In this document: in pieces, positions 1 to 64,000 of the stretch | Layout of the letters: each line of letters starts with the position of its first letter | Numbering within the stretch: position 1 is the first letter of the stretch | Assembly (NCBI GenBank): GCA_025350045.1 | Contig: JANXYM010000075.1 | Location: 1,039 to 65,038 of the forward strand | Length of the DNA stretch: 64,000 nt | From: Methanomicrobiales archaeon | Lineage (GTDB): Archaea > Halobacteriota > Methanomicrobia > Methanomicrobiales > Methanospirillaceae | Direction: 5' to 3' | The notes under the pieces: generated by a model | Told to the model about the DNA's origin: nothing | The model's database searches: none | The model's input: only the letters and a program-made list of their open reading frames with translations | Program-made: the position numbers and the translations under genes

Positions 1-39
1 ATCCAGTTTGGTCACATGCACCCAGTCTTTCCACTTCAT
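1..39 (-). CDS. Partial (N-terminal 13 codons, runs off window): probable geranylgeranylglyceryl phosphate synthase (PcrB-like GGGPS)
   Basis: Reverse strand from ATG at 39 reads MKWKDWVHVTKLD, matching the HxTKLDP N-terminus of group I GGGP synthases. Not in the ORF track; only 13 aa visible. Confidence 0.6.
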   Translation of the reverse strand, partial: MKWKDWVHVTKLD

Positions 40-297
40 CACAATCACAGATAGGTGTGTTCTGCTTCCCCATAAACCGGTGACATTCTTTTGATTCATC
101 CGGGAAAAAGTGACAGGATCGAAATGGCAAAGATGAAAAAAAGGTTCAACATTCCCGTTGTGTCTGTCACATCTTCCTCAGAGAAGTGCACCACCCGGGC
201 GGATACCCGCGACAAAGCCGGATGTTTTATCCTCAAATCTGTGAGGATCCTCAGACTCGCAGGGGAATTGAGGGTGCAGGGAAAAAAACAGTTTTTC

Positions 298-3126
298 TTA
301 GATCTGGATAACCGCAGTATCCTTCTTTTTCTGTATGGCAGCCTGTAATTCCTTAACCTTCGCTGGAGTAGTACCCGAATCCCGTGCAACTTTTTCAGCA
401 TCTGCAGCCAGCAGGACTGCGGTATTGGTAATTCCTGCCCGGGAGAGTTTCTCGATCATGGTATCAGATATCCCCTTGATCGCCAGCAGTTCCTTTTTAC
501 CTTTCTGGACTTTTGCTTTTGGCACTTTTTTTGCCACCGGTTTGTTCAGGGCCGTGCAGACCAGATCCACATGTCGTTGCACGGTAGCGGATGACACCCC
601 GGCAAGGGTACTCAAGGCTTCAGGAGTACGTTCGCAGAACTGCTCGGGCCTGATGATTCCGGCAGCAAGGTATTTTTTCAAGCTGACTGCAGGAATGCCA
701 ATTTCTTTGAGCACCTGCCCATAGTACGTGGTCTTTGCATCGGTGAGGATCTGATCGGTCTCTGCATCACTTACTCCGGCTTTCTTTAAGCTTGCAGCAT
801 CAGTGTGAACGAGATCGGACAACTCGGTGATACCCCGTTCCTTTAATGCCGTAAGGATTTTTGCCGAGCTGCGCCCTTTCCGGGGCACAATGCGCTCACG
901 GAGGAATTTGCGGCACTCTGACCGGCGACGCAGTTTTTCGAGCACGGCACCTGCATCGCTGATCAGTTTTTGTGCCGTTTCAAGCGGCATATCGAGCCGT
1001 TTTGCCAATGGTTCGGGCAGGCTGCGGGCAATCTCTGCTACCGTGTAGATGTGCTTTGAGAGAATCTTTGTTGCGAGTTTTTCATCCATGGAGGGGATCT
1101 CGGATAAGGATTCCTTGTTGGAGCTGATCTGGTGACAGAGCGGGCACCCGATATCCCAGGGGCGGGCACCTTTCCGGATGAGGCGAACGAAATTGAGGTG
1201 GTGCTTTTCGCAGAGATCATCGGTGCGCACGGCAAAACCCCACTGGGCATTGGGAAGGCCGATATTGAATGAGCATTCGGGATACCGGGAGCAGCCAATG
1301 AACTGCGCATTGCCCCGCATGTGCTTGATGGCAATGGTCCCGCCGCAGGCCGGGCATTTCCCCAGGTTCATCTCTTCTGCGGTCCTGCCCCGGATATCTT
1401 CGCCAATCACCTGCTCATTTGCTTCCAGCTGATCGAATGCCAGGTGCAGCATCTTCTGGGATTCCTTGATCACATCCTCCCGGGTACGTTTACTCTCTTT
1501 GATCTGCTGCATGTGGGATTCGATCGTCTGGGTCATGTCAGGTTTGGTGATCATATCTGCATGCTGCTCTAAGGATTCGATCACCGCCCTACCGACAAGA
1601 GTGGGGCGCATGGGCGTGCCTTCCACGTACTTGCGTGACACCAGCTTTGCGATCACTTCATGGCGGGTACTCTTGGTGCCAAGGCCGAGCTCTTCCATCA
1701 CCTGGATAAGTTTGCTCTGGGTGAAGCGGGCGGGTGGCTGCGTCTCTTTCTCATCGAGAGTGACTTTTTTTATGGGAAGATGTTCTCCGGTAACAAACTC
1801 CGGCAGGATCATCTCCTTTGCCTCGGAAAACGGGTAGACCGTATGCCAGCCGGGTTCGATAAGTTGTCCGCCGGTTGCAGTATACTCCTCTCCTCCTGCA
1901 ACAAAGAGAATCTTCATGGTCTTCCAGAGTGCATCCGGAGAGAGTGTGGCAAGGAAACGGCGGACTACCAGCTCGTAGATCCGGAATGCATCGTCGCCAA
2001 TCGCTTCACGGGTTGCAGGGCCGGCAGGGTGGATAGGGGGGTGATCGGTGGTGGATTTCTTTCCCCGGGTCGGGACTGCCCGGCGGTTTGCCATGGTCCA
2101 TTCAACATCCTTTTTGAACGGTGAAGAACGGATATCCTGTAATAATCCATTCAGGTCCAGGGACGGGGGATATACGGTATTGTCCGTCCTTGGATAGGAG
2201 ATGTAACCGTTCATGTACAGGTCTTCGGCTATCCGCATGGCATTGGCTGCGGAAAACCCAAGGCGTGCTGCGGCTACGATGTAACTGGTGGTATCAAACG
2301 GTGACGGTGCCCGGTCCTGCTTGGTGCCGGTTTTGACATCCGTGACTATGAGGGGGGCTTTTGTCCGGTCATGGGCGAGTTGCGCTTCGGCTTTTGCATG
2401 GAAACGCCCATGGGTGTGCCGGGCTTCAATCCTCTCTCCGGTTTTCTCGGTGTCAAGGGAGAGCTGCCAGTATTTTTCCGGGATAAAAGCTTCGATCTCT
2501 TTCTCCCGGTCCACGATCATGGTGAGGGTCGGGCTCTGCACCCGGCCAACGGAGAGGATATTCTGTCCGCCCCGGCGTGCGGCAAGGGAGATGAACCGGG
2601 TTAAGGATGCCCCCCACATGAGATCAATGGACTGCCGGGCTTCTCCTGCTGCAGCAAGGGCAAAATCGAGTTCCGTGGTGTGGGAGAAAGCGTGCGTGAG
2701 TTCCTGTGATGTGATGGCAGAGAAACGGGCACGATCGATTATCACTTTCGGGTTGACTGCACGAACCAGTTCGTACGCTTCCTTTCCGATCAGCTCCCCT
2801 TCGGTATCATAGTCCGTTGCAATGGTAACGCGATCCGTTTTTCTTGCCAGTTTCTGGAGGAGGGATACAATCTTTCGTTCGGTGGGGATCTTGATCGTTT
2901 TTGCATCGATCAGGCTCCGGGGGGTGGATGTTTCACTGCGCCAGTTGCTGTACCCGGGTTCGAAATCAATTTCAACAACATGCCCCCGGAGACCAACGGT
3001 TGTGGTCTCGCCAAAACTGTACGTTGAGACACCGGCGTCCTTATTTTCAATAATCTTTTTTCCCTGCCCCAGGATCTCGGCAATGCGGCGTGCGGAGATG
3101 TTCTTTTCAGCGACAATTAAGTGCAC
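298..3126 (-). CDS. topA: DNA topoisomerase I (type IA) with zinc-ribbon and C-terminal HhH-like repeats
   Basis: TOPRIM 'LIVAEK' and 'ATDYDTEGE', 'SVGRVQSPTL', catalytic 'GYISYPRTD', zinc ribbon CPAC...CSRYPEC. Confidence 0.97.
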   Translation of the reverse strand: MHLIVAEKNISARRIAEILGQGKKIIENKDAGVSTYSFGETTTVGLRGHVVEIDFEPGYSNWRSETSTPRSLIDAKTIKIPTERKIVSLLQKLARKTDRVTIATDYDTEGELIGKEAYELVRAVNPKVIIDRARFSAITSQELTHAFSHTTELDFALAAAGEARQSIDLMWGASLTRFISLAARRGGQNILSVGRVQSPTLTMIVDREKEIEAFIPEKYWQLSLDTEKTGERIEARHTHGRFHAKAEAQLAHDRTKAPLIVTDVKTGTKQDRAPSPFDTTSYIVAAARLGFSAANAMRIAEDLYMNGYISYPRTDNTVYPPSLDLNGLLQDIRSSPFKKDVEWTMANRRAVPTRGKKSTTDHPPIHPAGPATREAIGDDAFRIYELVVRRFLATLSPDALWKTMKILFVAGGEEYTATGGQLIEPGWHTVYPFSEAKEMILPEFVTGEHLPIKKVTLDEKETQPPARFTQSKLIQVMEELGLGTKSTRHEVIAKLVSRKYVEGTPMRPTLVGRAVIESLEQHADMITKPDMTQTIESHMQQIKESKRTREDVIKESQKMLHLAFDQLEANEQVIGEDIRGRTAEEMNLGKCPACGGTIAIKHMRGNAQFIGCSRYPECSFNIGLPNAQWGFAVRTDDLCEKHHLNFVRLIRKGARPWDIGCPLCHQISSNKESLSEIPSMDEKLATKILSKHIYTVAEIARSLPEPLAKRLDMPLETAQKLISDAGAVLEKLRRRSECRKFLRERIVPRKGRSSAKILTALKERGITELSDLVHTDAASLKKAGVSDAETDQILTDAKTTYYGQVLKEIGIPAVSLKKYLAAGIIRPEQFCERTPEALSTLAGVSSATVQRHVDLVCTALNKPVAKKVPKAKVQKGKKELLAIKGISDTMIEKLSRAGITNTAVLLAADAEKVARDSGTTPAKVKELQAAIQKKKDTAVIQI

Positions 3127-3131
3127 GGTGA

Positions 3132-4580
3132 CTACGCCTCCTTCTTCTTAAGCGCTTCAACCAGCATCCGGTTCAGCTCGCCCGGGTCGGCCTTGCCCCG
3201 GGTCTTTTTCATGACATGGCCTACCAGGAAATTGAGCGCGCCGCCTTTTCCGGCAAAGTAATCCTCGAGCGCTTTTGGGTTCTCGGTGATTGCTTCATTG
3301 ATGGCAGCGGTTATGATCCCGGTATCGCCCGATGTTTTTGCAAGGTTGAGGCGCGACACAATAGCGGCGGGAGCTTCAGCGGGCTCATTTTTCATGTGCT
3401 GGTCGAGCATGATTCTCAGTACTTCGATTCCGCTCTTGTCGGTGATGGAGCCCTGCTTGAGGATATCTACCAGTTCCGTAAACTGTGCTGCATCCACACT
3501 GTCAAGGCTCATGCTGCGGTAATTCAGCTCCCCGATAAGGGTGTCGGCAATCCAGGTAGCGGCAAGGGTTGAGAGTCCTTGTGGGTCGGCGGCAACGATT
3601 TTTTCAAAGAAGTTTGCCAGTTTCAACTCACCGGTCAGGGTACGGGCATGGTTTAAGGAGCAGCCGTACTGCGCAACAAACCGCTCGCGGCGTGCATCGG
3701 GAAGTTCCGGCAATACAATGCCGGCTACCCAGGACTGCACGTGCAGGGGGCGGAGGTCCGGCTCGGGGAAGTAGCGGTAGTCGTGCTCCTGTTCCTTGGA
3801 ACGCGATGACTGCGTGATGCCGGTGGATTCGATGAAGTGCCGTGTCTCGCGCTCGATCCGCACGCCGCGCCGGATCAGGTTTTTCTGCCGGGTGACTTCG
3901 TAGGTGAGCGCTTTTTCCACTCCTTTATAGGAAGTGATATTCTTGACTTCCACCCGCTCGTTGCCCTTGATCGAGATGTTCGCATCCACCCGCAGCGATC
4001 CTTCCTTGTCGCTGTCAAAGACGCTGAGGTACTCGAGCGTGGCACGGAGTTTGTTCAAGAATTTCCGTGCCTCCTTGGGAGAACGCATATCCGGTTCGGA
4101 TACGATCTCGATCAACGGGATGCCGGCCCGGTTGTAGTCCACGAGCGAATACTTGCCCCGCTCGGCATTGCCCATATGGACGAGCCTGCCCGGGTCCTCT
4201 TCGACATGGATGCGGGTGAGCTGGATACGCCGCTCGCCGCCTTCATCGCTCTCGATCTCCAGGTAACCGCCTTCGGCAAGGGGCTTGTCGTACTGGGTGA
4301 TCTGGTAGGCTTTGTCAAGGTCCGGGTAGAAATAGTTCTTCCGGGAAAACTCGGATTCGTGGAGTACGGTGCAGTTGAGGGCCTTTGCCACTTTCATCGC
4401 ATACTCGATCGAACGCTTGTTGAGCACCGGCATTGCACCGGGAAGTCCGAGGCAGACCGGGCAGACGTGCGTGTTCGGCCCGTCATCCCGGTAATCGGTG
4501 GAGCAGCCGCAGAAGAGCTTGCTCTTTGTGTCCAGCTGGCAGTGCACTTCGAGCCCGACAATCACCTGGTCTTCTGCCAT
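3132..4580 (-). CDS. gatB: Asp-tRNA(Asn)/Glu-tRNA(Gln) amidotransferase subunit B
   Basis: 'VGLEVHCQL', 'RKNYFYPDL', 'DYNRAGIPLIEIV', 'DYRYFPEPDL'. Confidence 0.98.
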   Translation of the reverse strand: MAEDQVIVGLEVHCQLDTKSKLFCGCSTDYRDDGPNTHVCPVCLGLPGAMPVLNKRSIEYAMKVAKALNCTVLHESEFSRKNYFYPDLDKAYQITQYDKPLAEGGYLEIESDEGGERRIQLTRIHVEEDPGRLVHMGNAERGKYSLVDYNRAGIPLIEIVSEPDMRSPKEARKFLNKLRATLEYLSVFDSDKEGSLRVDANISIKGNERVEVKNITSYKGVEKALTYEVTRQKNLIRRGVRIERETRHFIESTGITQSSRSKEQEHDYRYFPEPDLRPLHVQSWVAGIVLPELPDARRERFVAQYGCSLNHARTLTGELKLANFFEKIVAADPQGLSTLAATWIADTLIGELNYRSMSLDSVDAAQFTELVDILKQGSITDKSGIEVLRIMLDQHMKNEPAEAPAAIVSRLNLAKTSGDTGIITAAINEAITENPKALEDYFAGKGGALNFLVGHVMKKTRGKADPGELNRMLVEALKKKEA

Positions 4581-5882
4581 TTAGTTCACCGCCTGTTCAT
4601 AGGCATATGCCGCATCGATCACGCGCTCATCATCAAAGGACCGTCCCATGATCTGGAGGCCGACCGGCATGCCCTCTGCTTTTCCGCAGGGGACAGATAT
4701 GGCCGGGATACCGGCAAGATTGGCCGGGACCGTCAGGATATCGGAAAGATACATGGAGAGCGGATCGCTCTTCTCGCCGAGTTTAAACGCGATGGAGGGC
4801 ATGGTGGGCCCGGCTATCAGGTCTACTTCTGAGAAGATCCGGGCAAAATCGGCTTTCACGTTCTCGCGGGCAACCTGTGCTTTGGCATAGTACTTGCCGT
4901 AATATCCCGATGAAAGAGCAAAGGTGCCCAGCATGATCCTGCGGCGCACTTCGGTACCAAATCCCGCCCTGCGGACTTCTTTATAGGCCTCGTGCCATGA
5001 CTTTTTGGGATCGGCACCCGGACCATACCGCACGCCATCAAACCGGGCAAGGTTGGAACTGGCCTCGCACGTGCAGGTTACGTAATAGGCAGCGAGCGCG
5101 AATTTCATGGAGGGGATACTGCACGGCACGGTGGTAGCGCCAAGTTCTTCGAGCCGGTCTATAGCAGTTTTGACTACTCCGGCAACCTTAGGGTCGACCC
5201 CTTCGCCAAAATATTCCCCGGGAATACCGATCTTTAATCCTTTGATATCTGCAACGGGGGTGTGGGTGTAGGGCCGGTCATAACTGGTAGAATCCTTACG
5301 ATCTTTGCCGGCAATCACCTGCATGAGGGTGGAGATATCACTGACGGTCTGACCCATAGGGCCAATTTGTTCTAAGGAATTTGAGTATGCGATCAGTCCG
5401 AAGCGTGAAACCCTGCCATACGTTGGTTTCAGGCCGACAATACCGCAGAAAGCGGCCGGGCAGCGGATGGAGCCGCCGGTATCTGTACCAAGTGCCATCG
5501 GCACCATATTGCTGGCAACAGCAGCTGCACTGCCTCCTGAGGATCCGCCGGGCACACGGCCGGTATCGCAGGGATTGAGGGTGGGGCCGAACGCGGAATT
5601 TTCGGTCGTGGTTCCCATACCGAACTCGTCCATATTTGTCTTGCCCACAATGGCTGCGCCGGAGTTCCGGAGCAGTTCAACTACGTGGGCATCGTACGGG
5701 GGAATGTACCCTTTGAGGATCTTTGATCCGCAGGTGGTTTCGATGCCCCGGGTGGAGATATTGTCTTTTACCGCAACGGCAATGCCGGAGAGTTTTCCCT
5801 TACCATACGGAGCTTTTTTGCAGACCGCAAGAAAAGCATTGTACCGGTCATCGGGTTCGAAGGTGAGTTCGTAAGATTCCAC
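4581..5882 (-). CDS. gatA: Amidotransferase subunit A (amidase signature)
   Basis: 'VAVKDNI', 'GKTNMDEFGMG', 'PGGSSGGSAAAV', 'GTDTGGSIRCPA'. Confidence 0.98.
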   Translation of the reverse strand: MESYELTFEPDDRYNAFLAVCKKAPYGKGKLSGIAVAVKDNISTRGIETTCGSKILKGYIPPYDAHVVELLRNSGAAIVGKTNMDEFGMGTTTENSAFGPTLNPCDTGRVPGGSSGGSAAAVASNMVPMALGTDTGGSIRCPAAFCGIVGLKPTYGRVSRFGLIAYSNSLEQIGPMGQTVSDISTLMQVIAGKDRKDSTSYDRPYTHTPVADIKGLKIGIPGEYFGEGVDPKVAGVVKTAIDRLEELGATTVPCSIPSMKFALAAYYVTCTCEASSNLARFDGVRYGPGADPKKSWHEAYKEVRRAGFGTEVRRRIMLGTFALSSGYYGKYYAKAQVARENVKADFARIFSEVDLIAGPTMPSIAFKLGEKSDPLSMYLSDILTVPANLAGIPAISVPCGKAEGMPVGLQIMGRSFDDERVIDAAYAYEQAVN

Positions 5883-6151
5883 TACATCACCCGCGGTGCC
5901 TTGATGAACCCGTCTTCCTGTGCTGCTGCGTTTTTCAATACCTCGTCCCGGGGTAGGGATGGTTCGACAATATCTTCACGCATGATATTGGTGAGATCGC
6001 GGGTGACTTTTGTGTCCCCTTTGACCTGGTCGAGCACGTCAAAATAGTCAAGAATTGCATTAAACTGGTGCGTAAATGTGTCCAGTTCACCGGTATTGAT
6101 GCCGATATCGGCAAGTTCCGCAATATGTTCCACGTCTTTTTCAGTGACCAT
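5882..6151 (-). CDS. gatC: Amidotransferase subunit C
   Basis: 89 aa, 'DVEHIAELA', C-terminal 'DGFIKAPRV', overlaps gatA by 1 nt. Confidence 0.95.
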   Translation of the reverse strand: MVTEKDVEHIAELADIGINTGELDTFTHQFNAILDYFDVLDQVKGDTKVTRDLTNIMREDIVEPSLPRDEVLKNAAAQEDGFIKAPRVM

Positions 6152-7145
6152 GTTCCACCCTGCTTATGTGGTCTATGTAATCTTGCACGGATGTTTTATA
6201 ACCATTTTTTCGGGCAAGGCTGCTGAGTTCCTTTGCAACCCCGCTCCCGTATTGCATGGCTTTCTTCTCGTACCAGGCGAGTGACGGGCCGATATGGCGT
6301 TCTGCGACCATTCTTAAAGGTACCTTTCGGCGTGTTCCCTGCACTTTTTCTGCAGCCGGGATCTTCCGTGCCGCGCGCACAACCCGCATGTCCAGGTACG
6401 GCATGGAGAGGTAGGTGCCGTGAAGGGCAGCGATCGACTGGTCGCGCACAGCCTGCTGTTCAAGGCCGGCAAAGTCGCGGGAGAGGTCTTCTTCAAGGGT
6501 TTTTGTATCAAGATACCGGGAATATCCCCCGAAGATCTCATCTGCGGCCTGCCCGGTGAGAATGCGGTGGTAGCCGTGTTCGCCGGCCCAGCGCGTGATA
6601 AAGTACTGGGTGAGAGCGATACCGGTATTGACGGGGTCTTTCCGGGGAATTGTTCCTATGACCAGCGGCAGCACATCTGCGATCTCCTTTGAGGTAATCT
6701 CAACGTATATGCAGGAAAGATTGAGCATATCGGCGGCATGCTTTGCCTGCCGGAGATCATGGGATCCCGCGAGCCCGACTGCCAGGCATTCCCGCCCGGC
6801 AAGATGGGCAACGAGAGTTGAGTCCACACCGCCGGAAAGTGCAGTTACTCCTTCATCGCTGCGCAGTCCAACGGCAGTGATGATCGCTTCTTCAAGCGGC
6901 AGATCCGGCCCTTCAGGTACGATCTCTCCGGTTATCCCGTTCTCACAGGAGAGTGTACCTTTCGGGCAGTTCCCCTGTATCACCCCGAAATGGTCCCGGG
7001 CACGACACCCGTTTCCTGATAGAAAGAACTCCCCGCCAAACCTGAGAATGTCTCCGGGCCGCTCACAGAGGATTGCCTCTATATCAGGCCGGGTAAGGCG
7101 TGCCCCATCGAGTTCAATCCATCCCGTCAGTTCAAGTCCCTTCAT
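6141..7145 (-). CDS. asnB: Asparagine synthase-related protein (AsnB C-terminal synthetase domain, short N-terminal domain)
   Basis: PP-loop 'ALSGGVDST', 'LTGQAADEIFGGY', 'KKAMQYGSG'; start trimmed to ATG 7145; stop overlaps gatC start. Confidence 0.8.
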   Translation of the reverse strand: MKGLELTGWIELDGARLTRPDIEAILCERPGDILRFGGEFFLSGNGCRARDHFGVIQGNCPKGTLSCENGITGEIVPEGPDLPLEEAIITAVGLRSDEGVTALSGGVDSTLVAHLAGRECLAVGLAGSHDLRQAKHAADMLNLSCIYVEITSKEIADVLPLVIGTIPRKDPVNTGIALTQYFITRWAGEHGYHRILTGQAADEIFGGYSRYLDTKTLEEDLSRDFAGLEQQAVRDQSIAALHGTYLSMPYLDMRVVRAARKIPAAEKVQGTRRKVPLRMVAERHIGPSLAWYEKKAMQYGSGVAKELSSLARKNGYKTSVQDYIDHISRVEHGH

Positions 7146-7356
7146 CGTAAGCTCATCATTATATGAGAGTTCACCTTCATGAGCTCTTGTGCTCAGGCAG
7201 ACTGGTTTTGACGATGACCAGGTTTTCCCTTTATGCACACTCATAGGATGGTGTGCTGGTAACAGGTGCCCGATTCATTCTTATCACATTTTTTACGGGG
7301 ATATCAAAAATCTTAAGTAGGAATCTCCCGTCTGTACGTAACGGGTGTGATAAAAA

Positions 7357-7557
7357 GTGCAGGCTTCGATTGTAGCCCTTGTCGCTGCGCTGGCAGGGAT
7401 AATCATTCAGAAAATGGGGAATTCCAATTTTTTTTCGATTCTTGGTGATGCCTTCATCATGGGTGCATTTATCATTGCCATTACCGCGTTCCTTCTCTTC
7501 CTTAAAGTGCGGGTCATGGGGCCGGGTGTGGATGAGCTTGCAGGATACAGCCGTTAA
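7357..7557 (+). CDS. Small hypothetical membrane protein (2 TM)
   Basis: 66 aa with two hydrophobic stretches; fills the gap between asnB and tRNA-Leu. Confidence 0.5.
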   Translation: MQASIVALVAALAGIIIQKMGNSNFFSILGDAFIMGAFIIAITAFLLFLKVRVMGPGVDELAGYSR

Positions 7558-7688
7558 AATCCGGTAGTACCCTGTTTTGTAATCTTTTTTTTGCATTTTT
7601 ACCTGCATATCCACGTACGAGATCCAGGTACCTCCTGCACGCATGGTATGCGATTCCTTTTTGCGTTATGCGATGAATATTATACCGC

Positions 7689-7729
7689 GCGAGGGTAGCC
7701 GAGCTCGGCCAACGGCGCTGGACTTAAGA
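7689..7729 (+). pseudogene. Orphan 5' half of a tRNA-Leu(UAA)
   Basis: GCGAGGG acceptor strand, GCC/GGC D-stem, CTGGA-CTTAAGA anticodon loop, then no 3' anticodon strand or T-arm; 34/41 nt identical to the 5' half of the downstream intact gene. Confidence 0.85.
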
Positions 7730-7762
7730 CCTCGTCGTGACAATCAGTATTAGAGTATATTT

Positions 7763-7847
7763 GCGAGGGTAGGAAAGCCCGGCCAACTCCGATGGACTTA
7801 AGATCCATTCCTGCAGAGGTTCATGCGTTCGAATCGCATCCCTCGCA
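7763..7847 (+). tRNA. tRNA-Leu(UAA)
   Basis: Acceptor GCGAGGG/CCCTCGC+A, D-stem GGA/TCC, anticodon stem ATGGA/TCCAT with loop CTTAAGA (TAA at 7799-7801), long variable arm, T-arm ATGCG-TTCGAAT-CGCAT. Confidence 0.95.
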
Positions 7848-7855
7848 TTTTTTTT
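7848..7855 (+). terminator. Oligo-T archaeal terminator after tRNA-Leu
   Basis: 8-nt T run immediately 3' of the tRNA. Confidence 0.6.
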
Positions 7856-7945
7856 GGTTTTTCATACACCCATCAGACCCGGTCGTTCTCACGAAATACC
7901 CGGCCTCCGAAAAAAAAAGAAAATAGAGACAAATTTTTCCTTTGT

Positions 7946-8470
7946 TTACCACTCTGCAGCAGTGAGTGCCTGGACAATTGCATCCCCGAATGCAGCCGAT
8001 GCAGACGGACCGTTTGCCGTAATAATCCGTCCGTCTCTGACAACCGGTGCGTTCGTGATTACCGCTCCCCCGATCTTCATTTCCTTAAACGATGCTGGAC
8101 TTTCATAATAGGTGGCTTTTTTCCCTTTCAGGATGCCTGCACGGGCAAGCACTGCCGGTGCAAGGCATATTGCAGCAACAACCTTTCCGGACTGGTGGAA
8201 AAATTTTACCAGTTCTCTGAGCAGTTCATCTCCCCAGAGATGGACCTGGGAGCCGGCTCCCCCGACAATAACCAGACCCTCATAGTGTTTAGGATCGATC
8301 TCTTCAAAAGAAAGTGTTGCAGTTGTCTTGGCCCCCAGCATTCCTGTACAAACCCCGCGACGCGTGGATGCGATATCGAATCCGATACCAGCCTTTCGGA
8401 ATGCAGCAACCGGTTCGGCCAGTTCCTCATCTCTGAATTTTTCCGGTGCAACCGTGATAAGCACTTTCAT
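7946..8470 (-). CDS. DJ-1/PfpI family protein
   Basis: 'FRDEEL', 'IVGGAG', nucleophile elbow 'AAICLAP', 'RDGRIITANGP'; start trimmed to ATG 8470. Confidence 0.92.
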   Translation of the reverse strand: MKVLITVAPEKFRDEELAEPVAAFRKAGIGFDIASTRRGVCTGMLGAKTTATLSFEEIDPKHYEGLVIVGGAGSQVHLWGDELLRELVKFFHQSGKVVAAICLAPAVLARAGILKGKKATYYESPASFKEMKIGGAVITNAPVVRDGRIITANGPSASAAFGDAIVQALTAAEW

Positions 8471-8694
8471 AGTGTTCGGAATAACTTCTGTTGATATAAG
8501 GGTTTTTGCTCCGGGTGACAAGCATTACTGCCTGCGGGGTACAAAATCAGGAAAATCTGATCATTTCGCACAGAAATTTACGTACCGCTCTCCCTTTGGT
8601 ATTAAAAAAACACTTCCTGTGGTGGAAAAAGCACACTGATATGAACAGTCGGTTTTACCGGTAAAGAAGGCGCGAACCGGTTCATAGGTTTCTT

Positions 8695-8919
8695 TTACTC
8701 TCCTTTGAGTTTGACGATCTCCGTCACTCTTCCGACACGGCCATCGCTGAGCCGCACTTTTATACCGTGGGGGTGGGTTTCTGAATTGGTTAATATCTCT
8801 GAAACGATCCCCCGGGTCAGCTTTCCGCTGCGCTGATCTTCTTTCTGGACAATATCAACCGTACATCCGGGCTGGATGGCCCTGCGGTTTCTTCCTTCAT
8901 TCAGGTTTGGGACTGTCAT
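8695..8919 (-). CDS. YwbE family protein
   Basis: 'VDIVQKEDQRSGKLTRGIV..ILTNSETHPHGIKVRLSDGRVGRV' signature. Confidence 0.9.
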   Translation of the reverse strand: MTVPNLNEGRNRRAIQPGCTVDIVQKEDQRSGKLTRGIVSEILTNSETHPHGIKVRLSDGRVGRVTEIVKLKGE

Positions 8920-8981
8920 AGTGAGTAATCCGTTTTTTGATAAGGGTACTTCTTCGGATCCTGAATGCTTTTATTAAAAAA

Positions 8982-9725
8982 TCATGGGGGGGATACGGGC
9001 ACAGTATACGTACCCCGGTTACTCTCAAGCGCCCCCTTCATTACCGTCCAGCCGTTATTCCCGCCAAACATCAGGATATTGATCTTTGCCTCATATTCAT
9101 TGAACTGCGGTTCAAAGATCTTCCAGCTGTTCTTTCCCTGCAGGGTGGATATGATGCTGACCGATGCATTCATAGGGGCCTCGTAATCTGCATATACCGG
9201 AACAAGGTACTCATAGCACAGGGGATCTCCACCCGTCCCGGTGTTTTTGTCAGGGCAATCCAGTTTCTGCATCTCCTGCACCGGGCGGAACATAACTCCC
9301 TGTTCAACGGGTGATACGGTATTTATCGCTTCGTTTGAAACCGTGTTGATTGAGAGCCGGATGATAAATGGATGGGTAGGGCTGGTCTCCTTGGGAGGTA
9401 TAATGGTCGGTGTGGTGATCTTTGCAAGGGTTGCTTTTCCGGTATCAAACAGGGTAACTTTCCATTCAGCGGGGAGGCCGTCAATTTCCTGTGCACTGTA
9501 TTGTGCCACAATCGGGGAGTTTCCGGTACGGTCTGCAGGGACCGGGATGAAGAATGTTACATTGGAGAGTGGTGAATCTGTAGAGATCGTGCAACTGTAG
9601 TCATACGTGCTGGATAACGATGTGCGATAAGCAAGTTCCACAAATCCTGTGTAGGATACACTGGCAACAAATGTTACCATAAGAATGATGATTAATCCTG
9701 ACGTGACGCTGATGATTCGATCCAT
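8982..9725 (-). CDS. Hypothetical membrane-anchored/secreted protein
   Basis: 247 aa, N-terminal hydrophobic helix followed by a beta-rich soluble domain. Confidence 0.7.
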   Translation of the reverse strand: MDRIISVTSGLIIILMVTFVASVSYTGFVELAYRTSLSSTYDYSCTISTDSPLSNVTFFIPVPADRTGNSPIVAQYSAQEIDGLPAEWKVTLFDTGKATLAKITTPTIIPPKETSPTHPFIIRLSINTVSNEAINTVSPVEQGVMFRPVQEMQKLDCPDKNTGTGGDPLCYEYLVPVYADYEAPMNASVSIISTLQGKNSWKIFEPQFNEYEAKINILMFGGNNGWTVMKGALESNRGTYTVPVSPP

Positions 9726-9939
9726 TTTTTATCCCCCTGTCATGGTATATGCACCGGAGCATTTTTCAGATTCTTTTTTTTTTAAGTGCTCCTGCCAGAG
9801 CTCCTGTGTATGATGTATTGAGCTATCCGGATTGAATACCTGCCGCAGAATATTTCCTGCAAATAGTCTACAAAAAAGTCTGCGAAAAAACATGCAATGA
9901 TCATCAGACCTTTATGGTTGTACGAAAAAGTGAGTACAA

Positions 9940-11202
9940 ATGGCGCCACCTCCAACTCTCGTACTCCAGAATGTCATGTTACCCTCAGGGCGGGTAGCAG
10001 ATCTCACGCTTGCTGCCGGGAAAGTATCCCATGTGGGTTCGTATAAAGGTGCAGCGGAATTGTGCGATTGCAGGGGCTGTTTTGTGCTCCCGGCCGCAGT
10101 TGATATGCACGTGCATATGCGGGGCGGTGTGCAATCGGCAAAAGAAGACTGGGCGAGTGGAAGTATGAGTGCGATTGCCGGTGGAGTTACAGTCGTTGTT
10201 GACCAGCCCAATACCATTCCTCCTATCACTGCTCCTCATGCATTTGCTGATCGCGTGCATGACGCAAGAAGCCACTCTTACTGCAATTTTGCTATCAACA
10301 GCGGAGTCACTCCGGATACACCCTTAGAATCCCTGTGGGATGCAGGTGCCATGGCATTCGGGGAGATCTTTCATGCCCCTTCCAGTTATGGCGATGCAAT
10401 TGACGGCGTTGCTCTGGAGGCGGCACTGGGTCGTATTCAGAAACTGGGCGGGCTTGCAACCATCCATGCTGAACGTATCGGCCCCGCTCCTGATACCGAC
10501 CTTATAACGCATGGTCTAGTCCGCTCTGCCCTGGGTGAAGCAGAAGCGGTCCGAACGGTACAGTTCCTGAATCGCAGTGAATGCCGGCTGCATTTCTGCC
10601 ATATGAGTTCCGTCCGTTCTGTCGATGCAGTCGCGGGTTCGGTTGAGGTTACCCCCCATCACCTGTTCCTGTCGCAGGAGCAGTTCGACAAAAACGACAC
10701 CTTCGGAAAAGTAAATCCCCCGCTCCGTACGGAAATGGAGCGAAAAGGGCTCTGGGAGCGATGGGGAAAGATCGATGTCATTGCGTCCGATCATGCACCT
10801 CACACGAGAGACGAAAAAGCCCGGGATTTCCCTGATGCACCTTCAGGTATTCCAGGTGTTGAAACCATGGTGCCCCTGCTGCTTGCACAGGTCATTGCCA
10901 AAAAGATCGATCTTGCATCTGTCATGGAAAAGACATCTTATGCCCCTGCCCGCCTGCTGGGAATTCCCCGTGCAGGATTTGAGGTGGGGGACCGGGCTGA
11001 CTTTGCCATCTACGCAAAAAAGACAGGGCCGATTCAGGGCCAGTCGCTGCACAGCAGGTGCGGCTGGACACCCTTTGAAGGACAGAAAGCCATATTCCCC
11101 AACATGGTGGTGATGAACGGTTCGATCGCATATCTTGGAGGGGAATTCACCCGCCAGGAACCAACGTGGTTTGCGGGAAAAGGGTTCAACCCAAATCATT
11201 GA
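9940..11202 (+). CDS. pyrC: Dihydroorotase (type I, amidohydrolase)
   Basis: 'DMHVHMR', 'QPNT', 'EVTPHHL', 'KVNPPLR', 'ASDHAPH'. Confidence 0.93.
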   Translation: MAPPPTLVLQNVMLPSGRVADLTLAAGKVSHVGSYKGAAELCDCRGCFVLPAAVDMHVHMRGGVQSAKEDWASGSMSAIAGGVTVVVDQPNTIPPITAPHAFADRVHDARSHSYCNFAINSGVTPDTPLESLWDAGAMAFGEIFHAPSSYGDAIDGVALEAALGRIQKLGGLATIHAERIGPAPDTDLITHGLVRSALGEAEAVRTVQFLNRSECRLHFCHMSSVRSVDAVAGSVEVTPHHLFLSQEQFDKNDTFGKVNPPLRTEMERKGLWERWGKIDVIASDHAPHTRDEKARDFPDAPSGIPGVETMVPLLLAQVIAKKIDLASVMEKTSYAPARLLGIPRAGFEVGDRADFAIYAKKTGPIQGQSLHSRCGWTPFEGQKAIFPNMVVMNGSIAYLGGEFTRQEPTWFAGKGFNPNH

Positions 11203-11477
11203 CAAAAAATGGTTGACAGCATCACCATGCCATGTCGGGTTTTACCCTTTCCCCAAGTGCTAAATATCTTAAAACACGATGTATCTGATGCCGATACAGC
11301 GCAGCCATAGGTCCCCGGGTGATCGATTGACAAGCGTCTGGATATGATCCATGGGACAACCCGGTTGCGCGACAGGCATACGCCCGGCAAGGGTTTAAAC
11401 ACAGGTGAAGAACGGCAGCAACCACTGGTGATCCATGTGCGTTATTGCCGGGCAACATTCTTATTAGCAGTTTTCCT

Positions 11478-11795
11478 ATGCCCGATATCGCGGATGCTCT
11501 TGTGGAAGAGCGCAACGGTACAATTATTTCTCTCGATGTTACTGCCGGAGCCAGGGCAGAACTCTTTCCTGCAGGATATAATGAATGGCGAAAAGCAATT
11601 GGCTGTCGGGTTACGGCACAGGCGCTTGAAGGAAAGGCCAACAAAGCCATTGTTGCCCTGATTGCTGAGTCTCTTGATCTGCCAGCATCATCGATCAGCA
11701 TCCAGTCCGGTGCAACCTCCTCGCAGAAGCGTGTGCTTATCGCTGGTATTGCGAAGAACGATCTTCTTTTACGGCTCAATTCACCCGGTAAATAA
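11478..11795 (+). CDS. UPF0235/DUF167 family protein
   Basis: 'V.A.ALEGKANKAI', 'GATSSQKRV'; start trimmed to ATG 11478. Confidence 0.85.
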   Translation: MPDIADALVEERNGTIISLDVTAGARAELFPAGYNEWRKAIGCRVTAQALEGKANKAIVALIAESLDLPASSISIQSGATSSQKRVLIAGIAKNDLLLRLNSPGK

Positions 11796-11984
11796 TTCTA
11801 TTGCCTTTTTATCGTGCCCGGTTCATTTGAAATTTCCTTCATGTTATGGACATTATCGATCGTCCACCCCCCGGTTTTTCCGGTGTGTTTAAAGCATGCC
11901 CTTAAGTAATTTTACAGGATATATATAACATATACCTATGATCAGGCATTTCATCTATCGCATGATACATGGGGGTGCGTTTAC

Positions 11985-13217
11985 GTGTATTCAACAGATA
12001 CTACCAAGTACCTTATTCACATCAGCCTCGCAGCAGAGGGGGTGGTCGAGAAACCCGATGTAGTCGGTGCCATTTTCGGGCAGACTGAAGGGTTACTCGG
12101 CGAAGACCTTGACCTGCGGGATCTTCAGAGAACAGGACGTGTCGGACGAATTGATGTCCAGATAATGAGCAAAAAAGGCGAGACCAAGGGAGAGATTCTG
12201 ATCTCTTCTTCTCTTGACCGTGCGGAAACGGCAATTCTTGCTGCATCGCTTGAGACAATCGACCGTGTTGGTCCCTGCGTAGCGCATGTGGTAGTCGAGT
12301 CCATTGAGGATATTCGTGTCTGCAAGCGAAAGAAGATAGTCGAGCGGGCGAAGGTGCTGCTTATCGAGCGGTTTGATGACGGTACCATTGACAGCGACGT
12401 ATTGCTGGATGACGTCCGTGAGTGTCTTCGCATGGAAAAGATCGGTTCCATCGGGGAAGAGAAAGTGCCTGCTGGTCCCAATGTGCTGGAATCGGATGCG
12501 ATCATAGTCGTTGAGGGCCGGGCAGATGTGTTGAACCTTCTTCGCTTCGGAATAAAAAATGCCGTAGCTGTGGAAGGAACCAATATCCCAAAGACCGTTG
12601 TTGAGCTCTGCGAGAAGAAGACGGCTACTGCCTTTTTCGATGGAGATCGCGGCGGTGAATTGATCCTGCGGGAGCTGTTACAGGTCGTTGACATTGATTT
12701 TGTCGCATTTTCGCCCAAGGGAAAGAGTGTCGAGGATATGACCAGAAAAGAGGTTATCAAGACCCTGCGCAACAAAGTCCCTGTCGAATACGTTCGTGAC
12801 CAGTATTATGAAGATGCAGCTGAACTGCCTGCAGAACTCCGTATAACCCGGGGCAGTTCGGACGAGTCGGATTCTTCAGGAAAAAAGACCCGTCCTGCTC
12901 CTCCCTCAAAGCGTCCCTCTGACGGGACAAAAGGCCCTCTTACGCTCCGGGACCATATCGATGATGTTAAAGGCCACAGTCTTGCCCGGTTTCTTACCGA
13001 TGATCTGACGGTGGTAAAAGAACTGCGCCCGGATGAAGTGGAAAAAGCGATTGAAACCCTTGATGGCACGGTCAGTGGTCTTGTTGTTGATCGCCCTGTG
13101 GACCAGAAACTGCTGGACCGGCTGGTCTGGAAAGGACTCTCCTATGTAGCGGCAAAAGACTTCAAGGGCGTTATAAAACGACCGCTTTCAATCCAGTTAC
13201 TGAAAATGGGTATCTAA
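11985..13217 (+). CDS. dnaG: Archaeal DnaG (TOPRIM; exosome-associated)
   Basis: '[21 protein letters not shown]', 'IVVEGRADV', '[11 protein letters not shown]'. Confidence 0.97.
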
Positions 13218-13279
13218 TTTTATCCCCACGCAAATTTATTTATCCTGCATAAAACCATGTTACTGTCTGGAGTGGTAAC

Positions 13280-13561
13280 ATGCACAAAGAGGAACTGATC
13301 AATCTTCATAAGATGCTCTCAGAAGTCAAAGACTATTTTGAAGAGATCAATCCTGAACTGAAATTTTCCCAGTACACCTCGTTAAAGATTACGCCTTCCC
13401 AGCAGCACAAGAGCAAGATGGAGCACAAGTACGCGATATTTGTGCTGGGGACCGAGATTGCCAATGCCATGAAGGAAGTTGATTATTCCTCCTCAAGCCG
13501 GATATCAGCACGCATGAAGGAGCTTGCTGATAAGACTCTCAAAGAGATGGATGAGTCTTGA
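13280..13561 (+). CDS. UPF0058 family protein
   Basis: 'MHKEELINLH', 'HKSKMEHKYAIFVLG'. Confidence 0.85.
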   Translation: MHKEELINLHKMLSEVKDYFEEINPELKFSQYTSLKITPSQQHKSKMEHKYAIFVLGTEIANAMKEVDYSSSSRISARMKELADKTLKEMDES

Positions 13562-13693
13562 TACCCTTTTTTGTGCCCTGCTGGTTATTTTAGTGTGGTT
13601 TATGGTTGAGTTCGTCTCCTTATATGCATCACTTTTTTTTGGTTTTTCTGCCGTGAAGATATGTTGAAATCCGATGAAAGCGGATGATCGTCC

Positions 13694-14629
13694 ATGCAGT
13701 ACTTCACGGATACCGAGAAATATATCGATCTTCAGGAAGTGAATACAGCAATCGAGACCGCATTTGCGGATCACGGGAGAGGAGTCGTCCAGATGCCCCC
13801 GAAAATGTACATAACTCTTCCCGACGGGGACTTCCGGTCCATGCCTGCATACCTTCCCTCTCTCTCTCTTGCCGGGGTAAAAATAGTCAATGTGCATCCC
13901 AATAACCCGGCACACGGCCTTCTTACGGTGATGGCCCTGACCGTGATTCTCGATATAGCAACGGGTATTCCTGTGGCAATTCTCAATGCAACAAAACTGA
14001 CTGATATGCGCACCGGTGCGGCGGGTGCAGTTGCGGCGAAATACCTCGCTTCAAAAAAAGAGATCGTCCTGGGTCTGATCGGTACCGGGAGGCAGGCGGA
14101 AGCACAGTATCAGGCAATCTCACAGGAGCTTGATATTTATGAGATCAAATGCTGGAGCAGGAATTCCCTGCATGCAGAAAAATTTGCCCAGGCAGTTACC
14201 GGCCATGATAGCCGCAGCGTTCCTTTGGAAAAAGCGTGCGACTGTGATGTCCTTGTCACGACCACGCCTTCCCGCACACCCATTGTCAGAAGCGAGTGGG
14301 TGCAGGACGGAACCCACATCAATGCCATTGGCGCTGATGCGCCGGGGAAACAGGAACTCGATCCCCTCCTGCTCATGCGGGGACAAGTATTTGTCGACGA
14401 TATGTCTCAGGCAGTTCACTCAGGAGAAGTGAATGTGCCCATCAGCCGGGGGATCTTCCATACGGAAGATATCGCAGGCACGCTGGGTGAAGTTGTTATA
14501 GGGATGAAGCAGCGCAGGAGTCCGGACCAGATTACCATCTTCGACTCCACGGGACTTGCCATTCAGGATCTGGCTATTGCAGCGATCGCAATGCGCAACG
14601 GACGGGCAATTGACCTTCCGTTTCCCTGA
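13694..14629 (+). CDS. Ornithine cyclodeaminase/mu-crystallin family; probable archaeal alanine dehydrogenase
   Basis: 'QMPPK', 'KIVNVHP', 'LTDMRTGAAG', 'GTHINAIGAD', 'FDSTGLAIQD'. Confidence 0.85.
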   Translation: MQYFTDTEKYIDLQEVNTAIETAFADHGRGVVQMPPKMYITLPDGDFRSMPAYLPSLSLAGVKIVNVHPNNPAHGLLTVMALTVILDIATGIPVAILNATKLTDMRTGAAGAVAAKYLASKKEIVLGLIGTGRQAEAQYQAISQELDIYEIKCWSRNSLHAEKFAQAVTGHDSRSVPLEKACDCDVLVTTTPSRTPIVRSEWVQDGTHINAIGADAPGKQELDPLLLMRGQVFVDDMSQAVHSGEVNVPISRGIFHTEDIAGTLGEVVIGMKQRRSPDQITIFDSTGLAIQDLAIAAIAMRNGRAIDLPFP

Positions 14630-14658
14630 ATCTCTTAAAAAAACAGGACGGTGGATCC

Positions 14659-16125
14659 CTACTCTTCAGGCTTTTTTGCGTGTTTCTTCCAGATCTGTTC
14701 CCGGTACACGGGTCCGCTGTTATAGGTACAGAATGGAATCAGGGTACCGTCAGGTGTTGCATAGTGTATACAGCACCGCTGGACCCGGTCGAGATCATAA
14801 TTATACCGGTCCATGAAATGCATGGTGCCGATAAAGAGCGCGTTCCAGTGGAATTCCCTGAGAGCATCGAAGTTCTGCCCGATCAGTGTTTTTCCTATGA
14901 TCTTCCAGAATTCGGCAGTGTTACGATTCTCTCCCCTCTGCACAGAATCGTGCATGCTTTTGACACCTTCCAGCAGCGCCTTGTATTTATTGATAGTGCC
15001 ACCTTTTTTGATGGTCTCTGTCATCTGTTCGATCGATGCAAAGAAGCTCTCAACATCAACCATCCGGTTTACCGGTACGATCCCTGCCTCCTGGACGAAT
15101 ACGTAGGTGGCAGCACCGCAGTGGGGGTGGGCAGTGAAACGCACCTGTGGCTTACCGGTGTAGGCTTCCACCAGATCGGAGAACGGGAGCACACAGGGAA
15201 TGGGATAAAAATCATCTTTTTTGATGATACCCTGTGTCTGCTCTTCAATATCAGCCAGGACTTCAGGTATGGTGATACGGGATTTCTTGATATCGTCATC
15301 ACTTGCCGCACCGGTAAATGCTACCGGCTGGAAATTGATACCCCGGATAACCGATATGTTATCCACGGCAAATCTGATGATATCTCCAATCTCATGATCA
15401 TTTTTACCCCGGATTATCGTAGGAACAAGAACGAGGCCAAGTTTCACCCTTTTTAAATTTTCTACCGCTTTCTGGTGAATTGCCAAAAAAGGGTTTGTTA
15501 TTGGGGTGACCCCGTCGAAGTGCAGGTATACTGTGTTAAGTCCTGCGTCCTTGAGTTCCTGCGCATACTCCGGCTCCTTTGCAAGACGCACACCATTGGA
15601 AGCGATCTGCACCTGGGGAAAGCCAATCTCTTTTGCCTTCCTGATGATCTGTGACAGATCCTCTCTCATGGTAGGCTCGCCACCCGAAAACTGGACCGCG
15701 GGAGCAGGGACCGGTTTTTGATCCCTGAGAAGCGTTAACATCTTTATGATCTCATCAAAAGTCGGCTCGTAGACAAACCCGCAGGCCCGTGCGTTTGCAA
15801 AACAGAATTCGCAGTCCAGGTTGCAGCGGTTGGTGAGATCGATATTGGCCAGCAGCGTATGAGAGTGGTGGTTGTTGCAGAGCCCGCAGGATGAAGGGCA
15901 GTTTTCCGGAGGAGCGATATTCTGGGGATTTGATACCCCCGAACCTATGGCATCGTACTTTTCAAACCGGTGATACATTGCGGGATCTGCCCAGTAGAGA
16001 TTCTTAAAATCCCCGTGCTCCCTGCACGTCCTTTCCAGCCAGATCTTTCCCTCCTCTTCTACGATCTCCGCATCAATTACCGTATTGCATGTAGGGCAAA
16101 GAGTTCGGGTCTTTTTTATCTTCAT
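14659..16125 (-). CDS. tes: Radical SAM tetraether lipid synthase (Tes/GDGT macrocycle synthase, MJ0619-like)
   Basis: N-terminal CPTC...CREH site, 'CPSSCGLC', radical SAM 'CNLDCEFC', 'HPHCG', C-terminal 'RCCIHYATPDG.LIPFC'. Confidence 0.88.
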   Translation of the reverse strand: MKIKKTRTLCPTCNTVIDAEIVEEEGKIWLERTCREHGDFKNLYWADPAMYHRFEKYDAIGSGVSNPQNIAPPENCPSSCGLCNNHHSHTLLANIDLTNRCNLDCEFCFANARACGFVYEPTFDEIIKMLTLLRDQKPVPAPAVQFSGGEPTMREDLSQIIRKAKEIGFPQVQIASNGVRLAKEPEYAQELKDAGLNTVYLHFDGVTPITNPFLAIHQKAVENLKRVKLGLVLVPTIIRGKNDHEIGDIIRFAVDNISVIRGINFQPVAFTGAASDDDIKKSRITIPEVLADIEEQTQGIIKKDDFYPIPCVLPFSDLVEAYTGKPQVRFTAHPHCGAATYVFVQEAGIVPVNRMVDVESFFASIEQMTETIKKGGTINKYKALLEGVKSMHDSVQRGENRNTAEFWKIIGKTLIGQNFDALREFHWNALFIGTMHFMDRYNYDLDRVQRCCIHYATPDGTLIPFCTYNSGPVYREQIWKKHAKKPEE

Positions 16126-16163
16126 TCATTTCACCGGGTACTCACGTTTTTAATTATCCCGCT

Positions 16164-16769
16164 GTGAGTTACCTTAATGTTTTTATCTGCTCTTTATTAG
16201 AGGTATTGGAGTGCACCATTATTAGTATCGACTTCTTCATAATACCGTTGCTTTCTGCGATCTGGATCATGCTTCCTGCATATATCCCCAATCCAGCGGC
16301 TGCTCTTCTCGGGGGGGGCACTCCCATAGATTTCGGAAGAAATTATTCTGACGGGCACAGGATATTTGGGGATGGCAAAACGTTCCGTGGCCTGTTTCTC
16401 GGGGTACTCGCCGGTATACTCACCGGCATACTCCTTATCTGGCTCTCGTCAACATTTGTCCTGACATCCCTTCCCCAGCACACCCTTGCATCGGTATCGC
16501 TCCTTGCGCTTGGAGCCCTGCTCGGGGATCTTGGGAAGAGTTTTCTCAAGCGCAGGATGGGGAAAGTGAGGGGTGAAAAGTGGCCGGTCGCAGACCAGCT
16601 CGATCTGGTCGTCGGGGCATTTATCTTACTGCTCCTGTTCGATCCCGTGTGGCTCTTTGCCTATCTTACCCTTCCCATCCTGATCATTATCCTGATCCTC
16701 ACGGTTGTCCTTCACCGGGCGGTTAATATCATTGGTTATATGTTGGGCATCAAGGAGGTTCCATGGTGA
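16164..16769 (+). CDS. carS: CDP-archaeol synthase (start codon uncertain, probably downstream)
   Basis: 'PAYIPN', 'PIDFG', 'FGDGKTFRG', 'GDLGKSFLKRR', 'DQLD'. Confidence 0.93.
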   Translation: MSYLNVFICSLLEVLECTIISIDFFIIPLLSAIWIMLPAYIPNPAAALLGGGTPIDFGRNYSDGHRIFGDGKTFRGLFLGVLAGILTGILLIWLSSTFVLTSLPQHTLASVSLLALGALLGDLGKSFLKRRMGKVRGEKWPVADQLDLVVGAFILLLLFDPVWLFAYLTLPILIIILILTVVLHRAVNIIGYMLGIKEVPW

Positions 16770-17278
16770 ACGCTATTGCAGCACTGCTTATCCAATACAA
16801 GGCAATTGAAACAGGTGACTTTACTCTGGCATCCGGTGCAAAAAGCACGTACTATATTGATGTGAAAACGGCAGTTACCCATCCAGATCTGCTCAATGCC
16901 ATTGCAAAACTCGTTGCCCAGTCTCATGCATTCGATGTTGTGGCAGGAGTAGCAGTCGGGGGAGTCCCTCTTGCGGTTGCAACGGCACTTGCTGCAAAAA
17001 AACCCTATGCGATCATCCGCGCAGCCGAGAAAAGCCATGGGAAGAAAGAGATGATCATAGGCAATGTCCGGAACAAGCGGGTCCTCCTTATTGAAGATGT
17101 TACTACATCGGGTGGATCCGCGCTGTACGGGATCGAAACCCTTCGCACTGCCGGGGCGCAGGCGGATCGTGTCGTTACGGTAGTGGACCGGGAGCAGGGT
17201 GCAGAAGCGCTGCTCAGCAAACAGGGCATAGAGTTCCTGCCTCTCGTCAGAGTGAGTGAACTGCTAAAACAGAAGTAA
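16763..17278 (+). CDS. pyrE: Orotate phosphoribosyltransferase
   Basis: '[17 protein letters not shown]', PRPP motif '[12 protein letters not shown]'. Confidence 0.96.
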
Positions 17279-17303
17279 TTTTTACGGCCAGCGTACATTA
17301 GAG

Positions 17304-18596
17304 ATGGATATGAAGATCCTTGTTGTGGGCGGGGGAGGAAGGGAGCATGCAATAGCTGCTGCACTCGCCCGCAACCGAAAAACAGTAATCTTTTCCGTGA
17401 TGGCAAAGAATAATCCGGGAATAGCAAAACTTGCTCAAAAGATCCTGCTCTGCAAGGAAACGGACGTTCCCCGTATTGTCGCCTTTGCCCGGGAGAACGG
17501 TATCGAATATGCCTTTATAGGTCCCGAATCTCCGCTTGAAGCGGGGATTGTCGACGCATTGGAATCAGTGAATATTCCCTGTGTCGGACCAACCAAAGCC
17601 GCTGCACGCATTGAGACCGATAAAGGGTTTTGTCGCAGGCTGATGGAGGAGCATCAGATCGAGGGATGCCCGAAGTACCGTCTCTGCCAGAACAGTGCTG
17701 AAGCGATCACGTTCATCCAAGAGCACGAGGGTGATCTGGTAATAAAACCGACAGGCCTCACCGGGGGAAAAGGGGTCAAGATTATGGGCGAGCAGGTGGA
17801 TCGGGCAGGTGCGATCGCCTACGCAGCAACGATTAACGGCAGTATCATTCTCGAAGAGCGCCTTATCGGTGAAGAGTTCACCCTTCAGGCCTTTGTCGAT
17901 GGCACTCATCTTATTCCCATGCCCCTTGTCCAGGATCACAAGCGGGCATTTGACGGCGACACCGGGCCAAACACAGGAGGCATGGGTTCGTATACCATGC
18001 CTGACCATATGCTCCCCTTTGTCATGAAAACAGAGTACTCCCGTGCGTTTGGGATAATGCAGGCGACTATTGATGCCCTGGCGAGGGCCGGACACCCCTA
18101 TAAGGGAATTCTCTATGGCCAGTTTATGAATACTGCCCATGGTCCGAAAGTCATAGAGTTCAATGCCCGGTTCGGCGATCCCGAAGCAATGAATGTTCTG
18201 TCGCTGCTCACCTCTGACCTTGCGGAAATTATGGTGAAAATCATAAGCGGGACACTCACCTCAGCTCACGTCACGTTTGAAAAGAAAGCTACGGTCTGCA
18301 AATACCTGGTACCGGAAGGTTATCCCGATGCTCCCCATGCCGGGGATCCGATTCATGTGGAGGGTACCCACAGGGCGATCACCTATTATGCAAATGTTGA
18401 AGAGCAGAACGGTTCGCTCATCACGCTGACATCCCGCACCCTTGCATTTGTTGGAATGGGCGATACGCTGGAAGCCGCTGAACGCATTGCAGAGCATGCA
18501 GCTGGATCAGTCAGGGGTTCCGTGCGATACCGGAAAGATATCGGTACTGAGAAGTTACTGAGCCAGCGTATCGCGCACATGAAGGAGTTACGATGA
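17304..18596 (+). CDS. purD: Phosphoribosylamine--glycine ligase
   Basis: 'GGGGREHA', 'QDHKR', 'GPNTGGMG', '[10 protein letters not shown]'. Confidence 0.97.
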
Positions 18597-19504
18597 ATAA
18601 GGATTTTCTTTCAATTCTGGATATCAGCAAAACCGAGCTGGAACAGATTCTCTCTGAAGCTAAACATCTCAAGGCGCTGAAGAACCAGGGGGTAGTTCAC
18701 GATTTACTGCGGGGAAAAAGCCTCGCCATGATCTTTGAGAAGTCATCGACTCGTACCCATATTTCATTTGAAGTTGGTATGAATGAGCTGGGTGGCCATG
18801 CCCTGTTTTTGAATGCCCGGGATATGCAGATATGGCGGGGTGAAGAGATCCGGGATACTGCCCGGGCAGCATCCCGCTATGTATCCGGCATCATGATCCG
18901 GGCCTATAAACACAGCACGATCGAAGAATTTGCCCGGTTTGCCACAATACCGGTCATCAACGGTCTCTCCGATCTCGAACACCCCTGCCAGTTACTTGCC
19001 GATATCATGACCATGCAGGAGCATTTCGGGTCAACAAACGAGCTAAAGGTGGCATGGGTTGGCGATGGTAATAATGTCTGTAATTCACTGATCCTCTCTA
19101 CCGTCCTTACCGGGTATTCCGTGACCGTGGCAACCCCTCACGGATATGAATCCTCAGAAGAGATCGTGAAAAAGGCACGCTCACTTGGCGGGAAAGTATC
19201 CCTGCTCAAAAGTCCTGAGCAGGCGGTTAAGGATGCCCATGTCATTGTTACGGATACCTGGGTGTCCATGGGCGATGATGCGGAAAGGGATGAGCGCCTG
19301 AAGACCTTCTCGGGTTATACGGTTGATGCAGATCTTATGCGGCACGCGTCTCCGGATGCACGGGTACTCCACTGTCTTCCAGCACACCGTGGCGAGGAGA
19401 TCGCCGATGAAGTGATGGAAGGCGGCCAGAGTCTTGTCTGGGATGAGGCAGAAAACCGGCTGCATGCCCAGAAAGCCTTACTCGTGCGACTGCTGAAAAA
19501 ATAA
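18593..19504 (+). CDS. argF: Ornithine carbamoyltransferase
   Basis: 'FEKSSTRT', 'HPCQ', 'GDGNNV', 'WVSMG', 'LHCLPAHRG'. Confidence 0.97.
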
Positions 19505-19524
19505 AAAAAAGTATTTTTATCTTG

Positions 19525-19764
19525 TTACTTATTGGTAACGAATTTATTCAGTTCATCACGCAAATAGACCTCAACATTCTGCATGACTTCAAGTTTACCC
19601 CGGAATGCGAGGAGATCCCGCTCATCCCCTTCCATATTGGCAAATTTGATCTTCTCCCTCCTATCTACAACTTCCACTTCGAATTTGTTCGTGATATCGA
19701 AAATGATCTTCTGGGGAACTCCGGGGGGGATGACAATATCGAATAACTGCTCTTCATCGGTCAT
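19525..19764 (-). CDS. Small conserved-looking hypothetical protein
   Basis: 79 aa, acidic, directly downstream of and co-oriented with marker protein 14. Confidence 0.75.
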   Translation of the reverse strand: MTDEEQLFDIVIPPGVPQKIIFDITNKFEVEVVDRREKIKFANMEGDERDLLAFRGKLEVMQNVEVYLRDELNKFVTNK

Positions 19765-19778
19765 GGTATATCACACAT

Positions 19779-21296
19779 TCACTTTCCTATTTTGATCCGC
19801 CGGCTCATAATACATGGGCCCCCGCGCACGCCCCCAATCGGGTTTTTTGGCTTTCCCAGCGAGTTCATGCAACGGCCCATCAGTGCCGCGCCCCGTGCAA
19901 GTCCGTCATCCACAAAGACAAGATGATCCTGGGGATCGTCAAAGAGATTACGTTGGGCTATCCCTTCAAGGATATATTCCGGTTTTCTTCCGGATATCGC
20001 TGCACGACCGGTGAATCCAATCGAGGAATTCCTGGGAACGAGTTTTTGTTCTACTGCCACATCCACCAGGCGCAGGGCCATTCTGGCGCAGACCCGGTCA
20101 ATGACTTCGTTAAGCATTGCCAGATTATGTTTTTCATGGATCTCTTTCCCGATTTCCATCAGTTTGTCGAGATCGCTGCTGTTCTCTCCGCAGTCACAGC
20201 CAATCATTGCAATGCCGGATTCAATGGCCAGTCTGGCATTGACCGGCACCCTGCCGAACCGGTCGCGTTCCGCAGGGACAATCCGGATATCGATATGTTC
20301 ATGACAACGGTCAACAAAACCGTCAATAACCCTGCGGTTTCCCCCGCCAAACAGCCCCCCGGAAACGCTGTGCTCACCAAAAATGTCAAGGGCTGTTCCG
20401 GTACGCTGCTGCACAAGACCGGTTCCCCGGACTATCGCATCGGGAATCGCACCGGCAAGCCCGCAGAAGTTCCCCACGGTTTTTGCAAACGGGTTGAGAT
20501 CATCCGGGCCTACATCACTGGTGATCCTGCCATCAAGGGTTGTACCGAAGTCGACCGATACGCAGGGATTGCGGAAATCAACCGGTGTCCATTTTGCCCC
20601 CTCTTTAATCCCCGCCATAGCCAGTTCACCCTCCATCTCGTTTGCAACCATCTCAACACCGGTAGATCCCACCGGGGGAATGACACCCGCAACCGCACCC
20701 ACAAATACAACCTTATCAGCAAAACTGAACGGCTGGAGTTTCTGGGGCTGATTCTCTTTGGACATGGGCGGAGTCATCTTGCGGGGCGGGACTCCCGCGT
20801 TAAGACAGCCGTTTGCAAGTGCAATGACAAAATCGCCGATCTGATCCGGTGACTCCATCTCGGCAACTACCCCGGTACTCCGGACAACGAAATCCAGTTC
20901 TTTAACAACATCGAGGTGGGCATCTTTGTGGCACTTGAGCAGGGTATCCCGGACCAGTTCAGTAACCGCTTCGCGGGTGAGTTCAGTCCCGTCGAGAGTG
21001 GCACCGAATACGGTCTCTCCGGGTCTCGGAGGACGGATGTCACGGCTCATGCTCACGGTTTTATTGATCACGTATGACATGCCGGTTTCAAGACTGACTC
21101 CTGTCAGGATGCATTTCGTTGTTGTGTTTCCCATCTCAACGGAAGCCACAATAAAATACGGCTTGTTCTTGTATTCAGGGAACTGCATCCCTGCACCATG
21201 GGTTATTGATGGGGGAGGTGGGCTTTCCACAATATGGGGGTTTTGTCGTATGAAGCGGGAAAAAAAACTGGCGCACATGTTGATCGAGTCTTTCAA
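19779..21296 (-). CDS. Methanogenesis marker protein 14 (actin-like ATPase fold)
   Basis: 'ASVEMGNTTTKCIL', 'DFVVRSTGV', 'DFGTTLDG', 'FVDDGLARGAALM'. Confidence 0.88.
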   Translation of the reverse strand: MKDSINMCASFFSRFIRQNPHIVESPPPPSITHGAGMQFPEYKNKPYFIVASVEMGNTTTKCILTGVSLETGMSYVINKTVSMSRDIRPPRPGETVFGATLDGTELTREAVTELVRDTLLKCHKDAHLDVVKELDFVVRSTGVVAEMESPDQIGDFVIALANGCLNAGVPPRKMTPPMSKENQPQKLQPFSFADKVVFVGAVAGVIPPVGSTGVEMVANEMEGELAMAGIKEGAKWTPVDFRNPCVSVDFGTTLDGRITSDVGPDDLNPFAKTVGNFCGLAGAIPDAIVRGTGLVQQRTGTALDIFGEHSVSGGLFGGGNRRVIDGFVDRCHEHIDIRIVPAERDRFGRVPVNARLAIESGIAMIGCDCGENSSDLDKLMEIGKEIHEKHNLAMLNEVIDRVCARMALRLVDVAVEQKLVPRNSSIGFTGRAAISGRKPEYILEGIAQRNLFDDPQDHLVFVDDGLARGAALMGRCMNSLGKPKNPIGGVRGGPCIMSRRIKIGK

Positions 21297-21572
21297 TGTG
21301 TCAATCCTTATAATTTTCTATTTTGTTACCGATTACCGCCGGCGGAAACTGGATACAATGATTAACGGTACCTGGTTATTGATCTCCTGAAAACCCATAG
21401 CGATTCACTCCGGAAAGGGTACATTTTTTTAAAAACGGCATTCCGGGGACTATCGCAATATCAGGGGTATGGCTGGTAGATGGGTGCGGGAGTCCGATTG
21501 CGCGAAGGGCCCTCAGGAGTGACAACTTGAATCTCTTTTGAGATTTCAACAGAGCTAAAAAGCAAAAAATTG

Positions 21573-22781
21573 TTATTTTTTTGAGACGGGGTTCTTTCTT
21601 GTTTTTCTGGCATGGACCATGCGTGCCTGGATGCCAAAATACTGGGAGACCCCAATCGCATGGCACTGGTCAAGGGATGAACTGTCAAATGATACCATAT
21701 CCTCAGAATAGATGGCATCCGGAGAACTGCGCCCGAGCACACGTACCGCTCCTTTGTAGATCTCGAGATCCACCATACCATTCACTCGTTCCTGCGTGGT
21801 ATCAATAAATGCGTTCAGTGCTGCGTATAATGGCTCGTAGACCAGTCCTTTGTAGGCGAGCTCCGACCATTTGTCATCCACCGTGCGCTTGAATACCAGT
21901 TCCTGCCTCGTGAGAACAAGAGCTTCAAGATCCCGGTGAGCCGTAAGAATAACGGTTGCCGCCGGGTGCTCGTAATTTTCCCGGGCTTTTATACCGAGGA
22001 TGCGATCCTCGATCATGTCATTGCGGCCGACCCCGTGCTTTCCTGCAAGAACATTCAACTGCTGGATCAGATCATATCCCTGCATTTTTTTGCCGTTGAC
22101 AGCAACCGGAATACCGGCCTTGAACTCCAGGGTTATTTTCTCTGGTTTTGCCGGCGCTTTTTCAGGAGATACCGTCCAGAGATAGATCTCTTCAGGGGGA
22201 TGATATGCGGGATCTTCTAACTTTCCGCCTTCGATACTCCGGCTCCAGCAGTTCTCATCCATACTCCACGGCTTGTCCTTTTTTACCGGCACCGGGATCT
22301 TATGCTTTTTTGCGTAATCGATCTCCCAGTCACGGGTAAGGTTGAGTTCGCGAATGGGAGCTACGACTTCGAGTCCTGCACTGCGGATGATAAAATCGAA
22401 CCTGAGCTGGTCATTGCCTTTACCGGTGCATCCATGCCCGATTGCTGTGGCACCTTCTTTCCTGGCAATCTTTACAACTTCCTCTGCGATCAGGGGGCGG
22501 GCAAGGGAGGTTCCCATGGGGTAACCCTCATATGAGCCATTTGCCCGAATCGCCGGGAAGATATGATTTTTCACAAATGCCTGCCGGGCATCAATGGTAT
22601 AGTGCTTATCCGCGAATTTTTTCCCTTTTTGTGTGGCGACATCAATCTCTTCATCCCGCTGCCCGACATTCACGGCTACGGTGATGACACGATCGTAATC
22701 ATATCGTTCTTTTAAAAGGGGGATGCAGATGGAGGTGTCAAGCCCTCCGGAATACGCAAGGACAATAGTACCTTTTCCCAT
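21573..22781 (-). CDS. argG: Argininosuccinate synthase
   Basis: '[11 protein letters not shown]', '[13 protein letters not shown]', '[11 protein letters not shown]', 'RENYEHP'; start trimmed to ATG 22781 behind GAGAGG. Confidence 0.97.
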
Positions 22782-22939
22782 GGTCAACCTCTCGTTAAAT
22801 ACTGGAATACCTATTTGCGGTTTCAGCATATATTTTCAGGGGGACTCTTGAGATCCATTCTTGATGTATAGTTGTTTTTTTAGGAATAACGAAAAAAGGT
22901 TGTTCAGGTTTTTTCCTGAACCAATGTATCGTTGTGGAA

Positions 22940-23449
22940 TTAGGCGGTTACAATAATCTTTGCAAGTTCCTGGGGTTGGAAGGGACCTGTTGTGTAATCG
23001 TATGCGCCTACTTTATCAAACGTGACTTCGAGAGTCTTTCCGTACGGGATATCTACGTATTCCGTGCTGCCAAAGTACTTCTGCGTCTGGGAATCGATTG
23101 CCTGTACGCTGTGGGGCTTAAGGTCATCCATATTCGCCCAGATAACTTTCGTACCTACCTTGACATAGGTTGTTGAACCGGGGATAATGTTCAGATCTCT
23201 GGTAAATGTTATGACATACGTTGGTACTGGGGTTGGCGTTGCAGTTGGTGTTGCGGTCACATTTGCAGTCTTGTTAACAACAACAACTACAACTTCCTTT
23301 GTCGGTACCGGGGTTGGAGGAACAGTTACAACCGGAGTAGGAACTGCGGTAGGAACCGGGGTGGCTACAGGTGCTGCAGGCTGGGATGTGCATCCCGCGA
23401 GCAGGATCCCGATGAACAGGATCGCAAGAACAACAAGAAGTTTCTTCAT
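22940..23449 (-). CDS. Lipoprotein with Pro/Thr/Val-rich linker and cupredoxin-like domain
   Basis: Lipobox 'LLAGC', PT-rich tract, 'VKVGTKVIWAN..HSV', 'TFDKVGAYDY'. Confidence 0.8.
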   Translation of the reverse strand: MKKLLVVLAILFIGILLAGCTSQPAAPVATPVPTAVPTPVVTVPPTPVPTKEVVVVVVNKTANVTATPTATPTPVPTYVITFTRDLNIIPGSTTYVKVGTKVIWANMDDLKPHSVQAIDSQTQKYFGSTEYVDIPYGKTLEVTFDKVGAYDYTTGPFQPQELAKIIVTA

Positions 23450-23589
23450 GCATCTTTTTTTGTTATTTCGCTATTTAAGGATATTCAATTATTATGCATC
23501 ACTACCGCAATGAACAAGTTATGATCTATCGTTCCGGTGCTCTGCATAATACTCTGAAAAAAGGAAATATCGGGGGTTTTATGACGATC

Positions 23590-26500
23590 TCACTTCAGAT
23601 AATGGCTGATTGGTTCAAGTGTCATCTTCTCGCGCTTGATCGCATCAATGGCAAGTGCAGCCGCACGCGCCGCCTGCAGGGTGGTAATATAGGGTATTGA
23701 GTAGTCCACTGCCGCACGCATGATCTGGTAATGATCCTGCCGTGACTGGCGGTCCTGCGGGGTGTTGATGATGAGGCGTATCTCCCCGTGCCGCATCATA
23801 TCCAGCACATTGGGTGATCCTTCCTGGATTTTTCTTACCAGATGCGCTTCTACTCCTGCTTCGTGAAGGTAATCGACAGTACCTTCTGTCCCATACAGGG
23901 TGAGACCGAGATCGCGCAGCTGCCGCGCGATCGGTATGGCCTCGTCTTTCTGCTCGATATTTACCGAAATGAATACATTGCCTTTCCGGGGGAGCTCATT
24001 GTCGGCGGATATGCAGGCTTTGTAAAATGCGAGACCGAAGTCATAGTCTATTCCCATCACTTCGCCTGTACTCTTCATTTCAGGACCGAGAACCGTGTCG
24101 ACTCCCGCGAGTTTGTTGAACGGGAGCAGTACTTCTTTGACTGCGACATGCTTGATCTCCCGTTCTTTATGGCCAAGATCCCGCAGCTTCCTGCCAACCA
24201 TGACTTTTGCTGCAATTTTTGCTACGGCAAGTCCGGTAGCCTTTGAGACAAATGGCACGGTGCGGCTTGCACGCGGGTTTGCCTCGAGAATGTAGACCAC
24301 GTTGTCTTTTACCGCAAGCTGGAGATTAACGAGCCCAATCACCCCAAGACCCAGGGCAATCTTCCGGGTGTAATCGCGCACCGTGTCGAGCACCGATGCC
24401 GGGAGAGACTGCGTAGGGATTACACAAGCTGAATCCCCGGAATGGATCCCGGCCTGCTCAATGTGCTCCATAATGCCTCCAATGAGCACATCTTCCCCAT
24501 CGCAGACAGCGTCAACATCGAGCTCGATGGCGTTCTGGAGGTAGGAATCGATGAGTACCGGGTGGGTCTTTGCAACCCGGACTGCCTCTTTGATATAGGT
24601 TTCAAACTCGACCAGGTTATGAGCGATCTCCATAGCCCGCCCCCCAAGAACGAACGAGGGACGGACCAGTACTGGAAAACCGATCTTCTCTGCGATCTCC
24701 CGGGCTTCTGCTTCGGAGTATGCCGAACCGTTTGCCGGGCTGGGGATCTTGAGCTTATCCAGAAGCACACTGAACCGGTCGCGATCCTCGGCAATATTCA
24801 TTGCATCCGGGGTAGTACCCAAAATTTTTGTCGAAAGACCAAGACGTTGGATCTCCTGTTCAATGGGCATGGCAAGGTTGACGGCATTCTGCCCCCCGAA
24901 CTGTACCATTACGCCATAATAATTGTCTTTTCTGAGGATGTTGACGACATCCTCGAGCTGCATCGGCTCAAAGAAGAGCCGGTCAGAAGTGTCAAAATCC
25001 GTAGAGACCGTCTCGGGATTATTGTTGACGATATGGACTTCCACCCCTTCTTCCCTGAGGGACTGGACTGCGTGCACGGTGCAATAATCGAACTCGATAC
25101 CCTGGCCGATCCGGATTGGTCCGGAACCAAGAATGAGTACTTTCTGTCGATCACTGGGAATGATCTCACATTCTCCCCCATGGGTTGAGTAAAAATACGG
25201 CGTGCTTGCCGGAAACTCGGCAGCGCAGGTGTCCACCATCTTGTATGATGGCAGACCTGAGATGGTATCTAACAGCTCCCCACTCTTACCGGTAATCTTC
25301 GCAATTTCTGCATTCGAAAATCCGAGATTTTTCGCAGCAAGGATATCTGCCGGATCGCTGTAGGTTGCGAGATGTTTTTCACAGTCGACAATATTTTTTA
25401 TCTTCTCCAAAAAGAACGGAATGATTGATGTGAGCTGTGCGATCTCTTGGAGGGTAAATCCCAGGCGGAAGGCATCGAAGAGGCAGTGGAATCGCTCATC
25501 GGTTGGGCGCGACAGTATCATGCGCACCTCGCTGGGGCTGGTATGGCTGAGCACATCGGTATCCAGCGACCGCTTCGCCTTCATGAACGCTTCTTCCAGC
25601 GTGCGCCCGATAGCCATCACTTCTCCCGTGCTCTTCATGGATGTGCCAAGTGTCCGGTCAGCTCCCTTGAACTTGTCAAATGGCCAGCGGGGTACTTTAA
25701 CGACAATATAATCGATCGTTGGCTCAAAAGAAGCCGGAGTGCAGCCGGTCACAGTGTTCATGATCTCGTCGAGCCGCAGACCGATGGCGATCTTTGCTGC
25801 CACCCGGGCAATCGGGTAGCCGGTTGCCTTTGATGCAAGGGCTGAGGAACGTGAGACACGCGGGTTTACTTCAATGACCCTGTAGTCGCCTTCCCAGAAC
25901 GCGAACTGGACATTACAGCCTCCCTGCACATCCAGCGCCCGGATGATATGGATTGCTGCGCTCCGCATCATCTGGAACTCGTCATCACGCAGGGTAAGGA
26001 TCGGAGCAACAACGACACTTTCACCGGTATGGATTCCCATGGGATCTACGTTTTCCATACCGCAGACGATAATGCAGGTATCTGCAGCATCACGCATAAC
26101 CTCGAACTCGATCTCTTTCCAGCCCATCACGCTCTCTTCAATGAGTACCTGGTGAATGCGGGAACGGGAGAGCCCGAGTTCAACGATCCGGATCATCTCT
26201 TCACGGGTGCGGGCAATGCCTCCGCCCGCTCCGCCAAGAGTATATGCCGGCCGGACTACTGCCGGAAGACCTATCGTCGTGATGGCATCCTCAATCTGGG
26301 AGAGGGAGTTGAGTACCATACTTTTTGGTACCGGCTCTCCGATGCTGATCATGAGATCGCGGAATTTCTGGCGATCCTCGCCTTTGTAGATCGCTTCAAG
26401 CGGGGTTCCGAGAATTTCCACACCCTTGAGTGCACCCATTTCTGCGAGTTCTACGGTCAGGTTCAGTCCCGTCTGTCCGCCCATTCCGGAAAGGATTCCG

Positions 26501-26751
26501 TCCGGCTTTTCTTTCTCGATAATCTTTGCAATAATATCTGCCCGGAGCGGCTCGATGTAGATCTCATCGGCCATATCCGGGTCGGTCATGATCGTTGCCG
26601 GGTTGGAGTTGACCAGCACTACCTTGACGCCCTCTTCCCGCAATGCCCGGCAAGCCTGGGATCCCGAGAAGTCGAACTCCGCTGCCTGGCCGATCTGGAT
26701 GGGTCCTGATCCGATCAGGAGCACCTTTTTGATATCTGAACGCTTGGGCAT
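23590..26751 (-). CDS. carB: Carbamoyl-phosphate synthase large subunit
   Basis: 'GSGPIQIGQAAEFDFSG', duplicated ATP-grasp, 'IEVNPRVSRSS', MGS domain. Confidence 0.99.
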   Translation of the reverse strand: MPKRSDIKKVLLIGSGPIQIGQAAEFDFSGSQACRALREEGVKVVLVNSNPATIMTDPDMADEIYIEPLRADIIAKIIEKEKPDGILSGMGGQTGLNLTVELAEMGALKGVEILGTPLEAIYKGEDRQKFRDLMISIGEPVPKSMVLNSLSQIEDAITTIGLPAVVRPAYTLGGAGGGIARTREEMIRIVELGLSRSRIHQVLIEESVMGWKEIEFEVMRDAADTCIIVCGMENVDPMGIHTGESVVVAPILTLRDDEFQMMRSAAIHIIRALDVQGGCNVQFAFWEGDYRVIEVNPRVSRSSALASKATGYPIARVAAKIAIGLRLDEIMNTVTGCTPASFEPTIDYIVVKVPRWPFDKFKGADRTLGTSMKSTGEVMAIGRTLEEAFMKAKRSLDTDVLSHTSPSEVRMILSRPTDERFHCLFDAFRLGFTLQEIAQLTSIIPFFLEKIKNIVDCEKHLATYSDPADILAAKNLGFSNAEIAKITGKSGELLDTISGLPSYKMVDTCAAEFPASTPYFYSTHGGECEIIPSDRQKVLILGSGPIRIGQGIEFDYCTVHAVQSLREEGVEVHIVNNNPETVSTDFDTSDRLFFEPMQLEDVVNILRKDNYYGVMVQFGGQNAVNLAMPIEQEIQRLGLSTKILGTTPDAMNIAEDRDRFSVLLDKLKIPSPANGSAYSEAEAREIAEKIGFPVLVRPSFVLGGRAMEIAHNLVEFETYIKEAVRVAKTHPVLIDSYLQNAIELDVDAVCDGEDVLIGGIMEHIEQAGIHSGDSACVIPTQSLPASVLDTVRDYTRKIALGLGVIGLVNLQLAVKDNVVYILEANPRASRTVPFVSKATGLAVAKIAAKVMVGRKLRDLGHKEREIKHVAVKEVLLPFNKLAGVDTVLGPEMKSTGEVMGIDYDFGLAFYKACISADNELPRKGNVFISVNIEQKDEAIPIARQLRDLGLTLYGTEGTVDYLHEAGVEAHLVRKIQEGSPNVLDMMRHGEIRLIINTPQDRQSRQDHYQIMRAAVDYSIPYITTLQAARAAALAIDAIKREKMTLEPISHYLK

Positions 26752-27815
26752 CAGGCAATCCTCCGGTACAGGGCGTCAAAGAAATGCGCTTCGGTATCCC
26801 GCGGTCCGCCATGAGCCTCCGGGTGGAACTGGACCGTGGTCAGTTTGAGATCTTTATTCTCGAATCCCTCGACAGTCCTATCGTTGACATTGGTATAGGT
26901 GACCCGGCACCCTTCGGGGAGCGAGTCTTCATCGACAGCAAACCCGTGGTTCTGGGTGGTAATAAAAATGCGGCCATCTTTAAATCTGACCGGCTGGTTT
27001 GCCCCGCGGTGACCGAACTTGAGCTTGTAGGTATCGCCACCTATGGCGAGTGCTGAGACCTGGTTGCCCATGCAGATCCCAAAGATGGGGAGTTGCCCGA
27101 GCAGTTCCCGGATACACCGGATGGCCTGCACAGCCTGCTTGGGGTCTCCGGGCCCGTTGCTCACAAAGAGGGCATCCGGTTTACAGGAAAGGATCTGTTC
27201 CGGGGTACTATCGTGGGGGAACACGTAAAGATCACCCCCGCGCTTTGCGAGACTGGTGATCATGTTCTTTTTGATGCCGAGATCAATGACGGCGATGCGT
27301 TTTCCTTTTCCTTCAACACGGTACGGCTGTTTGCAGGAGACTTCGGGTATGGGGGTGATGTCGGTGATCTGGGGGGTTTGTTTGGCAAGGTTTACCGCAT
27401 AGTCCCCGTCATCGCTTCCCACAACGAGTGCAGCCCGCATGGTTCCGTGGACGCGGGTTTTGATAGTGAGGGCGCGGGTGTCAACCCCGCTCATGCCGAG
27501 AAGGCGGTTCTCTTCAAAATAGGATCTGATGGACGGGCTGGCGGCGGGTTTTTCGCAGATCTCTTTTACAATGCATCCAAGAGCGCAGACTTTTTCATTC
27601 TGGAAATTTTGCGTATCTACGCCATAATTCCCGATTTGCGGGAAGGTGAACATGAGGATCTGGCCAAAATAGCTTGGATCCGTAAGGGATTCCATGTACC
27701 CTGTCATCTGCGTATTGAATACGAGCTCTCCCGAACACTCACCTTCAACACCAAATCCTTTCCCGATATAAAATTGCCCGTCTTCGAGACCCAGAACCGC
27801 CTTCATGATTTCCAT
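26751..27815 (-). CDS. carA: Carbamoyl-phosphate synthase small subunit
   Basis: 'GELVFNTQMTGY', 'SNGPGDP', 'FGICMG', 'QFHPE'. Confidence 0.98.
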   Translation of the reverse strand: MEIMKAVLGLEDGQFYIGKGFGVEGECSGELVFNTQMTGYMESLTDPSYFGQILMFTFPQIGNYGVDTQNFQNEKVCALGCIVKEICEKPAASPSIRSYFEENRLLGMSGVDTRALTIKTRVHGTMRAALVVGSDDGDYAVNLAKQTPQITDITPIPEVSCKQPYRVEGKGKRIAVIDLGIKKNMITSLAKRGGDLYVFPHDSTPEQILSCKPDALFVSNGPGDPKQAVQAIRCIRELLGQLPIFGICMGNQVSALAIGGDTYKLKFGHRGANQPVRFKDGRIFITTQNHGFAVDEDSLPEGCRVTYTNVNDRTVEGFENKDLKLTTVQFHPEAHGGPRDTEAHFFDALYRRIA

Positions 27816-28046
27816 ATATTATGCACCTTAATAGTTATTAACGATAGTGCAGGTGACAGTCGTGTATAACGACAGGATGGTTTTCCCTAGGTAGACAGAC
27901 CTGGAAACAACATGATGCAGTGCCTTTCGTCTCCTCTTTTAATTGTGTTACCGGATAAATGTCATTACGGATACAGATAAAAAGAATGAGTGTCGATATT
28001 CACATGTCGTAAAAAACACATGTCGAAAAAGACGAGGTGAACGAAT

Positions 28047-28544
28047 ATGGGAACATTTGGAAGAAAGATTGTTGATACTGATGTTGCAGAGCTTGTCAAG
28101 CTCCTCAACAAGGCATTTTCCGATGAATGGCTCGCGTACTATCAGTACTGGATTGGTTCAAAAATCGTTCGAGGCCCCAACAAGGAGGCTGTTATAGCCG
28201 AACTTACCCTCCACGCTACAGAAGAACTGGGGCATGCAGTCCTGCTTACCACGCGGATTATCCAGCTCGGTGGAACCCCGGTTATCGACCCCCAGCAATG
28301 GTTCAAGCTTACCAATTGCGGGTACGATGCTCCTGAAGATCCTTTTATCGTCAAGGTCCTCGAACAGAACATCAAGGGCGAACAGTGTGCCATCAAGTCG
28401 TACAACAGCCTGCTCAAGAAGACCCGGGACAAGGATCCGGTTACGTACAACATCGTGCTGGGCATTCTCCAGATGGAAGTAGAGCATGAAGAAGATCTTC
28501 AGGCACTGCTTGAAGATGTCAATATCATTATGAAAAACAAATAA
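28047..28544 (+). CDS. Ferritin-like DPS-like (DPSL/thioferritin-type) protein
   Basis: 'DEWLAYYQYW', 'EELGHA', two Cys in 'LTNCGY' and 'EQCAI', 'EVEHEEDL'. Confidence 0.85.
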   Translation: MGTFGRKIVDTDVAELVKLLNKAFSDEWLAYYQYWIGSKIVRGPNKEAVIAELTLHATEELGHAVLLTTRIIQLGGTPVIDPQQWFKLTNCGYDAPEDPFIVKVLEQNIKGEQCAIKSYNSLLKKTRDKDPVTYNIVLGILQMEVEHEEDLQALLEDVNIIMKNK

Positions 28545-28757
28545 TTTTTCACTCTTTTTTAGGCGATATTGTGTGAGTTATCCATTAACCCGATGTGAGA
28601 TCATCTGTTTTATTTTCTTCAATCCGTCTTTTCCTGATATAAAATCCTTTTCTGTTTCAATGATTATGAATCAGATATCTGTCGATGTTTGGAATCCCCC
28701 ATCCTCACGCTTAAATACTACTCCTCGCAATTTCCCTGTAGTGAGCGGAGTATACTT

Positions 28758-29036
28758 ATGGGCATTGAACACGTAAACGGGAAAAAGAAAGGCAAGGTCA
28801 TGCTCTATGCGCTGAGCACCTGTGGCTGGTGCGCCAAGACCAAGGAACTCCTGCGGGAGCTGGGTATCGAATTCGATTATGCGTATGTCGACCTCCTTGA
28901 AGGAAACGAGCAGGACACCGCGATGGATAATGTTGAACGATTTAACCCGGCAGGATCGTTTCCTACCCTTGTTATCGATGACAGGAAGGGGATTGTCGGA
29001 TTCAAAGAGCAGGAAATACGGGAGGTATTCCGGTAA
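28758..29036 (+). CDS. Glutaredoxin-like protein (methanoredoxin-like)
   Basis: 'LSTCGWC', cis-Pro 'SFPTLVI'; start trimmed to ATG 28758. Confidence 0.88.
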   Translation: MGIEHVNGKKKGKVMLYALSTCGWCAKTKELLRELGIEFDYAYVDLLEGNEQDTAMDNVERFNPAGSFPTLVIDDRKGIVGFKEQEIREVFR

Positions 29037-29558
29037 ATGGCGCTTGTCGAGATAAGGCCCGGGGATGTGGTAGCAACCTACCAGATCCTGAACAAAGAGG
29101 CAGAAGGCGGGGGCTACCATCTGAATCCGGATGCGGAGTTCACAAAAAATCTTGTTGCCGGCCTCATGAAGAATGAGCAGCGCTACGGCTACCGTGCCTG
29201 CCCGTGCCGGCTTGCATCCGGAAAAAAAGAGCAGGATCTCGATATCATCTGTCCCTGCGATTATCGTGACCCGGATCTCGATGATTTCGGAGCCTGCTAT
29301 TGTGCCCTTTATGTCAGCGATGAGGTTGTGTCCGGTAAAACCGGTGTAGCCCCCGTCCCAGAACGCCGCCCGGCACGTTCTGCACGGGGTAAAACTGCTG
29401 TTGTACAAACGATCTCCCTGTCCTCGTCACCCATTGCGGCTCTTCCCTTTCCGGTATGGCGCTGTAAAGTATGCGGCTATCTCTGTGCGCGGGATCAACC
29501 ACCGGGGATCTGCCCGATCTGCAAGGTGACCAAAGAGCGGTTTGAACGATTCATATAA
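29037..29558 (+). CDS. Ferredoxin:disulfide (thioredoxin) reductase catalytic subunit with C-terminal rubredoxin-like domain
   Basis: FTR motifs 'CPCR', 'ICPC', 'CYC'; C-terminal 'WRCKVCGY...CPICK'. Confidence 0.9.
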
Positions 29559-29623
29559 TTTTTTCATGATCCCTTATCACAACTTAGGTCATTTTCCGCT
29601 GTCATTTTCCCAATCCTGATATA

Positions 29624-29986
29624 ATGCAAAAGCCAGATAGTACGGGTATGGCCGGCCCCATACAAATCGAGATTATTGGTCTGAACGATTCCGAATGCTG
29701 CCCGTTTCCCTGTGATGAGAACCGGACCTGCGGGCTTTCCGATTGTTATCCAACCGGCAAACTCACAGCCGCATTCGATGCACTGGCAGCAGAGCTGAAA
29801 AAAGAATACGGTGGTCGGGTGGATCTCAAACTTACCCTTCTTGATGATGGTGTACCGGATTATGTGAAGAAAATAATCGAAACAGAATTCCCCCCGCTGC
29901 CAATGATCCTTGTCAATGGAAAACTCGCCCGGATCGGACGCATTGTCCTGAGCCGGATAAAAAAAGAGATTGATACTGCCTGCTGA
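29624..29986 (+). CDS. Cys-rich hypothetical protein, thioredoxin-like C-terminus
   Basis: 'CCPFPC...CGLSDC', 'PLPMILVNGK'. Confidence 0.7.
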   Translation: MQKPDSTGMAGPIQIEIIGLNDSECCPFPCDENRTCGLSDCYPTGKLTAAFDALAAELKKEYGGRVDLKLTLLDDGVPDYVKKIIETEFPPLPMILVNGKLARIGRIVLSRIKKEIDTAC

Positions 29987-29989
29987 CGA

Positions 29990-30613
29990 TCAGGTAACCC
30001 GGGTCAGGGCACCGTTACCCAGATCGTAATAGAGCCCGTGTACCTCAACCCTCTTCTCATCAACGGCTTTTTTCAGCAGGGGATAGGTATGCAGGTGTTC
30101 GATCTGGAGCCTCACGTTCTCCTGTTCGATAAGCCGGTATCGCTCCTCCTTTTCGAGCACGGTTGTCGGGGGAGCGATCGTTTTGTCCACCCGCACTTTT
30201 GCATCCCGGGCATTGTTTAACCAGAGAGGTATGTACGAATCGGTGCTCTCCTTATCGAGTGCCCGTATTGCACCGCAGTTTGAATGCCCGCAGATGACCA
30301 CATCCTCGACCTTGAGGTGGACAACCGCGTATTCAAGCACCGTGGCAAAATTCCAGTCATGAATGGGCACGATATTGCCGATATTTCTCTGGATAAACAG
30401 TTCACCGGCTCTCGCCTGGGTGATATGCCCCGTCTGAAGTCGTGAGTCAGAACACCCAATCCAGAGCGTTGTCGGGTGCTGGCTGGAGGCCAGCTCGCGG
30501 TAGTAGTCGATATTCGGAGTGAAATCAGATTCCCTGAACTTATAATTTCCCAGCAATAATTTGTCGATCATTTTTGTAGAATTCTCCTTAATGTTCTTGG
30601 CAATCTCCCCCAT
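29990..30613 (-). CDS. Beta-class carbonic anhydrase
   Basis: Zn ligands in 'GCSDSR' and 'GHSNCG', 'RNIGNIV', 'VHGLYYDL'. Confidence 0.95.
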   Translation of the reverse strand: MGEIAKNIKENSTKMIDKLLLGNYKFRESDFTPNIDYYRELASSQHPTTLWIGCSDSRLQTGHITQARAGELFIQRNIGNIVPIHDWNFATVLEYAVVHLKVEDVVICGHSNCGAIRALDKESTDSYIPLWLNNARDAKVRVDKTIAPPTTVLEKEERYRLIEQENVRLQIEHLHTYPLLKKAVDEKRVEVHGLYYDLGNGALTRVT

Positions 30614-30973
30614 TACACACACCTCAGGAGAGTCTGCCGTAGTGTTCAGTCGTACGGGGAATAGTTAAATTTTGTGTTTTTACTCCTGTATGGGTGAAAC
30701 GGGAAAAAAAGGCCGAAATACCTCACCGCTCGTTGTTCATTCAATGAATACACAAGTTGTCATCTCCCGCGCATTGAACGCGATTTCTAATAATTAAAGC
30801 CGGATTTTCCTTAATGACTCGCGTTTTTGTCAAATGGCCGGCATATCTGTTCTTTTTGGGACGAGATATCTGACACTGTTTTAAAAAAACGGCCTTTTCC
30901 CGGGAAACCTACAGATACTTTATGGTGCTGAAGTAGCAACATAAATAAATTGACATCCCCGCGATGATCTAAA

Positions 30974-31676
30974 ATGGACGATTACCCTTATCATATCACT
31001 ACCCGAATAACTGGTTTTGTGGAGGTGCTGTATACCAATCATTTCTTCGTACGCTGAACCCGAACCGTTCAGCGAGGATCAGACGCTTCTTACCCTTTAT
31101 ACCCTTGCCGGGGAGGAGAGCGGAGGTTTTGTCACATTCCGCCCTCATTTTTTTATAGAGATAGGGAAAGCCTTGTTCTCCCAAGGTGCTGTTGCTTCAC
31201 CGGTTCAGGATATCGGTCCTGTGGATGTCCGGGAGCTTACCCCTGCAGAACTCGTCCGTGCCGAACGGGAACTCTGGACTCACTACCACCAGCAGACCGC
31301 TGATCGGGTGAATGATCGGCTCTTTGCTGCCTTTGCGGGCACCAAATTGATCGGTGTGGCACGGTGCTCACGCCATCCGGACGGCCTGGAGGTCGATGCG
31401 GTCTATGTTCTGGATGAGTACCGGCGCCGGGGATTTGCCCGTTCGGTAATGATCCTTCTCGTAGAGGAGTGCGGCAGGCAGGAGACTCTCTATATGCACT
31501 CGAAGACAGAACTGGTAGATTTCTACGGAAGCCTGGGTTTCTACCCCCTGCCGGAGTGCGAACTGCCCAAAACCATCCGGGACCGGTTCGGATTCTGTAT
31601 GGGAAACCTCAAAGGCATTGATGTCTGTCCCATGAAGCGGGATCCCACTGCTCATAACTCGGAACAGAATACTTAA
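30974..31676 (+). CDS. GNAT N-acetyltransferase, apparently frameshifted near 31049
   Basis: C-terminal GNAT 'YVLDEYRRRGFAR', 'LVDFYGSLGF'; a short upstream ORF 30974-31057 joins it if one base is removed. Confidence 0.75.
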
Positions 31677-31794
31677 AAACGGGTGCAGGGCATGAACGAC
31701 CAAACCATAACCCTCGGGAAACTGATGAAAAAATACATAACTCTCCTCTGCGTCTGTGCAGGTCTTCAGATGATCGGGACCCTGGGAGCGAAGA

Positions 31795-33738
31795 ATGATT
31801 GCTGAACTCTTTATTCTTGCACTTCTGGTTCTTCTTGCCGGCACAATATTTCCTCTCATAGCAGCATCGCTGGACCGGAGATCCGTACGGACCATCTCGC
31901 TTTCCTGTACAATCGTTGCATCCATCCTGCTCGGGATTCTCTCTCTGGTGAACCTGCTGTCCGGTGATTCGGTTTCATTCACCCTGTACCAGCCCATCCC
32001 TGCATTCTCTCTTTCCTTTGTTATCGACCGTCTCGCTTCATTTTTCCTGCTCATCATCGCAGTCGTGTCGGCATGTGTTGCCCTCTACTTCACGGAATAT
32101 ATTGAGCACATGGACGGAGAGTCCCGCAGGAACCTGCTCTGCAGCTGCACCAGTCTCTTTATTCTTGCGATGGTGCTCGTTATCGCTTCGGCAAACACGC
32201 TTGCTTTTTTCCTGTTCTGGGAACTGATGGCTGCCAGTTCATTCCTGCTTGTGACCTACGAATATACCCATGATGAGACGAGAAAAGCCGGTACCTTCTA
32301 TTTCATCATGACCCAGCTCTCTTCTCTTTTTGTCCTGCTGGGAATCATCCTTCTCTATACCCAGACCGGATCATTTGCTATCTCCCCTGTGTATGGGGGA
32401 ATGACTTACCTCGCAATACTTGCATTCCTTGCTTTGTTTGCCGGCTTTTCCATCAAGGCAGGCATCATCCCGTTCCACAAGTGGCTGCCCTATGCCCACC
32501 CGGCCAGTCCCACACCAATATCAGCACTCATGTCCGGTGTGATGCTCAAGATCGCGGTTTATGGTCTGGTCCGTTTCCTGCTGGACGTATTCACGCCGGA
32601 TCTCTGGTGGGGGGTGCTGATCCTTGCTGCGGGAACTGCGTCTGCGGTTCTGGGCATCATCTATGCATTAAAAGAGCATGATGTCAAGGGGATGCTTGCC
32701 TATTCGAGTATTGAGAATATCGGTATCATTTTTACGGGGATAGGTCTATCAGTGATCTTTACTGCCAGTAATCTTCCCGGGCTCGCTACCCTCAGCCTGC
32801 TCGGGGCACTCTTCCATTCCCTGAATCATGCGATGTTCAAGAGCCTGCTCTTCCTCACGGCAGGTTCCGTTGTGTCTGCTACCCATACCCGGGATATCGA
32901 ACATATGGGAGGACTAGCCCACCGGATGCCGGTCACTTCCGCGCTCTTCTTTGTCGGCGCAGTATCGATAGCCGCATTGCCCCCCTTAAACGGGTTTGCC
33001 AGCGAGCTTTTAATCTTCATGTCGTTCTTCTCATCCGTTGCTTTGGTGGATCCGCTGTTCAAAGTGCTCCTCTTCATCTGCCTTGCCCTGTTTGCCCTTA
33101 CCAGTGCGCTCTCTTCAGCCTGCTTTGTCAAGGCGTTCGGTTCGATCTTCCTTGCCCTCCCGCGTTCTCCGGAGAGCGCCGTTGCCGAGGAAGTTCCCCG
33201 TGCAATGCTTATCGGCCCGGGTATCCTTGCGGCTGCCTGCATTCTCCTGGGTGTATGCGCACTCCAGATCTTTGCATTCGTGGGTTTTGCCGTTCCCCTG
33301 CCGGATATGCTGCTGATCAGCCTGTTGCTGGTCAGCATGGCCGTTCTCACCTATGCAGTGCTGTATTTCACCGCTTCCCGCGAAGTTCGGGTGAGCGAAA
33401 CCTGGGGATGCGGGACACTCTCCCAGCAGGCATCGGCAGAATACAGTGGTCACGGGTTCTCAGAGCCTCTTGACATCATCTTCTCTGCGATCTACCGAAC
33501 CCGGACAACCAGTGAACGGACGTTCCATGACCAGAAGAACTGCATCTTCAAGGAAGGTACGGGAGAGATACGCCTCCTCAAGGTATTTGAGGAATATCTC
33601 TACCGTCCCATTGCGCAGCAGTCCATGAGTATAACAAAATCGGTATCGCGCTTCCAGAACGGGTGCCTTGATACCTACCTTCTCTATGTCTTTGTCACGA
33701 TCATTGCCCTGATCATCTTCCTCGGGTGGTTTGCATGA
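31795..33738 (+). CDS. hyfB: Ehr/Hyf antiporter-like membrane subunit (HyfB/NuoL-type)
   Basis: 'FLFWELM', 'KAGIIPFHKWLP', 'LAYSSIENIG', 'LPPLNGF', long C-terminal extension. Confidence 0.9.
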   Translation: MIAELFILALLVLLAGTIFPLIAASLDRRSVRTISLSCTIVASILLGILSLVNLLSGDSVSFTLYQPIPAFSLSFVIDRLASFFLLIIAVVSACVALYFTEYIEHMDGESRRNLLCSCTSLFILAMVLVIASANTLAFFLFWELMAASSFLLVTYEYTHDETRKAGTFYFIMTQLSSLFVLLGIILLYTQTGSFAISPVYGGMTYLAILAFLALFAGFSIKAGIIPFHKWLPYAHPASPTPISALMSGVMLKIAVYGLVRFLLDVFTPDLWWGVLILAAGTASAVLGIIYALKEHDVKGMLAYSSIENIGIIFTGIGLSVIFTASNLPGLATLSLLGALFHSLNHAMFKSLLFLTAGSVVSATHTRDIEHMGGLAHRMPVTSALFFVGAVSIAALPPLNGFASELLIFMSFFSSVALVDPLFKVLLFICLALFALTSALSSACFVKAFGSIFLALPRSPESAVAEEVPRAMLIGPGILAAACILLGVCALQIFAFVGFAVPLPDMLLISLLLVSMAVLTYAVLYFTASREVRVSETWGCGTLSQQASAEYSGHGFSEPLDIIFSAIYRTRTTSERTFHDQKNCIFKEGTGEIRLLKVFEEYLYRPIAQQSMSITKSVSRFQNGCLDTYLLYVFVTIIALIIFLGWFA

Positions 33739-34676
33739 ACACAGATTTTGTCCTGTACCTTGCGATCAATACGCTCGTTGTCATTGCAGTCTCGCCCCTG
33801 TTTGTCAGCCTGATAAAAAAAGTCAAAGCCTGGACCCAGGGACGGCAGGGCCCCTCCGTTTTCCAGACCTACTTTACCCTGATAAAATTGTTGAAAAAAG
33901 AGGTCATATATTCCCCAAACTCCTCGCGTATCATGCGGGTTACCCCCTTAGTCACGATGGCAGCAATCCTTGTTGCCGCTCTCTTTGTCCCGCTGGTCTT
34001 TGTGCCTGAACCCGTCGGGGGTATGGGGAACATCATCCTCTTTATGTCCCTGCTTGCACTGGCACGGTTCTTTATGGCGCTTGCCGGCCTTGATGCCGGC
34101 AGTTCCTTTGGGGGTATGGGCAGTTCGCGGGAGATGAGCATCTCATCGATCATCGAACCCACGACCATTGTTGTCTTTGCTGCACTTGCGTTCGTCTTTA
34201 AGACCCTCAATATCTTTGACATGTTTGCCATCTCCGTATCCACCGGCTCCCCTTCCCTTTCAACCCTGATCCTGATCGGCATCTCGCTGTTCATCATCAT
34301 CATTGTGGAGACCTCGCGGATACCGGTTGATAACCCCGAGACGCATCTGGAACTGACCATGATTCACGAGGGAATGATTCTCGAACAATCCGGCAGGAAC
34401 TTAGCCCTCATGGAACTCTCGGCTGCCGTGAAGATGACCGCACTTATGGCACTCCTCCTCAACCTGATCGTCCCCTTCGGTATTACGACTTCCTTAACCC
34501 TGGCAGGGATTCTCATAGCGCTGATTTTATTGGTGGTAAAATGCTCGATCCTTACCGGGATTATCGGGATCTTTGAGTCATCCATGGCAAAGAAACGGTT
34601 CTTTCAGCTTCCCAGTCTCTTTGCCATGGCGTTCTTCTTCTCAACCCTGATAATCATCATTGAGGTGTTCTCATGA
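33735..34676 (+). CDS. hyfC: Ehr/Hyf membrane subunit (HyfC/NuoH-type)
   Basis: 'GRQGP', 'GGMGSSRE', 'PVDNPETHLELTMIHE'; ATGA overlap with hyfB. Confidence 0.9.
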   Translation: MNTDFVLYLAINTLVVIAVSPLFVSLIKKVKAWTQGRQGPSVFQTYFTLIKLLKKEVIYSPNSSRIMRVTPLVTMAAILVAALFVPLVFVPEPVGGMGNIILFMSLLALARFFMALAGLDAGSSFGGMGSSREMSISSIIEPTTIVVFAALAFVFKTLNIFDMFAISVSTGSPSLSTLILIGISLFIIIIVETSRIPVDNPETHLELTMIHEGMILEQSGRNLALMELSAAVKMTALMALLLNLIVPFGITTSLTLAGILIALILLVVKCSILTGIIGIFESSMAKKRFFQLPSLFAMAFFFSTLIIIIEVFS

Positions 34677-35365
34677 TCGACACCGCAATCGTTGTGGGGA
34701 TCGTCAGGATCCTTTTCGTCTGTATCATCATTACTGCTGCCTACATCATCTCCACGCGCAACCTGCTATCCGTGGTGTCCGTCTATGCCCTCCAGAGTCT
34801 CACCCTTGTCTGCATTGCCCTTGCCCTCTGGTCGCTTGAGGGCTCCATCGTTCTTCTGGAAATTGCCGTGGTCACATTCATCAGCAAGGTCCTCATCATC
34901 CCGTACTTCATCGCAACCATACAGGAAAAGATCAGGATCAAGCGGGATATCGAGTTTCATTATCTGAACCCCACCACATCGCTGCTCATCTCCATGGCAC
35001 TCATGCTGCTCATCTACATGGCGCTCGCAAGAATCATGGAGGGAACGCCGGCACGGGAGAGCCTCTTCTTCTTTGGTGCCGTGCTGGGGATCTCCCTCAT
35101 GCTGATGGGAATGATGGTGACGTTCAGCCGGAAGCGGGCGATCACCAAAGTACTGGGTTTCCTCTCCATGGAGAACGGGGTGCTCCTCTTTGGTATGTTT
35201 GTCACTGAGCTCCCGTTCATCATCGAGTTCCTGATCATCATCGATCTTATCATCCTCGTTATCCTGACCGCCATATTATCGGTTGGCATTGACTCGACCC
35301 TCGAGGATTACCACAAGCGTCTCCACCGCTTCCATCTCCTGGAAGAATCCGAGGAGGTTCCATGA
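34673..35365 (+). CDS. hyfE: Ehr/Hyf membrane subunit (HyfE)
   Basis: Seven hydrophobic segments, 'GFLSMENG'. Confidence 0.85.
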   Translation: MIDTAIVVGIVRILFVCIIITAAYIISTRNLLSVVSVYALQSLTLVCIALALWSLEGSIVLLEIAVVTFISKVLIIPYFIATIQEKIRIKRDIEFHYLNPTTSLLISMALMLLIYMALARIMEGTPARESLFFFGAVLGISLMLMGMMVTFSRKRAITKVLGFLSMENGVLLFGMFVTELPFIIEFLIIIDLIILVILTAILSVGIDSTLEDYHKRLHRFHLLEESEEVP

Positions 35366-36843
35366 TCCTGATTGCATTTGTGCTGGTATCCGTTGTCTCG
35401 CTCTTCATCATCGCGGCCGCCCGGAACCACCGGCAGATGAATACGGTCTGTGTCGCGCAGGCCCTGATCTTTGCTATCCTTGCTGCATGGATCGCTTTGT
35501 TCGAGCAGGTACCGGTTGTTTCGTTTCTGGTCGGCAGCCAGTACTTCTTTATCGATCATCTGGGCCTTTTTGAGGTCCTCATCGCTACGGTAATTTTTGC
35601 CTGTGCAGCCGTCTATGCCCGCGGGTATGTTGAAGGGCTCCTCGAGAGCGGGGAACTGGAGAAAGGCAGCCTCAGGCTCTTCTATGCGGCCTGGGCCCTG
35701 CTCCTTCTGGTCATCGTTCTTGCGTTTTTCTCGGACAATCTTGCCCTCTTCTGGATCTTTGCCGAGCTGACCACCATCATATCTGCCATGCTCATCGCCA
35801 TCCTGGCCGCACGGGAGAACATCGATGCAGCAATCAAGTATATTTTCATAGCCTCTATCTCCATGCTCTTTGCGTTTGTCGGGTTCATCTTCCTCTTCGA
35901 AGTATCACGGGTCCATCTTGGTACAGGCACCCTGAACTGGACGGTGCTCATGCAGCATGCCGCTGCATTTTCCCCGGGCATGGTGATCGCTTCATTTGTG
36001 CTTGTGTTTGTTGGTTTTGCTGCAAAGTCCGGGATCTTTCCGTTTCACACCTGGCTGCCGGAAGCCCATGCAAAAGCGCCCTCAGCAGTGAGTGCCATCC
36101 TTTCTGGTGTCCTGCTGAACTTGGGGATCTACGGGATCATCCGTATGTATGCAATTGTGCACCAGACAACCGCCATTGCAACCATTGCACCGATGCTTAC
36201 TGTGTTTGGGATCCTCACTATTGGCATTGCCGCCCTCTCCATGCTCCCCCAGAAAAACCTAAAAAAACTGGTGGCATTTTCCAGTGTGGAGAATATGGGG
36301 ATTATGCTGGTCGGGCTTGCCATCTCCACTCCCGTTGCCCTGTTCTGGGTGCTCTTCCATATCATGGCGCATGCATTCACCAAGGCATCACTTTTCTTCT
36401 CATCGGGAATCCTGCACCGGCAGTACCGGAGCCGGTTCTCAAGCGATGCTGCAGATGAGATTAAGGATGTATTCCGGCTCCAGCCACTGGCTGCATGGGG
36501 AATTATTCTTGGCGGGCTTGCGATCATCGGTATGCCCCCGTTTCCTCTCTTCTTCTCAGAATTCTTCATCATGCTCCAGCTGGGTGCAGTCTCCTTATGG
36601 GTGCTTGCAGTGATGCTCGTCCTGCTGTTCATTGCTGCTGTGGCCCTGGGATACTTTGTACTGACGACGTTTACGCAGGTGTCTGCACCTGATACCCCTT
36701 CAGATATTGAACCGTACCGGACTCCTGCCAGCATGAAGGCCCCCATCATCTTTTTGCTGGTGGTTCTCCTCGTTGTCGGGCTTGTTCTTCCCGCGTGGGG
36801 CATGGCGTTTCTCAACCAGATTGTAACGGAGCTGAAATTCTAA
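35362..36843 (+). CDS. hyfF: Ehr/Hyf antiporter-like membrane subunit (HyfF/NuoM-N-type)
   Basis: 'FAELTT', 'KSGIFPFHTWLPEAHAKAP', 'AFSSVENMG'. Confidence 0.9.
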   Translation: MILIAFVLVSVVSLFIIAAARNHRQMNTVCVAQALIFAILAAWIALFEQVPVVSFLVGSQYFFIDHLGLFEVLIATVIFACAAVYARGYVEGLLESGELEKGSLRLFYAAWALLLLVIVLAFFSDNLALFWIFAELTTIISAMLIAILAARENIDAAIKYIFIASISMLFAFVGFIFLFEVSRVHLGTGTLNWTVLMQHAAAFSPGMVIASFVLVFVGFAAKSGIFPFHTWLPEAHAKAPSAVSAILSGVLLNLGIYGIIRMYAIVHQTTAIATIAPMLTVFGILTIGIAALSMLPQKNLKKLVAFSSVENMGIMLVGLAISTPVALFWVLFHIMAHAFTKASLFFSSGILHRQYRSRFSSDAADEIKDVFRLQPLAAWGIILGGLAIIGMPPFPLFFSEFFIMLQLGAVSLWVLAVMLVLLFIAAVALGYFVLTTFTQVSAPDTPSDIEPYRTPASMKAPIIFLLVVLLVVGLVLPAWGMAFLNQIVTELKF

Positions 36844-38424
36844 ATGACTGCTGCAGATGATATCGGGATCCGGGCGGTACAGGAGTTCCTTGGCAAGGAT
36901 GCCCTGCCTGACCGGATCAGATGCGGATCCAACAATGAGCAGTACGTGCTCATCGAAGAGCCGGAGTTCGGGACGGCGGTATCGCACCTGGCGGCAAACA
37001 AGTTTGTCCTGATAAGCCTCTTCTGCTGCGAAGACTTCTCAGCAAAAGCTGCGCAAACGCTCTTTTACGTGTTCGAACGGAGGACCAGCATTCTGGTTCT
37101 TGTCAGGGATATCAACGGCCGGGCAACCACAATAGCCGGTATCTATCCCTCCGCATCATGGTTTGAACGAGAATGCCGTGACGGTTTTGGCATTGAGTTT
37201 GAGGGAGCTTTCGATACCCGGCGACTCTTCCTGCATGAGACCTACCCCGAAGGTTTCCACCCGCTCAAAAAATCGTTCCGGAATGCACCGATCGTAACCC
37301 GGGATGCCGTGAATCCTGCTGACGAATACCCGTTCCGGGAAGTGAAAGGGGAAGGGGTGTACCAGATTCCGGTTGGGCCGGTACATGCAGGGATCATCGA
37401 GCCCGGTCATTTCCGGTTCAGCGTGATCGGGGAGACGATCTTCAATCTCGAATGCCGGATGTTTTACAAGCACCGGGGCATCGAGAAGCTTGCCGAGGGC
37501 AAATCACCGGAGGACTGCATTGGTATTTCCCAGGAGGTGAGCGGTGATGAGTCAGTGGCAAATGCAACTGCGTTCTGCATGGCTGTCGAGCAAATCTCTC
37601 ATATGCCGGTTCCCGAACGGGCATGGTACCTGCGGACGATCCTCCTTGAGCTGGAACGCGTCTGTTCACACCTTGGCGATCAGGCGGGGATGCTTGTTGA
37701 TGTCGCGTTTCCCTTAGGTGCCAGCCAGTTTTCGGTGTTGCGCGAGGAATGTTTCCGTGAGAATGATCGGCTGACGGGATCGAGATTTCTGCGCGGGATG
37801 GTCTCTTTGGGCGGGATGAACCGTGACCTCTCCCGGGCACAGCTCGATGAGCTTGATGCTTTTGTTCACCAGCTGCGGAACCGGTACAAGATTGGGCTGA
37901 AGATTGTGCTTTCCACCGCATCTGTCATCGATCGATTCGCTACTACCGGTGTAATCCGCCCGGCACTGCTGCGCCCGCTCAACATTACCGGGCCCTCTGC
38001 ACGGGCATCGGGAGGGAAGGTCGATGTCCGTATCAATCACCCGTATGGCATCTACGATCGGTTCGCTCCCCATCTGCAGCGGCTCCGGGATGGGGATGTG
38101 CTCTCACGGTTTACGATCAAAGCCTCGGAGATCATGGACTCGCTCGATCTGATCGAACGGTTGATCGCGGCAATTCCCGAAGGAGAAATAAGGGTCGGTG
38201 CTCCGATCTGTGATGGGTACACACTTACCCTGGTTGAATCCGCCCGAGGCCAGAATCTCTGCTGGGTGTGGATCCGGGCCGGCGTCATTGAACGGTACAA
38301 GGTCAGGACCGCATCGTTTGGTAACTGGCTGGCAATCGAACACGCAGTCCAGGGAAACATTGTCCCGGATTTCCCGGTGATCAACAAGAGCATGAATCTT
38401 TCGTATGCGGGGACGGACCTGTGA
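36844..38424 (+). CDS. Ehr large subunit (HyfG/HycE-like NuoC+D fold, no NiFe ligands)
   Basis: 'GPVHAGIIEPGHFRF', 'HRGIEK'; L1 site reads 'EVSGDES' and L2 site 'DFPVINKSMNLSYAGTDL'. Confidence 0.9.
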   Translation: MTAADDIGIRAVQEFLGKDALPDRIRCGSNNEQYVLIEEPEFGTAVSHLAANKFVLISLFCCEDFSAKAAQTLFYVFERRTSILVLVRDINGRATTIAGIYPSASWFERECRDGFGIEFEGAFDTRRLFLHETYPEGFHPLKKSFRNAPIVTRDAVNPADEYPFREVKGEGVYQIPVGPVHAGIIEPGHFRFSVIGETIFNLECRMFYKHRGIEKLAEGKSPEDCIGISQEVSGDESVANATAFCMAVEQISHMPVPERAWYLRTILLELERVCSHLGDQAGMLVDVAFPLGASQFSVLREECFRENDRLTGSRFLRGMVSLGGMNRDLSRAQLDELDAFVHQLRNRYKIGLKIVLSTASVIDRFATTGVIRPALLRPLNITGPSARASGGKVDVRINHPYGIYDRFAPHLQRLRDGDVLSRFTIKASEIMDSLDLIERLIAAIPEGEIRVGAPICDGYTLTLVESARGQNLCWVWIRAGVIERYKVRTASFGNWLAIEHAVQGNIVPDFPVINKSMNLSYAGTDL

Positions 38425-38436
38425 GGTGAGAAGAGC

Positions 38437-38946
38437 ATGGTGAACGCATTAACCTGCCTGCTGAAAAAGAAAGTGACCGAAGATATCCCGGTGCAGGATG
38501 ACGAAGTAGAGGCTATCGGTCGCGAGATCAAAACTGCGATAGATGGAGTATTCAGCCGGAGCCTTGCGATCCGCGAACTGGATACCGGCAGCGATAATAC
38601 CACAGAGATCGAGATCAACAATCTCAACAACCCATTTTATGATGTGGAACGTTTTGGCATCACCTTTGTCGCTTCACCCCGCCATGCAGACGTCCTGCTG
38701 GTGACCGGTGCAGTGACGCACAACATGGCAATCGCCGCAAGAAAGACGTACGATGCAATGCCCTCTCCGAAATTTGTCGTGGCCGTTGGGGATGATGCCT
38801 GTACTGGCGGGATTTTTGCGGGAACGTATGCGGTGCTTGGTGGAGCGGACAAGATCTTCCCGGTTGACCTGAAGATACCCGGCAATCCCCCGACACCAGT
38901 GCAGATTCTTGCCGGGTTACTGGTATTGATGAAAAAGGTCCAATAA
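38437..38946 (+). CDS. Ehr small subunit (HyfI/NuoB-like) lacking Fe-S cysteines
   Basis: 'RELDTGS', 'FVASPRHADVLLVTG', 'PKFVVAVG', 'IPGNPP'. Confidence 0.88.
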   Translation: MVNALTCLLKKKVTEDIPVQDDEVEAIGREIKTAIDGVFSRSLAIRELDTGSDNTTEIEINNLNNPFYDVERFGITFVASPRHADVLLVTGAVTHNMAIAARKTYDAMPSPKFVVAVGDDACTGGIFAGTYAVLGGADKIFPVDLKIPGNPPTPVQILAGLLVLMKKVQ

Positions 38947-39032
38947 AAGGCCTTGACTCAACATCCCCCTCATTCTCCTTCCCGGTCGATACGGGGACAA
39001 TATATATCCCCGGGGGATAACCGGATACTCGT

Positions 39033-39812
39033 ATGAGGCCGGTACGCAAATGGGGACCAGGACCCTATCCGGTTGCGGTGATTCATGGTGGCCCGGGTGC
39101 TCCGGGTGAAATGGCACACGTGGCAAGGGAGCTTTCGGCAGTAAAATGTGTGCTTGAACCCTTCCAGACCGAGATGACGCTTGAAGGGCAGATACAGGAG
39201 CTTCGATCGGTACTGTCAGAGCATGGCAGGGTGCCTTTAACCCTCATCGGGTTTTCCTGGGGATCATTTCTCTCATGGATGGTTGCTGCCCGGTATCCCG
39301 CGCTTGTCAGTAAGCTGATCCTTGTCAGTAGTGCCCCGTTTGAAGAGCGATATGCAACTGCTATTACCAAAACCCGTCTTGACCGGCTCAAACCTAAGGA
39401 ACATGCTGAAGCGCAGGTGCTGCTTGAACAGATTGATGATCCTTCGACTCCTGATAAGAATGCCCTGCTCGGAAAGTTGGGGTGCCTTCTTGCGCTTGCG
39501 GATTCGTTCGACCCGATCAGCCTTGAAAATGAGGCATTCCACTGCCAGTACGATATTTTCAAGGGTGTCTGGGACGAAGCAGCAGAACTGCGGCGGAGCC
39601 AGGTTCTCATTCGTATGGCGCATTCGATCCGGTGCCCGGTGGTAGCGATTCATGGGGACTGGGATCCCCACCCGGCTGAAGGAGTGAATGACCCGCTCAC
39701 CCGGGAACTTTCTGACTTTACTTTCATACTCCTCAAGAAGTGTGGTCACCGTCCGTGGATAGAGCGGAATGCGTCTGAAGATTTTTTTAATATTCTGGTC
39801 AAAGAGATTTGA
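39033..39812 (+). CDS. Alpha/beta hydrolase
   Basis: 'IHGGPG', nucleophile 'GFSWG', 'CGHRPW'. Confidence 0.88.
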   Translation: MRPVRKWGPGPYPVAVIHGGPGAPGEMAHVARELSAVKCVLEPFQTEMTLEGQIQELRSVLSEHGRVPLTLIGFSWGSFLSWMVAARYPALVSKLILVSSAPFEERYATAITKTRLDRLKPKEHAEAQVLLEQIDDPSTPDKNALLGKLGCLLALADSFDPISLENEAFHCQYDIFKGVWDEAAELRRSQVLIRMAHSIRCPVVAIHGDWDPHPAEGVNDPLTRELSDFTFILLKKCGHRPWIERNASEDFFNILVKEI

Positions 39813-39927
39813 TAGGATTATCGCACTTCCCAAAATTTTCCTTTTTTATCGAAGATCAAAAACCTTACAACGTGACAATGTCAAACGTAACTAACGATCA
39901 GGATACATAACAGGGTTGCAGAGGTAT

Positions 39928-40986
39928 ATGGTGAAATTATCAACACGGGCCTGGTTTGCACTTACCATCCTCTTTTCCCTGACTGTCATCATCATCATCT
40001 TTGCGACTACCTTCAACCAGGAAACGATTGGCTATATTCTCTCGTTCAATCTCTGGTTCCTGGGACTTGCCATCCTGTTCCGTATCGTTGCGCTGGTGCT
40101 CTGGGGCATCAGGATTCAGCTGATGTCGGGCTCGCTTGGTTACCGGGTAAAACTCACGTACTGCGTGAACATGGTCCTCGCCGGGCTGCTTGCCGGAACC
40201 ATCACACCCGGGCAGGCAGGTGGCGAACCGGTCCGGGTGCATGAACTCTACCGGGCCAATGTAAAAATCGGTGATGCTACTGCAATAGTAATTATGGAGC
40301 GGGTCCTTGACGGGATCATCCTCACGGTCATGGGGATCCTGCTCATGATCCTGATGACCGGGTATATCGAGAGCATTTTTAACCCGACCCTGGTTATCCT
40401 TGTCATCATCGCATGGATCTTCCTGATCAGTTTCCTCATTATTCCTGTTCTAGCCATAAAGTATCCGGAACGGACAAAAATTTACTTAATGAGACTGGTC
40501 CACTGGATCGCACCCTGCCTCGGCAGATTCTCCTCATCGCTCCAGTCGGTAACAGAGCGGGCAGATCATGAGATTGACAATTTATTTGAGAGTATGACCC
40601 GGTTTACCGGCACTGCCTGGAGAGGTCTGGTCTTTGGGGGAATCGTAACTGCATTATTCTGGATCAGCGAGTTTCTCGTTGCTTCGGTCATTATGATGGG
40701 CCTGGGTCTTGGCCCTTATATTCTTGAATCCTTTTTCTTCCAGATCCTCATTGCCATCATCATGATGATCCCGCTCACACCCGGCGCATCAGGAGTAACC
40801 GAACTATCCACATCGTCGCTTTATGCCCTGATCATACCCTCGGGAATGATCGGGATCTTTGTCATCCTCTGGCGATTTGTGACATTTTACTTAAATATCA
40901 TACTCGGCGCCGCTGCAGGGCTTGCCATTTTCAAGCGTGAACTGAAGTACCAGAAAACAGAAGTAGAGCCCGGGAAAACCGGATAA
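39928..40986 (+). CDS. UPF0104/lysylphosphatidylglycerol-synthase-TM (flippase-like) membrane protein
   Basis: 'TPGQAGGEP', 'ERVLD', 'PLTPGASGVTE', 'LWRFVTFY'; start at ATG 39928 behind GAGGT. Confidence 0.85.
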   Translation: MVKLSTRAWFALTILFSLTVIIIIFATTFNQETIGYILSFNLWFLGLAILFRIVALVLWGIRIQLMSGSLGYRVKLTYCVNMVLAGLLAGTITPGQAGGEPVRVHELYRANVKIGDATAIVIMERVLDGIILTVMGILLMILMTGYIESIFNPTLVILVIIAWIFLISFLIIPVLAIKYPERTKIYLMRLVHWIAPCLGRFSSSLQSVTERADHEIDNLFESMTRFTGTAWRGLVFGGIVTALFWISEFLVASVIMMGLGLGPYILESFFFQILIAIIMMIPLTPGASGVTELSTSSLYALIIPSGMIGIFVILWRFVTFYLNIILGAAAGLAIFKRELKYQKTEVEPGKTG

Positions 40987-41008
40987 ATGCCCGAAAAAGC
41001 TCTGTTGA

Positions 41009-41764
41009 TTATCTTTCCTCTTTTTTTGCATTGAGGCTGTTCTCGGTCTTTTTCTGGGAACTCTGGTTTTTGTACTCCCTTTTTGTATAGGTAAACCGCT
41101 TGGATATGCCACCGCACAGGACTATCCAGTACCATTCAAAGATCGTCTGCCAGAACCCGTACTGGTCATATCGCCGGAAATCGAACCCGATTTTCAGGCC
41201 GGGATTAAAGATGACCCGTCCCTCTTTGCGCATACGGGTAGCCACTTCCAGATCGTCTCCTGCATCCATAACCCTGTACAGTCCGGCACGCTTCAGGGCC
41301 TCGAGATTAAAGATGGTGTTGCAACCCAGCGTGTAATAATAGAGGTGGGTTACCGCACCAAACCGCATCAGGATATCGAACAACAGGACATAGCGCCGGT
41401 TTTTTGGCGTAGCTTCAATCGCGGTCACCGGGCCAAAGGCAAGAACCACCTTTGGATCTTTGAACGAATGGAGGATTTGCTCAATCCAGTCCGGCGCTGC
41501 TATGCTGTCTGCATCCGTTGTTGCGACGATCGCATATTTTGCCCGGGCAAACCCGTCATTGCGTGCTCCGGGGACCCGCTCCGATTCCTGGATAAAGACA
41601 AGATCTGCATACTCTGCGGCAATTTCCCGTGTCTTGTCGCGGGAGTTCCCGTCTACGACGATCAATTCATAGGAACTGCGGGGAACGGTCTGGTGAGACA
41701 GCGCCAACAAGCATCGTTGTATTGTGGCCTCTTCATTGTATGCAGGTATAATTACGGATATCAT
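41009..41764 (-). CDS. Glycosyltransferase family 2
   Basis: 'ISVIIPAYNEE', 'VVDGNSRD', 'TTDADS'. Confidence 0.92.
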   Translation of the reverse strand: MISVIIPAYNEEATIQRCLLALSHQTVPRSSYELIVVDGNSRDKTREIAAEYADLVFIQESERVPGARNDGFARAKYAIVATTDADSIAAPDWIEQILHSFKDPKVVLAFGPVTAIEATPKNRRYVLLFDILMRFGAVTHLYYYTLGCNTIFNLEALKRAGLYRVMDAGDDLEVATRMRKEGRVIFNPGLKIGFDFRRYDQYGFWQTIFEWYWIVLCGGISKRFTYTKREYKNQSSQKKTENSLNAKKEER

Positions 41765-42197
41765 GATCGGGGAGTGAAATACTAAAATAAAACCTGAAAT
41801 TTATCTGTGGTATTGGGTATGGAACTCAATATATTTAGCCAATCTCACAGACAAGCACACTTGCTGAAATCCTGCCGGGCAGTAACTAAACCGGACCCGG
41901 TATCATTTTTTGTACATATTTTCATGTCAGGTTCATATTAAATTACCAGAATCGTTGAAATCGTGATGGCGTAAGGAGGATTCCCCGCCTCATGGCCTCT
42001 CTTTAGGCACGGCGGGGCGGATTGCCGTTAATATTTTTGGGAAATTGATCCGCCGCGGGGCTGGTCATCATTCATCGCAATCTTAAAACTATGAGAAAAC
42101 TTCTTTTGTAACATATTTTATTGTTAACTGCTACTCCGGTATCGCTGGCCGTTCCTGCTTGTGACATGGGTTAAAATTCTTTACAAAAGCCTCCCAC

Positions 42198-42713
42198 TCA
42201 CCCTTCCTTCTCCCCCCCAATCCGATCCTCCAGCATACGACCATGCGAACCGTTCCAGTAGAGTTTCTTACACTGCTCGCACCAGTGGAAAGACAATCCC
42301 CGCCAGTCCTTTGGCGCATAATCAGCACCCGCTATCTCGCATTCGAACGCTTCCCTTACGGGGGTGTTGCAGAGCGAACACCTGCTCATCATCACTCTTC
42401 GTTTGATCAAACCGAGTTCAATGAGTTGCTGCACCTGTTCAATCACGTCTTCTGACCGGACGAGCACTGCCCGGTCCCTGCCGCGCCGGGCTAATTCAGC
42501 GTCCCGGGTGAGCAGGATGCGTTTTTCCTGAAGACCGAGTTCGAGGAGGAGTGTGTCCTCCTTTGCATTGCCCTCGGCCAGACCGTTGGCACTGGTCGTA
42601 TCATACCCCATGAACCGCAGGTAACGGGTGAGCGTGCCGTGCATACGGTCAGCGATAAAACGAGGCTCGGTGTCGAAATTTTTTTGACCGGGGGTACCGT
42701 GTTCAGGAGTCAT
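42198..42713 (-). CDS. Mut7-C RNase (PIN) domain protein with zinc ribbon
   Basis: 'ADRMHGTLTRYLRFMGYDT', 'LLTRD', 'RCSLCN', 'CEQCKKLYWNGSH'. Confidence 0.88.
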   Translation of the reverse strand: MTPEHGTPGQKNFDTEPRFIADRMHGTLTRYLRFMGYDTTSANGLAEGNAKEDTLLLELGLQEKRILLTRDAELARRGRDRAVLVRSEDVIEQVQQLIELGLIKRRVMMSRCSLCNTPVREAFECEIAGADYAPKDWRGLSFHWCEQCKKLYWNGSHGRMLEDRIGGEKEG

Positions 42714-43716
42714 GACGCACTATCTCGATTTTTTCTCCACAGTGTGTGCATTCATTACCGTCAAGTGCTATAAAGCGGCTGGAAAATCCCTGCCGCTCGA
42801 TCAGCATCGTGTTGCAGGAGGGGCAGTACGTGTTCTCACCGGGATTATGGTACACGTTGCCAAGGTACGGAAACCGGAGGCCCAGTTCTTTTGCTCTTTT
42901 GTAGATCTTTTCCAGCGTTGCCACAGGTGTCGCTCCGCGGTTGATCATCTTATAATCCGGGTGGAACGCAGAGAAGTGCATCGGAGTTTCCGGCCCGATA
43001 TGCTCGATCACCCAGCGGATCAACCCCTCCTGTTCTTCCATGCTGTCATTGAGTCCCGGTATCACCAGCGTGACGGTCTCGACATGCATACCCAGTTCCC
43101 GGGCCAGCTGTGCGGAGTCGAGCACCGGCTGGAGTTTCGCACCGCAGATCTTTTTGTAGAAATCATCGGTAAATGCCTTGAGATCCACCCGGAAGGCACC
43201 GAGCATGGGTGCGAGCTCGCGGAGAGCCTCTTCCGTGATGTACCCGTTTGTCACATAGATCGTTCCGAGTCCTTTTGCCCGGGCAATCATGCCCATATCC
43301 AATGCGTACTCGTGCCAGATCGTAGGCTCGTTGTAGGTCCATGAGATACTTGCAGTCCCGCTTGCTATCGCCCGCTTCACTCCTTCAGCCGGTTCCAGCG
43401 AACGGAGCATGGCTGTATCCAGTTCCGCCCGGGAGATATGCCAGTTCTGGCAGTGCTCGCAATGGAAGTTGCAACCGACAGATCCCAGCGAGTACGACAG
43501 GGTGCCGGGCAGGTAATGAAAAAGAGGTTTTTTCTCGATCGGGTCAACCGCTTCAGCGCTGATCCTGCCGTACGTCATTGCCTTGAGCGAACCCTGTTCG
43601 TTCACCCGAACGCCACAGATGCCGTGCTTGCCGTCACTGATCGTGCACCGGTGGCTGCACAGCGAACACTTTACCGCATTATTTTCTGTTTTTGTATACT
43701 GGCGTGCCTCGTGCAT
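42703..43716 (-). CDS. AmmeMemoRadiSam system radical SAM enzyme
   Basis: 'CSLCSHRC...GICGVR', 'DPIEKKPLFH', 'GCNFHCEHCQNWHIS', 'TYNEP'. Confidence 0.92.
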   Translation of the reverse strand: MHEARQYTKTENNAVKCSLCSHRCTISDGKHGICGVRVNEQGSLKAMTYGRISAEAVDPIEKKPLFHYLPGTLSYSLGSVGCNFHCEHCQNWHISRAELDTAMLRSLEPAEGVKRAIASGTASISWTYNEPTIWHEYALDMGMIARAKGLGTIYVTNGYITEEALRELAPMLGAFRVDLKAFTDDFYKKICGAKLQPVLDSAQLARELGMHVETVTLVIPGLNDSMEEQEGLIRWVIEHIGPETPMHFSAFHPDYKMINRGATPVATLEKIYKRAKELGLRFPYLGNVYHNPGENTYCPSCNTMLIERQGFSSRFIALDGNECTHCGEKIEIVRHDS

Positions 43717-43734
43717 ACCCTGATCCCCGGAGTG

Positions 43735-43908
43735 TTATTTGAGATGGTCTTTATTCTCTTTTTCTATCTCCCTGAAAGCATCAGCGCCATCGATCTCGAG
43801 CACAAACGAACCACGGTATCCGCAGTCCTTGCAGAGAAATACCTGTCCCACACACCCGCCGGCAACGGGAAATATCTCCTGGCTCTTACAGTTCGGGCAG
43901 TAAAACAT
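43735..43908 (-). CDS. Small C4 zinc-finger protein
   Basis: 'CPNC' ... 'CKDCGYRG', 57 aa; start trimmed to ATG 43908. Confidence 0.75.
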   Translation of the reverse strand: MFYCPNCKSQEIFPVAGGCVGQVFLCKDCGYRGSFVLEIDGADAFREIEKENKDHLK

Positions 43909-43951
43909 AGTAAACAACTCTATATGAGCATCAGGTACAAAAACTAGTGCA

Positions 43952-44656
43952 ATGAGGAATATCGTCATCTCGCTGGGCGGTTCGATCCTGATCCCATCTC
44001 TTGAGAAGAACCGGATCAGCAGCTATGTCCCGGTACTCAAGGAGATTGCAGAGCACCACCGGCTCTTCGTTGTAGTTGGCGGTGGCGGTGCAGCCCGGGA
44101 TTATATCGTTGCTGCCCGAAATCTCGGCGTGGATGAGGGAACCTCCGATGAGATCGGTATACTGGTCACCAGGCTCAATGCCACGCTCCTGATCGCGGCC
44201 CTTGGGGATGCAGCCTACCCGAAAGTTGCGGAGAGTCATTCCGAGGCAAAGAAGTTTGCCGAATCCCATAAGATTGTGGTGATGGGGGGTATTACACCGG
44301 GCCAGACCACCGATGCGGTCGCCGCGGTACTCGCTGAACGCGTGAGGGCATCGGTTTTTATCAACGCCACCTCGGTAAACGGGATCTATGACAAAGACCC
44401 GAACAAGCATCCGGGTGCACAACGCTTTGAGACCCTGACTCCCCAGCAGCTGCTGATGGTTGTCAGCCAGATTGGTCTTGGTGCAGGATCCAACAACGTG
44501 CTCGACATCATCGCTGCCCGGATCGTCGAGCGCAGCCATATTCCTCTGGTTGTACTGGATGGGACAGACCCGGAAAACCTGCAAAATGCCATCCTCAACG
44601 GCACATTCACCGGAACTGTCGTTTCGGAAAACAACAAATCTCCCCTCCCCGTTTGA
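43952..44656 (+). CDS. pyrH: UMP kinase
   Basis: 'VISLGGS', 'VVGGGG', 'PGQTTDAVAA', 'NGIYDKDP'. Confidence 0.96.
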   Translation: MRNIVISLGGSILIPSLEKNRISSYVPVLKEIAEHHRLFVVVGGGGAARDYIVAARNLGVDEGTSDEIGILVTRLNATLLIAALGDAAYPKVAESHSEAKKFAESHKIVVMGGITPGQTTDAVAAVLAERVRASVFINATSVNGIYDKDPNKHPGAQRFETLTPQQLLMVVSQIGLGAGSNNVLDIIAARIVERSHIPLVVLDGTDPENLQNAILNGTFTGTVVSENNKSPLPV

Positions 44657-44708
44657 CCGTGGGAGACCATTACCTATTTTTATCATAGCGGCACATCTAT
44701 GATGTCGC

Positions 44709-44783
44709 GGGGTAGTAGGGTAGCCTGGTCCATCCTAGAGCGTTTGGGACGCTTTGACGGCGGTTCGAATCCGCCCTACCCCA
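44709..44783 (+). tRNA. tRNA-Pro(UGG)
   Basis: Acceptor GGGGTAG/CTACCCC+A, anticodon stem GAGCG/CGCTT with loop TTTGGGA, T-loop TTCGAAT. Confidence 0.95.
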
Positions 44784-44789
44784 TTGGCT

Positions 44790-45449
44790 ATGAAAAAACA
44801 GGACGCAGCGCAGATATATTCTCTTCTTGTCAAGCGTTATCCGGATGCCCGGGATTCTCCCGCTATTATCTCGAAAGGTTCTGCCTTTGAAGTGCTCATC
44901 CTCACGATCCTGTCAGCGCAGACTACGGACCGTGCAGTGCTGAAGATACGAGAGCCGCTTTTTACGAAATACCCAACGCCGTCTGCCCTCGCGATAGCAC
45001 AGACGGAAGAGGTGGAGCACATCATCCACAGTCTTGGCTATTATCACGCAAAAGCCCGCAATATCATCGCTGCCTCCCAGACCTTACTTTCTGCATTTGG
45101 AGGAAAGGTTCCCGAATCGATGGACGAGTTGCTCACTATTCCCGGGGTTGGCAGGAAGACTGCAAACATCGTGCTCTACCACGCGCTCGGCAGGAACGAA
45201 GGGATTGCAGTTGACACTCATGTACGAAGGCTGGCACAGCGGATTGGTTTTTCCAATACCGATAATGTCACGATGATTGAACGGGATCTTATGGCACTCT
45301 TCCCGCAGGAGCAATGGGGTGATCTCACCGATGTCCTGATAGCCCATGGGAGGGCATGCTGCGATGCGAAGAAGCCCCGGTGTGAAGTGTGCCCAATCAG
45401 TTCGCGGTGCCGGTTTTTCACGAGCCCGGTAAAAAAGAGCAGAGAATAA
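44790..45449 (+). CDS. nth: Endonuclease III
   Basis: 'ILSAQTTD', HhH 'IPGVGRKTA', 'VDTHV', 4Fe-4S 'CCDAKKPRCEVCPISSRC'. Confidence 0.97.
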   Translation: MKKQDAAQIYSLLVKRYPDARDSPAIISKGSAFEVLILTILSAQTTDRAVLKIREPLFTKYPTPSALAIAQTEEVEHIIHSLGYYHAKARNIIAASQTLLSAFGGKVPESMDELLTIPGVGRKTANIVLYHALGRNEGIAVDTHVRRLAQRIGFSNTDNVTMIERDLMALFPQEQWGDLTDVLIAHGRACCDAKKPRCEVCPISSRCRFFTSPVKKSRE

Positions 45450-45451
45450 TT

Positions 45452-46483
45452 TTACGATCCGACAATCAGCCGGATCACTGCAAATGAAACAAAACCGATG
45501 AGGGCGCTGATCGGGATTGTCAGGATCCATGCAAGAGCGATGCTGCGTGCGACCCCCCATTTTACCGTACTTGCACCCATGGTGGTGCCCACCCCCATGA
45601 TCGAAGTGCAGATCACATGGGTCGTGCTCACCGGAATTCCCATAACTGAAGCGCCGAGAATCGTTGCAGCGCCAGCAGTTTCTGCAGCAAATCCGTGCAC
45701 CGGGCGCAGCTTGGTGATTTTGTAACCCATGGTTTTTACAATCCGCCATCCCCCGGAAAGGGTTCCCAGGGCAATTGCGGCATACGAAACCAGAATAACC
45801 CACAGGGGGACGGGTAAGTGGTTGGGATCAACCGTGGCGCCATAATATCCTATGGAAAAAAGAAGCGGGAGAATTATTCCCATCGTCTTCTGGGCATCAT
45901 TGGTCCCATGGCTGAAACTGTAGGCTGCCGCTGAACAGAGCTGGAGCCGTTTGAAATGAGTTTCAGCAGTTGATTTATGGGCATTCTTGGTGATGTTGAG
46001 CACGAGTGCCATGAACAAAAATCCAATTGCAAAACCAATCAGAGGGGAGAGGATCATGAATGTCGCCACGAGCTCAACAGTGGACCACTTGATCGCTACT
46101 ATCCCTGCTGCTGAAATGCCGGCACCGACAATCCCTCCAATCAGTGCATGGGATGACGAAGTAGGCAGGCCAAAAAACCAGGTGATAAGGTTCCACACAA
46201 TTGCACCGGTGAGTGCGGCGAGAATGATGTAGGGAACCATAATGGTGTCGACAACCTCGAGTTGAATGATTTTGGAGATGGTACTTGCGACTGCGACCCC
46301 AAATCCGAACGCTGCAATAAAGTTAAAAAATGCGGCAAAGACAACCGCATTTCTTGGTGAGAGCACTTTTGTCGAGACAACGGTTGAGATCGAGTTTGCA
46401 GAATCATGAAACCCATTGGTATAATCGAATATCAGCGCAATGGCGATGATCGCAATAACCAGGAAGAACGGTGCCTCTATCAT
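45452..46483 (-). CDS. Inorganic phosphate transporter (PiT family), copy 1
   Basis: 'NGFHDSANS', 'HGTNDAQK', 'PVSTTH'. Confidence 0.95.
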   Translation of the reverse strand: MIEAPFFLVIAIIAIALIFDYTNGFHDSANSISTVVSTKVLSPRNAVVFAAFFNFIAAFGFGVAVASTISKIIQLEVVDTIMVPYIILAALTGAIVWNLITWFFGLPTSSSHALIGGIVGAGISAAGIVAIKWSTVELVATFMILSPLIGFAIGFLFMALVLNITKNAHKSTAETHFKRLQLCSAAAYSFSHGTNDAQKTMGIILPLLFSIGYYGATVDPNHLPVPLWVILVSYAAIALGTLSGGWRIVKTMGYKITKLRPVHGFAAETAGAATILGASVMGIPVSTTHVICTSIMGVGTTMGASTVKWGVARSIALAWILTIPISALIGFVSFAVIRLIVGS

Positions 46484-46510
46484 GCAAATTCCTTAGTGTG
46501 ATTCGGTCCC

Positions 46511-47140
46511 TTACGAGTGCCGTATTGCGATATCTGAGAGGATGTTTGCGACATCTTCACAATTATCCGTAGCCGTTTCAAGATGCTCGTAGATATCCTT
46601 GAGTTTGATGATCGTGATAGCGTCTGTAGTCTTGAAGAGTTCCGTTACCGCATGCGCAAGCACATCGTCAGCCAGGTTTTCCAGCCGGTTTACCTCAATA
46701 CAACGTTCTTCAATATACCGGGGATCTTTGATTGAACGGATAGCTTTTACCGCACTTTCGATCTCGATACTGGACATATGGATCAGTTTTGCCAGTTCGA
46801 TCATGTGGGAATCAGTACCCTCAATATTGTAATAATACATCTTCTCAGTGGCGCCATCGATATAGTCCAGCACTTCGTCAAGAGATGAAGCTAGTTTTGA
46901 GATCTCTTCGGGATCCATCGGGGTGATGAATGTATTGTTCAGCTGCAGGTAGATATCATGGGTGATCTGGTCTCCCTTATGCTCGAGTTTCTCGATCTCG
47001 TGGCGCTTCTGCTTGACATCCGTAAAATCCTCGGTAAGGGCGACGAGCTGCCAGGCAGCCTCCTTAATAACCCCCGCCTGTTTTTCAAACAGGTCGAAAA
47101 ATATCTTATCCTTTGGTATCAACAACTCACGAAGACCCAT
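46511..47140 (-). CDS. DUF47 (PhoU-like) phosphate transport regulator, copy 1
   Basis: 'LEHKGD', 'FITPMDPEEI', 'LENLAD', 'ATDNCED'. Confidence 0.92.
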   Translation of the reverse strand: MGLRELLIPKDKIFFDLFEKQAGVIKEAAWQLVALTEDFTDVKQKRHEIEKLEHKGDQITHDIYLQLNNTFITPMDPEEISKLASSLDEVLDYIDGATEKMYYYNIEGTDSHMIELAKLIHMSSIEIESAVKAIRSIKDPRYIEERCIEVNRLENLADDVLAHAVTELFKTTDAITIIKLKDIYEHLETATDNCEDVANILSDIAIRHS

Positions 47141-47197
47141 AACAAACCTACTGGTAATCGGTTGCTGTTCTTAAAAAATATAGCGAAATTATGCAGG

Positions 47198-48391
47198 TCA
47201 ATATACCCGGGTCAAAGCAAAACTGACAACCATGTATCCTGTCCATGACACTGCCAGCGCGAGCGGGATGGTGATTATCCATGCGGTCATCATCTCGCGT
47301 ACGACCTTCCACTGGACTGCGTTTTTACCCCGTGTTGCCCCGACGCCAATTATCGCGCCATTGATTGCGTGGGTAGAAGAGACGGGTATACCCTGTTGGG
47401 TGACCATCACGAGAATGGCACTGCTGGCAGTTGCCGCACAGAATCCCTGGTATGGCCGGATCTTGGTGATATCCTTTGCCATTTTATCGACCACCTGCCA
47501 CCCCCCAAAACAGGTGCCAAGGCCGATGGCAACTGCTGATGCAAGAAGTACCCAAAGTGGCACTTCGAAAGCAAGCAGCATCCCGGAAGAGACCAGCAGG
47601 GCGGTGATAACCCCAGCAGCATGCAGGCCATCGTTTGCACCGTGGGCTGTTGCCTGCACGAGGCATGCGAGGATATGCAGGGGCTGGAAGATGTGTTTCG
47701 CCCTGCTCTGCCGCGAGTGTTTGATGAGCTGGGTGACAAGGACATTAAAGAGAAATGCACCCGACATGCCGAGGAGTGGGGATATGAAGATGAAGAGCAC
47801 GATCGCAAAAAGGCCGTGGAGCTGTATTACCCCGCCAACCATCAGCACCGGAATGATTATTCCCGCTCCACAAACACCTCCCAGCAGGATCCCGTACCTG
47901 ATATCTCCTTCAAACGCTGCACAGATGATAGCAAGTACAAGAGCCCCGAGAATCGCCCCGAGAATCGCATAGAAAAAAACCTGATACACGGTGTCAATAC
48001 TGGGAAGGATCACCGCGGAAAAACCAATCGCCCCGATCCCAGCTCCCAGTAATCCTCCCACCAGAGCGTGACTGCTGGAGAGCGGGATTCCCATACGGGT
48101 TGCGACAAATACCAAAACGATCGATGCCCCCATTGCCACGACAATAGACAGCGGGGTAAGTGCACCGGAGGTAACGATCGCTGTTCCGATGGTAGTTGCA
48201 ACCGCGATCGAGAAGACAAACGGCCCGAGCATATTGCAGATCGCCGTGGAGAACACTGCCTTGATGGGGGATAGTGCCTTTGTGGCTACAACCGTTGCAA
48301 TCGAGTGCGAGGCGTCATTGAGACCATTTACAAAATTTAAGGCAAGTGCAAGAATGATGCCAAACAGGATGATGGGTTCCATGCCGTTCAT
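47198..48391 (-). CDS. Inorganic phosphate transporter (PiT family), copy 2
   Basis: 'NGLNDASHS', 'HGANDG', 'PVSSTH'. Confidence 0.9.
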   Translation of the reverse strand: MNGMEPIILFGIILALALNFVNGLNDASHSIATVVATKALSPIKAVFSTAICNMLGPFVFSIAVATTIGTAIVTSGALTPLSIVVAMGASIVLVFVATRMGIPLSSSHALVGGLLGAGIGAIGFSAVILPSIDTVYQVFFYAILGAILGALVLAIICAAFEGDIRYGILLGGVCGAGIIIPVLMVGGVIQLHGLFAIVLFIFISPLLGMSGAFLFNVLVTQLIKHSRQSRAKHIFQPLHILACLVQATAHGANDGLHAAGVITALLVSSGMLLAFEVPLWVLLASAVAIGLGTCFGGWQVVDKMAKDITKIRPYQGFCAATASSAILVMVTQQGIPVSSTHAINGAIIGVGATRGKNAVQWKVVREMMTAWIITIPLALAVSWTGYMVVSFALTRVY

Positions 48392-49017
48392 GCGTGGCTC
48401 ATCACGATGTCATTGAGTGCGTGCCCGACATCATTGCACTTCTCCATCACCCGGCCGAGCCCTTCATAAATATCCTTGAGCTTGATGATCAGCAGCAGAT
48501 CCTTTGTCTTGAAGAGATCGAGCACTGCTTTTGCCTGCAATTCTATCGACAGGTTATATATCCGGTTTATCTCGGTTGCATGGCTCTTCACATCCTCAGG
48601 CTTTTTCAGGCTTTCAAGGGCCGTCACTGCATCGACGATCTCGGTGGCAGAGAGCATGATCAGGTAGGAAAATTCCTTTAATGTCTCGTTGCTCTCGGCG
48701 AGCTCGTAATTGCAGATCTGCTGGGTGACCCGGTCAATGCGGTCCATGACATCGTCCATGACTGGTGCCAGCCGGGAAATCTCTTCGGGTTCGAGTGGGG
48801 TGATGAGCGATTCGTTCAGCTGTTCGTACACATGACGGGTGATCTCGTCACATTTATGCTCCAGCTGCCGCACCCGGTGAGATTTTTCTGTGCCATTCGG
48901 AAGTTCATGAGTAATCTCGTTTAATGTGATGGAAGCTTGAGCTATCATCTCCGCCATCTCTTTAAAGAGAGTAAAAAAGACCTTGTCTTCGGGAAGAATT
49001 AGATCACGGATACGCAT
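48388..49017 (-). CDS. DUF47 (PhoU-like) phosphate transport regulator, copy 2
   Basis: 'LEHKCD', 'LITPLEPEEI', 'LKDIYE'. Confidence 0.88.
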   Translation of the reverse strand: MRIRDLILPEDKVFFTLFKEMAEMIAQASITLNEITHELPNGTEKSHRVRQLEHKCDEITRHVYEQLNESLITPLEPEEISRLAPVMDDVMDRIDRVTQQICNYELAESNETLKEFSYLIMLSATEIVDAVTALESLKKPEDVKSHATEINRIYNLSIELQAKAVLDLFKTKDLLLIIKLKDIYEGLGRVMEKCNDVGHALNDIVMSHA

Positions 49018-49142
49018 AAGGGGTCTGAATAGACCCTCTGGTATTCAAGTATAAAAACGTGAGGCATCAGTAGTGCAGACGCATCTCATCGTTGCATGAT
49101 CCTGACGAAATGCGATAATGTCGATATTTCGGAATCTTTCAA

Positions 49143-49673
49143 TTAAAAAAATAATCCGGCTTTCCGGTACATTGGTTGAACCTCTGCTCCTTCAAGGTTC
49201 CCTCCTGCCCAGATGTATCGCTCGCGTATAGTTGGCGGTAACTCTTTTTCTGCGATCGGTATGAACCCTTGTTTTGTGTAAAAATCGATCAGGTGACGGA
49301 CAGCATGCATATACAGGTTATCATTATGGCAGGCTTCCACGAGTGCCCCGACTGCGAGCCGCGAATAGCCTTTCCTGCGATGTTCCGCCGGAGTAAAAAT
49401 TCCATCTATGTCCATACCATCCGGATGACGACGGCACCGGGCTAAAGAGACAATCTGGTCTCCTGCAAAGGCCGCAAAGATCCTGTCAGTTACAGGATTC
49501 CCGGTTGTCTCGTGGTACTCTACCCATATCGTATCAGCTGCAGGAAATTCAATTGCCTTAAGTTCACGCACACGTATCCCGCTCTCCTGGTGACAGCCAT
49601 TCTTCTGTAACGTGTCTTTTGAGATATCGGCGCCGTTTTTTCTGGTTGCAGGGATCCCCTCTTTTTCTATCAT
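49143..49673 (-). CDS. GNAT N-acetyltransferase
   Basis: 'HRRKGYSR', 'LIDFYTKQGF'; paralog of the GNAT at 30974-31676. Confidence 0.85.
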   Translation of the reverse strand: MIEKEGIPATRKNGADISKDTLQKNGCHQESGIRVRELKAIEFPAADTIWVEYHETTGNPVTDRIFAAFAGDQIVSLARCRRHPDGMDIDGIFTPAEHRRKGYSRLAVGALVEACHNDNLYMHAVRHLIDFYTKQGFIPIAEKELPPTIRERYIWAGGNLEGAEVQPMYRKAGLFF

Positions 49674-51082
49674 ACTATCCGGTATCCTTCTGCGGGAATC
49701 AGGATCTCAAACCGTGTGCCTTTTTTGGGAGTTCCCGTTTCTCTGATAGTCATATTACTGATTGAACAAATCTCATGGGCAAGGAACAACCCGTTTCCAT
49801 ACCGTTCATCTCTCTGGGTGAAAAGCGATTCTTTGATGCCCGTTTCAATACCTGCACCATCCGTTTCAATAAGTATCGCAGCACCGTTTTCCCTTATATG
49901 GTACGTGATGATGACCGTAGTCACCCCATCAGTGTCTTTTATCGTTGCATCAAAAATATGGAAAAAAACCGCTGGCAGGTGGGGATCGGCAAAGATTTCC
50001 AACCGTTCAGTCCATGATCTGAACGAGACTCCGCCAATACCAAGACGTCCGACAGCATCAAGCACCGTTTCCTGCACTGGAATCCATGTAGGGGGTGATG
50101 TGCCGATATCCTTAAACTCGCGGGATATATCGATCTGGCGCTGGATTCCCTGGGCTGAATCCTTAAGCGCTTCAATAAAGAACAGGACGTCCGGATCATC
50201 GAACTTCATCACACCAATTGAAAGGATCCCGTACAGTCCTGCAAGTTTTCTTGAAATGTCATGGCGCACGATCCCGGCGATGGTATTGAGCCGGCTGCTG
50301 GTATTCTGGAGTGCCGACTCGGTCATAACCTGTTCGGTTATGTCCCGTATCGATTCAATTGCACCGGTGATATTTCCGTTTCCGTCAACAAGTGCGGTTG
50401 CAGCAATCCTCAGATGAATCCCTTTCCCTTCTTTGAAATGAGGGATAAATACCTCAGAAACAAGTTTTTTGCCCTCTTCTTTTATCTGGGGATACCAGGC
50501 TTCCGTTTCAGGATTGGGTGAAAGGATGAGATCTAAAAGGGCGGGACGTTTTATACCGTAAAATGCCACGGAATAAGCATAATCTCCCTTTTTAAGAATC
50601 TCCGCTTTTTTCACGCCCGTCATCTCTTCGACCGCCTGGTTCCAAGCGATCACTTCTCCTTTACGGTTTACAGCGAATGTCGGGTAGGGCAAAAATTCGA
50701 TGATCTCATGAAGCTGCTGCTCAGACTCCCGCAGTTTTGCAGAGAGGAATGAAACTACTCCTCCGATGAGAATAAAAAAGGTCATCCGGAAAAGGGTGGC
50801 TATGATCAGGAGAATATCAAGGGGCAGGATTAGGGCAATCAATGCACCATAGGCAACAGCAATAAGCGTAGAAAAAACAAGACCCCGGCGGGGAAACCAG
50901 TACGCAGCAAGAATAATGGGGATGTAGATTATATGGGAAAGCAGAACCGTGATTCCGGTGATCATACCTATGAGGTTTATTGCCAATGCAATAACTGTCG
51001 CAACCGCAAGAGTAAGAGCTCGCGTACGGGTGAAGAGAGATGAAGAATTGAATAATTGAAACGTCTTCATTTCCGGGGGCAC
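49670..51082 (-). CDS. Membrane PAS-domain histidine kinase-like protein (degenerate ATPase)
   Basis: Four N-terminal TM helices, PAS 'AWNQAVEEMTG', 'RHD' H-box, atypical N-box. Confidence 0.85.
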   Translation of the reverse strand: MPPEMKTFQLFNSSSLFTRTRALTLAVATVIALAINLIGMITGITVLLSHIIYIPIILAAYWFPRRGLVFSTLIAVAYGALIALILPLDILLIIATLFRMTFFILIGGVVSFLSAKLRESEQQLHEIIEFLPYPTFAVNRKGEVIAWNQAVEEMTGVKKAEILKKGDYAYSVAFYGIKRPALLDLILSPNPETEAWYPQIKEEGKKLVSEVFIPHFKEGKGIHLRIAATALVDGNGNITGAIESIRDITEQVMTESALQNTSSRLNTIAGIVRHDISRKLAGLYGILSIGVMKFDDPDVLFFIEALKDSAQGIQRQIDISREFKDIGTSPPTWIPVQETVLDAVGRLGIGGVSFRSWTERLEIFADPHLPAVFFHIFDATIKDTDGVTTVIITYHIRENGAAILIETDGAGIETGIKESLFTQRDERYGNGLFLAHEICSISNMTIRETGTPKKGTRFEILIPAEGYRIV

Positions 51083-51290
51083 CTGCCTTTTTTAAAATTT
51101 ATTCTGAACTTTCCATAAGATTGTCTTTTGTAGTATTAAAAAAATGATTGGAGGATCATTGACCCGGTAATCCATGAATCAAACTAAAATATCATGTGCC
51201 AGTACAATGCTCATTCCTGATTTTTTCACATTCTTACCCGTACAAATCTTACCCCCGCAACACAGACCTGCATCCGAGGGGTATTTACGT

Positions 51291-52610
51291 TCATTCCGAA
51301 GTTCGGATGGTGGCCCGCGGACAGGTAATTTCGAACCGTGCTCCCTTATAGTGTGCACCGGTCTCTTTTATCGCGATACCAGTGATATTGAGAATCTCCC
51401 GGGAAAGGAAAAGCCCCAGACCGGTATTTTTCCCAAATCCGTAGGTAAAAATCTTCTCCTTTTCATCATCTGATACTCCATTGCCGTCATCCTCGCAGAT
51501 GATCGTGCAGGTATCGTTTTTACATCCATAACTGAAACGGATGGTAGTCATTGATGTACCCCCGTACCGCACGGCATTTTCGACCAGATTGGAAAAGACT
51601 TTCTCGATTAACGGATCGGCATACAGTTCTATCTCTGCAGGAATTGCATTATCCAGTTTCACCGAGCCAAGTGAGGTGTGTTTTAAGGAATTGTCTATCA
51701 GCGTACGGACACTCTGCCAGACCGCCGACTTGATGCCGACTTTCTGGTAATCCCCGGTAAACCGGACCGTGTTGACCGTCTGGTTGACAATTCCATCTGC
51801 AGTGATGATATGATTCCAGGCTTTTTCAGGTTCCGCATTTTTTGTCAGGAGTGCAAGTTCAATGTACTCATGAAGTGCCATGAGCTGGTTGAGAAGATCG
51901 TGCCTAGTGATACTTGCCATCAGCTGGAGTTTTTTGTTAGCTTTTTCCAGTGCATCTTCAACCTTTCTTCGTTCGGCATTCTCTTTGAACAGATCATCAT
52001 TTGCCCGCTCAAGTTTTTCTACCGTAACCTGCAGCTCCTCATTCACCGCATTGAGACGTTCATGGGTTTCGAGCAGCTCAGTATTTTTCTTAACTGCCAG
52101 ATCATACGTGGATAGCAGGATAGTGAGGATCTGCAGCCGGCCGGCAGTGATGGTATGGTTGCTGTTTGCAAATGAAACCTCAATACCCGTTCCTGATCGA
52201 CTGTCCGGATCCGGCCGGGAGAGTGTCTGGAGGACACTGTGAATACGGGAATTGACGTATTGGGGCTCAAAAGGTTTGATGATGAAGTTGTCGGCACCTG
52301 CTTCAAGACCTTTGATCACATCTACAGGGTCGAAGAGTTGGGTGACGAGAATCACCGGAATTGAGGCAATTGCGGAGTCAGAGCGGATACTGCGGCAGAG
52401 TTCATATCCGTCCATCTCCGGCATGATAATATCCGATAGTACCAAGTCAGGGCGATCGATTTTTATCTGTTCCAATGCTTCAAGGCCATTTGCTGCAAGG
52501 ACCACCCGGTATCCTTCATTTTCAAGAATGTGGCGCAGATATTCTGCCTGAGTCCTGCTATCCTCTACCACGAGTAGTTTCATGGGGTTTTTTGGTATTG
52601 TGCCGTTCAT
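51291..52610 (-). CDS. Hybrid response regulator/histidine kinase (REC-HisKA-HATPase)
   Basis: 'VVEDS', 'SDIIMPEMDG', 'RHDLLNQL', 'NLVENA', 'DDGNG', 'TGLGL'. Confidence 0.93.
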   Translation of the reverse strand: MNGTIPKNPMKLLVVEDSRTQAEYLRHILENEGYRVVLAANGLEALEQIKIDRPDLVLSDIIMPEMDGYELCRSIRSDSAIASIPVILVTQLFDPVDVIKGLEAGADNFIIKPFEPQYVNSRIHSVLQTLSRPDPDSRSGTGIEVSFANSNHTITAGRLQILTILLSTYDLAVKKNTELLETHERLNAVNEELQVTVEKLERANDDLFKENAERRKVEDALEKANKKLQLMASITRHDLLNQLMALHEYIELALLTKNAEPEKAWNHIITADGIVNQTVNTVRFTGDYQKVGIKSAVWQSVRTLIDNSLKHTSLGSVKLDNAIPAEIELYADPLIEKVFSNLVENAVRYGGTSMTTIRFSYGCKNDTCTIICEDDGNGVSDDEKEKIFTYGFGKNTGLGLFLSREILNITGIAIKETGAHYKGARFEITCPRATIRTSE

Positions 52611-52652
52611 AGGAATGAGACCTCCATCCTCAGGGTATCATTTCTCTTCATT

Positions 52653-55069
52653 TCAGGAATCTCCTTGGAGCAGTTCATGAATTACGGATAAAAAACGCTC
52701 CTTTTCAAAACCACTTTTCTCCATGTAAATATCAGCCCCGACTGCAATACCATGTGCCCGGTCTTCCTTGGTATCAAGTGCAGTAACCAGAACTACCGGC
52801 AACCGGGCAAGCCGGGTATCCGCACGGATTTTTTCTGTGAGTGTAAATCCATTCATGCGCGGCATATCCACATCAGACACGACCATATCGAACTTATCAT
52901 CCTTAAGCATTGCGAATGCCTCCATGCCATCACGTGCGGTCATCACCTCGTGACCTCCCTGTTCAAGGATATTGCCAGGAACGTCCTTGAAGTGACAGAG
53001 TCCTCGACTATGAGAATTTTACCTGAAAGTGAAGGGAAATGGTCAGGATATGACAGGGAATGGTCGGTTTTGATCGCTTCCTGGATGAGTTCAATCGGGT
53101 CCAGTACAATGGCGACTGTGCCGTCGCCAAGAATCGCAGCTCCGGTGATGCGTTTTACCCTGCGCAGCTGGCTTCCCAGCGGTCGTACGACAATCTCCTG
53201 GACCTGTAACACCTCATCTACCATGCAGGCAATCTGCCCGGCTCCATAAGCAATAATAATAATAATAATGGGAACCGGTAATAATTTTTCAGAAGTGTGC
53301 TGATATTTGCTTATTCCAAGAGCATCGGTGAGACGGATGATGCTTATAATCTCTCCGTTGAGGGTCAATGCCGGCCGGTTGTCATGGAAGATGACTGCAT
53401 CCGGCTTTGATCTGAAGACCTGCCGGACCTGCTGCATGGGAAGAACATACTTGTGACTTCCTGATCGAACAACGACTCCACGGAATGTTGCAAGCCTTAC
53501 CGGCACTCTCATGATGATGCTGGTTCCTTTCCGCAGTTGCGATGTGAGGATCACACTCCCTCCAAGACGTGTCACCGTATCTTCAACAATTGCAAGACCA
53601 AGACCTCTTCCTGATATATCCGTGACATCAGGTTTTACGGAGAGTCTGGATCGGAAGATAAGCCACATTGCCTCCTCATCGGTCAGTTTTCCGGCCTCCC
53701 GTAATGTGATTATTCCGTTTTCCACTGCTGCATCCCGCACCTTCTTGCAGTCAATTCCCGCACCATCGTCGGATACTTCAATGCCAACTTTGCTTCCCGA
53801 TACGGGGACTATACGGATACGGACGATACCTCGCTGAGGTTTGTGCTGTTCCTCTCTGATATCGGGATATTCAATCCCATGATCGATACTGTTATTGATC
53901 AGGTGCATCAGGGGATCTTTGAGCGATTCGAGAATACGACGGTCCATCTCAATCTCTTCACCTTCTATGATGAGATCGACTCGTTTTCCCGTACTGCGTG
54001 AATATTCCCGCACGAATCCAGAAAATGGCAACAGAATATCGGCAATTGGCACCAGTACCGCATCATGGATCAGATCAGAAATTTCCGAGGTGCTCGTCTC
54101 GAGTGCTGACCGGTCTAGTTCTGTTGCACGGATGTGGGCCCCCAGATCGTGCCTGAGATATGTCATAAATTCCCGGTCATATTCCAGGAACTCGAGCATA
54201 TGACGGAGCGGGACAACAAGATCGGGAGGAAGTGTCGTTTTTTTGGTACCGGCGATTGCCTCACGGAGCAGGTAGAGATCGGATGAGACCAAAGCGTGGT
54301 TCCAGCGCCATTGGGCAAACCGGGTCATCATCTCTTCAAGTTCCCGCATACGGTGAGTGATGAAGAGCCGGGTGGTAAGGAGATCATCAGAGCCTGCAAT
54401 CAGTCGGTCGAGTTTATGTGCAGCAATCCTTACGGTGGCACTGCTACCGGTTCCCGGATACTGCCCTTCTTTCTGGATGGGTGGCCGGGCCAGTATCGAT
54501 TCTGAAGCCAATGGCTTGGTTTTATCCGAAGTACTTCCCGGAAAAGTGTCACTTACCCGGGTCCTATCCCTATGTGGGCCGGGTGAATCTACAACACGGA
54601 TTACGGGAGAAGTACTGAGGGAAGTGACATCAGGATTTCTTTGGTGGGTATCCGGATCGTACCCCGTACTCTTTTTTGGTGCAATCAATCCTCTTATCAT
54701 TTGTATGACTTCAGAAGAGCTGGGTTGTTGAGCCTGTGCCCCCTGCAGCTGTATCCGGATTACTTTTACGGCATTATGGAAGATATCAAACGCATCGGCA
54801 TCGGGGCAATATCCTCCATTCTTGATGGCTGCAAATACATTTTCAAGATTCTGGCAAACCAGTTCTATCTCTTTTAAGCTGACCGCCCGTGCAGCTCCCT
54901 TGAGGCTGTGAATCGTTCGAAAAACCCTCTCGGTCACATGGGGGGAGATTTCCGGCCCGGTCTTTTCCAGCTCAAGAAGCCCATTGGTAATGGTGTTTAC
55001 GTATTCCTCTGCCTCTTCCCTGAATGTGGCAAGGAGTTTTTTTTGAAATTCATCGTCCGGACCGGTCAT
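52653..55069 (-). pseudogene. cheA: CheA-REC hybrid kinase (WspE-like) split by a 1-nt frameshift in the REC domain
   Basis: Hpt 'IHSLKGAA', 'HLINNSIDHGIE', 'SGRGLGL', CheW domain; REC begins 'ILIVEDS' and continues in another frame as 'NILEQGGHEVMTARDG...SDVDMPRMNG'. Confidence 0.88.
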
Positions 55070-55080
55070 AAGCAGTGAGA

Positions 55081-57465
55081 TCAGACGTGGTACTGAACGG
55101 TGAGTTTCTTTAAGCGCACGCCGAGTTCATGCAGATCTTCTGCGGTCTTTTCTGCCTTCCGGGTAATCTCGAGATTTTTCTGTGCAGCATCCCGTATCTT
55201 TTCCATGGCGAGCGAGATCTGGTCGACACCGGCAGCCTGTTCCTGGATGGATGAGGTAATTTCTATGGCTTCACGCGAAGAGTCAGCGATCGAACGGGTA
55301 AGGACCTCGATTGCTTCGCGTGCATCGGAAGTCAGCCTGACTGCGTCCGCAACGGACCGGGTTCCCTGCTCAGTAGATACCACTGTTGAAGAGACACCCC
55401 GCTGGATATCCGTCAGAATAGTGCGGATGTTTGCTGTTGCCTGTTTTGACTGTTCGGCAAGGTTATGGATCTCATGGGCGACTACAGCAAATCCTTTCCC
55501 AAAATCCCCGGCCTTTGCTGCTTCAATAGATGCGTTGACTGCAAGAAGGTTGGACTGTTCTGAAATATCCGTCACCGTTGCAATAATCTCCCCAATAGCC
55601 TGGCTCTGTTCAGAGAGCTTGATCACACTCATACCGATCGTGTCCATCTGCCGCTGGATATGGTTCATCCCATCGAGAATCTCCTGCACGGATTTCTGCC
55701 CCTCTCCTGATACGGTGATGGCTTTCATAGCTTTTTCCGATACGGATTTTGACTTGAGAATCACAATGTCGGTCTTTTTCCTTACGCCTTCTACGGTATC
55801 TGAAGTGTCATTGACCGTACTAGCTGTTTGTGAACTGGCATTTGCGAGCTGGGTGGTAACGACCAGGATCTCGCTTGAGGCCGATGAAAGAACAGAAACC
55901 CCTTCGTAGAGTTCTTCGTTGATCAGCTTCATTAAGCGCTGAAGCTCGATACCTATCGTGTTGAGTGCATCCCGGTAGGCAACAAATTCACCGGCAACCG
56001 GGATCTTCTCATCAAACCTTGCGGTAAAGTCACCGGATGCATAGAACCTTGCAAGGCGCATAGCCTCGTTCACCGGCTCGGTAATTGTTTCAAGGGTCTT
56101 GTTGAACCCGGCGATGATCATCCTGTACCCGCCCCGGAATGCATTTTCATTCCCGCGAACGGAAAGGTCTCCTGCCCGGGCTGCATCTGTGAGTTTGATC
56201 GTTTCTTTATGCAGGTGATCCAAGGACTCCACCATCATCCGGAGGGCAGGCCGGATCTCGTCGCGGTCATCGACCGGTTCTGCAAAAGCCTCTATGTAAT
56301 CGCCCTTGGCAATCTTTTTGATATTTCCTACAACGTTTGTCTGGAGATCATCGGCAAATTCATCCATGGTGGCCGCCATGATCCCGATCTCATCCTCCCT
56401 TCGGATATTGAGACGCACGGAAAGGTGGCCGTTCCTGAGTTCCTTGATCATGACCACTACCGATTGCAGAGGTCCGGATATGGAGCGGCCAAAGAGAATC
56501 GCAATGGTTGCACCAATGGCCATTGATGCAATCATCAGGGCGAAGATGGTGTTTCGTATGGTATCTATTGGCCCGGTAAAGTCCGAGAGTTCAGCGCGGG
56601 ATACAATATACCAGTCAAGCGGTTCATAGTACGTGTAGGCATCAAGGACTTCGGTGCCGTCAACTTCATGGGGGATTGCACCTTCCTTGTTCTTAAACAT
56701 CTGCTTTATATAATCTTTATCTGCCCAGTTCTGTCCCTGAGCGCTTGGATGGACCAGTACATTTCCTGCACTGTCAATGACGTACATGTACCCATTTTTC
56801 CCCACAACGGTCTCGCGTATGCTCTTTTTGACCACATCGAGGGTTTGTCCTTCTTCCGTTCCCACGAACAGAACGCCAATGATCTTTCCGCTGGGATCTT
56901 TGATCGGTTCATAGGCAGTAACGTAGTTTTTCCCGAACAGGTCACGTCTTCCGTAATAGGTTACGCCATCGTTCACGGTAACTTTATACACATCGTCAGT
57001 CAGGCGGGTTCCGACAGCACGCTTTCCATTGGTGTCCAGAACATTGGTCGAGATGCGAACCGCGTAACTGTTGTTGTAAACCTGGAACACCGTAGCAGCC
57101 CCCCCGACCATTGCCTGCACCTGGTCAACCGTCTCAAAGTTGTCATTGACCACGTAACGGTTGCCTCTGCTGTCGATCAGGGTCATTTTGTCGTTAATGA
57201 CTTCAGGTATCCCCTTGCCGTAGAAATTCTGTTTTGCCACATTGAGGTCACTGTTGACCTTATTTCTCGTCAGCTTGTAGACATCATTGGTCCACCCTTT
57301 CATATCCTTAGTCTGTGTTTCTAACAAGGCCTGGGTCTGTTCACTGATAACGCTGCTTGAGCTGGTATACGCGACCAGTCCGAGTAACAGTGTCGGAATG
57401 ATTGCCAAAAAAAGACAGATGACGAGAATCTTGGTCCCGACTTTCATGTTGGAGAAAAACTGCAT
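55081..57465 (-). CDS. Methyl-accepting chemotaxis protein with Cache sensor domains (WspA-like)
   Basis: Two TM helices, Cache region, HAMP, '[27 protein letters not shown]'; start trimmed to ATG 57465. Confidence 0.95.
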
Positions 57466-57618
57466 ACTATCCTGTGCCCTTCCAGTACCCATTCACATTC
57501 TGGTAATCAATAGACTGATTCCATATTGTTTAATATTACTGATATTAACTACAGGGACCATGGCCAGTTTTATTGCAGCAGATCGGGAAAATCAGTATGA
57601 ATGGTTCAACAGGGTGGT

Positions 57619-58608
57619 TCAGGATACGGTCTCATCGATAAGCATACGGGGATCGGCAAGAAGCGCTGCCCCATCCAGTACAACAATTCCATCGACAACT
57701 CCTAATTGGTAAGGGACTTCCCCTCCGGATGGGGCCGGTGCTGGTGCAGCGGGACTACTGGCCGGGATGGTAGCAATACCGGTGATATAATCCGCAAGAA
57801 TGCCAAAGGTCATTGTTCCGTCAGTGATCACAATGACCCGGTTTAAATCCGTAAGACCTCTTCCGCTGATGGAGAAGAGCGCACGGAGATCCACGAGAGA
57901 GACTATCTCTCCGCGGATTGCGCAGATACCGGAGATGTATTCTGGTGTTCCGGGAACCGGGGTGATCCCACCGGTAAGAACCACTTCCCGTATGAATTTC
58001 ATGCCAATGGCATATTCCTGGTAGGCAAGCCGGAATTTCAGGACCTCGATCCGGACAATACCCTTCGATCTGGCTGCCGGTTGAGAGAGTTTTTGTGCCC
58101 GCTCTGCGAGGATTGTAGAAACCCTCTCTTTTTCCGGGATCTCATTTTCCTCACAGGGAATAACCTTTATGGCGCTGAGTACAGCACGAATCTGTTGCGA
58201 ATTGCTGTTCTTTAAAAAACCCGCCAGATCGCGGATGATGACCAGCCCCTCGGCTGTAATGCTTACCCCCTGTACGACAGGTTCATCTTCCCGTACGGAA
58301 GCGTCTTCGAGAGGAAGAGTGGTATCCGGACTGATGCCGGAGGTATGATCGACCCAGAGGGCAACGCAGTCATCTCCTGACTTTGTTACAATCAGGACAT
58401 CCGAAAGGCGGGGATTTCTGTCAGGAAACCCGAGATGTGTCCGTACCTGGTAGACAGGAACCGTTCTGCCGTGCAGATCGATAACTCCAACGGTCCCGAA
58501 TTCACCTTTGGATTGTGGAGTTACACGGACCATCCTCTCGACAAATACGGTCTTTCCAACGATGATGGCACAGGATACCCCTTCAACTGAAAACTGCAAC
58601 AGGGTCAT
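57619..58608 (-). CDS. cheW: Tandem CheW-CheW protein
   Basis: Two CheW repeats: 'GVIDLHGRTVPV' and 'TPVPGTPEYISGICAIRGEIVSLVDL'. Confidence 0.9.
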   Translation of the reverse strand: MTLLQFSVEGVSCAIIVGKTVFVERMVRVTPQSKGEFGTVGVIDLHGRTVPVYQVRTHLGFPDRNPRLSDVLIVTKSGDDCVALWVDHTSGISPDTTLPLEDASVREDEPVVQGVSITAEGLVIIRDLAGFLKNSNSQQIRAVLSAIKVIPCEENEIPEKERVSTILAERAQKLSQPAARSKGIVRIEVLKFRLAYQEYAIGMKFIREVVLTGGITPVPGTPEYISGICAIRGEIVSLVDLRALFSISGRGLTDLNRVIVITDGTMTFGILADYITGIATIPASSPAAPAPAPSGGEVPYQLGVVDGIVVLDGAALLADPRMLIDETVS

Positions 58609-58864
58609 CGTACCTCTTCACCTTGATAATCCCTCATTGGTGCTGATGTGATAAAAAGTATAGAGGAATGGATGCCTGCAAATGATCCCGTCAAAACGCG
58701 GAAGATACATCCAGAACCGGAATGATTGTTTTCATGTTGTCGTATTCAAAGACAAAATAGTTATGGGGAAGATATTCGATAATCTCAATCCGCTCGACCC
58801 TTTACGGAATGATCATCTTATGAAAAGATTCCACAACCTGTATGGCCCAGGATAAAAAAATGAA

Positions 58865-58936
58865 TGGACTGGGCGGGAATTGAACCCGCGGCCTCTCCCA
58901 TGCCAAGGGAGCGATCTACCACTGATCTACCAGCCC
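58865..58936 (-). tRNA. tRNA-Ala(GGC)
   Basis: Acceptor GGGCTGG/CCAGTCC+A, anticodon stem CTCCC/GGGAG with loop TTGGCAT, T-loop TTCAATT. Confidence 0.95.
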
Positions 58937-59023
58937 GCTTCCCAATTAGTAGGATGCCATAGGTTAAAAGAATTGGGCTTTGGAACGGCGGGAGATAAAA
59001 TGAAAAAGATATCGGAATAACAA

Positions 59024-60154
59024 TTATTTTTCCGATGCACCCGGAGATTTGAGCCAGGTGAGCAACTTTAACCGGGCATTTGTCATATCCGATCGCTTTG
59101 TTATTGTACCGTCTTTTATAACCTGTTCAATCAGCGGAATTGCACCACAGGGCATTTTGCTTGCCACTGGCAGCACCGTGCGCTTGCCTGATGATAGTTC
59201 ATACACCTGTTTCACACCGCTCCGCTTGCCCCTTTTTGCCTTTGCTTCTCCTTCAATCTCCACGATATCGAGTGCAAAGTCAATAACGGGTGCATTTGCG
59301 ATCGTACCCCCGATCCCGAATGCATCCACGATATCACGGTACTCGATCACTTCTTCTCGGGTAACTCCGCCCGATAAGAATATTTTCACAAAACAGTAGC
59401 CGTGAGTATCCAGTTCCCAGCGCACCTCTTCGATGATTGTGCGCATGTTTCCCCTGCGTGAGCGGGGGGTATCCAACCGGACAGCGGTTGCACCACAGGC
59501 TGCTGCCCGGAGCGATTCGGACTTTTCATCGCAGTAGGTGTCGGAGAGCATAATCCGGGGAATATCTTCAGGGGCATGCTTGGCAAATGATCGCCATGCA
59601 TCCTCCGGCGTATCATAACACATCACAAAGGCGTGAGGCATTGTTCCGACTACCGGCATCCCCTCCGGTGCACAGGTATTCGAGACCCCGTCCACACCGC
59701 CGATCCATGCCGCACGCTCTATCATGCGGGCGATAGAGGGGTGCTGCCGGCGCGAGCCAAATGAATAGACAGGACGGTGATTGGCAGCAAGCTTGACGTG
59801 GGCAGCAGCAGTTGCAATGCCGGAGGCGTGGCAGAGAAAACCGAGGATGGCTGTCTCGTAGCGACAGAAGTCACGATACTTACCGGATATTCGCAGCACC
59901 GGTTCATTTTTGTAAAAGACAGTACCTTCCGGAAGTGCATCCACGGTTACCGGTACTCCTTCGAGAAGTGTGATCACATCGGAAAGGCCGCAGAACGTTG
60001 CCCATGTATCAGGAAGTGAAGATGCTGTCACTTCCATGACAACCTGTGGATTTATCCCCTCCGCCAGGAGCGTCTCTTCCGTGCGCTCAAAGTAGATGTC
60101 CGTGCATTCCCCACGCCGGATCGTATCATCGCTGACCGTATCGAACATGCCCAT
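59024..60154 (-). CDS. pncB: Nicotinate phosphoribosyltransferase
   Basis: 'TDIYF', 'FGSRR', 'GTMPH', 'VRLDTP', 'LSGG'; start trimmed to ATG 60154. Confidence 0.9.
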   Translation of the reverse strand: MGMFDTVSDDTIRRGECTDIYFERTEETLLAEGINPQVVMEVTASSLPDTWATFCGLSDVITLLEGVPVTVDALPEGTVFYKNEPVLRISGKYRDFCRYETAILGFLCHASGIATAAAHVKLAANHRPVYSFGSRRQHPSIARMIERAAWIGGVDGVSNTCAPEGMPVVGTMPHAFVMCYDTPEDAWRSFAKHAPEDIPRIMLSDTYCDEKSESLRAAACGATAVRLDTPRSRRGNMRTIIEEVRWELDTHGYCFVKIFLSGGVTREEVIEYRDIVDAFGIGGTIANAPVIDFALDIVEIEGEAKAKRGKRSGVKQVYELSSGKRTVLPVASKMPCGAIPLIEQVIKDGTITKRSDMTNARLKLLTWLKSPGASEK

Positions 60155-60323
60155 ACCAGATGATAGTGCGTTTAAGGAATTTACGCTTGCGGAATAATTT
60201 TTTTTAAATTCGCTAAATATTAGTGCCTCCCGCGACAATTACTCTCAAGCGCAGGTATCGCATGCAGTCTGTATCGAGCACATTTGCGGGTAAACGGTCC
60301 CCCCGGGACGGAGGACGGAGCTG

Positions 60324-60995
60324 ATGCTGGGGATTCTCGGGGGCACAAGCCTCCTGTTTTCTGAGTTGCCTGAGCTCCGGAAACGGCAGGTACACACCCC
60401 GTTTGGCAACGCCGAACTTCTCTGCGGGGATATCGTGATGCTGATGCGTCACCAGCAGGATCTTCCCCCGCACAGGATCAATTACCGGGCGAATCTGGCC
60501 GCGCTCGCGATCGAAGGCGTGGACCGGATTGTTGCATTTGGTTCTTCGGGTTCGCTGAACCGGGAGATAACCCCCGGATCCCTTGTCATCCCGACCGATT
60601 ACGTGAGCATGACCGATATCCCCTCGATCCATGACCATGCGATCGAACATGTGCTTCCTGTATTGTCTGAGGTTCTTTCAAAAAATCTCGCAGCCCACAT
60701 ACCTGAAGCCCGGCACGGTGGAGTGTACGTGCAGACAAAAGGCCCCCGTTTTGAGACGGTTGCCGAGATACTGGCTCTTTCCCGGGTAGCCGATCTCGTA
60801 GGGATGACCATCGCATCCGAGGCCACCCTTGCCTGCGAACTGGGTATGGATTTTGCTGCACTCTGCATGGTGGACAACTATGCAAACGGTCTGGCCGATA
60901 GGACATTGACCTTTGACGAAATTCTCGAGATCTCGCGGTCATACCGGCACCGCACCGCAGAACTGGTAAACACGATAATCAAAAATATGGCATGA
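60324..60995 (+). CDS. mtnP: MTAP-family purine nucleoside phosphorylase (methylthioadenosine/methylthioinosine)
   Basis: 'GILGGT', 'PPHRINYRAN', 'GPRFETVAE', 'VGMT', 'VDNYA'. Confidence 0.85.
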   Translation: MLGILGGTSLLFSELPELRKRQVHTPFGNAELLCGDIVMLMRHQQDLPPHRINYRANLAALAIEGVDRIVAFGSSGSLNREITPGSLVIPTDYVSMTDIPSIHDHAIEHVLPVLSEVLSKNLAAHIPEARHGGVYVQTKGPRFETVAEILALSRVADLVGMTIASEATLACELGMDFAALCMVDNYANGLADRTLTFDEILEISRSYRHRTAELVNTIIKNMA

Positions 60996-61001
60996 GGCCG
61001 G

Positions 61002-62333
61002 ATGGAGCGTATTATGGGTGATAAGGATGATATTTTCAACAAACGGCAATCGATCCTGATTGCGAATGTGATGGTGGATGGAAAGGCTGCAGATATCTTT
61101 GTGAACGAAGGGGGTGCAATCGCAGCGGTAGGGGAAGGTGTCCGGGTGCAGCACAAGGGTGAAGCAGATCTGGTGATTGATGGGGATGGCGCGGTTGCCC
61201 TTCCCGGTCTTGCCAACACCCACACCCATGCGGCCATGTCACTGCTCCGCGGGTATGCGGATGACATGATCCTGCAGGACTGGCTTGGCCAGAAGATCTG
61301 GCCTCTTGAAGCCCACCTTACCGGTAACGATGTATACTGGGGGACGAAGCTGGCCTGTCTTGAGATGATAAAGACCGGCACTACCGCATTCAATGATATG
61401 TACTTCATGATGGACGAGGCAGCACGGGCCGTAGACGAGGCCGGCATCCGTGCGGTTCTCTGTTATGGGTTCATCGATCTCTTTAATCCTGAAAAACGGG
61501 AGAGTGAGTGCAAGGCCACCGAGAAGCTTGCCGCACAGATCCGTGTGATGAACAATCCGCGCATCAGGGCAGCAGCCGGACCCCATGCGATCTACACGGT
61601 CTCACCCGAAGGCCTGAAGTGGTGCGCAGAGTTTGCCAAAGAGCAGAAGATTGGTATCCACATCCACCTGTCCGAGACGGAAAATGAGGTCACTGACTGT
61701 ATTGCCCAGCACGGCAAGCGCCCGGCTGCACTGCTGGACGAATGCAGTATCCTGACCCAAAAAACCATCGCCGCCCACTGCTGCTGGCTTGAGGATGAAG
61801 AGTGCGCCCTGCTCGGGAAACGTGGTGTATCTGTTTCCCATAACCCGGCGAGTAACATGAAGCTTGCCACCAACCGGGCCATGCCCACCCGCCAGCTGAT
61901 GGCTGCCGGGGCGAATGTCTGCCTCGGCACCGATGGCTGCGCCAGCAACAACAACCTCGATATGTTCGAGGAGATGAAGACTGCCGCCCTTCTCCAGAAA
62001 TTTTTCTGGAACGATCCGACCGTACTCCCGGCACCGGTGGCACTTGCTATGGCAACCGCCAATGGTGCAAAGGCACTGGGCTTTGGCACCGGGACGCTCG
62101 CTATTGGCTCTCCGGCAGATATCGTGCTCGTTTCTGCCCGCACTTCCTGCAATACTCCGTTGCATAATGTTACATCCAACCTTGTGTACTCTTGCAGCGG
62201 GGCAGCGGTTGAGACCACCATCTGCGATGGCAGGGTGCTGATGCTGAACCGTGAGATCCCGGGCGAAGAAGAGATTCTTGCCGGTGCAGCAAAGGCAGCC
62301 CACGAGCTTGTCAACCGCTCACAATCCGCATAA
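61002..62333 (+). CDS. mtaD: 5-methylthioadenosine/S-adenosylhomocysteine (5'-deoxyadenosine) deaminase
   Basis: 'NTHTHAAM', 'HIHLSET', 'HNPASNMKLA', 'GTDGCASNN'. Confidence 0.88.
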   Translation: MERIMGDKDDIFNKRQSILIANVMVDGKAADIFVNEGGAIAAVGEGVRVQHKGEADLVIDGDGAVALPGLANTHTHAAMSLLRGYADDMILQDWLGQKIWPLEAHLTGNDVYWGTKLACLEMIKTGTTAFNDMYFMMDEAARAVDEAGIRAVLCYGFIDLFNPEKRESECKATEKLAAQIRVMNNPRIRAAAGPHAIYTVSPEGLKWCAEFAKEQKIGIHIHLSETENEVTDCIAQHGKRPAALLDECSILTQKTIAAHCCWLEDEECALLGKRGVSVSHNPASNMKLATNRAMPTRQLMAAGANVCLGTDGCASNNNLDMFEEMKTAALLQKFFWNDPTVLPAPVALAMATANGAKALGFGTGTLAIGSPADIVLVSARTSCNTPLHNVTSNLVYSCSGAAVETTICDGRVLMLNREIPGEEEILAGAAKAAHELVNRSQSA

Positions 62334-62334
62334 T

Positions 62335-63732
62335 ATGAATAAGAATCCACTAATAACCGGTCTGCACCGTGCGGTTGCAGCCCTTAGCATCATTTTTCTC
62401 CTGCTGTCGTGTATTGCCGTCACGGGCTGCCTTGGCGATCTCGGCATTCCGGGTTTCGATCTGAAGGGTCCTTCCCAGCAAGCGGAGAACGAGGGCAAAC
62501 TCTCCGCATATTTCCTCGATGTCGGCCAAGGTGACTCATCGCTCATCATCTTTGGGGATAAGACGATCCTGATCGATGCCGGTGAGATTGATATGGGTGA
62601 TCGCGTAGTTAACGATCTCAAAGCGCTTGGTGTTACCCGGATTGATCTGCTCGTTGCCACCCATCCTCATTCCGATCATATCGGCGGCATGCAGAAGGTG
62701 CTGGAAACTTTCCCGGTTGGGCAGGTGCTTGATTCCGGTATTCCTCATTCATCGGTGCTCTATGAGCGGTTCTTGGAAACGATCGATAAGAAAAATATCC
62801 CCTACGAAGTAGCGGTTCAGGGAGACACGATCGATCTTGACCCTGCGTTGCGGATTGTTGTTCTCTCCCCGCCCGAGCAAAGGTTTGGCGACGACCTGAA
62901 TACCAATTCCATTGTACTGCGCATATCCTATGGAACGATCAACTTCCTGTTCACGGGAGATGCCGGCGGTGAAGCTGAGACTGCGCTGGTGAAGTCCGGG
63001 TACGCTCTCGATGCCCAGATCCTCAAAGTCGGGCATCACGGCAGCCTGCACTCGAGTTCCCCTGCATTCATTGCACGGGCGCATCCGGAGACAGCGATCA
63101 TCTCACTGGGCCAGAATAATCCGTACGGCCATCCGCACCAACAGGCAGTTGATTCCCTTACCGGTGCCGGTGCTACCATCTACCGGACGGATCGTGACGG
63201 GACGATCCTGGTGAAGAGCGACGGTACTTCCTATGCGGTAAAGACCGAAAAGGGACCCGGGGGTCCGGCCCCGGGTGCTACACCCAAGCCTCAGGTTACT
63301 GGCTCCCCCACCGTAATCGTGCCCCCGTTGCCAACTCTCCCGGCGGTTGTCAACATCTCTGTTCCCCGGCCATCGATTGCTGTTCCCCAGATAGGCAATG
63401 CAACTGCTGTAGTGATCAGCGCCACACAGTTCAATGCTCCGGGAGATGACCGGCAGAATGTGAATGGCGAATGGGTCCAGCTGGCCAACCATGGAGATGA
63501 TACCGTACTCCTCGCAGGCTGGACCCTCTCTGACAACAGCAGGAGTACCCTGTATACCTTCCCGGCAATGTTCCTTGTGCCCGGTGAAACAGTCACGATC
63601 TTTTCAGGCTCGGGGATGCTGAACAACACCGCACTTTTCATGGGTAAAATGGAGCCTGTCTGGGGCAACAGTGGTGACATCGCAATTTTAAAAGACGGAA
63701 ACGGAAGGATCATTGACCAGAAATCAGAGTGA
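62335..63732 (+). CDS. ComEC/Rec2-like MBL-fold hydrolase lipoprotein with C-terminal lamin-tail domain
   Basis: Lipobox 'VTGC', 'DVGQGD', 'THPHSDHIGG', 'KVGHHGS', 'YRTD', Pro-rich linker, LTD 'EWVQLAN...GWTLSD'. Confidence 0.88.
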   Translation: MNKNPLITGLHRAVAALSIIFLLLSCIAVTGCLGDLGIPGFDLKGPSQQAENEGKLSAYFLDVGQGDSSLIIFGDKTILIDAGEIDMGDRVVNDLKALGVTRIDLLVATHPHSDHIGGMQKVLETFPVGQVLDSGIPHSSVLYERFLETIDKKNIPYEVAVQGDTIDLDPALRIVVLSPPEQRFGDDLNTNSIVLRISYGTINFLFTGDAGGEAETALVKSGYALDAQILKVGHHGSLHSSSPAFIARAHPETAIISLGQNNPYGHPHQQAVDSLTGAGATIYRTDRDGTILVKSDGTSYAVKTEKGPGGPAPGATPKPQVTGSPTVIVPPLPTLPAVVNISVPRPSIAVPQIGNATAVVISATQFNAPGDDRQNVNGEWVQLANHGDDTVLLAGWTLSDNSRSTLYTFPAMFLVPGETVTIFSGSGMLNNTALFMGKMEPVWGNSGDIAILKDGNGRIIDQKSE

Positions 63733-63738
63733 AATGAG

Positions 63739-63948
63739 ATGAAAGCGATCATTGACCGTATCGAAGAGGGCATTGCAGTGCTGATCAGCGCTGAAGAAGT
63801 GCCTACAAGCATGACCGTGCCGGCATCGCTTCTTCCGCCCGGTGCAAAGGAAGGGGATGCTGTTACTATTGGCATAGATCGCGATGACGGGACGACAGCA
63901 GCAAAGGACAAGGTCTCTTCCCTCATAGAAAAACTAAAAAATAAATGA
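63739..63948 (+). CDS. DUF3006 family protein
   Basis: 'IIDRIEEGIAVL', 'LPPGAKEGD'. Confidence 0.88.
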   Translation: MKAIIDRIEEGIAVLISAEEVPTSMTVPASLLPPGAKEGDAVTIGIDRDDGTTAAKDKVSSLIEKLKNK

Positions 63949-64000
63949 ACCGAATATCAACGCGTTCTTGTCTCTAATTGTTTTTTGTAACTATTCAGCC

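Follow-up and report, generated by a model that had tools for sequence, protein, structure and literature searches.

An orphan 5' half of tRNA-Leu(UAA) in a Methanoregula genome as the probable scar of a tRNA-replacing insertion

An orphan 5' half of a tRNA-Leu(UAA) gene lies 33 nt in front of a complete gene of the same isotype in this archaeal genome, and we consider it quite probably a scar, left by inserted DNA that broke the former resident gene in its anticodon loop and replaced its tRNA. Two alleles of the gene occur in the genus Methanoregula, a relative carries the complete split state, and the boundaries of a deletion are visible in the genome analysed here. The insertion would have been site-specific, and the imported tRNA, presumably read through a leader made of the orphan half, may have become essential.

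Results

The tRNA-Leu(UAA) locus

The stretch of DNA analysed (the window, 64,000 nucleotides, C37:1039-65038) comes from an archaeal MAG of 2.53 Mb in 121 contigs (G000), the assembly of which is 96% complete. On the forward strand, the orphan half occupies 7689-7729, reads GCGAGGGTAGCCGAGCTCGGCCAACGGCGCTGGACTTAAGA, and comprises the acceptor 5' strand, the D arm, the 5' strand of the anticodon stem and the anticodon loop. Its first base abuts the native promoter region of tRNA-Leu(UAA) (7650-7688, forward strand), in which a GCGATTCCTTTTTG block is followed by a GAATATTATA block. Downstream of the orphan come a spacer, X (7730-7762, forward strand, CCTCGTCGTGACAATCAGTATTAGAGTATATTT), and the complete tRNA-Leu(UAA), which was called by ARAGORN at 7762-7848, has mature coordinates 7763-7847 on the same strand, and is the only UAA isoacceptor gene in the 2.53-Mb assembly.

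The 5' part of this tRNA (7763-7803) reads GCGAGGGTAGGAAAGCCCGGCCAACTCCGATGGACTTAAGA and is identical to the orphan at 34 of 41 positions, the mismatches falling at positions 11, 12, 13, 17, 26, 27 and 30. Two D-stem pairs among these seven mismatches are compensatory, with GCC(G)/(C)GGC in the orphan and GGA/TCC in the gene, and the similarity ends exactly past CTTAAGA, at 7729, leaving a spacer of 33 nt. The match, the compensatory changes, the stop after the anticodon loop and the length of the gap had all been described in the original prediction and were recovered when the sequence was re-read.

Local alignment of the tRNA with its own 300-nt upstream flank gave z = 13.4 against 100 shuffles. 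When all tRNAs of the genome were considered, a comparable upstream partial copy of a 5' half was found only at tRNA-Leu(GAG), on another contig (z = 13.8); the remaining flank matches were neighbouring complete tRNA genes. A tandem pair of tRNA-Cys(GCA) genes, 56 nt apart, was also observed outside the window, on another contig of the same genome (C5:9113-9311).

Alleles of tRNA-Leu(UAA) in the genus

Comparison of tRNA-Leu(UAA) over 108 genomes of the genus Methanoregula distinguished two principal alleles. The gene at 7763 represents allele A, which is marked by GGA/TCC in the D stem, ATGGA/TCCAT in the anticodon stem and CCTGCAGAGG in the variable arm; copies 100% identical to that of the window are present in 12 further Methanoregula genomes. 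Allele B has the D stem GCCA/GGC, the anticodon stem CTGGA/TCCAG and the variable arm CCCGCAGGGG, and an intact, identical B gene is found in at least nine congeners (G001, G007, G010, G014, G023, G048, G063, G073 and G078). In all nine genomes, the intact B gene adjoins a conserved region of two blocks (GATTCTTTTTT, about 10 nt, AATACTATA), and these blocks stand in the same register before the intact B genes of G001, G078 and G023 and before A genes that have no leader; its conservation and position suggest that this region acts as a promoter.

The orphan is identical to allele B at 40 of 41 positions and lies behind the same promoter in the same register, so it comes from another functional allele. 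The proposal that it was not a decayed copy is thus borne out by the nine congeners in which B is intact. A third allele, B', is represented by an intact gene in G067, and G049 carries a 42/42 copy of it that is broken at the same point.

It is very improbable that the 5' half was duplicated in tandem from the adjacent gene or that the assembly joined A and B strains into a chimera. Both alleles are current in the genus and the MAG is split into 121 contigs, which would leave room for such an error, but the orphan copies allele B and not the adjacent gene, and the same junction and spacer recur in at least ten independent assemblies. An assembly chimera is also unlikely because the same arrangement is found in G122, G006, G095, G076 and two JGI metagenome contigs, with both displaced halves present in G122.

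The Rfam tRNA model gave scores of 51.9 bits for B, 49.3 for B', 53.3 for the gene of G019 and 56.9 for an outgroup. Searches with RF00005 returned no match, at E-value cutoffs of 1-10, to the A allele of the window (7763-7847) or to the identical genes of L003, L006, L007, L027 and L038, likely because the sequence filters drop its off-consensus D arm and T stem. For annotation this means that the Rfam tRNA model misses the working allele here even at permissive thresholds; ARAGORN finds it.

The complete split state in G122

The sole complete example of the split gene that was found is in G122 (L061, CAZPYV010000006.1). In this genome the promoter is followed by the B 5' half (41/41), a 38-nt spacer that begins CCTCGTCGTGATAATCAG, a complete A tRNA, 129 nt, an ORF of 342 aa, about 150 nt, and finally the B 3' half (52/52, positions 34-85). 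The insertion measures 1.43 kb and sits in the anticodon loop of the B gene. An 8-bp core, ACTTAAGA, marks both junctions, at the end of the B 5' half and again ahead of the B 3' half; its left copy closes the orphan in the window (7722-7729, forward strand), in agreement with the anticodon-loop breakpoint of the original prediction. No tRNA is formed at either junction, where CCTCGTCG comes after the left arm and GTGCGTGAT before the right arm: the insertion leaves the B gene unrebuilt and supplies a whole tRNA of the same isotype. The cargo ORF encodes a DUF4352/transglutaminase-like lipoprotein that is essentially unique within the genus. Comparison of the right arm of the insertion, Y, with eight references, as a decayed 5' half or other tRNA-like sequence, gave raw p values of 0.04-0.6 and was not significant.

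Integration from the 5' side, as carried out by pTN3-like integrases, would explain the order of parts differently, with the orphan as the host 5' half, the working gene as a hybrid of an element 5' part and a host 3' part, and the body of the element shrunk to 33 nt. Such 5'-half integration is documented for pTN3-like integrases of Thermococcales (PMC8371274), and it predicts the observed order of orphan 5' half, foreign DNA and working gene. The working gene, though, is no hybrid: its 3' half is A-type, with the partners TCCAT and CCTGCAGAGG that compensate the A 5' half and nothing of B type. A pTN3 element also brings its promoter, whereas no BRE/TATA-like block stands at a suitable distance in spacer X, and the perfect B 3' half of G122, 1.3 kb downstream of the A gene, would need a second independent event. 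We regard this mode of integration as unlikely here.

Deletion in the window genome

The locus in the window is syntenic on both sides with G001, in which B is intact, and with the outer flanks of the G122 insertion. Spacer X, which has no counterpart in intact-B genomes, would be the left end of the inserted DNA. On the other side of the tRNA, a T-run terminator (7848-7855) and residual insert DNA together occupy 7848-7911 (forward strand), ahead of the resumption of chromosomal synteny. Within this stretch, about 45 nt (7848 to approximately 7895) align with DNA 3' of the A tRNA inside the G122 insertion, and alignment of the chromosome to G001 and G122 resumes at approximately 7912, about 80 nt into their post-tRNA sequence. 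Because the flanks are syntenic, a remnant of the insert persists 3' of the tRNA, and the chromosome starts late, we infer that an insertion like that of G122 formerly stood here, and that a single later deletion removed its cargo together with the displaced 3' half of B and about 80 nt of chromosome.

A whole-genome BLAST search found no B-type 3' half (one starting TCCAG) anywhere in the 96%-complete assembly, and the direct repeat and complementary fragment at the other border, which are present in the relative G122, are absent from the window genome. The insert remnant and the chromosomal loss suggest that the deletion took this half. The original prediction had also considered that the orphan might be one half of a split tRNA. 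As a split or alternatively spliced tRNA, it would be a 5' exon that is joined in cis or trans to a 3' half to form a second tRNA-Leu(UAA). The fragment is almost undecayed, and its break in the anticodon loop is placed like those of archaeal introns and split tRNAs, but there is no B-type 3' half in the assembly for it to join, no bulge-helix-bulge links approximately 7728 to approximately 7802 or the downstream 3' half (motif count 13, versus 15.3 in shuffles), and the corresponding fragment is degenerate in most species. An exhaustive helix-bulge-helix-bulge-helix search of 7689-7847 for cis-splicing found no arrangement giving an 85-nt product, and we consider a split tRNA hardly credible at this locus.

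Distribution in Methanoregula

More than 25 species have a leader of about 70 nt, homologous to the 5' half plus spacer X, that separates the promoter from an A-type tRNA. In type-1 leaders the 5' half is B-like and X begins CCTCGTCGTGA; these occur in G000, G122, G095, G076, G006, G100/G088, G091 and G019, in the JGI metagenome contigs L098 and L099, and in the MAG records L100 and L104. Spacer X is kept beside the imported tRNA in G122, G095, G076, G006, G100, G091 and G019 and in these four metagenome and MAG records. Type-2 leaders (G005, G016, G021, G103, G050 and others) have an X that starts with TATCAG and a 5' half in various states of decay. Thirteen A-type genes, including those of G008, G002 and G011, have no leader.

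The contig L098, in a third promoter lineage, has a B half that matches at 41 of 41 positions; its promoter subtype is that of G007, G010 and G014, three genomes in which the B gene is intact. In a maximum-likelihood tree of the upstream asparagine-synthase-like protein, L098 is nested with these same three genomes (support 98/96), and the tree of this flank protein places the intact-B genome G001 among the insert-bearers. Because the tree interleaves insert-bearing and intact-B genomes, the insert-bearing state is polyphyletic. Either insertion at the same site has been repeated, or the unit of X and the A tRNA has been transferred by homologous recombination, for which the 5' half and the 3' part of the tRNA would serve as anchors; both routes would yield fresh B halves.

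Several other arrangements were observed at tRNA-Leu(UAA) genes of the genus. The locus L063 (G098:C3:850000-862000) holds three tandem units of leader plus tRNA-Leu(UAA), 1.7-2.1 kb apart, the second of which has its own promoter copy and a U33G change; small genes between the units encode secreted DUF4114 proteins whose tails are PEF-CTERM-like, and the locus accumulates cassettes. In L062 (G103:C11), positions 4470-4570 hold a decayed A-type tRNA-Leu copy that lacks the first 16 nt and lies 1.3 kb downstream of the working gene, with cargo genes of PEF-CTERM type nearby; its breakpoint is in the D loop, not the anticodon loop. In L070 (G049:C64), the region 3' of the A tRNA (8563-8639) consists of 56 nt homologous to the left end of an integrase element, NN, and a 21-nt orphan of the tRNA 3' end (TTCGAATCGCATCCCTCGCA) with a T-run, which looks like a second scar, of the 3'-end type, or an unassembled element at the same gene.

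Expression and structure of the leader

Spacer X contains no second copy of the promoter blocks at the right distance, and nowhere between the promoter and the tRNA do five or more T occur in succession; a run, TTTTTTTT, stands directly 3' of the tRNA. The orphan half and spacer are therefore probably transcribed as a 74-nt leader. Because the promoter abuts the orphan and the terminator lies only past the tRNA, a precursor of 159 nt would be expected, from which RNase P would cut the leader.

The orphan and spacer might alternatively have been retained as a selected 5' leader, a mini-structure or anti-acceptor that modulates folding or RNase P cleavage, its tRNA-like origin being secondary. 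Its retention in more than 25 species would fit such a role, as would the pattern of conservation over the 12 type-1 leaders, which peaks at the junction region GGCGCYGGACTTAAGACCTCGTYGTGA (0.96 in the anticodon-stem and loop part and 0.91 in the first 15 nt of X, compared with 0.84 in the D-arm part and 0.75 in the rest of X). This peak would also fit a recombination site or repeated re-creation of the junction. The pairing of GCGAGG with CCUCGU, predicted originally as part of a compact tRNA-like hairpin, is present in the minimum-free-energy fold of the leader, but this fold has no unusual stability: neither the leader (z = +0.45) nor the whole precursor (z = -0.9) is more stable than shuffles. 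The P1 helix is unchanged in nine of the 12 type-1 leaders and broken or shifted in the other three (G095, G076 and G006), with no clear double compensations; type-2 leaders (G005, G016, G021 and others) are decayed and have no visible common structure, and the thirteen leaderless A-type genes do without the sequence altogether. A functional leader as the explanation of the locus is, on this evidence, improbable, and a selected leader structure was rejected as it folds no better than shuffles and P1 has no convincing covariation. In the predicted precursor fold, GCGAGGG of the orphan competes with the true 5' strand for the 3' strand of the acceptor, possibly a cost and not a function.

Search for a recombinase or virus

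No match to PF00589 was found in the G122 insertion or near the window locus, and tblastn of the G081 integrase against the window genome, like inspection of the locus itself, returned no integrase. An integrase adjoining tRNA-Leu(UAA), which the original prediction had suggested looking for, is thus missing from this genome; the start of an integrase gene lies instead 3' of tRNA-Leu(GAG), on contig C94. There, tRNA-Leu(GAG) (C94:2582-2666) is preceded at -91 to -48 by a decayed Leu 5' half with anticodon arm, behind the native promoter region. In the segment C94:2491-2774, this tRNA is followed by about 100 nt that are approximately 98% identical to the left end of a 400-aa tyrosine integrase gene, including the region of its start codon, and the contig ends; the matching integrase is found beside tRNA-Leu genes in other Methanoregula. 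The tRNA-Leu(CAA) genes beside integrases of this family in G068 and G010 also have 5' orphans.

Tyrosine integrases of this family, 406 aa long, are common in the genus directly 3' of tRNA-Gln, -Glu, -Gly, -Arg and -Leu. One member, the only integrase found beside an A-type tRNA-Leu(UAA), lies 3' of a gene with a decayed leader (G081:C50, the overlap identical to G061:C34), and the att repeat of its element is a 13/14 match, no better than chance. A scan of 12-20 kb at six integrase-adjacent tRNAs for partial copies revealed only a 16-nt repeat of the 3' end, at tRNA-Gly. Because this repeat makes the family look like a classical 3'-end integrator, its tie to the 5' orphans is circumstantial. 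When the integrases of L087, L088, L082, L092 and L097 were compared with L067, they were 83-96% identical to one another, yet they lie directly 3' of different tRNA genes, Gln-UUG, Glu-CUC and Leu-UAA; either such integrases change their target readily, or an element takes the neighbouring tRNA along with it. No contig in IMG/VR carried the junction or the A allele.

Discussion

The sequence of events that these comparisons suggest begins with foreign DNA entering the anticodon loop of a resident B gene at the core ACTTAAGA. Within the inserted DNA, 33-38 nt from its left end, there would have been a complete tRNA-Leu(UAA) of allele A, and a later deletion would have left the promoter, the B 5' half, spacer X, the A tRNA and a short remnant of the insert. 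The insertion was presumably site-specific, probably catalysed by a recombinase of the tyrosine-integrase type acting on the anticodon arm, since the same breakpoint occurs in different resident alleles and an 8-bp repeat of the anticodon loop flanks the insertion. Tyrosine integrases that target tRNA genes classically have their overlap region in this loop (PMC8371274). The A tRNA would now be read from the old promoter through the orphan half, with RNase P freeing the 74-nt leader, and the scar would have been kept since the imported tRNA turned essential, as its single copy suggests. Of the origins first proposed for the fragment, the comparative data from G122 and the intact-B relatives back the att-site scar, or tRNA replacement by a vanished element. 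The adjoining tRNA had been taken as the intact gene; intact it is, but that it is itself an imported copy, in an arrangement found across the genus, had not been foreseen.

The closest known system is the tRNA-dependent lysogeny of actinobacteriophages (Fionnbharth/subcluster K4 and cluster L; Guerrero-Bustamante and Hatfull 2024, PMC10865867). In both cases the attachment site overlaps a single-copy tRNA gene that is essential in the phage hosts (PMC10865867) and, to judge from its single copy, probably also here; the common core is very short, about 10 bp in the phages and 8 bp in G122; and the host tRNA is not rebuilt, an incoming complete tRNA of the same isotype taking its place. Unlike the phage system, the archaeal locus is a relic with which no associated integrase or phage genes were found, and 33-38 nt separate the core from the replacement tRNA, which apparently uses the host promoter by read-through of the orphan. 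The 5' half stays at the promoter as a leader, and the cargo in G122 is a single lipoprotein gene. Among the listed papers that use the term, no archaeal tRNA-dependent lysogeny is apparent by title or abstract.

Displaced 5' fragments have precedents. PMC8371274 describes recombination by pTN3-like integrases in the 5' portion of tRNA genes (Cossu et al. 2017), PMC6563490 refers to other elements that target the 5' part (Zhao and Williams 2002), and both describe displaced 5' fragments as rarer than 3' fragments. Like the pTN3-type loci, ours has a displaced 5' fragment with foreign DNA between orphan and working gene; those elements, however, contribute a 5' half and a promoter to a rebuilt hybrid gene, whereas here a whole tRNA is supplied and G122 keeps a separate 3' orphan. 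Partial tRNA copies left by integration are commonplace (van der Gulik et al. 2023, PMC9897764), and the orphan resembles ordinary displaced fragments (Williams 2002; Islander, PMC4383910; PMC9897764) in marking the border of acquired DNA and in its breakpoint in the anticodon loop. Ordinary fragments are 3' parts that lie kilobases from a rebuilt gene; this one is a 5' half, 33 nt before an imported gene that is not a hybrid, and the element has been lost. The scar is therefore of a known type, in a tRNA-replacing form that is uncommon and is seen across Methanoregula.

More tentatively, Methanoregula may harbour small mobile cassettes that hit the anticodon loop of the single tRNA-Leu(UAA), destroy the gene, and supply their own copy through the host promoter, a generalisation that we hold to be possible rather than probable. 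If it were true, the cassette family would be an archaeal counterpart of tRNA-dependent lysogeny, the tRNA of the cassette would become indispensable, so that the spacer-tRNA unit outlives the rest of the element and spreads between species, and the traces at tRNA-Leu(GAG) and tRNA-Leu(CAA) beside integrase genes would reflect the same process.

For the tracing of such insertions, the junction GGACTTAAGA|CCTCGTCGTGA offers a marker, and orphan tRNA halves found directly 5' of tRNA genes should be annotated as insertion scars. The locus suggests that horizontal acquisition of another allele can displace an essential single-copy tRNA gene of an archaeon altogether, with the front half of the old gene left in place as a probable leader, and it would extend the logic of tRNA-dependent lysogeny, so far drawn from bacteriophages, to a lineage of methanogens.

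Follow-up and report, generated by a model that had tools for sequence, protein, structure and literature searches.

The ehrABCDLS operon at positions 31795-38946 (forward strand) of the window, the whole 64,000-nucleotide stretch of a Methanoregula genome that was analysed, is tightly packed and encodes a distinct subtype of the Ehr complex, lacking the NiFe ligands, the proximal (N2-type) [4Fe-4S] ligands and a ferredoxin-like subunit. Ehr, the energy-converting (Ech) hydrogenase-related complex, has been described in Methanospirillum hungatei (Mhun_1817-1822), where the operon type was named ehrABCDLS (PMC4704411; PMC2686161), and in Geobacter sulfurreducens (GSU0739-0745) (PMC2686161, PMC4704411, PMC7894505). 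The window's complex matches them in its six subunits and their order, and in having a large subunit without NiFe cysteines. By contrast, the small subunit of the typical described Ehr carries four cysteines for one [4Fe-4S] cluster, whereas that of the window subtype carries none. The operon type itself is already named; for the cysteine-less small subunit, we found no description in the literature, the contents of Coppi 2005 and Marreiros 2013 apart.

Gene content and loss of metal ligands

The six genes are co-directional, with intergenic gaps of -13, -4, -4, 0 and +12 bases, and the ligand replacements of the small subunit fall within the last of them:

31795..33738, forward strand: ehrA, HyfB/NuoL/MrpA-like antiporter-type subunit, 647 aa (PF00361, PF00662; NF006418, 924 bits)
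33726..34676, forward strand: ehrB, NuoH/HyfC/HycD-like subunit, 316 aa (PF00146)
34673..35365, forward strand: ehrC, HyfE-like membrane subunit, 230 aa (NF008556)
35362..36843, forward strand: ehrD, HyfF/NuoM-like antiporter-type subunit, 493 aa (PF00361; NF006427, 685 bits)
36844..38424, forward strand: ehrL, fused NuoC+NuoD/HyfG-like large subunit without NiFe ligands, 526 aa (PF00329 + PF00346)
38437..38946, forward strand: ehrS, NuoB/HyfI-like small subunit without [4Fe-4S] ligands, 169 aa (PF01058)
38587..38604, forward strand: GSDNTT replacing GSCNGC, cluster ligands 1 and 2 (motif position; alignment to HycG)
38788..38799, forward strand: GDDA replacing GxCA, ligand 3 (motif position; alignment to HycG)
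38878..38892, forward strand: PGNPP replacing PGCPP, ligand 4 (motif position; alignment to HycG)

Pfam and NCBIfam matches together with gene order bear out the Hyf/Ehr layout that an earlier note on this DNA had read from the sequence, and the identical arrangement of HyfB-, NuoH-, HyfE-, HyfF-, NuoCD- and NuoB-like genes recurs in 80 related loci. The NuoI/HyfH ferredoxin subunit, which the note had reported missing, is indeed absent: family profiles matched no Fer4/NuoI-type domain in any of the six proteins, and gene spacing leaves no room for a ferredoxin-like gene inside the operon. A solved-structure search with five subunits (EhrA, EhrB, EhrD, EhrL and EhrS) returned E. coli hydrogenase 4/formate hydrogenlyase (FHL) components (HyfBCEFGI; HycCDEG, 7z0s) as best matches for EhrA (HycC, 7z0s_C), EhrB (HycD, 7z0s_D), EhrL and EhrS, and Pyrococcus MbhH (6cfw_H) for EhrD. 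The window's complex and hydrogenase 4/FHL are alike in their fused NuoC-NuoD large subunit and subunit order, but the former is devoid of the NiFe site, the proximal cluster, the HyfA/HyfH/HycB/HycF ferredoxin subunits and a formate dehydrogenase partner in the operon. Compared with respiratory complex I and Fpo, the window's complex lacks the N2 ligands, NuoI and NuoA/J/K/N, and comprises only NuoL/M-, NuoH-, NuoCD- and NuoB-type subunits plus HyfE (Pfam, NCBIfam).

All eight metal-binding cysteines are gone from EhrL and EhrS. Alignment of EhrL to HycE (7z0s_E) places EVSGDES (37534-37554) opposite RVCGICG and SMNLSYAGTD (38389-38418) opposite SLDPCYSCTD, so that the four NiFe cysteines are replaced by S233, E236, S520 and G523, in agreement with the note's statement that both NiFe CxxC motifs are missing. 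Likewise, alignment of EhrS to E. coli HycG (7z0s_G; reference motifs CNGC, GAC and PGCPP) supports the claimed loss of all four canonical cluster ligands, with D53, T56, D120 and N150 at the homologous positions. The Ech and Eha complexes of the same genome provide an internal control: their small subunits retain SCNGC, GxC and PGC, and their large subunits the N-terminal R[IV]CGIC (the C-terminal DPCIAC was seen in Eha only, the Ech locus sequence stopping short of that motif). Lacking the L1/L2 motifs, the proximal [4Fe-4S] ligands and a 2x[4Fe-4S] ferredoxin-like subunit, the complex does not qualify as a group 4 [NiFe] hydrogenase.

Conservation and spread of the cysteine-less subtype

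In a phylogeny of 75 large subunits with Ech and Eha of the same genome as the root, the window EhrL falls inside the Ehr radiation, away from both (SH-aLRT 100). The pattern D-[T/A]-[D/E]-[N/D] occupies the ligand positions of the small subunit in all 120 nearest protein clusters, the same replacement being carried by relatives in Methanosarcina, Dehalococcoidales and Moduliflexus, and a second group (CPR bacteria and Syntrophus) is likewise without ligands. Overall, cysteine-less small subunits account for about 30 of the best 150 clusters at 50% identity and for 17 of 80 genome loci, the remaining 63 retaining the four cysteines. The loss is common to many archaea and bacteria rather than private to the window, and calling it unusual was an overstatement, since it is the rule in a whole widespread Ehr subtype. 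Many loci recovered from Bradyrhizobium, Mesorhizobium and Rhodopseudomonas, which we infer to be the Hyq cluster (hyqRBCEFGI) named in alphaproteobacterial diazotrophs (PMC4758237), resemble the window in their six-gene set and in a large subunit without NiFe cysteines but differ in retaining the four small-subunit cysteines and in occupying a distant tree branch.

The replacement residues are themselves strongly conserved. GSDN..EIE, GD[DE]A and GNPP are invariant in 26 EhrS orthologues from Methanomicrobiales, Methanosarcina, Dehalococcoidales and Moduliflexus, as are the individual residues D53, D/E120 and N150; the one remaining ligand position (T56) varies between T, A and P. In EhrL (25 orthologues), D235, E236, H181 and H189 are invariant, a beta1-beta2-type loop carries the conserved H181, E186 and H189, and the polar motifs SGD[SET]x and NLSY[SA]GxD are kept family-wide at the former NiFe site. 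Neither subunit has an invariant cysteine, and Cys122 of the EhrS DACTG motif, which had been put forward as a possible alternative ligand, is Val in one orthologue. EhrS is the best-conserved subunit (34% invariant).

All six genes are under purifying selection, the small subunit being the most constrained: across 11 Methanoregula orthologues, dN/dS is 0.156 for ehrA, 0.108 for ehrB, 0.135 for ehrC, 0.147 for ehrD, 0.177 for ehrL and 0.104 for ehrS, which disposes of the relaxed selection that the note had considered. Every one of the 15 Methanomicrobiales operons obtained entire has six unbroken frames of conserved length, and frame breaks occur only in two loci from metagenome-assembled genomes (MAGs; L004 and L005). 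No RNA runs with the operon sequence were found.

Membrane arm and genomic neighbourhood

EhrA, EhrB and EhrD retain the charged residues that mediate ion transfer in complex I, MBH and Mrp. In EhrA, E143 (TM5), K221 (TM7), K349 (TM11) and E404 (TM12) are invariant among 22 orthologues and K252 (TM8) is retained in 19 of them; in EhrB, the acidic loop residues E195, D202, E209, E215 and E220 are invariant among 23; and in EhrD, E135, K222 and K341 do not vary within the family, whereas the TM12 position is Glu400 in the window but is occupied by Lys in the other members of clade I. The earlier description of intact membrane subunits with antiporter Glu/Lys motifs is confirmed, with one correction at TM8 of EhrD: the expected Lys is Asn253, and the same holds for almost every Ehr relative, cysteine-bearing and cysteine-less alike. 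The membrane arm also bears changes characteristic of the cysteine-less forms and absent from cysteine-bearing Ehr. EhrC Glu179 (35207-35209), shared by both cysteine-less groups, occupies a position that is Gly in all 40 of the relatives whose small subunit bears cysteines; further changes are Ala to Phe173 and Phe to Tyr38 in EhrC, and Glu238 to Lys/Arg in EhrD.

No conserved redox partner adjoins the operon in clade I, to which the window belongs, or in clade II. Two other genes lie upstream in the window:

31017..31676, forward strand: GNAT acetyltransferase, 118 bases upstream of ehrA, candidate seventh gene in Methanomicrobiales (PF13673, PF00583)
29990..30622, reverse strand: beta-carbonic anhydrase, divergent from the GNAT-ehr unit (PF00484, E 1.5e-48)

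The GNAT gene is possibly a seventh member of the ehr unit in Methanomicrobiales: a homologue lies directly 5' of ehrA on the same strand at L104, L105, L108 and L110-L117, from three families of the order, and is missing at L106, L107, L109 and L118-L121 and in Methanosarcina. The beta-carbonic anhydrase is a possible functional neighbour of Ehr. It adjoins Ehr operons in three distinct arrangements: divergent and upstream in Methanoregula, convergent and 25 bases past the end of ehrS in another Methanomicrobiales genus (L118, L119), and 113 bases downstream in a gammaproteobacterial locus (L047), whose small subunit is cysteine-bearing. By a rough estimate, chance would place about 0.1 such genes within 1.5 kb, an adjacency statistic that is post hoc, and the gene is missing beside most Ehr loci, including several in Methanoregula, those in Methanosarcina and all CPR loci. 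Genes for carbamoyl-phosphate synthase, which uses bicarbonate, also lie nearby in the window.

With MnhE taken as a marker of Mbh/Mrp, the Ehr operon and Mbh/Mrp are nearly complementary in Methanomicrobiales. Across 151 genomes of the order, MnhE occurs in 3 of the 21 that carry the operon and in 79 of the 130 that do not (Fisher p = 8e-5); for the family of the window, the corresponding figures are 0 of 13 and 14 of 17, and the window's genome has no PF01899 match anywhere. This complementarity is phylogenetically clustered and may reflect only one or two events, operon and MnhE coexist in three Methanomicrobiales genomes, and M. hungatei has both Ehr and Mbh/Mrp (PMC2686161). The window's genome already encodes two PF00999 Na+/H+ exchangers, so the need for an extra antiporter is not obvious. 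The subtype also occurs in CPR bacteria, organisms not known to have respiratory chains, where one Ehr locus lies directly 3' of F-type ATP synthase genes.

Candidate functions of the complex

The strong conservation and wide archaeal and bacterial occurrence of a form free of metal sites probably point to ion movement without electron transfer. The functions that the note had suggested (ion antiport, CO2/formate transport, sensing) are candidates, on which the near-complementarity with MnhE and the recurrent beta-carbonic anhydrase bear as indirect evidence. We tentatively favour, at somewhat less than even confidence and from sequence comparison, an ion translocator independent of redox chemistry, which would most likely act as a secondary cation/proton antiporter, with a task comparable to that of Mrp or the Mrp-like module of Mbh. 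Electron transfer would have been lost from such a complex; ions would pass through the antiporter-type EhrA and EhrD and the NuoH/HyfE-type channel of EhrB and EhrC; and the L-S cap, kept for the structure or gating of that channel, would have an acidic Asp/Asp(Glu)/Asn cluster, possibly cation-binding, at the former Fe-S position. Consistent with ion translocation are the retained charged residues, the membrane-arm changes specific to cysteine-less forms, the lack of a conserved neighbouring redox partner, the near-complementarity with MnhE and the occurrence in CPR bacteria; the two PF00999 exchangers and the clustering of the Mbh/Mrp pattern count against it. The complex shares with Mrp and the Mrp-like module of Mbh two antiporter-type subunits and the TM5 Glu, TM7 Lys and TM12 Glu/Lys pattern, and like them would need no redox input, but it has NuoH-, HyfE-, NuoCD- and NuoB-like subunits instead of MrpB/C/E/F/G-type ones. 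Mrp works without a comparable cap, which also weighs against an ion translocator, and the conservation of EhrS and of the EhrL H181/E186/H189 loop, higher than seems necessary for a simple plug, hints at an active or ligand site.

Such a site is central to a rather unlikely alternative, in which the L-S module would still couple membrane-arm ion flow to a ligand or a non-redox reaction consuming or releasing protons. Foremost among the possibilities is the interconversion or handling of CO2/bicarbonate, driven by or driving that flow, by the logic of DAB/Cup-type vectorial carbonic anhydrases. In DAB (DabAB), MpsAB and the cyanobacterial NDH-1 Cup modules, CO2 hydration on complex-I-type subunits is ion- or redox-driven; by analogy, the proposed Ehr would similarly employ a complex-I-type antiporter subunit in non-respiratory chemistry. 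The three beta-carbonic anhydrase arrangements against the low chance expectation, the nearby carbamoyl-phosphate synthase genes, the invariant coupling-loop residues of EhrL and EhrB, and a former NiFe site made of conserved polar motifs rather than decayed sequence all fit this proposal. The operon, however, encodes no DabA/CupA-like protein and no zinc-type His/Cys triads; the neighbouring anhydrase is a separate, ordinary beta-class enzyme absent at most loci, its gammaproteobacterial instance accompanies a cysteine-bearing small subunit, and the statistic was computed after the fact.

Continued redox activity, through Asp/Asn/Thr ligands, another cofactor or a partner encoded elsewhere (formate dehydrogenase or ferredoxin), appears improbable. 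Published annotations still treat the M. hungatei Ehr as a ferredoxin-reducing hydrogenase (PMC4704411, PMC11087674), Geobacter Ehr subunits are up on formate (PMC7894505), FDH-Ehr complexes have been proposed (PMC6349859), and some cysteine-less small subunits elsewhere bear an N-terminal NuoI-like domain with cysteine motifs. Yet no ferredoxin domain was found in the window EhrS, no conserved redox gene adjoins the operon, and neither L nor S has the invariant cysteine that could stand in for ligand positions fixed as Asp, Asp/Glu and Asn, with a variable fourth. We know of no [4Fe-4S] cluster without cysteine ligands and Methanomicrobiales are not known to possess a quinone or methanophenazine that the complex could reduce. 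That the genes are a decaying or non-functional hydrogenase remnant is very improbable: every metal ligand is lost, as that would predict, but the intact frames, the dN/dS of 0.10-0.18 and replacement residues invariant in archaeal and bacterial members already contradict it.

Beyond the favoured ion translocator, a broader and more speculative possibility, which we regard as unlikely, is that these complexes form an old and widely distributed branch of the hydrogenase/complex I lineage that discarded all its redox centres and kept the entire coupling apparatus (NuoD-type loop, NuoB fold, NuoH loop and antiporter subunits). Ion flow would then be linked to an event without redox chemistry where the active site used to be, which could be the binding of a cation by Asp/Asp/Asn or a CO2/bicarbonate reaction linked to protons. 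If true, the complex would be the first 'electron-free' energy converter of the complex-I type in nature.

Loss of metal ligands in the ehrABCDLS operon

Six genes of the window overlap or abut one another on the + strand (31795-38946; gaps of -13, -4, -4, 0 and +12 bases), and their layout is that of ehrABCDLS, the operon of the energy-converting hydrogenase-related complex (Ehr). The host genome spans 2.53 Mb and is 96% complete, and its nearest protein relatives are named Methanoregula.

Genes of the window's Ehr operon, in order, with the family matches that assign them
ehrA, + strand: HyfB/NuoL-like antiporter-type subunit, 647 aa (NF006418, 924 bits)
ehrB, + strand: NuoH/HyfC-like subunit, 316 aa (Pfam/NCBIfam)
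ehrC, 34673-35365, + strand: HyfE-like subunit, 230 aa (Pfam/NCBIfam)
ehrD, 35362-36843, + strand: HyfF/NuoM-like antiporter-type subunit, 493 aa (NF006427, 685 bits)
ehrL, + strand: fused NuoC+NuoD/HyfG-like large subunit, 526 aa (Pfam/NCBIfam)
ehrS, + strand: NuoB/HyfI-like small subunit, 169 aa (Pfam/NCBIfam)

The operon family and its loss of NiFe ligands are already known. Its counterpart in Methanospirillum hungatei, the homologous cluster Mhun_1817-1822, entered the literature in 2009 as a putative membrane hydrogenase with no NiFe cysteines in its large subunit (PMC2686161), and received the name ehrABCDLS in 2016, with ferredoxin reduction assumed (PMC4704411). Full-text searches of the accessible literature, to which neither Coppi 2005 nor Marreiros 2013 (the papers that founded the family) belongs, turned up no mention of Ehr small subunits without cysteines and no statement of strong constraint on a cysteine-less Ehr subtype; because these two papers lie outside it, there is a real chance that such a small subunit has been mentioned before.

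An earlier note had claimed that both hydrophilic subunits have lost their metal ligands and that no ferredoxin subunit is encoded, and each of these points is borne out. The EhrS motifs that it quoted (GSDNTT, GDDA and PGNPP) lie where it had placed them, and in an alignment to HycG of the Escherichia coli formate hydrogenlyase (7z0s_G) all four [4Fe-4S] cysteine positions are replaced, by Asp53, Thr56, Asp120 and Asn150. Alignment of EhrL to HycE (7z0s_E) likewise confirms the loss of the NiFe cysteines, with RVCGIC reading EVSGDE and DPCYSC reading NLSYAG, while none of the six proteins contains a ferredoxin-type domain and the operon spacing leaves no room for an extra gene. In the small subunits of Ech and Eha from the same genome the cluster cysteines are retained, and the N-terminal NiFe motif is present in the large subunit of each (the C-terminal motif is present in Eha; the Ech sequence examined stopped short of it), so the ligand loss is specific to the Ehr complex. 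Chance, sequencing error and odd coding are ruled out by the ordinary replacement codons of ehrS (GAT, ACA, GAT and AAT), by two sediment metagenome runs that contain 100% of the sequence words, and by the pattern D-[T/A]-[D/E]-[N/D], which stands at the four ligand positions in all 120 of the closest 90%-identity clusters (79-92% identical). The sequencing-run search found no RNA runs containing the sequence. As read from its genes, this Ehr complex lacks the canonical sites of the NiFe centre, the proximal Fe-S cluster and ferredoxin-type clusters alike.

Distribution of the cysteine-less form and selection on it

About 30 clusters lacking all or most ligands occur among the best 150 50%-identity representatives. 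A locus scan with a single genome for each species yielded 80 loci, nearly all of them Ehr, in which the NiFe motifs of the large subunit have given way to SGD[S/E/T]x and S[F/L]NLSY[S/A]GxD; the four small-subunit cysteines are intact in 63 of the 80, and at least three are lost in the other 17. The window's tight group, clade I (SH-aLRT 100), encompasses Methanoregulaceae, Methanosarcina, other Methanosarcinales, a Dehalococcoidales MAG and a Moduliflexus MAG, with D-x-D-N common to all members. A second cysteine-less group, clade II, has the gene order S-A-B-C-D-L and the ligand pattern [T/D]-[C/A/E]-[D/G]-[D/E], and includes CPR bacteria (Moranbacteria, Kaiserbacteria, Levybacteria and Magasanikbacteria), a Syntrophus and a Thermoleophilia MAG. 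The two groups stand apart, each beside cysteine-bearing relatives, both in the large-subunit tree and in a concatenated A+B+C+D+L tree (2227 columns); a single cysteine-less clade is not rejected by the AU test (p = 0.26), and the ligands may have been lost either once, in an ancient event, or twice independently. Within Methanomicrobiales the operon is patchy (21 of 151 genomes), occurring in 11 of the 13 genomes of the window's genus and in scattered members of three other families.

Two other arrangements were seen among the relatives. A Chloroflexota MAG locus (L072, 6752-10432) encodes a large subunit with all four NiFe cysteines (ERICGAC ... ELCYAC) and a small subunit with E-C-E-D at the four cluster positions, and thus pairs a true hydrogenase large subunit with a small subunit missing three of four ligands. 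In other lineages, six cysteine-less small subunits (P0139, P0178, P0199, P0213, P0241 and P0255) bear an N-terminal NuoI-like extension with one CxxCxxC motif and a CP remnant, so that one ferredoxin-type cluster may persist there despite the lost proximal-cluster ligands.

Relaxed selection, raised in the earlier note as the contrary case, is excluded by dN/dS values of 0.10-0.18 and by the conservation of the replacements themselves. Among 11 Methanoregula orthologues, median dN/dS (Nei-Gojobori) is 0.156 for ehrA, 0.108 for ehrB, 0.135 for ehrC, 0.147 for ehrD, 0.177 for ehrL and 0.104 for ehrS, values that are rough because dS is near saturation (about 1.2-1.5), yet clearly far under 1. 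In the 15 Methanomicrobiales operons examined whole (five others are truncated where a contig or the examined range ends) all frames are intact and lengths are conserved. Broken frames occur in two MAG loci (L004 and L005; Methanomicrobiales and Methanoregulaceae) in which ehrA, ehrD and ehrL are split into several frames, for which our guess is assembly indel errors; the other orthologues are intact. EhrS is the most conserved protein, 34% of its positions being invariant across 26 archaeal and bacterial orthologues, with invariant stretches GSDN..EIE, GD[D/E]A and GNPP and T, A or P at the second ligand position; the NuoD-type loop of EhrL (H181, E186 and H189) is also very highly conserved. 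These patterns show that the window's Ehr complex is kept by purifying selection and represents a widespread cysteine-less subtype.

Membrane arm and gene neighbourhood

The note's further claim, that the Glu/Lys motifs of the antiporter-type subunits are intact, holds for EhrA and EhrD in general and fails at one site, the HyfF-like TM8 lysine of EhrD, which is Asn253 in nearly all Ehr relatives with or without cysteines. In EhrA, E143 (TM5), K221 (TM7), K349 (TM11) and E404 (TM12) are invariant and K252 (TM8) is found in 19 of 22 orthologues; EhrD retains E135, K222 and K341; and EhrB retains the acidic loop E195, D202, E209, E215 and E220, which aligns with HycD. Several changes set both cysteine-less groups apart from cysteine-bearing Ehr: EhrC Glu179 (35207-35209), which is Gly in all 40 cysteine-bearing forms, Ala to Phe173 and Phe to Tyr38 in EhrC, and Glu238 to Lys/Arg in EhrD. 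A Met to Lys293 change in EhrA is seen in the window's group only. The common changes may be either derived characters of one old subtype or convergence, and the ion path appears to have changed along with cluster loss, a link that we infer.

Genes beside the operon and its relatives
29990-30622, - strand: beta-carbonic anhydrase of the window, divergent and upstream of ehr, as in some Methanoregula
5693-6271 in locus L118 and 13460-14038 in locus L119 (another genus): beta-carbonic anhydrase, convergent, 25 bases downstream
10608-11237 in locus L047 (gammaproteobacterial, cysteine-bearing small subunit): beta-carbonic anhydrase, 113 bases downstream
31017-31676, + strand: GNAT acetyltransferase of the window, directly upstream of ehrA

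Beta-class carbonic anhydrase (PF00484) thus adjoins Ehr operons in three arrangements and two domains of life, and most Ehr loci have no such neighbour. Near the window's copy lie carbamoyl-phosphate synthase genes (23590-27815, - strand) and, between them and the carbonic anhydrase, a block syntenic across Methanoregula (28047-29558) with a ferritin/rubrerythrin-like gene and a ferredoxin-thioredoxin-reductase-beta domain fused to a rubredoxin-like domain. The GNAT gene immediately precedes ehrA, in the same orientation, in loci L104, L105, L108 and L110-L117, from three Methanomicrobiales families, so it may travel with the operon in this order as a lineage-specific seventh gene; its open frame overlaps that of ehrA in some loci, while some Methanoregula, family f4 and Methanosarcina do not have it. 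The downstream alpha/beta hydrolase recurs solely within Methanoregulaceae, and it and the flippase-like genes were rejected as partners, having no counterpart outside that family. In one clade II locus from an uncultured bacterium (L076), the Ehr operon (9944-17760) comes immediately after the genes for alpha, gamma, beta and epsilon of the F-type ATP synthase (3458-9768) and runs in their direction; a PD-(D/E)XK nuclease gene separates beta from epsilon.

The operon and MnhE (PF01899) have nearly complementary distributions over 151 Methanomicrobiales genomes. MnhE is a marker of Mbh/Mrp and in the one case examined lay ~4 kb from a NuoB-like gene, matching the expectation for an Mbh operon. 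MnhE occurs in 3 of 21 operon-bearing versus 79 of 130 operon-free genomes (Fisher p = 8e-5) and, in the window's family, in 0 of 13 with versus 14 of 17 without the operon, a complementarity that is phylogenetically clustered and so may rest on few events. Methanoregula lacks the marker; in M. hungatei, Ehr and Mbh/Mrp are both present (PMC2686161).

Candidate functions and their implications

We infer an Ehr subtype that would operate without electron transfer. The most economical mechanism would be ion translocation independent of redox chemistry: the complex would act as a secondary cation/proton antiporter, taking over the task of Mbh's Mrp-like module in lineages without that module. Assembly or gating would be what the L-S cap is kept for, with a cation perhaps bound by the acidic Asp/Asp(Glu)/Asn triad. 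We hold this reading tentatively, a little short of an even chance; the window's genome also encodes two ordinary PF00999 Na+/H+ exchangers. Alternatively, a non-redox proton-linked event at the old active site, such as CO2/bicarbonate chemistry or ligand binding, could be coupled to ion flow. The very high conservation of EhrS and of the NuoD-type loop and the recurrence of carbonic anhydrase beside Ehr speak for such coupling, which we nevertheless consider rather unlikely.

Both of these readings are more probable than cryptic redox activity or decay of hydrogenase genes. The earlier note had allowed for a cluster bound through alternative ligands (Asp or the remaining Cys of 'DACTG'), and alignments of EhrL and EhrS contain no invariant Cys in either subunit, with Cys122 replaced by Val in one orthologue; alternative cysteine ligands are ruled out on these grounds, which make a cluster bound in that way very unlikely. 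Beside the operons of both clades the search found no conserved partner gene, and in particular no conserved redox partner, ferredoxin or formate dehydrogenase, and cryptic redox activity as a whole seems improbable to us. Decay is barely credible, pseudogenisation being ruled out by dN/dS and the intact frames. The probability left over falls to other functions, sensing for example.

For complex I and its hydrogenase relatives, a central problem is how chemistry in the peripheral arm can power ion transfer at a distance of tens of angstroms, and a redox-free member under clear selection would set the ion-translocating and coupling machinery apart from electron transfer. Since the genetically tractable Methanosarcina carries Ehr relatives (PMC2686161; also seen in our locus scan), redox-free coupling is testable. 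Ehr operons of Methanospirillum and other methanogens have been assigned to the ferredoxin-dependent hydrogenases (PMC4704411, PMC11087674), and recent papers continue to place the complex of M. hungatei with hydrogenases (PMC11087674, PMC10787695). Where metabolic models, whether of hydrogenotrophic methanogens or of CPR bacteria, build on that annotation, they would be wrong. If the antiporter reading is true, Ehr may substitute for the Mbh/Mrp ion-exchange module in Methanoregula.
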